Shown: positions 1 to 64,000 of the stretch, piece after piece
How the letters are laid out: every line of letters begins with the position of its first letter
Numbering within the stretch: position 1 is the stretch's first letter
From: Blastocystis sp. Blastoise
Lineage: Eukaryota; Protista; Bigyra: Opalinata
Length of the DNA stretch: 64,000 nucleotides
Assembly (NCBI GenBank): GCA_039096225.1
Contig: JBBPEB010000004.1
Span: 620,001 to 684,000 of the forward strand
Direction of reading: 5' to 3'
Translations under genes and position numbers: made by a program
The notes under the pieces: model-generated
What the model was told of the DNA's origin: nothing
Seen by the model: only the letters and a program-made list of their open reading frames with translations
Databases searched by the model: none

Positions 1-3000
1 TACTAATTTATCTATTATTTCTACTCATGAAAATATTCCTACTGTTAACATTACACAATCTAATTCTACTGTTTTAAATACTTCTGAATCTACTAATTTA
101 ATGAATTCTTCTAATGCTATTGATTCTTCTGCTTTTGTTGATTCTACTAATTCTATTTATTCTTCTGCTTCTATGGTTTCTTCTAATGCTCTTGATTCTT
201 CTGCTCCTATGGATTCTTCTTTTTCTATGGATTCTTCTGATTCTATAAACTCTCCTGATGCTATAAATTCTCCTGAATCTTCTGATTCTCCTCCTACTCC
301 TACACTTAGTCAATTACTACACAATAGAATATTCCCAAATGATACGAATCCTCCTTCTTGGGCAAGAAATCCTACACTAGAACTATCTCCTTCTTTATCT
401 ACATCTTCAAATACTACTATAATAGATACTGCTACAATTACAAATAATACTCCTATTGGAAATGAAATTATTCATCCTTCTATACAAACTACCTCCCTTT
501 TATCCTCTGAAGATGAACCTATTTCTATCAATTTAAATAATACCGAACAAGAGGATCAAGATATATATACGAATTCTGATTCTAATATAGAAATACCTAT
601 ACTTACTCCTAATGATATAATAGATGAAAATGAGATTCCTACAAATGAAACTATACTAAATACTATTGAAAATAATGAATTTATTCTTTCTTTTCCTACT
701 AATATATATACTATTACTTCTCCTCCTAAAGATTTTCCTACTAAATTTAATTGGCTTTTCCCGGCAAAACCTGAATTTCTAATTGGTTATAACACAATAA
801 AAAAACATAAAAATGGAAAGAAATGGAATAATATAGAATCCTTAAAGGAATTTATAAATCACTTCACTTTAATGTTTATCTACGAGAAAAGAAAAAATAG
901 GCCTAGAATTCAAAAAAGAATTACCCGCCAAAAAGCATTCTCCATGTTATTCCCTCAGTCAAGTGTGAATACACTGTTCTACTTACTACGAACTCTCAGA
1001 AATATTTATTCAAATAAACATAGAAATTCTAGTGCTCCAATAAATGAAGTAGCGAAACAAAATGAAATCCCTATACAAGAAAGAATAACTCCAAGTGATA
1101 CAACAAATAACTATATACAAAATGAAATTGAGGATAATACACATACTAATATGGGTACCTTTTTATCTCCTGTTCCTTCTGATTCTATAACTACTATTGA
1201 ACCTACTATTCCTTCTATCTCAAATTCTATAATTAATTCTAATTCTATTCCTATACATATTTCTTCTTCTTCTACAAATACTACAAATAATATTGATACT
1301 CCTATTATCATGAATACTACTATAAATCCAGATGATCATACTATAATAGAATCTTCTATATCTATAGAATCTCCTATTACAGTCAATATTTCTTCTACTA
1401 TAGAATCTCCTATATCTATAGAATCTCCTTCTAATATAGATTCAACAAACTTATCTTCTTCTATGAATATAGATCAAATAAATACCAATATAATAAACAA
1501 TACTATTATATCTTCTCCTTCTATAAATAATACTCAATTGTCTCCTAATAGTTCTATAGAAAATATAGATATGGAATTAGATATAGATATTAATAGTATT
1601 CCTTCTACTTTGAATACTATCGATTCTAATACAAATAATATTAATCAGCAAAAGGAATCTATCCATAAGGATTTAGTAAATAATACTATGAATATTACTA
1701 CAAACAAGGAGATTACTACATCTATAACTAATGAAGAAGAAAATACACAAAATAAGAGAAATACTATTAATCTTGATGAAACTAATACTCAAATGAATAA
1801 TACAACTACAATACAGAATCGAAATGAATACTATGATGTATCTTCTGATGAATCGATAATTAATATTTCTTCTACATCCACTTCAACTACTACCTCTCCT
1901 ATGAATTCTCCTATTCCTCTTGAAAATCATATAAGTCTCTCGAATATAGATTTTAATTTTACTCCACTTAATTCTACTCAAAAAGACATAAATGGATCTA
2001 AGAAGACTACTACAGAAACTACTACTACTATAGAAACTACTACTACTCCTCTTCCTATCAATACGAATGAAATTTTAAACAATAATAATACTATAGATAT
2101 TGATATAGATATAGATCAAAACATGAGTAATTCTGAAACAAATACTCCTATGAATACTATGGAAATACAAGAAGAAATAGCTTCTACTACTATGAATACT
2201 AATAATGATACTATGATGGATATTGAATCTTCTAATACTCAAGAAAATACTTCTACAAATAATTCAACTCAAAAGAATAAAAAGAATTCTACACAAAAAG
2301 GAAATAGAAATAAGAATACTAAGAATAAATCAAAATATGATGATTATATAAAGGCTCCTCGAATTCCTAATACTGAAGATCTCCTTTCTACTTACTCTCC
2401 TATTAATATTCAGAAAACTATACAATTCTCAAAAACTATCAAAGTAGATAATACTCCTAAAAGACGACTTTCTTCCATGGCTATACATAAATTAGGAAAT
2501 TGGAAAAGTTTCATTAGATTTAACAAATTTATAGAAGATAAACTCATACCTCTTGTTACTCCTTTCCCTAACTCCTCTGATGAATCGAATACTATACAGA
2601 TGAATAACGAAATGATTAATTCCTTCAATAATATATGTGATTATATTCAAAATGAACTTTATAACTGGATATATAATAATTCTATTCCTACTTATAGATC
2701 TTGGCATGATAATAATCTCAATAACAACAGTTCTATTAAGAAATATAATACTATATACAGAAAGAATAATAGTTATTCTCCTTCTCAAAGGAATAACTAT
2801 AATGATAAGAATTCTTCAAATAAATATTCTTATGCTGGAAAAAATAGAAATAGCAATTCATATAGATCAAATAACCAATATAGAAACTTAAAGAAAACAT
2901 ATACTAGAAAGAATAATCAATATAGAAAGAAGTATATGGATATGCATGATATTTCTCAAAATAATCGCGGTTATGGTCAAAATCAAAACTATACTGGTTC

Positions 3001-6000
3001 TTCTCCTAATAATCTTCAGAATACTACTAATAATACGGATGCTATGAATACTCATGATATTTCTCAGAATAATCATGGGAATACTCAAAATCGATATGAT
3101 ACTCAAAATATTCCTGGAAATAATCATGATTATAATCAACATAGATATAATAGAAGAAAGAATAATTATAATCATCCTATAAACAATTATAGTAATAAAA
3201 ACAAATATAAAAAGAATAAAAAATATAAGAACTATATGGATTTAAGTCCTTCTACTACTACTACTACTAATCGATCTACTACTATAAATGGTACTACTCC
3301 CTCTACTGATACTACTTCTCCTTCTACTGCTTCTCCTCCTACTACTTCCCCTCCTCCTACTACTACTACTCCTACTAATAATACTAACACTATACATATG
3401 AATAATAATTTCAAACAAACGAATGATGATTTCTTTGATAATAATCCTTTCAGAAAATCTACGGATAATGAAATTGAAGCTTTAAAGAAATACTATAATA
3501 ATCTAAAAAGTAATCTAGATACTCTAAAATACGATTTGAATCATACTATATTACCTAATATTCCTGAAACTGAATCCTATACTATCTCTTCTACTCTTTC
3601 TGAGTCTATCCTTAATTGGAAAAATAAACTACAATCTATTACACTCTTTGATGAAGATGAAGAATTAAAAATAAATATATTAAATATCTTACAGAAAGAT
3701 AATGAAAATAATAATACTCCTCTACTTACTCTAGAACAATGGAAAGAGATATTAAATCTTATAATGAATGAGATAGAATCATGCTTATGGAATATTAACC
3801 AACTTAAAGAAGCTAAAATAAGAATTACTTCTATTAATGATGCTAAGAAAATACAATCCGAATTTGATAAGAATACTAAAGCTTTCTTAAGAAGTAAAGT
3901 ATTCTCTAAAACTACTCCTAGATATTGTGAAATACCTTCTAAGGATTTACAAGAACAATTTACGAAACTATATGATTCACAAGAAACTTCAGATAATATA
4001 TTACTTCCAGATATTATAAAATCAAATACTAAACAATTACTAAATCCTCCTGCCCTTAATAAGATAACCTATGAAAGAATTAGACATGCATTAAAATTTT
4101 TACCAAATAACAGTACTCCTGGTCCTAATGGTCTCCCTTATGAAGTTTACAAATACTCCTCTTCTGCTTGTTCTCTATTGGCTTATATATTAGAAATATG
4201 TCGTTCGAATGGTATTACTCTAAAATCTTGGAGTTCCTCTATCACTTGCCTACTAGACAAAAATAAATCGGATCCTAGTAGCTTAGGAAACTGGAGACCT
4301 TTGGCTTTACAAAATACTGAATCAAAAATACTTTCTTCTATAATGGTTACCTACATGAATGAACTAAACAATAAACAAAACTTTATGTCAAAATATCAAA
4401 AAGGATTTATATCTGGAATACCTGGTTGTGAAGAACTTAATTTCATACTACAAAACTACATAGCTAACTTTAAACTATCTAGAAGAGCTAAAACTGCTGC
4501 CTATTTTACTTTCCTCGACTTGGAGAAGGCCTATGATACGGTACCTCAAAGATTAATGCATCAAATTCTTCAATATATGAACTTCCCTATAGACTTCAGA
4601 AATATTATTCTATCCTTATACTCTTCTGCTAATACTGTTATAAGATTAACCAAAAATTCATATACAGATCCTATATACTTAAAGCGTGGAATAAGACAAG
4701 GTGATCCCCTATCTCCTCTTCTATTCAATATTATACTTAATCCTTTATTGAATTACCTGAACAATAATCAAGCCATGATGATGAATATTAAAGATAACAC
4801 TACTCCTAATAATCCTATTGTTATATCAGAAAGTAATGCTTATGCTTATGCAGATGATATCGTCCTGCTAGCTAACAATAAAGAAGATACGGAAGTTCTT
4901 TTAGGAAAGGTAAAAGAAATACTTAATATATATCATATGAAACTATCGGTTAATAAATGTAAGTGTTTAGCGATGAAATATTCCAATGATGGAAATAGAA
5001 AACTTACGTATACTCCTCCTCCTCCTACTTATAATAATGAAGTGATTACTCTACTTAAAGATACTGAAATCCAAAGATATTTAGGATGTCCTATGGGTGA
5101 ATCCATTACTAAACGAAGAGAATTCTGGGTGAATACGTTAGATGAAATCAAAGAAAAAATAAATTCTTTAAATACTATTCCTATTAGTCCTCATCAAAAA
5201 TTAATAACTCTTCGTCAATATATTATTCCTTGTATTGAATTCTTGGCTAGAAATGGTGATACTAATATACTTAAAATAAAAGAACTGGATGTACTAATAA
5301 GAAATAATGTTAAGAATTGGAATGGATGTTCTTCTGTCTGGCCTAAAGACTTTTATAGCACTTCAATACGAGATGGTGGACTTGGTGTTACTTCGTTGTT
5401 AGATAGGTACTATATTGGTAAAGCTTCTCTACTGGTAAGAATGGCTAATTCAAATGATATAAATATTAGAAATACTTTATATTATGCTCTTAGATATACT
5501 ACTCTACAAAATTCTCTATATGTGATTAATGATCCAATAAACTATATGAGAGGCCATATTCCTACTGAAATCCCTGAAACTAGAAAGAAAGATTTGGTAT
5601 TCTTTAATCTATCTATCAACAATATTAACAAACCCTTAAAAGCAAAGAAAGAAAATAATACTATTATTCCTCTAGATATAGACTTTACTACACTGAACCA
5701 TCCCTTCCCTTATATAAGAAAAGCAATTGATGCTATAGTTGCTTTAAACATGGACATATGTTACTATGAAAATAATCCGAAAAATGGAGCTGGAATAAGA
5801 ATAAGAAGTACTGATAATAGTATATCGAAATTTATAGAAGCGAAAGATGTGAAACGTAAGATGTGTAAATTATTAAATGAATCTTTGAAAATAAGACATG
5901 CTTCTATGCTGAAAGAATACTCCTATTTGCAATATACTAAATATTTGAATAATAATATATCGTGTAACAAATGGATATACAAAACAAAACATATTAATCC

Positions 6001-6796
6001 TTCAAAATACTGTGCCTTATTGAATCTTCGAATGAGAACCCTATATACTGGTGAGATGGCTTATAGAAGACAAGATCCGAAAGGAAAGAAACCTACTCTA
6101 CATGATACTGTCGCTTTATGTCCTTATTGTTTGAAAACTAAAAATGAATCAAGAATACATAGTCAAACACACATCATGACTACTTGTGCTAGAATCTCTA
6201 GAAATGAAAATGGACACGATCTGATTAGCAAAAGACATAATGAAATACGAGAATGTTTAACTAGATCTTTGGCAAAAGCTCTTCCTTATACTATTTATAA
6301 AGTCAATCAAGAAAAATCAATGAATACTATTCTATATGATGGTAAGAATAAAGAGGAATGGGCTAATCGTCGTCCAGATATTATAATTACAAGTGAGAAA
6401 GAAATAAGAATGGTAGAAATTGGTGTTACTTATGAACAAGTAGATGGAACTCGTGATACTATCTTAGAAATGAAACATACTAAAGATCATTCATATGATG
6501 AAGCTATACAAAAATTACAACATGATTTCCCTAATAAACAAATCTCCTACTATACTGTTATACTTGGTGCCTCTGGGACAATTCCTGAATCTACTATTCA
6601 TAATATATCTCAAGTCTCAAAACTCAAAGGAAGATACTTATACTTTTTAATATCAAAAATTAATGATATAGTCTTAGAATGGGCCTATAAGTATTGGAGA
6701 CTATCTCTTTCTGATTCTAGACTAATTACAAAAAATATTTCTAGACTACATTCTTCTGCTGCTCATATTGAACTAACTCAACGAAATATTGAATAA
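1..6796 (+). CDS. Retrotransposon polyprotein, copy 1 (5'-partial): low-complexity N-terminus, reverse transcriptase, CCHC knuckle, REL endonuclease
   Basis: PGPNGLPY, NWRPLAL, FLDLEKAYDTV, GIRQGDPLSPLLF, YADD, RYLG, GGLG; CPYC..H...C; RHN; RPDIII..VEIGV; no stops. Confidence 0.95.
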   Translation, partial: TNLSIISTHENIPTVNITQSNSTVLNTSESTNLMNSSNAIDSSAFVDSTNSIYSSASMVSSNALDSSAPMDSSFSMDSSDSINSPDAINSPESSDSPPTPTLSQLLHNRIFPNDTNPPSWARNPTLELSPSLSTSSNTTIIDTATITNNTPIGNEIIHPSIQTTSLLSSEDEPISINLNNTEQEDQDIYTNSDSNIEIPILTPNDIIDENEIPTNETILNTIENNEFILSFPTNIYTITSPPKDFPTKFNWLFPAKPEFLIGYNTIKKHKNGKKWNNIESLKEFINHFTLMFIYEKRKNRPRIQKRITRQKAFSMLFPQSSVNTLFYLLRTLRNIYSNKHRNSSAPINEVAKQNEIPIQERITPSDTTNNYIQNEIEDNTHTNMGTFLSPVPSDSITTIEPTIPSISNSIINSNSIPIHISSSSTNTTNNIDTPIIMNTTINPDDHTIIESSISIESPITVNISSTIESPISIESPSNIDSTNLSSSMNIDQINTNIINNTIISSPSINNTQLSPNSSIENIDMELDIDINSIPSTLNTIDSNTNNINQQKESIHKDLVNNTMNITTNKEITTSITNEEENTQNKRNTINLDETNTQMNNTTTIQNRNEYYDVSSDESIINISSTSTSTTTSPMNSPIPLENHISLSNIDFNFTPLNSTQKDINGSKKTTTETTTTIETTTTPLPINTNEILNNNNTIDIDIDIDQNMSNSETNTPMNTMEIQEEIASTTMNTNNDTMMDIESSNTQENTSTNNSTQKNKKNSTQKGNRNKNTKNKSKYDDYIKAPRIPNTEDLLSTYSPINIQKTIQFSKTIKVDNTPKRRLSSMAIHKLGNWKSFIRFNKFIEDKLIPLVTPFPNSSDESNTIQMNNEMINSFNNICDYIQNELYNWIYNNSIPTYRSWHDNNLNNNSSIKKYNTIYRKNNSYSPSQRNNYNDKNSSNKYSYAGKNRNSNSYRSNNQYRNLKKTYTRKNNQYRKKYMDMHDISQNNRGYGQNQNYTGSSPNNLQNTTNNTDAMNTHDISQNNHGNTQNRYDTQNIPGNNHDYNQHRYNRRKNNYNHPINNYSNKNKYKKNKKYKNYMDLSPSTTTTTNRSTTINGTTPSTDTTSPSTASPPTTSPPPTTTTPTNNTNTIHMNNNFKQTNDDFFDNNPFRKSTDNEIEALKKYYNNLKSNLDTLKYDLNHTILPNIPETESYTISSTLSESILNWKNKLQSITLFDEDEELKINILNILQKDNENNNTPLLTLEQWKEILNLIMNEIESCLWNINQLKEAKIRITSINDAKKIQSEFDKNTKAFLRSKVFSKTTPRYCEIPSKDLQEQFTKLYDSQETSDNILLPDIIKSNTKQLLNPPALNKITYERIRHALKFLPNNSTPGPNGLPYEVYKYSSSACSLLAYILEICRSNGITLKSWSSSITCLLDKNKSDPSSLGNWRPLALQNTESKILSSIMVTYMNELNNKQNFMSKYQKGFISGIPGCEELNFILQNYIANFKLSRRAKTAAYFTFLDLEKAYDTVPQRLMHQILQYMNFPIDFRNIILSLYSSANTVIRLTKNSYTDPIYLKRGIRQGDPLSPLLFNIILNPLLNYLNNNQAMMMNIKDNTTPNNPIVISESNAYAYADDIVLLANNKEDTEVLLGKVKEILNIYHMKLSVNKCKCLAMKYSNDGNRKLTYTPPPPTYNNEVITLLKDTEIQRYLGCPMGESITKRREFWVNTLDEIKEKINSLNTIPISPHQKLITLRQYIIPCIEFLARNGDTNILKIKELDVLIRNNVKNWNGCSSVWPKDFYSTSIRDGGLGVTSLLDRYYIGKASLLVRMANSNDINIRNTLYYALRYTTLQNSLYVINDPINYMRGHIPTEIPETRKKDLVFFNLSINNINKPLKAKKENNTIIPLDIDFTTLNHPFPYIRKAIDAIVALNMDICYYENNPKNGAGIRIRSTDNSISKFIEAKDVKRKMCKLLNESLKIRHASMLKEYSYLQYTKYLNNNISCNKWIYKTKHINPSKYCALLNLRMRTLYTGEMAYRRQDPKGKKPTLHDTVALCPYCLKTKNESRIHSQTHIMTTCARISRNENGHDLISKRHNEIRECLTRSLAKALPYTIYKVNQEKSMNTILYDGKNKEEWANRRPDIIITSEKEIRMVEIGVTYEQVDGTRDTILEMKHTKDHSYDEAIQKLQHDFPNKQISYYTVILGASGTIPESTIHNISQVSKLKGRYLYFLISKINDIVLEWAYKYWRLSLSDSRLITKNISRLHSSAAHIELTQRNIE

Positions 6797-7317
6797 TATA
6801 TATTACTATATGGAATAATATATACTACTAATTATCCTCTATAATACTTCTATTCATCCTCCATATACTATATTGAATATACTACTTCTACTTATACTAT
6901 ATTGATGAAATTTATCTACTACTTATCCTCTACATATTACAATGGATATTATATTAATAATTCTACTTTATATTATACTTACTATATATATCTACTCCCT
7001 ATCCTCTATATATTATATTGGATATATTACTTTTACTTGATTTTATAATTTACTACTTTTTATATATATCTTTTTATTGAAATCTTTTCTTTATATCTTA
7101 TTCTAATTCTATTTAATGAAAACTTATTTATACTGATTGAATTTATAATCAGCTCTGATTGAATATCTATATATTTATAGATTGAATTTTCTCTTTTTCT
7201 CTTACTTACTATTTATTAAACTCTTATCTTAAAAATATTACTTAAAAAATTATTCTACTACTTATTAACCTTTAATATTAATTAAATCAATTAAATTATA
7301 TTAATTACATATATATA

Positions 7318-7500
7318 GTCGTGATATGAAAGGTATATTGTACCTATACATCAGCTATATCCCAGAAATGCTTGGGAGGTGTTAAAATTGTGTTACTAGA
7401 TCTGGTATCAGTACACAAATCCCATTCAGAGAGTCCTATTGGTTATTTTAAGGTGCATATGAAATACATGTGTTGTGATATCCCCGTGGTAAAACATACT
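7318..7500 (+). other. Structured 3' UTR segment of the retrotransposon (series of hairpins); repeated at 15909-16091
   Basis: GC-richer island with stems AGGTA/TACCT, TCCCA/TGGGA, TTGTG..TACT/AGTACACAA and GCATATG/CATGTGT. Confidence 0.5.
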
Positions 7501-7627
7501 TAAACAAAACAAAATGAACAAAAGTTATTAAATGATATTTTAAATTTATTTTAATTTTTTTATGTTCTTTTTCTGTTTGTGTACCGTTCTCTCTGGTACA
7601 AATGGTTACTTTAATTGGCTAACACTT

Positions 7628-7662
7628 GGGGTTCGATCCCCCTATCAGGCGTTTCTTTTTTA
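7628..7662 (+). pseudogene. tRNA 3' fragment (T-arm, acceptor 3' strand, discriminator G; tRNA-Lys-like) plus T-run; probable target-site duplication
   Basis: GGGG-TTCGATC-CCCC-T-ATCAGGC-G then TTTCTTTTTT; B-box motif GGTTCGATCC; no matching GCCTGAT 5' strand upstream. Confidence 0.75.
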
Positions 7663-10600
7663 CATTTTTTTTATATCCTCATGCAATCAGCAATCCATTT
7701 TAGTAACAACGGTGAAGTTCCGGAGTCAAAACTCCAAGTTGATCTGAAGATCAGAGATAAATCTGGGTCTACGAACCTGGCGTCTTCTTCTGCTCCTAGC
7801 CCTAGCGATGAGAACAGTTTACAGATAAACGAGAAACGAATTAAATCTGTGGAAGATGAGAAAAACGAAAAACAAAAAAATTATGATGAAAATGGTGATC
7901 CAAGATCAAAATTGGTTTTTTCCGGATTTGAAATCCCACAAAACTCCGAGTTCTCCCGTGATTCTACTACTACTAAAATAGATCCTCAAAATAAACAAGA
8001 TTATTCTTTAAATACTAAAGAATTAATAGACTTATCTCTTACTGGTTCAACTACTACAACTACAAACAATTCTTCTAACTGGGTACTTTCTGAAAGTGAT
8101 ACCCTCTACGTAGATACTACTTCCTCGGCTAAGAAACGAATTATGTCTCCGATATCTACACAATACAAGTCTATTCGAAAAAGAGTGGATACTCCTTTGA
8201 ACCCTCCTCTTGACTCTTCTCTACAAGTGAATTCTGAACCTTTGAAACCTTCTACTGAAAATACTTCTGAAAAGAAAGATGAATCTTGGTCTTCTACTGG
8301 TTGGTCTTCTGATGCCTTTGCTAAGTCTTGGTCTACTAATGTAAACATTTGGATTGATTATGATGATCCTAAACAAAACGTGAAATCTACTCAAAAATCT
8401 ACTACCAATCTTGGACTTCCTACACAAAATACGACTCTAAATCAACAAAATGATGTACCTATGGTTATTTCGGTGGCTACAAACACTCTTAATGAAAATT
8501 CTACTACTATTATTTCTTCTAATGCGTTATCTACTCCTGAAAATGTGTCCTCTACAAAAGAATCCCTGTTGAACAATTCTACTAACGAATCTACTAATTT
8601 ATCTATTATTTCTACTCATGAAAATATTCCTACTGTTAACATTACACAATCTAATTCTACTGTTTTAAATACTTCTGAATCTACTAATTTAATGAATTCT
8701 TCTAATGCTATTGATTCTTCTGCTTTTGTTGATTCTACTAATTCTATTTATTCTTCTGCTTCTATGGTTTCTTCTAATGCTCTTGATTCTTCTGCTCCTA
8801 TGGATTCTTCTTTTTCTATGGATTCTTCTGATTCTATAAACTCTCCTGATGCTATAAATTCTCCTGAATCTTCTGATTCTCCTCCTACTCCTACACTTAG
8901 TCAATTACTACACAATAGAATATTCCCAAATGATACGAATCCTCCTTCTTGGGCAAGAAATCCTACACTAGAACTATCTCCTTCTTTATCTACATCTTCA
9001 AATACTACTATAATAGATACTGCTACAATTACAAATAATACTCCTATTGGAAATGAAATTATTCATCCTTCTATACAAACTACCTCCCTTTTATCCTCTG
9101 AAGATGAACCTATTTCTATCAATTTAAATAATACCGAACAAGAGGATCAAGATATATATACGAATTCTGATTCTAATATAGAAATACCTATACTTACTCC
9201 TAATGATATAATAGATGAAAATGAGATTCCTACAAATGAAACTATACTAAATACTATTGAAAATAATGAATTTATTCTTTCTTTTCCTACTAATATATAT
9301 ACTATTACTTCTCCTCCTAAAGATTTTCCTACTAAATTTAATTGGCTTTTCCCGGCAAAACCTGAATTTCTAATTGGTTATAACACAATAAAAAAACATA
9401 AAAATGGAAAGAAATGGAATAATATAGAATCCTTAAAGGAATTTATAAATCACTTCACTTTAATGTTTATCTACGAGAAAAGAAAAAATAGGCCTAGAAT
9501 TCAAAAAAGAATTACCCGCCAAAAAGCATTCTCCATGTTATTCCCTCAGTCAAGTGTGAATACACTGTTCTACTTACTACGAACTCTCAGAAATATTTAT
9601 TCAAATAAACATAGAAATTCTAGTGCTCCAATAAATGAAGTAGCGAAACAAAATGAAATCCCTATACAAGAAAGAATAACTCCAAGTGATACAACAAATA
9701 ACTATATACAAAATGAAATTGAGGATAATACACATACTAATATGGGTACCTTTTTATCTCCTGTTCCTTCTGATTCTATAACTACTATTGAACCTACTAT
9801 TCCTTCTATCTCAAATTCTATAATTAATTCTAATTCTATTCCTATACATATTTCTTCTTCTTCTACAAATACTACAAATAATATTGATACTCCTATTATC
9901 ATGAATACTACTATAAATCCAGATGATCATACTATAATAGAATCTTCTATATCTATAGAATCTCCTATTACAGTCAATATTTCTTCTACTATAGAATCTC
10001 CTATATCTATAGAATCTCCTTCTAATATAGATTCAACAAACTTATCTTCTTCTATGAATATAGATCAAATAAATACCAATATAATAAACAATACTATTAT
10101 ATCTTCTCCTTCTATAAATAATACTCAATTGTCTCCTAATAGTTCTATAGAAAATATAGATATGGAATTAGATATAGATATTAATAGTATTCCTTCTACT
10201 TTGAATACTATCGATTCTAATACAAATAATATTAATCAGCAAAAGGAATCTATCCATAAGGATTTAGTAAATAATACTATGAATATTACTACAAACAAGG
10301 AGATTACTACATCTATAACTAATGAAGAAGAAAATACACAAAATAAGAGAAATACTATTAATCTTGATGAAACTAATACTCAAATGAATAATACAACTAC
10401 AATACAGAATCGAAATGAATACTATGATGTATCTTCTGATGAATCGATAATTAATATTTCTTCTACATCCACTTCAACTACTACCTCTCCTATGAATTCT
10501 CCTATTCCTCTTGAAAATCATATAAGTCTCTCGAATATAGATTTTAATTTTACTCCACTTAATTCTACTCAAAAAGACATAAATGGATCTAAGAAGACTA

Positions 10601-13600
10601 CTACAGAAACTACTACTACTATAGAAACTACTACTACTCCTCTTCCTATCAATACGAATGAAATTTTAAACAATAATAATACTATAGATATTGATATAGA
10701 TATAGATCAAAACATGAGTAATTCTGAAACAAATACTCCTATGAATACTATGGAAATACAAGAAGAAATAGCTTCTACTACTATGAATACTAATAATGAT
10801 ACTATGATGGATATTGAATCTTCTAATACTCAAGAAAATACTTCTACAAATAATTCAACTCAAAAGAATAAAAAGAATTCTACACAAAAAGGAAATAGAA
10901 ATAAGAATACTAAGAATAAATCAAAATATGATGATTATATAAAGGCTCCTCGAATTCCTAATACTGAAGATCTCCTTTCTACTTACTCTCCTATTAATAT
11001 TCAGAAAACTATACAATTCTCAAAAACTATCAAAGTAGATAATACTCCTAAAAGACGACTTTCTTCCATGGCTATACATAAATTAGGAAATTGGAAAAGT
11101 TTCATTAGATTTAACAAATTTATAGAAGATAAACTCATACCTCTTGTTACTCCTTTCCCTAACTCCTCTGATGAATCGAATACTATACAGATGAATAACG
11201 AAATGATTAATTCCTTCAATAATATATGTGATTATATTCAAAATGAACTCTATAATTGGATATATAATAATTCTACTCCTACTTATAGATCTTGGCGTAA
11301 TAATAATCTCAATAACAACAGTTCTATTAAGAAATATAATACTATATACAGAAAGAATAATAGTTATTCTCCTTCTCAAAGGAATAACTATAATGATAAG
11401 AATTCTTCAAATAAATATTCTTATGCTGGAAAAAATAGAAATAGCAATTCATATAGATCAAATAACCAATATAGAAACTTAAAGAAAACATATACTAGAA
11501 AGAATAATCAATATAGAAAGAAGTATATGGATATGCATGATATTTCTCAAAATAATCGCGGTTATGGTCAAAATCAAAACTATACTGGTTCTTCTCCTAA
11601 TAATCTTCAGAATACTACTAATAATACGGATGCTATGAATACTCATGATATTTCTCAGAATAATCATGGGAATACTCAAAATCGATATGATACTCAAAAT
11701 ATTCCTGGAAATAATCATGATTATAATCAACATAGATATAATAGAAGAAAGAATAATTATAATCATCCTATAAACAATTATAGTAATAAAAACAAATATA
11801 AAAAGAATAAAAAATATAAGAACTATATGGATTTAAGTCCTTCTACTACTACTACTACTAATCGATCTACTACTATAAATGGTACTACTCCCTCTACTGA
11901 TACTACTTCTCCTTCTACTGCTTCTCCTCCTACTACTTCCCCTCCTCCTACTACTACTACTCCTACTAATAATACTAACACTATACATATGAATAATAAT
12001 TTCAAACAAACGAATGATGATTTCTTTGATAATAATCCTTTCAGAAAATCTACGGATAATGAAATTGAAGCTTTAAAGAAATACTATAATAATCTAAAAA
12101 GTAATCTAGATACTCTAAAATACGATTTGAATCATACTATATTACCTAATATTCCTGAAACTGAATCCTATACTATCTCTTCTACTCTTTCTGAGTCTAT
12201 CCTTAATTGGAAAAATAAACTACAATCTATTACACTCTTTGATGAAGATGAAGAATTAAAAATAAATATATTAAATATCTTACAGAAAGATAATGAAAAT
12301 AATAATACTCCTCTACTTACTCTAGAACAATGGAAAGAGATATTAAATCTTATAATGAATGAGATAGAATCATGCTTATGGAATATTAACCAACTTAAAG
12401 AAGCTAAAATAAGAATTACTTCTATTAATGATGCTAAGAAAATACAATCCGAATTTGATAAGAATACTAAAGCTTTCTTAAGAAGTAAAGTATTCTCTAA
12501 AACTACTCCTAGATATTGTGAAATACCTTCTAAGGATTTACAAGAACAATTTACGAAACTATATGATTCACAAGAAACTTCAGATAATATATTACTTCCA
12601 GATATTATAAAATCAAATACTAAACAATTACTAAATCCTCCTGCCCTTAATAAGATAACCTATGAAAGAATTAGACATGCATTAAAATTTTTACCAAATA
12701 ACAGTACTCCTGGTCCTAATGGTCTCCCTTATGAAGTTTACAAATACTCCTCTTCTGCTTGTTCTCTATTGGCTTATATATTAGAAATATGTCGTTCGAA
12801 TGGTATTACTCTAAAATCTTGGAGTTCCTCTATCACTTGCCTACTAGACAAAAATAAATCGGATCCTAGTAGCTTAGGAAACTGGAGACCTTTGGCTTTA
12901 CAAAATACTGAATCAAAAATACTTTCTTCTATAATGGTTACCTACATGAATGAACTAAACAATAAACAAAACTTTATGTCAAAATATCAAAAAGGATTTA
13001 TATCTGGAATACCTGGTTGTGAAGAACTTAATTTCATACTACAAAACTACATAGCTAACTTTAAACTATCTAGAAGAGCTAAAACTGCTGCCTATTTTAC
13101 TTTCCTCGACTTGGAGAAGGCCTATGATACGGTACCTCAAAGATTAATGCATCAAATTCTTCAATATATGAACTTCCCTATAGACTTCAGAAATATTATT
13201 CTATCCTTATACTCTTCTGCTAATACTGTTATAAGATTAACCAAAAATTCATATACAGATCCTATATACTTAAAGCGTGGAATAAGACAAGGTGATCCCC
13301 TATCTCCTCTTCTATTCAATATTATACTTAATCCTTTATTGAATTACCTGAACAATAATCAAGCCATGATGATGAATATTAAAGATAACACTACTCCTAA
13401 TAATCCTATTGTTATATCAGAAAGTAATGCTTATGCTTATGCAGATGATATCGTCCTGCTAGCTAACAATAAAGAAGATACGGAAGTTCTTTTAGGAAAG
13501 GTAAAAGAAATACTTAATATATATCATATGAAACTATCGGTTAATAAATGTAAGTGTTTAGCGATGAAATATTCCAATGATGGAAATAGAAAACTTACGT

Positions 13601-16218
13601 ATACTCCTCCTCCTCCTACTTATAATAATGAAGTGATTACTCTACTTAAAGATACTGAAATCCAAAGATATTTAGGATGTCCTATGGGTGAATCCATTAC
13701 TAAACGAAGAGAATTCTGGGTGAATACGTTAGATGAAATCAAAGAAAAAATAAATTCTTTAAATACTATTCCTATTAGTCCTCATCAAAAATTAATAACT
13801 CTTCGTCAATATATTATTCCTTGTATTGAATTCTTGGCTAGAAATGGTGATACTAATATACTTAAAATAAAAGAACTGGATGTACTAATAAGAAATAATG
13901 TTAAGAATTGGAATGGATGTTCTTCTGTCTGGCCTAAAGACTTTTATAGCACTTCAATACGAGATGGTGGACTTGGTGTTACTTCGTTGTTAGATAGGTA
14001 CTATATTGGTAAAGCTTCTCTACTGGTAAGAATGGCTAATTCAAATGATATAAATATTAGAAATACTTTATATTATGCTCTTAGATATACTACTCTACAA
14101 AATTCTCTATATGTGATTAATGATCCAATAAACTATATGAGAGGCCATATTCCTACTGAAATCCCTGAAACTAGAAAGAAAGATTTGGTATTCTTTAATC
14201 TATCTATCAACAATATTAACAAACCCTTAAAAGCAAAGAAAGAAAATAATACTATTATTCCTCTAGATATAGACTTTACTACACTGAACCATCCCTTCCC
14301 TTATATAAGAAAAGCAATTGATGCTATAGTTGCTTTAAACATGGACATATGTTACTATGAAAATAATCCGAAAAATGGAGCTGGAATAAGAATAAGAAGT
14401 ACTGATAATAGTATATCGAAATTTATAGAAGCGAAAGATGTGAAACGTAAGATGTGTAAATTATTAAATGAATCTTTGAAAATAAGACATGCTTCTATGC
14501 TGAAAGAATACTCCTATTTGCAATATACTAAATATTTGAATAATAATATATCGTGTAACAAATGGATATACAAAACAAAACATATTAATCCTTCAAAATA
14601 CTGTGCCTTATTGAATCTTCGAATGAGAACCCTATATACTGGTGAGATGGCTTATAGAAGACAAGATCCGAAAGGAAAGAAACCTACTCTACATGATACT
14701 GTCGCTTTATGTCCTTATTGTTTGAAAACTAAAAATGAATCAAGAATACATAGTCAAACACACATCATGACTACTTGTGCTAGAATCTCTAGAAATGAAA
14801 ATGGACACGATCTGATTAGCAAAAGACATAATGAAATACGAGAATGTTTAACTAGATCTTTGGCAAAAGCTCTTCCTTATACTATTTATAAAGTCAATCA
14901 AGAAAAATCAATGAATACTATTCTATATGATGGTAAGAATAAAGAGGAATGGGCTAATCGTCGTCCAGATATTATAATTACAAGTGAGAAAGAAATAAGA
15001 ATGGTAGAAATTGGTGTTACTTATGAACAAGTAGATGGAACTCGTGATACTATCTTAGAAATGAAACATACTAAAGATCATTCATATGATGAAGCTATAC
15101 AAAAATTACAACATGATTTCCCTAATAAACAAATCTCCTACTATACTGTTATACTTGGTGCCTCTGGGACAATTCCTGAATCTACTATTCATAATATATC
15201 TCAAGTCTCAAAACTCAAAGGAAGATACTTATACTTTTTAATATCAAAAATTAATGATATAGTCTTAGAATGGGCCTATAAGTATTGGAGACTATCTCTT
15301 TCTGATTCTAGACTAATTACAAAAAATATTTCTAGACTACATTCTTCTGCTGCTCATATTGAACTAACTCAACGAAATATTGAATAATATATATTACTAT
15401 ATGGAATAATATATACTACTAATTATCCTCTATAATACTTCTATTCATCCTCCATATACTATATTGAATATACTACTTCTACTTATACTATATTGATGAA
15501 ATTTATCTACTACTTATCCTCTACATATTACAATGGATATTATATTAATAATTCTACTTTATATTATACTTACTATATATATCTACTCCCTATCCTCTAT
15601 ATATTATATTGGATATATTACTTTTACTTGATTTTATAATTTACTACTTTTTATATATATCTTTTTATTGAAATCTTTTCTTTATATCTTATTCTAATTC
15701 TATTTAATGAAAACTTATTTATACTGATTGAATTTATAATCAGCTCTGATTGAATATCTATATATTTATAGATTGAATTTTCTCTTTTTCTCTTACTTAC
15801 TATTTATTAAACTCTTATCTTAAAAATATTACTTAAAAAATTATTCTACTACTTATTAACCTTTAATATTAATTAAATCAATTAAATTATATTAATTACA
15901 TATATATAGTCGTGATATGAAAGGTATATTGTACCTATACATCAGCTATATCCCAGAAATGCTTGGGAGGTGTAAAAATTGTGTTACTAGATCTGGTATC
16001 AGTACACAAATCCCATTCAGAGAGTCCTATTGGTTATTTTAAGGTGCATATGAAATACATGTGTTGTGATATCCCCGTGGTAAAACATACTTAAACAAAA
16101 CAAAATGAACAAAAGTTATTAAATGATATTTTAAATTTATTTTAATTTTTTTATGTTCTTTTTCTGTTTGTGTACCGTTCTCTCTGGTACAAATGGTTAC
16201 TTTAATTGGCTAACACTT
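7663..16218 (+). mobile_element. Non-LTR retrotransposon, REL type, copy 2, full length (~8.56 kb)
   Basis: Complete ORF plus ~830-bp 3' UTR, flanked by identical 35-bp blocks at 7628-7662 and 16219-16253. Confidence 0.93.
7681..15387 (+). CDS. Retrotransposon polyprotein, copy 2, 2568 aa from the first ATG (RT, CCHC, REL endonuclease)
   Basis: Uninterrupted ORF with the same motifs as copy 1; the track start at 7615 is a TTG, first ATG is 7681 (MQSAIHF). Confidence 0.95.
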   Translation: MQSAIHFSNNGEVPESKLQVDLKIRDKSGSTNLASSSAPSPSDENSLQINEKRIKSVEDEKNEKQKNYDENGDPRSKLVFSGFEIPQNSEFSRDSTTTKIDPQNKQDYSLNTKELIDLSLTGSTTTTTNNSSNWVLSESDTLYVDTTSSAKKRIMSPISTQYKSIRKRVDTPLNPPLDSSLQVNSEPLKPSTENTSEKKDESWSSTGWSSDAFAKSWSTNVNIWIDYDDPKQNVKSTQKSTTNLGLPTQNTTLNQQNDVPMVISVATNTLNENSTTIISSNALSTPENVSSTKESLLNNSTNESTNLSIISTHENIPTVNITQSNSTVLNTSESTNLMNSSNAIDSSAFVDSTNSIYSSASMVSSNALDSSAPMDSSFSMDSSDSINSPDAINSPESSDSPPTPTLSQLLHNRIFPNDTNPPSWARNPTLELSPSLSTSSNTTIIDTATITNNTPIGNEIIHPSIQTTSLLSSEDEPISINLNNTEQEDQDIYTNSDSNIEIPILTPNDIIDENEIPTNETILNTIENNEFILSFPTNIYTITSPPKDFPTKFNWLFPAKPEFLIGYNTIKKHKNGKKWNNIESLKEFINHFTLMFIYEKRKNRPRIQKRITRQKAFSMLFPQSSVNTLFYLLRTLRNIYSNKHRNSSAPINEVAKQNEIPIQERITPSDTTNNYIQNEIEDNTHTNMGTFLSPVPSDSITTIEPTIPSISNSIINSNSIPIHISSSSTNTTNNIDTPIIMNTTINPDDHTIIESSISIESPITVNISSTIESPISIESPSNIDSTNLSSSMNIDQINTNIINNTIISSPSINNTQLSPNSSIENIDMELDIDINSIPSTLNTIDSNTNNINQQKESIHKDLVNNTMNITTNKEITTSITNEEENTQNKRNTINLDETNTQMNNTTTIQNRNEYYDVSSDESIINISSTSTSTTTSPMNSPIPLENHISLSNIDFNFTPLNSTQKDINGSKKTTTETTTTIETTTTPLPINTNEILNNNNTIDIDIDIDQNMSNSETNTPMNTMEIQEEIASTTMNTNNDTMMDIESSNTQENTSTNNSTQKNKKNSTQKGNRNKNTKNKSKYDDYIKAPRIPNTEDLLSTYSPINIQKTIQFSKTIKVDNTPKRRLSSMAIHKLGNWKSFIRFNKFIEDKLIPLVTPFPNSSDESNTIQMNNEMINSFNNICDYIQNELYNWIYNNSTPTYRSWRNNNLNNNSSIKKYNTIYRKNNSYSPSQRNNYNDKNSSNKYSYAGKNRNSNSYRSNNQYRNLKKTYTRKNNQYRKKYMDMHDISQNNRGYGQNQNYTGSSPNNLQNTTNNTDAMNTHDISQNNHGNTQNRYDTQNIPGNNHDYNQHRYNRRKNNYNHPINNYSNKNKYKKNKKYKNYMDLSPSTTTTTNRSTTINGTTPSTDTTSPSTASPPTTSPPPTTTTPTNNTNTIHMNNNFKQTNDDFFDNNPFRKSTDNEIEALKKYYNNLKSNLDTLKYDLNHTILPNIPETESYTISSTLSESILNWKNKLQSITLFDEDEELKINILNILQKDNENNNTPLLTLEQWKEILNLIMNEIESCLWNINQLKEAKIRITSINDAKKIQSEFDKNTKAFLRSKVFSKTTPRYCEIPSKDLQEQFTKLYDSQETSDNILLPDIIKSNTKQLLNPPALNKITYERIRHALKFLPNNSTPGPNGLPYEVYKYSSSACSLLAYILEICRSNGITLKSWSSSITCLLDKNKSDPSSLGNWRPLALQNTESKILSSIMVTYMNELNNKQNFMSKYQKGFISGIPGCEELNFILQNYIANFKLSRRAKTAAYFTFLDLEKAYDTVPQRLMHQILQYMNFPIDFRNIILSLYSSANTVIRLTKNSYTDPIYLKRGIRQGDPLSPLLFNIILNPLLNYLNNNQAMMMNIKDNTTPNNPIVISESNAYAYADDIVLLANNKEDTEVLLGKVKEILNIYHMKLSVNKCKCLAMKYSNDGNRKLTYTPPPPTYNNEVITLLKDTEIQRYLGCPMGESITKRREFWVNTLDEIKEKINSLNTIPISPHQKLITLRQYIIPCIEFLARNGDTNILKIKELDVLIRNNVKNWNGCSSVWPKDFYSTSIRDGGLGVTSLLDRYYIGKASLLVRMANSNDINIRNTLYYALRYTTLQNSLYVINDPINYMRGHIPTEIPETRKKDLVFFNLSINNINKPLKAKKENNTIIPLDIDFTTLNHPFPYIRKAIDAIVALNMDICYYENNPKNGAGIRIRSTDNSISKFIEAKDVKRKMCKLLNESLKIRHASMLKEYSYLQYTKYLNNNISCNKWIYKTKHINPSKYCALLNLRMRTLYTGEMAYRRQDPKGKKPTLHDTVALCPYCLKTKNESRIHSQTHIMTTCARISRNENGHDLISKRHNEIRECLTRSLAKALPYTIYKVNQEKSMNTILYDGKNKEEWANRRPDIIITSEKEIRMVEIGVTYEQVDGTRDTILEMKHTKDHSYDEAIQKLQHDFPNKQISYYTVILGASGTIPESTIHNISQVSKLKGRYLYFLISKINDIVLEWAYKYWRLSLSDSRLITKNISRLHSSAAHIELTQRNIE

Positions 16219-16253
16219 GGGGTTCGATCCCCCTATCAGGCGTTTCTTTTTTA
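16219..16253 (+). pseudogene. Second tRNA 3' fragment plus T-run (probable target-site duplication)
   Basis: Identical to 7628-7662; identity between the units stops at 16253. Confidence 0.75.
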
Positions 16254-16348
16254 TCTTTATATTTTTGCATTTCCTAAGTTCAGTAGTGCATGTAGATGCC
16301 AATGGTGAAGTTGCGGAGTCAAAACTCCAAGTTGATCTCTTTTGATCA
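16254..16348 (+). mobile_element. Diverged relic homologous to the retrotransposon 5' end
   Basis: 16301-16338 matches 7708-7745 at 36/38 nt, at nearly the same distance (+2 nt) from the tRNA fragment; frame then stops. Confidence 0.6.
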
Positions 16349-16580
16349 TCAAATGACTATTCGTAAATCATTTGTTACTTTTCCTACATGTAGTATACAT
16401 GATGCTGAAGAGGCTAGAAACAAAGAAAACACCTTATAAAGCCAGAGGAATGCAAATAAAAAGAAATAAAAATGATTGACAAAAGAATGGATCCAATTTT
16501 CAAAAATTTCTCCATAAAAAAGAGAAACCCATAAAAAACGAAAACAAAAGAGAAATATGCACAATAAAAATAAGTTTGAT

Positions 16581-16760
16581 CAGCCCCTTCCCTGAGGCCC
16601 TTTTTTTTGCCATGTGGCAATTGTCACCAAAATTTGTGACAAAATATTTATTTTTGACAGTGTAATTTTATATTTTTATGACTAAGTCAAATTAAGTCTG
16701 GCTGAAAGTGACAGTCAGCTATTGTCATGGCAACTGTCACAAAAGTGAGGGAAGGGACTG
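16581..16760. mobile_element. hAT-type MITE, 180 bp
   Basis: Imperfect TIRs CAGCCCCTTCCCTGA / TGAGGGAAGGGACTG; exact 8-bp TSD AGTTTGAT at 16573-16580 and 16761-16768. Confidence 0.85.
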
Positions 16761-17247
16761 AGTTTGATTGTGAAATCTAAATATTTATTAGACATTTGTT
16801 GTAAAAATATATTATATAATATATTTTGTGTATTACATATATCAGACACTTGATCTGACATATTTTTATCAACATTTGGATGAAATTTAATTTGATGATT
16901 ATGAATCACTACATTGTTTTTGATATATCTTATTCTTATTCTTTAGGTCATAACATATTTTATGATTTAATTCGTTAAAATTGATCAATCAATGCTTTTT
17001 CGTCCAGATTCTATCTATTATTATTGACTCTTTTGTCTGAATGATGTCTATATCTTTTTATATATATCTGAATTAATAAAACATATCATTTAAGAAAAAA
17101 ACTGTGAGTTTTTAGAAGCATTATTTTTTCTGTTTATATGAAATTTTATTGAATAAGGATATAAATGTCGCTTATTAAAGATACTAATGTTTATCATCAT
17201 TCTTAAAAATGAAATACATCAATATAAGTGTAATAATTTAATAATTA

Positions 17248-17287
17248 CAAGCGTTTCACGACTGGCTACGCCAGCCTACGCTTGAGT
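17248..17287 (-). mobile_element. Probable Helitron 3' terminus of a non-autonomous element (5' end not located)
   Basis: Minus strand GGCTGGC-GTA-GCCAGTC hairpin, 8 nt, then CTTG|T; isolated GC island in AT-rich DNA; end is CTTG rather than canonical CTRR. Confidence 0.45.
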
Positions 17288-17673
17288 TTTGATAGTTGTT
17301 ATCTCTTAAATGTTATATCTTATGTTGATTTTTTAAAATAATATGTTTATTTTTATGTTTTTGTTATTTATTTCTATTTTTATTATTTTTAGGATGAAGA
17401 CTATTTCATATTTTATAAATTATTATTTCAATTGTTTTTAGTTGTTATCTTCTATTGTTTAGTTATTAGTTTAGTATATTCTAAATAATTCAATTCATAC
17501 TTTATTGATAATTCCTACTTAACATTTTATATTACATTTTTTGAGTATTATTTCCTTTTTTATTTAGTATCATTTTAGCTATTTTTATTATTGATTATAT
17601 ATATTTATTGTTTATTAATGATAATTGATTAGCTCTTGTTTTTTATTTTTGATCTTATTCATATTTCTATTTC

Positions 17674-17760
17674 AATTTAGATTTCAATTTAGATTTCTAT
17701 TTAGATTTCTATTTAGATTTCTATTTAGATTTCTATTTAGATTTCTATTTAGATTGCTAT
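17674..17760. repeat. 12-bp tandem repeat (ATTTAGATTTCT), about 7 copies
   Basis: Read directly from sequence. Confidence 0.85.
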
Positions 17761-18439
17761 TTTAGTTTTCTATATTAATTCACTTTTCTTTGTTAATTTA
17801 TTTATAACTGTTTTTGTAATTATAAATTCATTTTGTTTTATAAATATTTTATATTTTAAACAATATTATTATGATTATAAAATATTTTTTATTTTAAAAC
17901 TTAATATTATCAGTTATATCTTATCTTTAAGTATTTATTTTTTATTTTAAATTATTCTATATAATTATTATTATGAGAAGCAGCTTACTCTTTTGTCTAA
18001 AAAATATTATTTATTCTTTTATGAATTTTCTCATATATTATTTTATTTCATTTTAAATTATTATCATTTTTATCTCTATTTGATTTTTTATATTCTATCA
18101 TTTCTTTTTATATATACTATTATATATATATATTTAATATTTTATTATACCCCTTTTTCTTATTAATAAATGTTTAATTATATTTAATAGTTACTATATT
18201 TTAATACTATCAGATTCAAATGTTTATAATATTATTTTTTTTTATTACTCCTATTTCAATTTGGATTTTTAAAAACAAAAAATATTTTTAATAATTAAAA
18301 AATATATATTATTCTATATAATCGATAATAACTCATAGAGTTCTTTCTAAATATTTATCATATATAGAATTTTTTTATAAAAGAAAAAAAGAATTATTTT
18401 TAAAAATTATCTATTCATTTTTTATAATGTTATCATAAT

Positions 18440-19500
18440 CATTTCATTAAATGAAACGAAAAACTAAATATAAACCAAAAATTACATTCTATATCATAAA
18501 TAGATTTAGTACTTTAAAATACTTTACCTATTGTACATGAAATAAAGTTTATAAAACAAATAAGTTATTTTAAAAAACTCTAAAAAACTTTTATCATTTT
18601 TTTCAAACACATTCACTTTTATTTTAACTAATTTTATATTCATATACATATATATTAAATTTGTAATTTTTATTTATAAAGAATAACTTGAATTTCATTT
18701 ATTTAAAGTCACAATTACAAAAAATGAGTCCTTTTGAAAGACAAAAAACATTCTTTAAACTATAATAATTTTGTATTTAGTGACAAAAAAAGGTATTATA
18801 CTGTTTTAGAAACAATTAAAATCTTTTTACCCATTCTAACATTCCTATCAAACAGTCAACCATGTTTAATTAAACTAATTTTTAATATTTTATATTCTAT
18901 AATAAGTCTATTTATTATTTTAATAAAAGGGAACTTGAATCTCTTGACATAACTATTGTAATTCTAAAAAAATAATTTTTTGAACAACTTAAAATGTTTA
19001 TTTATTGTAGATTTTAATATGAAACACTCATAAAACACTCAATATATACTTATTGTAACCATTTTAGAAAAATAGACTCATTTTAACATTTTGGTTAAAC
19101 ACACAACCACCTTTATTTCAAACAATTCTTGTATTATTATAAACATTAAACACTCTAATACTCATTTTTATAAAAAGTGTATTGAATCTCTTCACTTAAG
19201 ACAGTCAAACAGACAATTCAAAATTATTTTACCCTTTAAATTCATTATAAAGTGATAATATTTTCAGAATTGTCCTAATATGTGATTTAGGACACATTGA
19301 ACTACTTTTTACAAAATTTTGAGTCAACATGTGCATATACTCATACACTCGTCTAACTTATTTTTGACTATTTTTTTGAGATTTGCAATACATATAAGGT
19401 CTAGTCTTCAAAAATGTAAAAATTAGTTGTCAAATATGAATTTGATTTGTCAACTTTTGGAAAATTTTTAGAAAAATCATTTTTCAATTTTCAGTTTTTT
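18440..19500. repeat. Degenerate ~245-bp tandem repeat, block A (ends approximate)
   Basis: TTGAAT(C/T)TC anchors at 18688, 18935 and 19182 (spacing 247). Confidence 0.55.
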
Positions 19501-21022
19501 AACATGTTATACTATTGACTCTACTGAACTCATTTCTTAATTAATTTTAAATGTTAAAATTTATATTATTAATATATTTTATTCTATGTATTTATTTGTT
19601 AAAATTATATAAAATAATTAAATATTGACTGAGAAATTAAAAATATAAACTATACCCTTTTTTCAAAAAATAATTTTTTTATGTTTTTCATATATAATTT
19701 TTTATCTCAAAAGTTATTTTATATTTTGATAATATTTTTATAAATTTATAAACTATATGTTGTCTAGTTTATAAATAGGTTTTATTTATTTTTTAAAAAT
19801 TAATATTGATGGAGAAATTGTCAAAACAAACTATAGTATCAAAAATGTTTTCTTTTTTTAAACGATTTATTTCACTAATTAAAGATAATTAAAAACAAAT
19901 TTATTTATTTAAAGCTTATTTATGACATTTAACACTTATTAAGACTGATAACTGACTTTTTAAAACAAACATTGTCAGTATCGGTTCAACATGTTGTCTT
20001 AACTTTTGTGAATGAGTGATGTATAGTGTTTATGAATGTTTATATATAGTAATTGAAACATTTTAAAGTTTATTGAGTTGACATTATTTGGTGTTTTTTC
20101 ACATTTTAAAAATAATATCATTATTTAATACAAATACTTTATATCTGAGTATTACATGACCATATACACAGAAATAATACAAAATTAAATTGTTTAAATA
20201 GACTTTAACATTTCGAGATACACTCGACCTTTTTTATTTCTTCTGTTGTTTTGATATGTTATACTATTGTGTCAGTAGTGTAATAAAATGTACTTAATAT
20301 ATTGAATCCCTTATTTTAAATAAATGAAAAAAAGGAATTATTTGTAAAGTGGGTTTAAAAAGATTTAATAATTAACAAATACAACTATTATGACTATATT
20401 AAGGTTCAATACATTCAAGTATCATGTTATTAAACAAAATAAAAAACAAATCTGTAACAACATACAGTGAACTTGAATTTATATTAAGAAATTCTTGTTC
20501 TAATCTAGATATTACACTTATATAATACTCATAAATACCGTTTTAAAAGAAAATAAGAACAAAAGTTACACATCCAATTATTAAAAGTGTGAGTTTTGAC
20601 AAAATAAAAAAAATGAATTTAGTTTAACATCATATTAATACAAAAATAAATTTATTTTAATTTAAAAGTTATTAATGAGTGAGAACGACGAATCACAAAA
20701 ATAAATATATTGATTTTTTCATTTTATTTTTACTAGGGTAACGCCGCTGGCGCACCGCCTAACGGCGACGCGCCGCGGCTGCGTTGTGCAGTTTGGTTTT
20801 AAAATTATGTATTAAACAATAGTTAACAAAACAACCTTGCTTATTATAAACATTTTATGAACAAATAAAAAGTAAAAAATTAAAGAGTAAAAATTTATTA
20901 TAAACATTTTTAGAACAAATAAAAAGTTAAAATTTGAAAAGTTAAATATAAATAAATAATAAAAAACAAATAAAACAATATAAAACAAATAAAACAAAAG
21001 AAAAAAAGAGAAAAGAAAATAT

Positions 21023-24000
21023 TTAATTATTTAAAGTAGACCTGAAGACCACGTTCTTAGTAAATATTTCATTACTGCTACTTATCATCTTACCTTGAGA
21101 AACACTATCAACTACCTTAATAAAAAGAGAGTTGAAAGATCGAGCACGACTGAAAGCAACATAGAGTTGGCCATGAGAGAAAACAGGACGATCTAAATAA
21201 ACACCAACTCTTTCAAATGTTTGTCCTTGAGATTTGTTGATAGTCATTGCGAACGCTAAACGAATAGGAAATTGTCTTCTGGATATAATAATAGGAAGAT
21301 CTTCAGGATTTGAATTACAGATGATTCTTGGAATAATAACAGTACGTTCATCAATAGTAAGAGAAGGAGGAGGATTTAAAATAGTAGCAGTAATATTATT
21401 TGATCCTAATCGAGTAACTATAAGTCTAGTACCATTACATAATCCTTTAGAAGGATTAAGATTTCTTAAAAGCATAATGATACAACCTATTTTTAAATTT
21501 AATATATGAGGAGGCATTCCAGAAGGTGTTTGAGAATTAATAAACTCGATAGGATAATTTGATTCTGGATCATCTGTTTCAGAATCAAGAATAGAATCAG
21601 AAGAGATATAAGGAGTAGTAGTTCCAGAAAGAAGATTATCTACAATGAAATCATTTAAAGTACCAACACAATCATTAGTAGAAGCTAAAATAACAGAAGA
21701 AGCTAATCGTTTGATATCAGAATCAAGAGAAGTATTGATTCTATGTCCAAATACAGTAACACATAAATCATCATTTACAATACATTGAGGAGGAATAGGA
21801 ATATAATCTATATCTAAATGATGACTAATAGTATAATTATTAGAAAGAACACCATCTCCTACTTGTAATAACCATTGTCTAAAATCATCTGCTCCTTCTA
21901 AAGCTCTCATATTTCTTGATAAATGAATGACATTATTTTTGATAGAATTCCATAAGGAACAAAACTTTATAGAAGAACTAACAATCTGAGCTTGAGTTCC
22001 TTTTCTTATAACTGGTAAACATTGTCTGAAATCTCCTCCTAATACTACTGTTTTACCACCAAAAGGAATATCTAATTCTGTATTCATTATATCACATAAT
22101 AATCTATGTACTACCATAAAACAATCACCTTTCATCATAGGAGCTTCATCCCATATTATTAAATCAGCTATTCTTATTTCTTCTACTTTTCTTCTATCTC
22201 TAGCTAAATCTATATTTGAAGTAGAATCAGGATCAACATTCAAAGGAATACCAAATTGTTTATGAGCTGTTCTACCACCTGGTAATAAAGTAGAAGCAAT
22301 TCCTGTTGAAGCTACAGGTAATACATTCTTATTATGTCCACGTAAATAACTTAATAAACTATTATATAAGAAAGTCTTTCCACTTCCACCTGGACCATCA
22401 ATAAAGAAACATAACTTATCTTCTATTCTACTACTTTCTATTGAATGAATTACTCTATCAAATGCATTTCTTTGTTCTTCATTTAATAATTCTATTACTC
22501 TATTAGCTTCTTGTAATTCTAAAGTAGGATTATAATTATAATCATTATAATGATGTTGTTCTTCTACTTGAGGTAATCCTAAATCATTATAATTCACTCC
22601 TATACTTATCATCATCTCTTTTATATCTTGTAAAGTACGTATTTCATAATCTTGAAGAACACTATTAGTATCATCTTCTATAACACTTGATGAATCTAAA
22701 TCTTGAGCTAAAGGAGTATTTATATAATCTATTTCATTATTATGCATTGAATGTTTATAATCCTCACTAAGAAATGATTTAAATCGAATCCAAAACTCTT
22801 TCACATTTGTTAATAATGATTCTGAAATATAAGTAATAAATAATTGTCTCAATTGACATGGAGTAGCAAAAACAATAGCTTCTGAAAATGAATCAAATAC
22901 TTCTCTCTCATTATTCAATAATCCTCTTGCTATAGCTGCTTCACTAAAGGTTCTATAAGGTTCATTACTATTCAATCCTTTTACTATCTTCAAAAAATCA
23001 AAACTATCAGCTCCTTTCGTATTCAATAATAATAATCTTAAAGCATATCGTTCTTTATCTTTTGGATTCACATAATACATTCTTCCTAAAGCTTTTATAT
23101 CTCTCTGACGTCTATTCCAAGTATTTGTATTCGATTTCCATACATAATATTTTGGTATTTCATGATAAGCATAAATAGGATATTTCTCATCTAATATTTT
23201 CAATAATTCTTCTGATATATTATCATCATCTACTTCATAACTATTTATTCTATTTATCTCTTCTAAACGAACTTGAATCAATTCTCTTTCTTCTTCTACA
23301 CTATTCATATTACGAATACCATGCTTCTTCTCTATATAATAATAAGTATATATCTTTCTTTGATTCTGAACTTCTTTCTCTAAATCAAAGTATTTTGTTA
23401 ATTTAGTACCTTTCTCTAAACTATTTCTTAATGCTTCTTCTTCGTGTCCTTCTCGAAATAATATATATGGATCATCAGGTAAATGAATAGGTAATCTATT
23501 AATAGAAACAGAATTATAAGTAATTTCAAAACAATTCAAACGATAAGAAGCTTCAGGAGGAGAAACATATCGACAATCTAAATAAGCTTGAGTTTCATCT
23601 ACTATTCCATTATCATTCACTCTTCGTAATTGAGCTATCACAGAATCATTTCCTTTTAATGCATATTTATATATATATTTTGTACTTTGAATATTACAAC
23701 AGACTTCTACATTAATATGAGCTTGATATTTCAATAATAAATAAGGGTTATAAGGAACTACCCAACGATTATCAATAGTATAAGTATTATGACTACGAAT
23801 AAGAGTAATAGTTCTATCAGGAATATTTCTTCTTTGATATAAAGGATAAGAATTTAAATGGCAATTAGTTTGCTCTATATATTCTTTTGGAAATCTCTTA
23901 CTACATTTACCTGTTGATCTATCAATACAAACACAATTCGTATCATAATCAGGACCACATGGACCATGAATCATATGTTTCTTAACTAATTCATAAAGAA

Positions 24001-27000
24001 GAGGAGTTGATTTTTTATCAGGAATCTCTGCACTTATTATACTATCTACTTCATCTTCTGTTCTATATTTAGAATTCGTATCTAAAATAATTAATATATG
24101 AGAATGTGGTAAACCTCTCTTTTGGAATTCTACTGAATATAATAAAGCTTCTACCATACCAAATATATTCTTATCCTTTATATCAGAAAGCAATTGTTTC
24201 AATTTTAAATGAAACACTCTTGAAACTAAATCTGGAAATTCATTAACAGTATAACCTTCTGGAATATTATTCTTTATTTCTAGCCAATCTGGATTGCAAG
24301 TAAATGTAATAAATAAATCAGGTTTACCATATTCTCGAACTACACTCATAGCATCCATATATTTCTGTTGTAAATTTCTTGGACTACCAACAAAAGAAGA
24401 AGGTAATATAATAGCTTTACCTATTCTATCTATATTTCTATCATTCTCATTTATTTGATCTCCTCTCTCTTCTAACATATTATTTATATTCTGATAAGTA
24501 GAAGCTCTTAATTTATTCTGATTATTTCGTATATAATTTAATCTATATTGTTCAACTCGGATATAATTATCAGTAATATATTGTAAAGTTAATTTCTTAT
24601 ATTTTAATAAATAATTATCATAAGGTGGATCTTTCATTTGAAGCATATAATTATAATATTCTAACATAGTAATAGTTATTTGATTAGAACGATTCAATGA
24701 TAATAAATCTGGATACCAACCTTGTCTACCAGTTGGAAACATAACTGGATAAACCATACAATCTATATATGAATTAGTATTCTTCATTACTATATATTGA
24801 CCTGAAGTATAACGATTCTGTTCATTATTACTATTAGTAGCTACTATTTCCATACCACTTCTAGGAAAACAACAATAACTTCTTTCTGGCATTACTCCTC
24901 CTTCTCTATATTGATATATTACTGCTACTTCATCTACTTGAGGAGTATTATATCTTCTTATATCAGGTACTTCTCTTCTTTGTTTCTTAAACTCTATTAA
25001 TAAATTAATATTATTTCTATTCATTTGGCTATTCTCTTCTATTACTTCATCTACTCTTTCTCGAAGTGAATTATATATTTGAGCTAATGGATGATATTCT
25101 CTTATTGTACTATCTAATATCTCTAAAATATTTGGTTTTAAATCACAAAAATATCGATTCATACTTCTCATATGAGTAGCTTCATCTCCATCTATCATAT
25201 AATATTGATTGAATACAGGATGTCTTGTAGGATCATTCACATCAAAATCTAAAGCACTCTTAAAAGTATGATATATATTACCTCCACATTTAAATAGTAA
25301 AGGTCCAGAAGAATTTCTTAAATCATCATCAGAAGTATTATTTCCAGCTAAAGAAGCTAGAGCAACAGAATTATTGTATCGAATTATATTATTAATAAAT
25401 TCTCTTGAATCTGGATTATCTCTTCTTAATAAAGAACGAATAGTATTAGGAAGATCAGGAAGTTCAGGAAGAACTACTTTACCACTACCACAGCAAGTAT
25501 AAAATTTATCATTCATTCCTTTCTCTAATTCAAAATGTTTAGCATGACAATATTCACAATGAACATTAAAATCACCTAAATAATTAGCTGAATAAGTATT
25601 CAATGCTTCATTTAATACAAAATCACCATGAGAATCTATATAAAATAATATAAAATAAATATTAAATATATATAAATACTTCTTTGAATAGAAGCAATAC
25701 AATTATGTAATCCAGGATATAATAATCTTTGTTGATTATCTATAAAAATAATTTATTATTTAATTATTTATAAAGAATTATAAAAAATAAATAGCATACA
25801 AATATCTAAAGCTCTTCTTCTTCCTCTATTAATAATAGGATGAATAATTATATCTTCTTCAACTATAAATAAAATTTAATAAATATATTTAAATAGTAAT
25901 AAAAAACATACTATTATCTGTTATAGGTCTTCTAATAGTTCTTACAACTGGTATTTCATCATTATTTTGAGTATTACTATTAATATCAGGAAAAGGATCA
26001 ATATAATCAGAATCAGAATCATTATCAGAAAAACTACTACTACTACTACTACTACTATCACTTGAACTACTACTACTATTAGGTATTGTTGTTATAATTT
26101 CTGATTCATTATCATTATTTAAATTAATATGAGGAATATTTGTTAGAATACTTAAAGGAGGAAGAATAGGACTTAAATCAGGAATGGTTAAATAACTATT
26201 CATAATGGAATTAATAGATCTATTATTTCTATGTATTATTGTTTCATTATTATTAGTATTAGTGTTATTTCTTGAATGATTTGTATTATCATTAATGATT
26301 GTAAAATTATTATTGTTAGATATACTTACATTAGTTGGAATAGTAGTAACAACAGGTAAAGAGTGTGAAGAAGTATTAATAGAATCATTATTATTATTAG
26401 AAACAGAAGTATTTTTTTCTGTAGGTTGTATAATAGTAGTTGATATAGGAATAGATTGATTATTATTATTAATTTGACTTTGAACAATAGATATGTTATT
26501 AATTGATTGATTAACTGGATTCATTTGATTGAATAAGTTTGAACCATTATTTAATATAGAATTATTATTATTTATTTGTGAATAACTATTATCGATATCA
26601 ATATCAATATTGTTATTTGAAATATTGTTTTGAATGTTTTGTAAAGGAATATTATTTTGTATATTAAAAGTCGAAAACAAAGCTAAAGGTTTTAAATTAA
26701 AACCAAATGATTTAGATAAATCATTATTATTTATTTTATCCTTATTGGAACCTATATATATTAATAGTTAGATATTAATTATATTATGTTTAAGTTTAGA
26801 ATAAAGTTTAGTTGTGTAGTATATAAATTAACTTTCATTGTTATAGTTGTTGAAGTAATTATTAATTAATATAAAGTATAACCTTTATTAATATAATATA
26901 ATACATAGATATAGTATGATAATATATATATTAATATAAAGTATAACCTTTATCAATATAATATAAGTCATAGATATAGTATGATATATATTAATTAATA

Positions 27001-29461
27001 TAAAGTATAACCTTCATCAATATAATATGATATATTAATTAATATAAAGTATAACCTTTATTAATATAATAATACATACATATAGTATAGTATGATATAT
27101 ATTAATTAATATAAAGTATAACCTTTATTAATATAATATAATACATAGAATATAATATGATATATATTAATTAATATAAAGTATAACCTTCATCAATATA
27201 ATATAATACATAAGTATAGTATGATATATATTAATTAATATAAAGTATATAATTCTTATTAATATAATAAGTCATAAGTATAGTATGATATATATTTATT
27301 AATATAAAGTATATAACTCTTATTAATATAATAAGTCATAAGTATAGTATGATATATATTTATTAATATAAAGTATAACCTTTATTAATATAATAATACA
27401 TAGTTGTACTATGATATATATTTATTAATATAAAGTATAACCTTTATTAATATAATAATACATAGTTGTACTATGATATATTTATTAATATAAAGTATAT
27501 AACCTTTATTAATATAATAATACATACATATAGTATGATATATTAAATAATATAAAGTAAAAACTTTATTAATTAATAATTATCTTCAATACTATAATGT
27601 AATGAAAGATAATATTATAATTAATGAAAACTAATATTAAATAAGTATAGGTAATTAATATTGTATAATTTATTAAACAATCTATATGATTCAACCTCAT
27701 AGCGGACATCTATAGCTATTGTGCTTTGTTACAACATTCTATAAACATATAGCTAACTACCAGTTAATATCATATACAATGTGAGTAAGTGAAGAATCTT
27801 AACACTTAGATATCTCAATCATTGATAGTATTACATCGGTTAGTCTATATAGAGTTAGAAGCGAACAATAGTCAGCAATAGTATGAGTCATATAGGTAAT
27901 CAATAGTTGTATTAATTAAATTAAATACAAATATTAAAATACTCAACACTATTTAATATTAAGTAATTCAAAAATTATCTTAATATCCGACACCTTCCCG
28001 TTAATCGATACGATTAAAGTAAAATTAAAATAAAAAAAAATAACAAAACAAAAATGAAAAAAGAAAGGATTCTATTAAATAATTAAATACTAAGTAGCTA
28101 AAGCTAAGCTTAGTAAATAAATATATAAATAGATAATAAAAAGAAAGCAGATAACAGAAAGCTATTATCTGTGAAAGAAAAAAAATAATAAAACAAAAGA
28201 AAAAGAAACTAAAATAATAAATAATACTTACCCACAACTTTATTTGAACCTATATAAGTATAGAATATAATATAAGTATATATATACCTTGAATAATTGA
28301 AGAACCATTGACACCATCAACGACTGAAGAATTATTAACACCATCACCTATATATATATATACAATAGTATAAGTATAAATAAATAAATAATATTATATA
28401 TATATATATATATACCTTTATATATATTAGTAGTAACCATATCAAGACCAACATCAGAGTCACACGATCCCAAATTAAAAGACACACCTATATAGAATCA
28501 TAAAATAGAATAAACATAGATACATATATATATGTATATACCTTCTGAAGAAGAAATAGAAGAATGACCATGTACTAACTGAGTTGAAGGACCTATATAA
28601 AAACAAATAAGAAAGAATTAAAAGAAAAATAATAAATACATATATATGATATATCTATATACCTTTAGCCTCAGAAGGATGATCACCATCAGATACAGTA
28701 CCATGAACAGAAGACACTATCAGAACAGAAGGACCTATATATATTTATAAAATAAAAGTATAAATCAAAAAGAAGAAAAAGAAAATAAATTATATATACC
28801 TTCTTTATGAATAACATCAGCACTAACATTCACAGCAACAGAAGAACCTATAATAAAATATAAATAGGAAATAAAAGAAATAATTAAAAATAAATAAATA
28901 AATGAATGATTATATACCTTGAAGACCATGAGTAGAGTTAACACCACCATCAATAGCATCAGCAACAACATCATCATGAGTATAAGAACCTATAGATAAA
29001 TAAAAATAAAAAAAATAAAATAAATGATTGACAACATACCTTCAAGACCGTGAGTAGAGTTAACATCACCATCAACAGCTCCAGCAACAGAATCCACAAC
29101 AACAGAAGAACCTATAGATAAATAAAAATATAAAAATAAAAACAAATGAATGCCAACATACCTTCAAGACCACTTGATAACCTTACACCATCATCACTAT
29201 AGGACACCATGAACATAGAAGAGCCTAAGATGATATAAAATAATAAAACAAAAAGAAATGTATAAATATATACCTTCAAGACCATATTGATAAGCACCAT
29301 CACCATCAATGACATCCATACTTGTATCCTGTTGAGTAGAAGAACCTATATATGAATAATAAAAAAAAATAAATACAATACATACTGGACCGTCTTTGAG
29401 AAACGTATTTTTTTTGATTCAAGGACCTCCGCCTTGATGACATTCTGCCTTTTCTAGGCAT
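21023..29461 (-). CDS. Helitron RepHel transposase (HUH Rep + PIF1 helicase), 15-exon model, 2076 aa
   Basis: Main exon 25635-21023: PDLFITFTCNP, EFQKRGLPHSH, YIYKY, GPGGSGKT, IWDEAPM, GGDFRQ, MTINKSQGQT, HGQLYVAFSR; 14 upstream exons join in frame through GT-AG introns (upstream model less certain than the main exon). Confidence 0.88.
26832..27609. repeat. Minisatellite (~12 units of 44-67 bp) bracketed by ~40-bp imperfect inverted repeats; foldback/MITE-like; intronic
   Basis: Unit core TAATATAAAGTATAACCTTTATTAATATAAT; left CTTTCATTGTTATAGTTGTTGAAGTAATTATTAATTAAT vs right ATTAATTAATAATTATCTTCAATACTATAATGTAATGAAAG. Confidence 0.75.
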
Positions 29462-30186
29462 CTTATTTAATAATTTAATAAAAATAAGTATTTTTATGTA
29501 GAAAACAAAAACATATTCACTATTGAACTTTTGAAAAATAGGGTCAATATTTAAAATATGCATATTTAAAAATTAATAGGAATCATAAATAACCTCGAAT
29601 TTTCATTATTATCTTATGCTAAGCTGATAATTGGGTCATTTCTTGTTAAAAACATTTTGGGTACCCAAAAACTATAGTTTTTTACATTTTTTAAATATTT
29701 GTTTATATTGATTGACTAAGTATGTTTGATTAATTAATTTTATATTATTTTGTTTAGTATTATATATATCTATTTATATATAAATTTATTTATTTAAAAT
29801 AATACACTTTTTTATAGGATTCTCTTGTATTTGTCTTGGTTGTGGTGACAGAAGCTTCTTGAAGTGGTCCTGGTTGTGCTATATGGTTTTTCTAGTGTAA
29901 GGTATATAAATATATTATTCATTTCTTAACATCTGTTTTTGTTTTACTAATTGCTTTTTGTTATTATTATTTTTATTATCTATTTTGTTTATTTTGTCTT
30001 TTTATATCATCTATTAAATAGTTTTTAATTATTTTTATTCTTTAGGAAAGAAAATGTTGTTGATGTTTTGTGGTCTTCGTTTTTTCATGTCGTTCTTCTT
30101 TAGTCTGTTGTTTCAGATTAATCTATTAGGTATATATTTATATTTTATTTATTGTTTTCATTTTTATTATTTATTATTTATGTTTT

Positions 30187-30217
<31 letters not shown>

Positions 30218-30232
30218 TTATATTTATATATA

Positions 30233-32126
30233 AAGTCCCTGTATAAATCCGGGACACTGCACAAAACCGGGACAAAATTTGTTTTTTTACAAAAACCATG
30301 AATATTGACTAAAGATGACTCAGAATTATGAGATAAACACGGGATTCTCAATTATTGTTTATAATTATCAAATTGAATGTGTGAACTAAAAGTTTTATAT
30401 TTTATTTTACTTTACTATTTTTATTTATTTAAAAATTAAGTATTAAAGATGAGTTTACCTAGTCTAGAGCCAGTTAATGTATCGAAAGAAGATGCTGAGA
30501 TCCTGAAACATCCTGAAATTATTAGTATTACTAGTCCTAGAAGAAAAGCACTGAAGATGACTGAAATATTTGATGGAAAAGATGGAAGAAGAAGATTATC
30601 ATTTAGAAAGGCTGCTTATTTATCCTGTACAACGAAGAGTACTCTTCATCGTGCTAAAGTGTCTGTTCAAGAAAGAGGTTCTGTTCTATCCTCAGGACGT
30701 CCATCAATTCTTACTGATGAAGATGAAAGAAAGATTATTGATTGGATTACACAGAAGGCTGTTGAAAAGAAATGTGTTACCAAAAAGGATATTATTAATT
30801 ATATTTATTCTATACTTCATGAAAGATGTACTAATACTAATAATATTAATGATGTATCTGATTCGTTTGTTAGAAAACTCCTTATGAAGAATAATATATC
30901 TTTGAAGAAACCTATAACTGTTTATTTATTTAATGCTATTCCTAGTAAAAGATGTGCTAGAACATTATTCAGAAATATTTCATTTCTTCGTAAGGAACGT
31001 AATTATCCTAATCATTTAATATTTAATATGGATGAAAGTTGGTCAACTCCTTCTGTTAAATCATTTCAAGTAGTAGCTGTTCCTGATGGTTTTATTCCAA
31101 TGACTGGTCAAGGAACTTCTCATGGTCATCTTACTCTTATTGGTTGTATTTCTGCTGATGGTTCTCATGTTGAGTCTTCCTATGTTTGTGAACAACAAAC
31201 TTATGATCCTAAAGAATTAGATAAACATAATATTCATGGTTTAAAGACTTTTTTTGCACCTTCAGGATGGATTAACTCTGAAATATTTATTGGATGGATA
31301 AATGATATCTTCCTTCCACATGTAAATAGAATGAGAGATAATAATATTGATCAATATGCTTTACTTATTCTTGATTCTCATCCAACAAGAAATGATTCTT
31401 CTGTCCTTTCTCTCTTAGAAGAAAATCATATAGATCTTCTAGTACTACCAAAAGGTACGACTAGTCAGTTTCAACCATTAGATCTTGTAGTTTATGGAGC
31501 TTATAAAAAAGCATTAAAGAAATTCTTTAAAACCAGTGGTAGATATGAATTATTAGAAGCATCTGAGGATGCTGTATCTGAATCTTTTACTAGAAGCAAT
31601 ATAAAACAGGCTTGGATAAGATCTCGATTATTAACTGAAGATGAAGATGAATTTGTTAATAGATTTGAAGAAAGACCTAATGAAAAAAGAACGTCTCAAT
31701 CATCAAAAGTATCAAATAGAATTCTTGTTGGTCCTTTAAGAGAGTATGGTGAAGATGAAGATGATACTACTCCATATAATAATGATAATGAAGAAGCTAT
31801 TCCTCTACCTCCCCTGTTTAGAAACATGTAATTATATTTATATTCTATAATGTTTGCTTTTATTTACATATAAACTCTATTATATATATATTTATATAAT
31901 TCTATTGTTCTTTATATATTTTTTAATAAATTTTATTAATTTCTATATAAAAAAAGAGTGTTTTATAATTTAAAAAAAATATATTATTTGTTTAGTTTTC
32001 TTACAAAAACTAGTTAATCATATATTCGGTATATTACATTTATAATTTTCAAAAAAAAAATTTAAAAAAAACAAAAAAAAATTTTGTCCCGGTTTTGTGC
32101 AGTGTCCCGGATTTATACAGGGACTT
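30233..32126 (+). mobile_element. pogo/Fot1-like DNA transposon (Tc1/mariner superfamily), 1,894 bp
   Basis: Perfect 48-bp TIRs (AAGTCCCTGTATAAATCCGGGACACTGCACAAAACCGGGACAAAATTT) flanked by TA on both sides. Confidence 0.95.
30449..31831 (+). CDS. DD35D transposase with CENP-B-like HTH region, 460 aa
   Basis: GRP..L..E motif; FNMDES, LILDSH, QPLD with 35 residues between the second and third Asp; intact and intronless. Confidence 0.93.
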   Translation: MSLPSLEPVNVSKEDAEILKHPEIISITSPRRKALKMTEIFDGKDGRRRLSFRKAAYLSCTTKSTLHRAKVSVQERGSVLSSGRPSILTDEDERKIIDWITQKAVEKKCVTKKDIINYIYSILHERCTNTNNINDVSDSFVRKLLMKNNISLKKPITVYLFNAIPSKRCARTLFRNISFLRKERNYPNHLIFNMDESWSTPSVKSFQVVAVPDGFIPMTGQGTSHGHLTLIGCISADGSHVESSYVCEQQTYDPKELDKHNIHGLKTFFAPSGWINSEIFIGWINDIFLPHVNRMRDNNIDQYALLILDSHPTRNDSSVLSLLEENHIDLLVLPKGTTSQFQPLDLVVYGAYKKALKKFFKTSGRYELLEASEDAVSESFTRSNIKQAWIRSRLLTEDEDEFVNRFEERPNEKRTSQSSKVSNRILVGPLREYGEDEDDTTPYNNDNEEAIPLPPLFRNM

Positions 32127-32311
32127 TATTTATTTATTATATTTATTTATTTATTTATTATATTTATTATATTTATATATATTTATTTATTATATTTATT
32201 TATTTATTTATTATATTTATTTATTTATTTATTTATTTATGTTTTTTATTTATTTATTATATTTATTATATTTATTATATTTATTATATTTATTATATTT
32301 ATTTATTTATT

Positions 32312-32342
<31 letters not shown>

Positions 32343-32384
32343 TTTTATGTTATCTTTTTATATTTTTTCTATTGTATATAGGTT

Positions 32385-33050
32385 TAATAGTCTTCTTGTT
32401 CCTTTTTCTTCTTTCTTCCTTCTTTCTACTTCATTTTACTTCTTCCTTCTTCCTTATCCTTCCTACTACCTTCTTCCTCATTCTTCCTTCTTCCTTCCTA
32501 CTTCCTCATCCGTCATTCTTCCTTCTTCCTTCTTCTTCCTTCTTCCTACTTCCTCATCCGTCATTCTTCCTTCCTTATTCTTCCTTCTTCCTCATCCTAC
32601 TTACTTCTTCCTTCTTTCTCATCCTTCTTCCGTCTTCCTTATTCTTCCTACTTCCTTCTTCCTCATCTGGCATTCTTCCTACTTCTTCCTACTTCTTCCT
32701 GCTTCATCATTCATCATTTCCTTCTTCCTGCTTCCTTCTTTCTTCTTTCCCATCCTTGATTCTTCCTTCTTCCTCATCATTCTTCCTTCTTCCTCATCCG
32801 TCATTCTTCATACTTACTTCTTCCTCATCCTTCCTACTTCCTCATACTTCTTTCTTCCTTCTTCCTTCCTTCCTCATCATTCTTCCTTCTTCCTCATCAT
32901 TCCTACTTTTACATCCTTCCTCATTCTTCCTTCTTCCTCATCCTTCCTCATCCTTCCTACTTCATTCTTCCTCATTCTTCATTCTTTCTTCTTCCTCTTC
33001 CTTCTTCTTTCTTCCTACTTCCTACTTCTTTCTTCCTCATCATTCCTTCT
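32385..33050. repeat. Degenerate (CTT/CCT/CAT)n polypyrimidine tract, followed by (TA)n at ~33053-33115
   Basis: Nearly G-free plus strand; recurring CTTCCTCATCCGTCATTCTTC. Confidence 0.85.
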
Positions 33051-33119
<69 letters not shown>

Positions 33120-33379
33120 ATTATTATTATTATTTATAAACTCCCTTTATGCTCTAGAAGGAGAGAAACAATCATTACAGATTGTTTTCAGGTTCAATTC
33201 CTGACATGAAGTGCTATTTTTCTCTTTATATTAATATTTTATTTACATATTATTATATATATATATATTCTCTTTTTTTAACCTTATTTTTATTTGCTTT
33301 AAATTATACTTTTCAATTTTGACCTTATATATATATATCTAACTTTTTATATTTTTTTTAGACTTCCTCTTCTCAATAA

Positions 33380-34560
33380 CAGTCACAATGAAAACAAATC
33401 CATTTTAACTGAAACAACTAAGTCATCTCAAAACTGCTTGAATCAATCAATATAGACATGTATGACATAATTTATGTATTTAAACTGATTTTCAACTCTC
33501 AAAAGTAAGCAAACCAAACACACATGTTGACTTTAAAACGTTAAACTCAGTATTAAAAGATAGTTTTTATAGAGTGGACATAAAACATTGATTTAAACAA
33601 AAAGGAGTGGAAATAATTCACTCTTGATACAACTTTACCATTTGACAAAACACTCATCCACAATATTTTCCAAAGTTCTTTTAGTAAAGTGTTTATATAG
33701 ACATATTATGTATAAAATGAAAGTCAACTTCTTGAATCTCTTTGTTTAAGATAGTCTTTAAAACATTTTGACAAATTAACAACCTTTAACTTGCTATTTA
33801 AAGCTAATATTTAAAGAATAGACTTGATTTAAACATATGAACACAACTGTCATCATCATAACACTTTTAAAGACACTTTACCATTTGGTCATACACTTTG
33901 ATCAAAATATTTTTGTCCCTCCTTTTAACATAATATAGCTCATACACTCTAGTTTAATGAATAAACACTCAAATATTGAATCTCGTCCTCTAAGTCACTC
34001 ATTTTTACATTTTTCAAAATTTAAGACCCTTAGAGTTGTTTTTTTGACTCAATTTTTCTACAGTGCACGAAATTCACGATTTTGCTCAAACTGAAGTAAA
34101 AATAAATTTTAAATAATAGTCACAACACCTCACACATCCATTCTTTAAAAATTATTTTAACTGTACTTTTGATATGTTGTAGAGCTACTATAGCTGTACA
34201 CTAATTAATATCTCTAAATTTTTTATTCATAGTTTAAGACTATGTTTTACACATTCTTTTAAATTTGACAACCTTAAACTATTTATTTAAAGCTCTTATT
34301 CATAAAATAGACTTGATACATGATTCTAAACACATATATAAACCCTTTTACTTTTTAAGACACATTTTGTCATTTGGTCATACACTTTGACCTTCATAAT
34401 TTTGACTCTCCTTTTAATATAGAATAGAGTTATAAGTCTAGTTTACTAAATAAAAGTCATAATATTGAATCTCTCACTCTAAGACCACTTAATTCACATT
34501 TTTTCAAAATTGTGACACTCAAACTCGTTATTTTAAGACTTTGTTTTAGATATAGTAGTT
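33380..34560. repeat. Degenerate ~245-bp tandem repeat, block B (same family and orientation as block A)
   Basis: TTGAATCTC at 33732, 33976 and 34465; CATTTGGTCATACACTTTGA identical at 33882 and 34371 (489 bp, two periods). Confidence 0.65.
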
Positions 34561-35992
34561 TGAGGACCCATTGATTACAATACTACAATATTAGTTGATT
34601 ATAAGAAGATCGAAGAAAATATCGATCACTCAAAAATCGTCCTCAGGAGCTCAAAATCGCTACACCTAGGTTTTTGGACCTCCTGAATCAGAATATCATG
34701 TCAAATTGACAATCTAAATTTGACCGTTAAGGCCTCACGTGCTCAATATGAAAAAGTATTAAAAAATAGATAAATATAAAGAATAAACACGGATAACGTA
34801 TATTGTGGGATTGAGAAAAAATCAAGTTTACCCCATGTTTATTTTTCAATTGTCTGGTCAACAATTTTTATCGGGGTCATCCCAAAGAGCCAATCAAAAA
34901 CGACTCAAAAATCATGTTTTCTGTTCTTTTATTAATAACTTTTTAATTATAAACAATATCGCTTATCCAAATATACGGTGCAAAACTACAGGTTATATCG
35001 TATTGAACTGTGTTTCAACCAAAAGTTAACTCCCCGTAAGTTTAGAGGAGTTGCGGCGACAAACTATAGTATATAGTAGCCAATCAAATGGTTTTTCCAA
35101 AAACTGACCAATGGGAATTTTTTTGCCTATTTGCTTTATAATAGTAATGATGTTTTTTACTTTTATTTTAATAACTTCGTCAAAATTTATTATTTTTGCA
35201 AAAAAAAAATTATGAATCGAGTTTAACTAATATAGATGAGTAATAAATAAAATAAATATAAAAAAGACTCTTTTATCAATATAAATTATAAATCACAAAA
35301 GTAAGTATAATGAATAAAAAAGTAAGATAAATATAATTGGATGCACCAAAACACAATTTTTAATGGCTCCACAAAACTGTTTATGTCGAATATTCTTTTT
35401 TCTTAAAAGTCGTTTTTCTCCTTGGATTTTCAGAATTGACCAATCAAATTTTGAGTATCATTTTTTGTCATAAATATCTTGTAAATTACAAAAAATCTTG
35501 CCGTTACAATAAAATGCACCAAAGTTACAGCCATTTGAAATTTTTGAAACGGCTCAGTTAGGCTGCTAAATTAATATATATGATATTATGAATCATGTAT
35601 TTCATATAAACATGCTCTTCAAATACATAATTAAGCTGTACTATCATCGAATGTATTAATCAAGATACAAAATAAAAAGTATCTGAATCTTCTTCAAATT
35701 ATAACTTACGTATGATTCACTTTGTAGTTAAATTGATGTTTACAACTATTGAAACATTTCTGTTGCAAATATACAACTATTTTAAGTTCTTTTATGATCA
35801 GTCAAAAACTTATTTTGATGAATTCACATTAATCTTTTCAGTTTCAAATAATAACTTAATAGAAACTCTATCTATTGCTAATAAATAAGACTATTTATAT
35901 TCATTCATGTTGAAATAGGTACTTTTAATTTTTTTGTGTTTTCAGTAAAAGGTTTATAAACAAGTGGGCTATGATGAAAATTTTTAACAGAA

Positions 35993-36074
35993 GCACGGAT
36001 GTCCGAGTGGTCTAAGGAGCTACGTTAAGGCCGTAGTATGTTCGCATGCGCGGGTTCGAGTCCCGCTTCGTGCA
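35993..36074 (+). tRNA. tRNA-Leu (anticodon AAG)
   Basis: GCACGGA/TTCGTGC-A acceptor stem; CTACG-TTAAGGC-CGTAG anticodon arm; long variable arm; GCGGG-TTCGAGT-CCCGC T-arm; downstream T-run. Confidence 0.96.
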
Positions 36075-36226
36075 TATCTTTTTATTTATTTAGGAATTTG
36101 TCTTTTTTTAAATGTTTTTGCATTAATTGTTAGTTACAACTATTTTTATTATTTAAAGTTGTTTTATGTTATATAAATTGTAATACAAAAGTAATTATGA
36201 AAATATAAATGAATAATTAGACTGTT

Positions 36227-37261
<1,035 letters not shown>

Positions 37262-37894
37262 CTTAAATGAGATATATAAAGTTTTTCTTAATAACCAAAT
37301 AAAGCAAATAAGAAACTAAAGGAAAAAAATCCTATCCTGTTTCTGAAACAATCTTCGTTTCTTCATTTTTATGTCATATTAAATCATTTATAAAGTATTG
37401 AAACAATTTAAATAATATGTAAAATACTTTATTTATATAAATGAAATGATATTTTTATGATGTTATAAATATGATTCGCATGAACATCTTATTGAAAATC
37501 ATAATTCTTTTGTAATTATTGAGAAATAATTATGGTGCGATGTAAGCATATATTAAAAAAAAGAGAAAAGAACATAGCATAAACAAAATAGTAATATAAT
37601 TGCTAATTAGTGAAAATAATTTGATTTAAAAATATCAATACTAACTAAAAAAATATAAGTAACATAGATAGCTATATAATAGGGCAACGAAAGTATAAAA
37701 ATGAATATTCTAATAAAAATAAAATAAATAAAAAAACAAATGGATGAACAACTATAAAAAAGTTATGTAACGAATAAAGAATGAATAATTAGATTTTATC
37801 AAAATAAAATAAAAGTTGAATAGAAGGAATCAGCTATATATTACTATATAATAATATACATATAAGGGATAAAAAATTAAAATAGAAAAAAAAG

Positions 37895-49690
<11,796 letters not shown>

Positions 49691-50064
49691 ATCGATTATT
49701 ATAGTTTTAATGTATTATTTTTATTTTCCTATATAGCGTTACTAAATTCATAGATGATATACTAGTCTAGAATTGTAGAAAATGTATATTTAGAGAATAA
49801 AACGGCGTAAAATACAAATAAAAATTTGTAGATTTTTGAATTGTATTTTGAATAATTTATTTTTTAAAAGGGAAATACTAAAAATATTCGTGAAAAAAGA
49901 AAGATCTTTTTTAAAAATTGTTTTATCAGGTTAGCTTAATTATTCTTGGATTATTGTGTCTGAACGATGGTATATATATCTAAAAGTTGTCATTAACTTA
50001 TACGACTATTAATAAATAAAGAAATCATTCATATTATTCATTAATATAGTCTGAACGCAAATCT

Positions 50065-51708
50065 ATGTCTATCAGACAAAGATTAGTAGAAAATTCGAGT
50101 TCTCCAGCAGTGACTCCGGTGTCTCAAAAGAAAAACTCTCAACGATCAAATGTTTTAAGCTTCTTTTTAATTACATGTATCGTTTGTGATCAACTATACC
50201 TTCGTTTTGCAAGCAATGAGTTTACATATTTCTTCAGCAATCAATTAGGATCCTTTGGAGAAAGCGCGATCACAACAATTTCGACAATCTCACTTCTAGT
50301 TCTTTCTTTATATCCTATTCTTGTATATTTTATGTTGAATAAATATAGAGAAGACATTATACATATTTCATGTTTATGTGGCTATTTTCTTGTGACTTTT
50401 TTGGAATGTTTTACAAATAAGGCATGGCTCTTTATGGTTGAACGAATTCTAGTCACATTATTCATAAGCCCAATATTATTTATTCTCTTTATTCGACTAA
50501 TTGATTCTGTATCAATTTCTATGAAAAGTTCTTCTTTTCTCTTTTTATATTTTGTTCCTCTCTCTTTCTTTTTAAGTATTTTATTTGGTTATTCAATAGG
50601 AGAATATTTCGATTTCCATTGGTACTTCTATTTAGAATGCATACTTATTCTTATTTATTTACTATGGACAATTATGGAAAATCGTAAATTATCAAAAAAT
50701 ATATTAAAAGTCACTAGTTTATCTCCTACAAGTTGTTTTTCAAACTTATTTAATAATAGTCTTCTTCTATACATTATTTTTGGATCTATATTTTTATTGG
50801 CTTATATTATGAGTATATCTAATTATTTAGCTACATTCCTTCATAATTCATTTGAAAGTTGTAATCAATATTGTGCATCTTCTATTTTCCCTGTTGTTAT
50901 TATTCTTTCAAGTATTGTAGGTATGTTTAATTATTATTATATTGATTATTATTTTATTATTATTTTATTATTATTGTATTATTATTTTATTATTATTTTA
51001 TTATTATTATAATATATATATTATTAATATATATATTTCTATTGTATATAATTCAAAATAACATTTAATTTATTAATTCTTGATATTAATATAGGTATTC
51101 CTTTAGGAGTAACAATATGTAAAAAGAAACACAGTTCCTCTTCTACTTCTCTTCCTTTTATTGTTTTTATAGAATTATTCTTGATTATATCATTTATTTG
51201 TGGTATTTTAATTCTATTAGTCTATTTGAGAATCTCTGTATTAATCTTAATATTTATTCAATTCGTATGCTTATTTAGTATAATACCTATTTTACTATAC
51301 CTTTTCTCATATATATTAACAGAATCTACAAAAATATTTTATTCATTAATTTATTATGTTTCTATAATTTTACTTGGAGCACTTCTTTTACCTTCTATTT
51401 ATTCATTATGTCAATATTATATACTTCAAATACATACATATACTACGACTGGACCTTATTATATTACTTTTGGAATCATTCAAACTCTTCTAGTCTTCTC
51501 TGTATATATATTCAATTATTCGTATACTTATTTATTTTGTTATTCTTATATATTTAAATATATATATATATATATAGATGCTTCTTTGGTTATTTGCTAT
51601 TGTATTAGTAAAATTATCTCAAAAAGAACGAACTCCTACTGAAACTGATGATACTATTGATATTAGTTTAGATACTATTATTAAAGGACAATATCAAAGA
51701 ACATAATT
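50065..51708 (+). CDS. Polytopic membrane protein, probable MFS-type transporter (3 exons)
   Basis: Roughly 12 hydrophobic segments in two halves across ORFs 50065.. and 51181..; GT-AG introns near 50921-51093 and ~51502-51577. Confidence 0.65.
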
Positions 51709-52058
51709 AATTATATATCTATAATCATTTTTCTTATTTGTAACTTTTCTATTTTTCTTTTTTCCATAATCACAGCTATGAAAGTATTTTCTGAACATCT
51801 TTTTGTATCACCTTTTTATAGGCAGTTTTTTTTTATATACACAAAAAAAACATTCTTTATTCTTAATAATTTGTGGTTTTCTAAAATGATTGATTTGAGG
51901 ACTTTCTTCATTAATGGAAAAAGTATAAATTGTAATAAATAAATAAATGTAATAAAATTAATAAAAAAAAATACAATTAAAAAATAAAAATAGAAAAATT
52001 TAAAAAAATTTCCTTGATTTTTATGATTTTCCAAAAGTTGATTTTTATTGATTTTAAT

Positions 52059-53119
52059 ATGGAGGAGTCTGAAGATAGATATATATGCGACAAATGCTTA
52101 AGATGGGTGAAATACACTGATATGACAGAGGAAGATGCCAAAAAGATTCATGATCGTCATTGTGAGCCAATGCCATTAACGAAGAAGTTATCTATTAATG
52201 ACAAATCAGATGCGGATCCTCTTGATGAAATTGATCCTGAATATCAAATAGTATTTCTTATTTTTATTATTTATATATCTATCACGTATATCTGAAATAT
52301 CAAACTATATCTATGATCATTGAAAATGAAATATCGTATTGTTTTTATTTATTTAGATTGCTCTTAGCGATTACATGCAGAGTGATGAGTATAGGGATAG
52401 TCAGAAATGGGATCCAAACGTATTTGAATTAAAAATAACATTTTTTTAAATATATATTTAATAAATCGTTTTACGGACATTTTTTTATTTCTCAAATACA
52501 ATTCATTTATATATATATACATAGGGAGAATGGTGTCGATATTGTGGTGCCAAGAAAGCAAGTGGATGGTATAAAGGTCCTTGGGGTCCTAAAACATTAT
52601 GTACAGTTCATTATGTTCAATGGAAACAGAGAAAAACATTATCTTTAGATAAAGTATATATATATATATTCAATAAAAAATCGATTCTTTATATAATATA
52701 TTTTTTCAAATCTATCTATTTATTTGTTATATTTGTTTTATAGTGTAATGTTAATACAGATAAACCTATCAATATTGCTGCAAATAGCGAATCAGGGTAT
52801 TTTAATATTATGATATATATTACTTTTATTAAATATTATGATATATATATTACTTTTATTAAATATTATGATATATATACTTTTATTTAAATATTATGAT
52901 ATGTTTATATATAGATACTTAGAAAGAATGGCTCATAAACATAGTTCTTATGCACTTTCACCAACATCTTCTTCTTCATCGAAATTACAATCAAATCTTC
53001 CGAATAAACGACAAAGTATATTTTTTTATTTGTAAATATTATTTTCTTATAATAATTATTATATATAAAATATAGCAATCAATCCTGATCTTGCATCGAA
53101 ACAACGTAAATTATTATAA
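52059..53119 (+). CDS. Small zinc-finger protein with a GATA-like C-x2-C-x18-C-x2-H finger (multi-exon)
   Basis: Exon at ~52524-52653 reads WCRYCGAKKASGWYKGPWGPKTLCTVHYVQW; N-terminal CDKC...HDRHC. Confidence 0.7.
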
Positions 53120-53699
53120 TAATATTTAAAGAATTTGTTATAGTATAAAAAGAGTATATATGTTTTAATAATTCTTTTGTTTACTTTCAGTTTTCCGATG
53201 ACTTTAAAAATTTATTTATAAACAAGAAAGCTATGTAGTCTTGATATATTTTTCCATATCTGGAAACACTCTATAAAACAATGAGATTTAATTGGGGCGT
53301 CATTTAACGATGATGTTGATATGATTAACATATTGAAGATCATAAATATGTACAACACTATTATAAACGTTTTTTGTATCGAATAGGAGAACTATTAGTT
53401 CAACAAAAAAAATATTCGTCAAATTCTTTTTCAAAGATAAAGATATTCATAAATGTTTCTTATAAGTACATAAAATAAAAAAAATTCATCCAAGATAAGA
53501 ATGTTACTGACGTATAACAAATCGAAAAAACATATAATATAAAAAAAAACTACAACAAGAAAGAACCACGAGAATTCATTTTTATAGACTAAAAATACTA
53601 TTATTTCCAGTATTTTAAAAGTAAGCAATCATAAATTTGATCTCCATTATATTCATTTACTCAATGGTAATCGTTGAAATTAATTTTTTGAACAATCCT

Positions 53700-56600
53700 G
53701 GATATCGAGTATATTATGATTCAATCGAGAATCTGGATCAAACTACTGTACAATCCATGATCGACACATTTTTTGTATCAATTCTTGTATTTCACATTAT
53801 GGATATACTTTAAATAGGATTTTACAAATGTGAAAATCGAAATAAGTCAGTATCTACAATTAAATAATAAACAGCAAAAGATTCACAAAGTAAAATGCTC
53901 TCAAATACTGAAACCAAATGAATCATACTCTATTATCCAATTAGAATCTCCTGTGATAAGTATAGGATTATGTAAATCAATTCTTAATTTGAAAGACGCA
54001 ATTCCAATTTCTAAACAGTCATTTCCTATAGTATATAAGTATTCTATTTTAATATCTATTTATATATAGCTTGCCGAACTAGGTTTAGATACTGAATATG
54101 CTACATATATGTTTCTATTCACTTTTTTTGATTCTGAAAGTCATAACGATCCTGTGAATCCTTCTCTTGGTCAACATTTTGTGTTCATTCAATTTCTTGT
54201 AATTATATATATTTTAACTAGTATAAATTTACATTAAATATATATTTATATATAGTCAGAAGAAGACTCAGATTATCCTCAATTACCTAAAGCTTCTGGT
54301 ATATTCTTATTCTTCTAAAAAAATTCCTTTTTTTTAGAATCTATAGTTTTTATTAATTTATATTTATATATTTATATATATATTTATTTATAGATGTTTT
54401 TCAATGTTTTTATGAGCATTCAGATTCATTAAAATCCAATCAAAGCCTTAGTAATAAAGATATTCCATCATGTAGCAGTCCTTCAAATAGTGTGGATACT
54501 TCAATATCCAATAATAATTTAAATAGTGATATTTCAACAATAAGTAATAATGATAATATCAATAATAATATACTCTTGTCTTCTAACACTTCTATACCAC
54601 AGATTTCAAGATTTAAAATAGTAAATCCATCTCCACCTACTTGTATAAATAATGATTTAGATTTATCGAAATGTTCTTCTGAAACAAGTGATAGTTGTGG
54701 AAATAATTCTATTAATTTACAATATACATATTTATTAACACAAAGTAATGATTCAAAATATGATATTGTAAGTGAAGAATCTTGCAGTTACTCTGATGAT
54801 TCCAAAACATTTACACAAGCAATTTCTATACCCTTAGATTCATCACAAACTATGAGTGAATCTAAAATAATAGAATATAGTTCTCCTATACATAATAATA
54901 AGAAAAATATATTAATTTCTTATGATAGTTTTATCACGAGTGGTTATCCAAATAATTCTTCGTCTAGTGATAGTGTTACTACTATTAACAATAATAATGA
55001 TGTTTCATGTATAAAAACAAGTCAAATTCCACCTCCTATCTATTCACCACTTTGTGGTGATAATAATAAAGATAATAAAGATAATATAGATAAAGAATCT
55101 TGTATGATACCTCCAATTGGATTATTACCAAATCAAAATCTATGTACAAATAATGATTCACTTTATAATGACTCTATAACCTATTCAACTTCTAGCAAAA
55201 CTATTAATGACTATCATTATATAAGTTCTATGGATTCAACTCCTTTAATACCTATTATAATTCCAATTTCTACATCAAATAACATGTCTTCAAGCAATGT
55301 TTATAATATAGAAGATTCATCATCAACAAAGATTTCCCTTTCACAAGACATGATTTCTTTAAATTCATTTTCTTCAAATTCATTTTCAAATAAATATGAT
55401 GTTTCGAATTATAATACTGTTGATAATAATAGTAAAATTTTAAATAATCATGATAACAAAGAAATTTTTTATGATAATAAAAATCAAAACATAGAAGTTG
55501 ATGATAATAATGAGAATAATATTCTTGAATCGTCTTTTATAAATGATAGAAATCAAGTAAATACGTGTGGAATAAATGATGATGCATCGTATGTATATAT
55601 TAATAAGATAACAAATAATGATAGCATACCAATATTTATTGATAAGCTACCTATAGGTAATAATAATATATCACTTATAGGTTATAATAATAATATGCCT
55701 CCTATAGGTTATATTAATAAGCCACCTATATGTAATAATAATAATATGCCACCTATATGTAATAATATTAATATTCCACCTATATGTAATAATAATAATA
55801 TGCCACCTATATGTAATAATATTAATATTCCACCTATAGGTTATAATAATAATATGCCACCTATAGGTTATAATATTCCACCTATAGGTAATAATAATAA
55901 TATGCCACCTATAGGTAATAATAATAATATTCCACCTATAGGTTATAATATGCCTCCTATAGGTAATAATAATAATATTCCTCCTATAGGTAATAATAAT
56001 AATAAGCCACCTATAGGTTATATTAATAATATGCCTCCTATAGGTAATAATAATAATATACCTCCTATAGGTAATAATAATAATATTCCACCTATAGGTT
56101 ATAATATTAATATTCCTCCTATAAGTAATAATATTCCTCCTATAGGTAATAATACTCCACCTTTAGATAATAATACTCCACCTTTAGGTAATAATATGCC
56201 GCCTATAGATAGATGCTTTTCCGATGATAGTCGATCTACTTCTTCTTTTTTTTTTTCTTCTTCCCCTTTAAGTTTAAATACAAGTTCATTATCTCAAGAT
56301 TCAAGTGATGCATGTATATATCTATATTAATCTTATTATATCAGTATTTATAATATAAAATTATAATTTCTTTGAGTAGTATCTTCTACGATATTAGAGA
56401 ACAAAGAGGAAATTATATATTTACAGCCAGAATCAAATGTATAATTTTTATTTAATTTAAAATAGATATTGCGTATTTTATGAATATAATATATTTAGAA
56501 TTCAAACTATATTCAAATTACAGATATGAATACATTGAGAACCGATTATATAGATATATCAAGAATAAATAATAAAAAAGAAACTATAGACGGTCTTATT

Positions 56601-57420
56601 ACGCGAATTTCGAGTATGAGTAATTCTAATATAACAGATAAAGTCAATAAAAACAGTAATAAGGAATATGAGAATGTATATATTATTTATTATATATCTG
56701 TTTATTATATTGTTTATATTCTTCTTTATAGACAAAAAAGCATTACCTTTTTCTATATGGGTCTTATAGAAGTTATTCATGTAGTTATTTGATAAAAATT
56801 GAATTACTTCAACATTATAAGCCTTATTTTAATGGAAATATAAACATAAAATTATTTAGCTTTGATTATTTATTTGAAGAGGTATAATTAGCCTATCTTT
56901 TAACATTAATTATTATTTATTCTATAGACTAATGATATAGCATGTATTATGAATAAGAATCTACAGAATAGTATATATATATAAACTCTGTAATTAATTT
57001 TAAATTAATAATGTTTTTAGTTAACATTGATTTATCAGGAAGTAAATATGTTAATCAGCAAATTGAAATTATATCTGAACAAATTTCTATTAGAGTTAAA
57101 CGTATTTTTATATTTCTATTTATACTAAATGCTATTATATGTTATTAATCATATATATATAATATAGGTTTTCCATTTTCTTTATCAGATTGTTGTAAAA
57201 ATAAAATTCAATACAAAAATTTACATACAATCTTAATCAATAGTATATATATATTATGAATAGTATTCTATATAATAATATATATTCTTTATTATAATAT
57301 TATTAAATGTCACATTAGAATTATCCAAAAATCAGAGTGAGCATGGAAGTACTTGTATATTAACATTTCAAAAACATAATGGGTCAACACATCTTTGCTA
57401 TGATACTATAGATTATAATC

Positions 57421-57462
<42 letters not shown>

Positions 57463-57902
57463 ATATGTATTAATGTATTTTATTATTTTTTTTATTTTTT
57501 TTAATATATAGAGCAAATAGAAAATCAATCAGAAGATATTATAAATTTAAAAACACTTCTTGCTAATGATTCTTTTTCAACAATATTTCCTGATATATCA
57601 TTAATTAAAATTCTTTCTATTGATACATTTCTGGGTCATTATGATAATAATAAATTTAATCAAGAAATATCTTATATACTTCATAAGTTTGAATGGAAAA
57701 AAAAGAAACAAAATCTATTATCTATTGAATTAGTAAATATATTATTATATTATATACTATTATATATAGTGTACAAATAATGATAAAATAATAAAAATAA
57801 CTTCTAATAATCAAAAATATACCGATGATACGATGTATAATTATTATAAAGAATCAAAAAACCGTATGTTTATGTCTAGTTATCTATTCATATAAATTTC
57901 TA

Positions 57903-57964
<62 letters not shown>

Positions 57965-60900
57965 ATGTATATAGATACACTTCCCTATGAATGGAACCAA
58001 CGTATTCCTCTTTCTGATAATATAATATATCCACAAAATATAACATCAACAAATAATTTCTCTTATTTAATAAATCCAATTGATAAAACAATTGTAGATT
58101 GTATAGCTATAAAGGATCTATATATAATACATGAAAGAAACAATATAAAACAGAAAGGTTTATTGTCGACATTATTATATGGATTTGAATCCATAGATAT
58201 TAATCAAAATCATATTCATTTCAGTACTGGGTTAAATCCAAATGATATTGAGTTTTATTTACCATTATATTCTAATCAAAGTAACTTTAATTTATTTAAA
58301 GATACGTTATATATTTATTGTATTGATTTAACAAAGAATATATATACTTCACAAATAAATACAACCTATTCAAAACGTATTCTTATTCAAATAAAAAGAG
58401 ATATTATGAGTAATGCAAATAAAGTATTCGATCTTCTTTTCTATTGTGATACTCCTTATTGTATTGTTCATTCATTTCAAGAACGATTAATTTATGCAAT
58501 AAATACTATAGAACAACATGAAATACTACCTTACAAAGTAATACATTTTAATTCTTCTTCTACTTCTATTCAATATATACATACGGATGAATCAAATAAA
58601 CGTTATAAATGTGTACAAAAATGTATAGAAAATAATATACCTCTTCTTTTACAAGGAAGTACTTCTATGGGAAAATCATATATTGCTGAACAAGTATGTA
58701 AAGATTTATGTTTACCTTATATTCGATTTACTTGTAGTCCTCATACTACTATAGAACAATTATGGGGTGATATTATATCTATTAAAGAAAATGATCAAAT
58801 TTCATTTAAATATAAAAAAGGAGTTTTTTCGGAAGCATTTAAAAAAGGATATGTACTTATTTTAGATGAGTTTTCGTTATTAGATAATAGTATTATAGAG
58901 TCTATAATTTCTACTATTGAATCAAAACAATTATTATTATTTACTAAAGAAGATCATTATCAATCAATTCTTATTAATGATTCTTTTCGTATTATAGCTA
59001 CACAGAATCCTTCTGGTATTCAATATAAACGAAATAATAATTTAAATATAAAAATGGATTTCTTTTATCAGCCTTCTCAGCAATTCTTTCCTCCTATTAC
59101 AGAACATGAATTAAAAGAAATGATGATTATTTTAATGAATAATATATTTAATGAACAAATGAAACGATATGTTATTGATTTAGTATTTAAAAATGAATCA
59201 TTCTTCTCACTTCGTGATATTCAACGATTTATTTATATATATAAATATTTATGTAATACATATAAGTATTCAGATATATGTGATTATGTATATAAAATAG
59301 TATTCAAATCAAATTCATCATTAGATATAAATTCAAATATTTATCCAAAGTATATTAAATATCCTATGTATAAGACATTATTTCAAACACTATATACAAA
59401 ATTAACAATTTCATTAAATACTGGTTATAATGTATTAATAGTTGCTAATGATGAGTTTATTGTTTCTCAATATTTATATACATATTTTAAATCAATTGAA
59501 ACTTCTCAATTACCAACTATTCAATTCCCTTTCTATACATTTTATTGTTCAAAATCAATCTCTTCAGAAACATTTATGGGTTCTTATATATATAATACAA
59601 AAGCAAAAACATTAAATTGGGAAGATTCAGAATTAATTAAAGCTTGTGAAAATGGATCTATATGTATATTGAGAAATATTGGATATATGGCAAGTAATGT
59701 TATTGAAAGTTTAAATTATTTTTTTGAACTTACTCATATAGATAATACTATATATAAATATCGTTGTGATCAACGTAGAAATAAAAATACACCATCAACT
59801 TCAGATGATGATCTATATATCAATATTCTTCCTGGATTTCGTATTATTGGAACATTATCACGTGATGATTATATATCTTTAAGTCCTGCTTTAAAGAATC
59901 GATTTATACTAATTGATTTAGATGAATCTACACTTAAGGAAAATGAAACTTTTATTCCTTATACTAATACTGATACTATAATTGATTTAGATATCGATAA
60001 TGCAGACGATATTCTAAATATTGGTCTTTCTTTATGTGATATTCCTAATTGTCAAGATTGTATATCTATAAATAAACAGAATTTTATTGATTTAATTAAT
60101 ACAGAGAATGATTCATGGAAACAATATTCTTTATGCTTGTTTTATCGTTATATTCATTCTTTAACTATAAAGAAAGAGATAAAAGAATATTATTTATATG
60201 AATTCTATAAACAATCAAGTACGAGTATTCTTAATGAAGTTAATACTAATCAGTTAAAGTATACTATACCCTCATTACCTGATACTAATAAAGATTTAGT
60301 AAATTATTATATTCAATTCATTGAGTCTTTTAGTAACTCTAGAGTTATGAGTCTAGAAGGGCCATCTTCTTCAGGAAAAACATATTTAATTCGTCATTTT
60401 ATCAATGATTTCTTTAACTCAACAAAAATAAAAGTATTATATATTTATGAAGATATGGATATAAGTCAATTACTTGGTTCATTCATATTAAATAATGATG
60501 AAAATGAAAATAATAAAGATTATCCTATACATAAAAATGATGAAAATAAAGATTTAGATTATTATAATGGACCTATACTTGATGCTATGATTCATGGTGA
60601 TACAGTAATACTAGAAAATGCCCAATTTCTTTCAGAAGAAAATTTACAAATATTATTAAATCTAATTGACCCATTAAAACCATTACCTTTTACATATTTA
60701 GGTAATAGTATTAATATAAATAATTCGTTTCATCTTATACTTGTTCGTACTACATATATAGAAAAACCAAACGCTATAAAATTAACAAGTTATATAAAAA
60801 TAACTTCACTACCTGAACGATATTCTTTAGAAGATCAAATATATGAAGATAGTAGTATTTCTATACTCCATAAATTTTATAAGAATAATATTATACCTTT

Positions 60901-63900
60901 TTCTCATATAAAAATATATAAACAATTATACTCAATTGCTTTTAAACAATCTTCATCTCTATTAAGTATCAATAATGAAAAGGATTCTTTTGATAGCCTT
61001 CTATATATAAATCTTTGTTCATTACTGTATCTATATCAGCCTTATTCAGTTCTAAATGAATATTCACCCTTTCTAAAGTCGATAGTACAAATATATAAAG
61101 AAATGAATCCAAAAGAAGTGGATAATTCTATAAATATTCGATCTCATCTAAATGCATTCCATGAAGAAACTATTTCTCTTCAATATAAACAAGAAATTAA
61201 TACTATGATACTTACAAAGATGACTATATCTTTAGAGCTCAAAGAATCAAATACAAATATATATTTAAAGAGTATTTATTATTATCTTATTAACAAGAAA
61301 GATGAATATGACACTATTCCTCAATGGATATTATCATTTTGTCTTTCATTTGGATTATTATATTCTTGTGACCCAATACCATTATTTCTTATTTCTGGTC
61401 CAAATTATAAAGACGATTTTATTAATCAGTTAGTATTCTATCAAAATAAATTGAATAAGAATTATTCTTTAGAGAACTCTCCTTTATATTCTTTGATCGA
61501 ATTAAATAATTCTTATGAAGTAGATATATTATTTGGAATGAATCAGCCAATAACAAATGATTCATTAAAAGAAATACCTCTTCTTTATGAAAAAGAGATT
61601 AATGATTATATGCAACACCAAAATACTGATAATTCCTTAATCGATACTAATAAAGAATGGATTCATGATTTAATAGATCTAATCAATCATAATAATAGTG
61701 ATTATAAACATAATCAAATGAATATATGTTTTATTCCTGGCTATATTATACAAGATATAATACAGAATAAGAACATTTATATAAAAAATATTGATGATGT
61801 AAACTCTAACGTATATAATCGTTTGATGTCTCTTATAGAAAGCTATTATTTAAATGATAATATTTGTATTCATGAGTCTATTAAAAATTATTCTTTTTCA
61901 GTGAATCACATACATATGATTTTCTCAGTTAATAGTATAAATTCTATATATAATAATATGAATAAATATTTATTTTATATTCCATGCCTTGAGAAAACTC
62001 AATCTGAATTAATAGAGGAGTATTCTATGCTTCTTAAAGATTCTATTGGTGAAGATATACAAAATAAAAAATTATTGAAATGTATTTATTTTGATTCATT
62101 ATATAAGATACAACAAATAAGTGATTTTCAACATTATTTTATAAATAATAGTTTTTATATGTCGTATATGTTTATACATTATTTAAGTTTAAATAGAAAT
62201 CAACGTTTTGAACATAATTATAATGGTGTCGCTATTGATAATAATATATATGAATTATTTCATCCAAATAATATATTGAATCAAAATAATATTCAAGAAA
62301 TACTTAAGAATACTATTAGTACAAAGATGATTCAGTCTCTTTTATCTTTTTTAAGTTCTTGTCAATTGTCTACAGATAATGAAAGAAGTAATATACAGAA
62401 TTCAGTTAATTTTTTTATATCACCAACAACATATAGAATATGTTTATTATATTTATTATCATTTTCATTATTACATCCATATCCTCTTTTATTAGAAGGT
62501 GATCCAGGAATAGGTAAAACATTCCTCTCTGAAAATTATTTTAAATATTTACATATTCCTTATGTTAGAGTATCTTTCTCATCTTCATCTGAATTATCAA
62601 CATTATTTGGAAATTATTCTATAGATAAAGATACAAATGAAATTATATTTCAATTGAATGATTTAGGTCTGTTATTAGTATTAAATGATCAAAGAGAAAA
62701 GTTTCTTGAAAATGAAACTGATGAATCATATATATTTAATAAAAATTCATTAATTAATAAATTAAATAGATATATGAATTCTACATATAATAAATATAAT
62801 AAGCAATTAACAATTGGTATTTTATTTGATGAAGTCAATCTAGCTAATGTTCATATATTAACAACATTATCTTCTTTGTTAGATTGTAGTGTTCATGGAA
62901 AACCATTCTTTATACCTGGATATAATAAATTAATAAAATTACCTCAATTATATATTATTCTTACCCAAAATCCATCTATATTAACAAGTGGACGAAATAT
63001 TCTTCCAAATTCTATTGTTGAGAATTGTTTATATTATAAAGATATATATTATTCAGATGAGGAATTAGTATATATATCAAAAGAATTATTAAAGAAGTCA
63101 ACGAATCAACATCATTTAAGAAAAACGCATTATTGTATTACTATTCGAAATTATAAAAGTATATTATCTGAAGATTTAGTGAAACAAGTTATCTTATTAG
63201 CTATTCAAATATCTAAAAAACGAAATATTTCATTTTCTCTTCGAGATATTATAAAAGCAAATCAATTAATCCAGAAAGCACTTTTAAATCCTTATCTTGC
63301 AATTTACATAGCTATTGTAAGTAAATATTCTATTGAAGAACAAAAACAATTTTTATTATTATTATATAAACAAGAAACAAATCCTCTTGTATTTCAAGAT
63401 TCTTCAGGAAAGATTTATTCGTATAACAATCAAATGAATAATAATATTAATAATAATAATAATGTGATTAATAATGTGGCTAATAATAGTATTAATAATA
63501 ATATTAATATTAATAATAATCATGAGAATAATAATAATAATAATAATATAAATAATAATAGTGATAATATAAATAACAATAATATTTTTGATTCGTCTAT
63601 TTCCCAGAATTCTGAATATATAATTGTAGATGATTTTCAAAATTATATTTCATCTTTATTACCTAATGAATATGATTTATTTTCAAAATTAGAAATTAGT
63701 TATTCCATTAATAAGCCAATATTATTATATGGTCCTTCACCTTCAGGTAAAAATTATACTTTACGTTTATTTTCTGAATTTAAGCAAATGAATAATAAAA
63801 TTTATTATATATCTATCAATAATGACATGAATATGGATATATATATTGGTCATAAAGAAATATCATTTAATAATAATACTAAAAATGTTGAACCTGTCTT

Positions 63901-64000
63901 TTATGAAGGACCTATATTACAAGCAATGAGAAATGGTTATTGGATTGTTTTTCAAAATATACAAAATGCTAAAAATGATTTATTAGAACGATTTAATAGT
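53700..64000 (+). CDS. Midasin/Rea1-like multi-AAA+ ATPase (MoxR-type modules), 3'-partial; start and upstream exon linkage uncertain
   Basis: Reading frame from 57975 is consistent to the window end: LLLQGSTSMGKS..LILDE..ATQNP, LSPALKNRF, LEGPSSSGKT, LLEGDPGIGKT..FDEVNLA..TQNP, LYGPSPSGKN..GPILQAMRNGYWIV. Confidence 0.8.
55645..56210 (+). repeat. Coding tandem repeat, (N)n-[IMK]-PPI[GC], about 20 units
   Basis: Repeated CC(A/T)CCTATAGGT(A/T)ATAAT within ORF 54492..56330. Confidence 0.9.

What the first reader, a model, noticed from the sequence alone, without database searches (positions are those of the whole stretch)
7628..16253. Candidate tRNA-targeting REL retrotransposon whose long target duplication would preserve the tRNA and build head-to-tail arrays
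Seen: both copies are followed by the same 35 bp, GGGGTTCGATCCCCCTATCAGGCG-TTTCTTTTTTA. This is tRNA positions ~50-73 plus a Pol III-type terminator. The T-stem breaks exactly at its first pair (T opposite T where A is expected), which marks the likely junction, and no tRNA 5' half lies between the copies. Known: REL-type non-LTR elements (R2, R4, NeSL, CRE/SLACS) are often specific for RNA genes and some make long TSDs; the AGGGG-TTCGA.C-CCCCTA pattern occurs in eukaryotic tRNA-Lys. Inference: staggered cuts in the T-stem and just past the terminator duplicate the tRNA 3' end. The upstream gene would stay functional and re-targetable, so copies stack with the oldest most 3'. This parallels the tRNA-restoring attP sites of phage integrases.
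Basis: partly seen in the sequence, partly recalled or inferred. Interest (0 to 1): 0.88.

Follow-up and report, generated by a model that had tools for sequence, protein, structure and literature searches.

The report
tRNA-Lys-specific retrotransposon that regenerates its target
An 8.6-kb jumping gene of a tortoise-gut Blastocystis inserts only into the T-arm of tRNA-Lys(UUU) genes, yet always leaves a complete tRNA gene in front of itself, so copies stack head to tail behind 5 of the 6 genes for this tRNA.

Summary

- **Host.** The genome is Blastocystis sp. "Blastoise" (tortoise isolate, 33.3 Mb, 23% GC).
- **What the window holds.** It holds two near-identical 8,567-nt non-LTR elements. 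Each has one 2,568-aa ORF with RT, a CCHC knuckle and a PD-(D/E)xK restriction-like endonuclease. Each is followed by tRNA-Lys(UUU) positions 50-73.
As predicted, the array starts with an intact tRNA-Lys gene, 940 nt upstream of window position 1.
- **Genome-wide specificity.** All 11 element 3' ends abut this 24-mer. 5 of the 6 tRNA-Lys(UUU) genes head arrays, and no orphan tRNA 5' half exists.
- **Array order.** Young copies lie next to the tRNA and diverged ones lie distal.
- **A second family.** A family 43-48% identical does the same at tRNA-Phe(GAA), occupying 6 of 7 genes.
- **The correction.** That family and the C33 array show that the duplication ends exactly at tRNA position 73. The T-run is the element's own 5' end, so the duplication is 24 nt, not 35.
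- **RNA evidence.** RNA-seq contigs show the element is transcribed. One contig shows it polyadenylated inside the tRNA fragment.

tRNA-specific RLE elements and long duplications were already known. A target-restoring element that occupies nearly all genes of a tRNA appears undescribed. First readers of this scan flagged the same two families on other pieces of this genome.

The parts
1..7627 (+). Copy 1 of the element (its last 7,627 of 8,567 nt). It starts 939 nt before the window, directly after the head tRNA-Lys(UUU) gene at G000:C13:618989-619060. The ORF stop is at 6794-6796 and the 3' UTR is 6797-7627.
   Evidence: Offset 8,591 and 6 mismatches versus copy 2. Head tRNA and junction. 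tblastn 99.9%.
7628..7651 (+). tRNA-Lys(UUU) positions 50-73 (T-stem 3 of 5 pairs, T-loop, acceptor 3' strand, discriminator). This is the target-derived fragment between copy 1 and copy 2.
   Evidence: Identical to the 3' end of all six intact tRNA-Lys genes.
7644..7644 (+). Poly(A) addition site of the element's mRNA, inside the tRNA fragment, after GGGGTTCGATCCCCCTA.
   Evidence: One RNA-seq contig of run X1 ends here and continues with A25. No such DNA exists in the genome.
7652..16218 (+). Copy 2, a full-length element of 8,567 nt.
7652..7680 (+). T-rich 29-nt leader (TTTCTTTTTTACATTTTTTTT...). It is the element's own 5' end and sits where the head tRNA needs its Pol III terminator.
   Evidence: Identical after every head tRNA and every internal fragment of A-type copies. 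It differs from native flanks at C33 and C1/C10. The parallel case in family 2 is.
7681..15387 (+). Single ORF of 2,568 aa plus stop. The ATG lies 30 nt after the tRNA end.
9211..9630 (+). N-terminal block (aa 511-650). It is the only part outside RT-RLE conserved with the tRNA-Phe family (36% identity). It is a candidate target-binding domain of unknown fold.
   Evidence: No Pfam hit. The AF2 model is unusable.
12859..13677 (+). Reverse transcriptase domain (YADD at 13438-13449).
   Evidence: RVT_1 E=2.7e-32. R2 protein structures are the best PDB hits, E=1.7e-41.
14710..14778 (+). CCHC zinc knuckle, CPYC-x12-H-x5-C.
14959..15177 (+). Restriction-like endonuclease core: RRPD ... MVEIGV ... 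K ... GASGTIP.
   Evidence: Aligned to the R2 RLE (second stretch) and to RLE relatives.
15388..16218 (+). 3' UTR of copy 2 (831 nt), ending ...GGCTAACACTT.
   Evidence: No significant global fold.
16219..16242 (+). Second tRNA-Lys 50-73 fragment, at the end of copy 2.
16243..16345 (+). Remnant of the 5' end of an older, third type of family member: a T-rich leader plus about 14 codons, ..NGEVAESKLQVDL, then a stop.
   Evidence: A 39-nt block 95% identical to element nt 56-94. A similar remnant follows the C14 array (L011).

Best explanation
This is a site-specific non-LTR retrotransposon of the restriction-like-endonuclease (R2-like) type. Its only target is the T-arm of tRNA-Lys(UUU) genes.

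**Proposed steps.**
1. The endonuclease nicks the bottom strand between tRNA positions 49 and 50 (inferred).
2. The mRNA is polyadenylated inside the downstream tRNA fragment (shown), so its 3' end carries tRNA 50-66.
3. This tail pairs with the freed bottom strand and sets the exact start of reverse transcription (inferred).
4. The top strand is broken at the tRNA's 3' end, at 73/+1 (inferred).
5. Fill-in therefore duplicates tRNA 50-73, which is 24 nt (the duplication is shown).

**Result.** The upstream copy of the 24 nt completes an intact tRNA gene. The element's T-rich first bases stand where that gene's Pol III terminator belongs. The regenerated tRNA is hit again, so full-length copies stack head to tail with the youngest next to the tRNA. 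A sister family works the same way on tRNA-Phe(GAA).
For: - **Architecture.** RVT_1; best PDB matches are R2 proteins; CCHC, PD, E and K motifs align with RLE relatives.
- **Specificity.** There are 17 exact 24-mers in 33 Mb: 6 intact tRNA-Lys genes and 11 element 3' ends.
- **Intact targets.** All six tRNA-Lys genes are 100% identical over 72 nt, and there are no orphan 5' halves.
- **Occupancy.** 5 of 6 genes head arrays.
- **Extent of the duplication.** Native flanks at C33, at C1/C10 and at all tRNA-Phe sites differ from the element's 5' end directly after G73.
- **Second family.** It is 43-48% identical in protein and shows 15 exact 22-mers and 7 intact tRNA-Phe genes, 6 of them occupied.
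- **RNA.** Depth is 50-fold uneven, adapters are present, and an A25 tail follows window 7644. That tail is not genome-encoded.
- **Separate insertions.** The two copies in the window differ at 6 sites, and each is identical to a copy on another contig.
- **Age order.** The 2.2% and roughly 10% diverged copies lie distal to the A copies.
- **Relatives elsewhere.** The sister clade in other AT-rich assemblies also sits on tRNA 3' ends. One unit carries a 36-nt tRNA 3' part at both ends.
Against: - No nick has been mapped, so the sequence cannot tell a staggered cut from an RNA-templated copy of tRNA 50-73.
- The poly(A) site rests on one contig of a run whose RNA status is inferred.
- The RNA 5' end and the promoter are unknown.
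- No zinc-finger or Myb target-binding domain was detected.
- Expression of the head tRNAs was not shown.
- The age-order evidence comes from only two or three arrays.
- The one empty tRNA-Lys site shares its downstream 1.5 kb with the C10 array end, which shows that rearrangements at these loci also occur.
Confidence: 0.6

Rival explanations
1. The target and first nick are the same, but the upstream 24 nt is not a staggered-cut duplication. It is copied from the element RNA. The template starts upstream, either in the preceding tRNA or fragment or as a tRNA-element co-transcript, possibly trimmed by tRNA 3' processing. The cDNA end then joins the target by homology, as R2 does with 28S co-transcripts.
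For: - Every 5' junction is exact and full-length. No 5'-truncated copy lies next to any of the 11 occupied head tRNAs.
- One RNA-seq contig joins at least 255 nt of flank plus the tRNA 5' part to the 24-mer.
- The ATG lies only 30 nt behind the tRNA, leaving no room for an upstream promoter in the element.
Against: - The longest shown contig over the 5' region starts at 7687, and depth drops 40-fold right after the fragment. Abundant read-through RNA is therefore not evident.
- Pol III would stop at the T6 and T8 runs.
- No ribozyme family matches the 5' region.
- Internal array copies have no complete tRNA in front of them for processing.
Confidence: 0.25
2. The tRNA is never cut. The element carries a tRNA-derived 24-nt tail as its own 3' end and inserts just behind the tRNA gene, at 73/+1.
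For: - The final structure is identical under this model.
- Relatives are found directly downstream of tRNA 3' ends.
Against: - The observed polyadenylated mRNA stops at position 66 of the fragment, so 67-73 must come from the target. No copy carries an A-tail.
- Two families each bear the tail of their own target tRNA. A relative bears 36 nt of a third tRNA. This follows directly if the fragment is target DNA.
Confidence: 0.07
3. The arrays grew mainly by unequal crossing-over or local tandem duplication of one insertion, not by repeated insertion.
For: - The two C10 copies are identical.
- The spacing is exactly 8,591 nt.
- Exchange between tRNA-Lys loci has happened: the C1 and C10 flanks are the same.
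Against: - In the window's array the two copies differ at 6 sites, and each equals a copy on another contig.
- Mixed arrays contain different subfamilies in age order.
Confidence: 0.08

Closest known systems
tRNA-gene-specific RLE non-LTR elements of the NeSL group: NeSL-1_TV (tRNA-Pro), LIN15_SM (tRNA-Arg), LIN25_SM (tRNA-Glu). Source: Kojima & Jurka 2015, PMC4640811.
   Same: RT plus a C-terminal restriction-like endonuclease. Each family is specific for one tRNA gene, and the 3' junction is followed by the tRNA's 3' part.
   Different: - For LIN15_SM, the one family whose junction rows I read, the junction lies further 5' in the tRNA. Those rows show only 3' junctions, so they say nothing on whether a complete tRNA is restored.
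- I did not see the tRNA-Pro or tRNA-Glu junctions.
- Here the junction is in the T-stem and an intact gene is always regenerated.
- Nearly all gene copies are occupied.
- The quick RT tree puts these elements in a separate clade from a Ulp1-bearing NeSL-like protein.
R2 (28S rDNA)
   Same: Single-ORF RT-CCHC-RLE architecture. R2 proteins are the best structural homologues. Strict site specificity; by general knowledge of R2, target sequence on the RNA guides priming.
   Different: - The target is a tRNA gene, not 28S.
- R2 inactivates the rDNA unit it enters; here the target is restored.
- No zinc-finger or Myb domain was detected and no HDV-like ribozyme.
- It falls outside the R2-named clade in the RT tree.
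- The ORF is more than twice as long.
R9 of bdelloid rotifers (126-bp duplication in 28S; Gladyshev & Arkhipova 2009, cited from my own knowledge and seen in reference lists) and reptile Utopia (20-bp TSD in U2; PMC4640811)
   Same: RLE elements whose second-strand break lies well downstream of the first, giving long target duplications. Tandem insertion is seen in Nasonia Utopia.
   Different: - The target differs.
- Here the duplication ends exactly at the gene's 3' end, so a complete functional unit is rebuilt and the element supplies the terminator.
- In the Nasonia wasps with strictly U2-specific Utopia, disrupted U2 genes outnumber intact ones.
tRNA-restoring attP sites of phage and integrative-element integrases
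   Same: Insertion into a tRNA gene, with the tRNA 3' part present at both ends so that the gene stays intact.
   Different: - Those use DNA recombination by tyrosine integrases, with an element-borne copy.
- Here insertion is by reverse transcription at a nick, in a eukaryote, and the distal fragment is target DNA.
Dictyostelid TRE5, TRE3, DGLT-A and NLTR elements, and yeast Ty1/Ty3 (PMC5006619)
   Same: They use tRNA genes as safe havens in compact genomes.
   Different: - Those integrate at set distances upstream or downstream through Pol III factors, not inside the gene.
- TRE elements use an APE endonuclease.
Dada DNA transposons (PMC3706591)
   Same: They insert at a specific site inside particular tRNA genes.
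   Different: - They use a DDE transposase and make 6-7 bp TSDs.
- The copies lie inside their target genes.
- They rely on hundreds of spare copies.

Membership tests
Non-LTR retrotransposon with restriction-like endonuclease (R2/NeSL/R4/CRE group) | Reverse transcriptase of the non-LTR type | tested here: met
   RVT_1 E=2.7e-32. phmmer finds R2 and L1 ORF2 structures.
Non-LTR retrotransposon with restriction-like endonuclease (R2/NeSL/R4/CRE group) | C-terminal CCHC knuckle followed by a PD-(D/E)xK endonuclease; no APE domain | tested here: met
   - CPYC..H..C at aa 2344-2366.
- RRPD, MVEIGV, K and GASGTIP motifs align with the R2 RLE and RLE relatives.
- No Exo_endo_phos hit.
- Evidence is at motif level only; there is no structure or assay.
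Non-LTR retrotransposon with restriction-like endonuclease (R2/NeSL/R4/CRE group) | No terminal repeats; insertion by TPRT with a precise 3' junction | tested here: inconclusive
   - No LTR or TIR was found among direct repeats.
- All 11 3' junctions are identical.
- TPRT itself cannot be tested here.
Non-LTR retrotransposon with restriction-like endonuclease (R2/NeSL/R4/CRE group) | N-terminal zinc-finger or Myb DNA-binding motifs | tested here: not met
   - No Pfam hit in aa 1-1700 at E<=1.
- There is only a 140-aa block conserved with family 2.
- Its fold is unresolved.
R2 clade proper | Insertion at the R2 site of 28S rDNA, and grouping with R2 in RT phylogeny | tested here: not met
   - The target is tRNA-Lys.
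- The quick tree separates it from the R2-named and zinc-finger clade, SH-aLRT 99.
NeSL/Utopia clade | Grouping with NeSL or Utopia RTs; often an N-terminal Ulp1 protease or an RNase H domain | tested here: inconclusive
   - No protease or RNase H domain is found in this ORF.
- Sister-clade relatives do have RNase H (L088) or a UCH-like ORF1 (L092).
- No labelled Repbase references were available, and the tree is a quick one.
Target-specific retrotransposon of a multicopy RNA gene | All or nearly all copies sit at one site of one gene family | tested here: met
   - 11 of 11 3' ends lie at tRNA-Lys 49/50.
- In family 2, all 8 sites where the 22-mer follows an element 3' end lie at one tRNA-Phe position, 50/51 or 51/52.

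The most novel reading that the evidence does not exclude
These elements belong to a so far unnamed clade of tRNA-restoring RLE retrotransposons in AT-rich protists. They would be the first eukaryotic retroelement counterpart of the tRNA-restoring attP.

- The duplication is tuned to end at the discriminator base.
- The element donates the Pol III terminator.
- The mRNA is polyadenylated within the target-derived segment, so every transcript carries its own primer-binding site for the next tRNA gene.
- Host and element would then be locked together: almost every gene for two essential tRNAs is expressed from an element-capped locus.
Probability: 0.35. Interest if true: 0.85.

Novelty: new variant of a known kind. 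Interest (0 to 1): 0.7.

Why it matters
**The problem the element solves.** Known elements that insert inside small-RNA genes survive because the host has spare copies. Here the target families are tiny, with 6 tRNA-Lys(UUU) and 7 tRNA-Phe(GAA) genes found, and almost fully occupied. Insertion therefore has to leave the gene working. The junctions show how that can be done with a 24-nt duplication and an element-borne terminator.

**What it offers.**
- It is a natural example of a retrotransposon insertion that leaves a complete target gene at a defined site. That is relevant to how second-strand cleavage position evolves in R2-like elements.
- It is also relevant to current efforts to use R2-type proteins for safe-harbour gene insertion.

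**For the host.** It adds the first described retrotransposon biology for Blastocystis. The genome paper mentions neither retrotransposons nor tRNAs.

Tried and rejected
- **Dictyostelid host.** I guessed this from the 25% GC and the Asn/Thr-rich ORF. A 99% identical NCBI protein from Blastocystis sp. Blastoise, and that strain's genome statistics, reject it.
- **HDV-like or other ribozyme at the 5' end.** No Rfam match at E<=1 in 7500-8400.
- **Structured 3' UTR.** z = -0.52, not different from shuffles.
- **N-terminal domains.** Pfam finds nothing. The protein atlas has no usable hit. The AF2 model of the conserved block has pLDDT 35, so no fold search was run.
- **35-bp TSD that includes the terminator.** Rejected.
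- **Full tRNA census with RF00005.** Only 63 of 1,505 candidates were scored, so this is not a census.
- **Fetching whole arrays.** C14 685-695 kb and most of the family-2 arrays were not read.
- **The C23 copy.** It is cut at element nt 3891 with unrelated DNA upstream and no tRNA nearby, so it says nothing about the 5' junction.
- **Other strains.** Runs X2 and X3 of the same study hold none of the element's words. This says only that near-identical copies are absent there.
Full report
**Observation.** The 24-mer GGGGTTCGATCCCCCTATCAGGCG is present twice in the window, at 7628 and 16219. None is expected by chance. Each copy is followed by TTTCTTTTTTA. The sequences in front of the two 24-mers are two copies of one element, offset by 8,591 nt, with 6 mismatches in 7,662 positions. 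ARAGORN sees no tRNA between them.

**Host.** The element's protein is 99% identical to KAK8810518.1 of Blastocystis sp. Blastoise. The genome has 33.3 Mb in 34 contigs. Its size fits the Russian-tortoise isolate Rus-B, which is listed at 33.3 Mb, 33 scaffolds and 23.1% GC (PMC10690189). That paper mentions neither retrotransposons nor tRNAs. My first guess of a dictyostelid was wrong.

**The element.**
- Each copy is 8,567 nt.
- One ORF of 2,568 aa starts 30 nt after the preceding tRNA sequence.
- It holds a non-LTR RT (RVT_1, E=2.7e-32).
- It also holds a CCHC knuckle and a PD-(D/E)xK endonuclease core, which align with the R2 RLE and with RLE relatives.
- R2 protein structures are the best PDB matches (E=1.7e-41).
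- The first 1,500 residues are mostly low-complexity and have no Pfam domain.

- The genome holds 17 exact 24-mers.
- Six are the 3' ends of intact, mutually identical tRNA-Lys(UUU) genes.
- The other eleven each follow an element 3' end.
- No element 3' end lies anywhere else, and no orphan tRNA 5' half exists.
- Five of the six tRNA genes are directly followed by an element. One, on C1, is empty.
- The array in the window starts with such a gene at C13:618989-619060, which ends 940 nt before window position 1. The window therefore shows tRNA - copy - fragment - copy - fragment.
- The tRNA begins GCCTGGT and has A49 where the element ends in T. The junction is therefore at 49/50.

**Extent of the duplication.** Three results speak against this.
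- In the C33 array, the flank after the last fragment reads ATTTCTTTTTATC. After the head tRNA the sequence reads TTTCTTTTTTACA, as in every A-type copy.
- In the sister family, the empty tRNA-Phe site and the array ends read ATTTCTTTTT.., whereas every element starts TAATTTTATTTTT.. directly after G73.
- (A/T)T(T/A)TCTTTTTAT is the usual trailer of tRNA genes here, including the tRNA-Leu gene in the window.

The duplicated segment is therefore tRNA 50-73 only, and the T-runs belong to the element's 5' end. In the window, the 11 bases after the second fragment open a roughly 100-nt remnant of an older family member.

**Second family.** A family with 43-48% protein identity in RT-RLE is about 10 kb long, with a 2,684-aa ORF and its ATG 33 nt after the tRNA. 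It is joined in the same way to tRNA-Phe(GAA). There are 15 exact 22-mers and 7 intact genes; 6 head arrays and 1 is empty. The junction is at 50/51 or 51/52. First readers of this scan had flagged this on other pieces of the genome, and I confirmed it.

**RNA.** Run X1, from the same study as the genome, holds 96% of the words. I take it to be RNA-seq for two reasons. Illumina adapters appear as loose ends. Depth over one and the same repeat is about 70 in the ORF's 5' part and 2,000-6,000 in the 3' part. One contig ends at window 7644, inside the tRNA fragment, and continues with 25 A. The genome has no such sequence. The mRNA therefore ends in tRNA 50-66 plus poly(A). Because 67-73 are missing from this RNA and no genomic copy carries an A-tail, the distal fragment must be target DNA. 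Reverse transcription must start internally, most simply by pairing of the nicked bottom strand with this tail. Another contig joins at least 255 nt of flank and tRNA 5' part to the 24-mer. The longest shown contig over the 5' region starts at 7687. Contigs cannot define RNA ends.

**How arrays form.**
- The eight A-type copies differ at 0-7 of about 5,290 aligned positions.
- The two copies in the window differ at 6 positions, and each is identical to a copy on another contig. This argues for separate insertions rather than local duplication.
- In mixed arrays the A copies are next to the tRNA, and the 2.2% and roughly 10% diverged B copies are distal (C29, C14).
- Older remnants follow at the far end.
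- This fits re-insertion into the regenerated head tRNA. The sample is small, with roughly a 1-in-20 chance under random placement by my rough count.
- Seven of the eight A copies keep the full ORF. C14-proximal has a 1-nt length change and a shorter open frame.

**Relatives.** No close protein relative exists outside this genome; the best is about 30% identical. A quick RT tree joins the two Blastocystis families (support 100). It places them beside (support 85) a clade (support 95) of elements on Logan contigs of 24-26% GC, apart from R2-named and zinc-finger-bearing proteins. Contigs L091, L093 and L098 begin inside a tRNA 3' end followed by a T-run. Unit L088/L089 carries a 36-nt tRNA 3' part at both ends. 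The habit thus seems older than these two families. The source organisms are unknown.

**Mechanism and what is not shown.** The target, the junctions, the 24-nt duplication, transcription and the poly(A) site are shown. The following are inferred:
- the two nick positions;
- priming by the tRNA-derived tail;
- terminator function of the element's T-runs;
- activity of the head tRNAs.

The main rival is that the upstream 24 nt is copied from an RNA that starts upstream and is joined by homology. The complete lack of 5'-truncated copies next to head tRNAs fits that model. It equally fits selection against insertions that lack the terminator.

**Comparison with what is known.**
- tRNA-specific RLE elements have been reported: NeSL-1_TV, LIN15_SM and LIN25_SM (PMC4640811).
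- Long duplications have been reported for R9 and reptile Utopia.
- Other elements that insert inside small-RNA genes were described as relying on high target copy number, as Dada does, or with disrupted target genes outnumbering intact ones, as in Nasonia Utopia.
- I found no description of a retrotransposon that rebuilds its tRNA target and occupies nearly all copies. The library is incomplete.

**Verdict.** The feature is real. It is a new variant of a known kind.

Noticed in passing
window 21023-25702 (-): A 1,559-aa ORF with Helitron_like_N and PIF1 helicase domains, so a Helitron Rep/Hel gene about 5 kb beyond the array.
   Followed up: partly
window 30449-31831 (+): A 460-aa ORF with a DDE_1 (pogo/Tigger-type) transposase domain. 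The array lies in a transposon-rich stretch.
   Followed up: no
window 26922-27599 and 28882-29359: Tandem repeats with periods of about 62-64 nt and 122 nt.
   Followed up: no
G000:C1:374876-376375 versus G000:C10:51010-52458: The only empty tRNA-Lys(UUU) gene (C1) has the same 1.5 kb downstream as the far end of the C10 array (97-100% identical with a 51-bp indel), while the upstream flanks differ. This may be ectopic exchange between tRNA-Lys loci, a segmental duplication, or a misjoin through the repeat.
   Followed up: partly
window 5500-7650 versus 7708-10283: RNA contig depth is 25-80 times higher over the last 2 kb of the element, with a peak at 7340-7523 in the 3' UTR, than over the ORF's 5' part. 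This could be 3' bias or a separate abundant 3' RNA.
   Followed up: no
window 8370-8858 and 9318-10270: Two low-depth joints in RNA contigs skip 487 and 951 nt of the low-complexity coding region, without GT..AG ends. They could be deletion variants or artefacts.
   Followed up: no
L001:2333-2475 (C1) and many contigs: A repeat of about 140 bp is present in more than 40 places at 75-99% identity. A second family of about 140 bp occurs in long tandem clusters. They may be MITE- or satellite-like.
   Followed up: no
L092:3-2780: In a related element from another assembly, the ORF in front of the RT ORF carries a ubiquitin-hydrolase-like NxGNTCYLNS motif. P0130 likewise couples UCH with RT.
   Followed up: no
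G000:C23:741312-745971 (-): A 4.5% diverged copy is cut off at element nt 3891 and abuts unrelated DNA, with no tRNA in the 4.4 kb upstream.
   Followed up: partly
window 35993-36074 (+): A tRNA-Leu(AAG) gene with the trailer TATCTTTTTAT and no element attached.
   Followed up: yes
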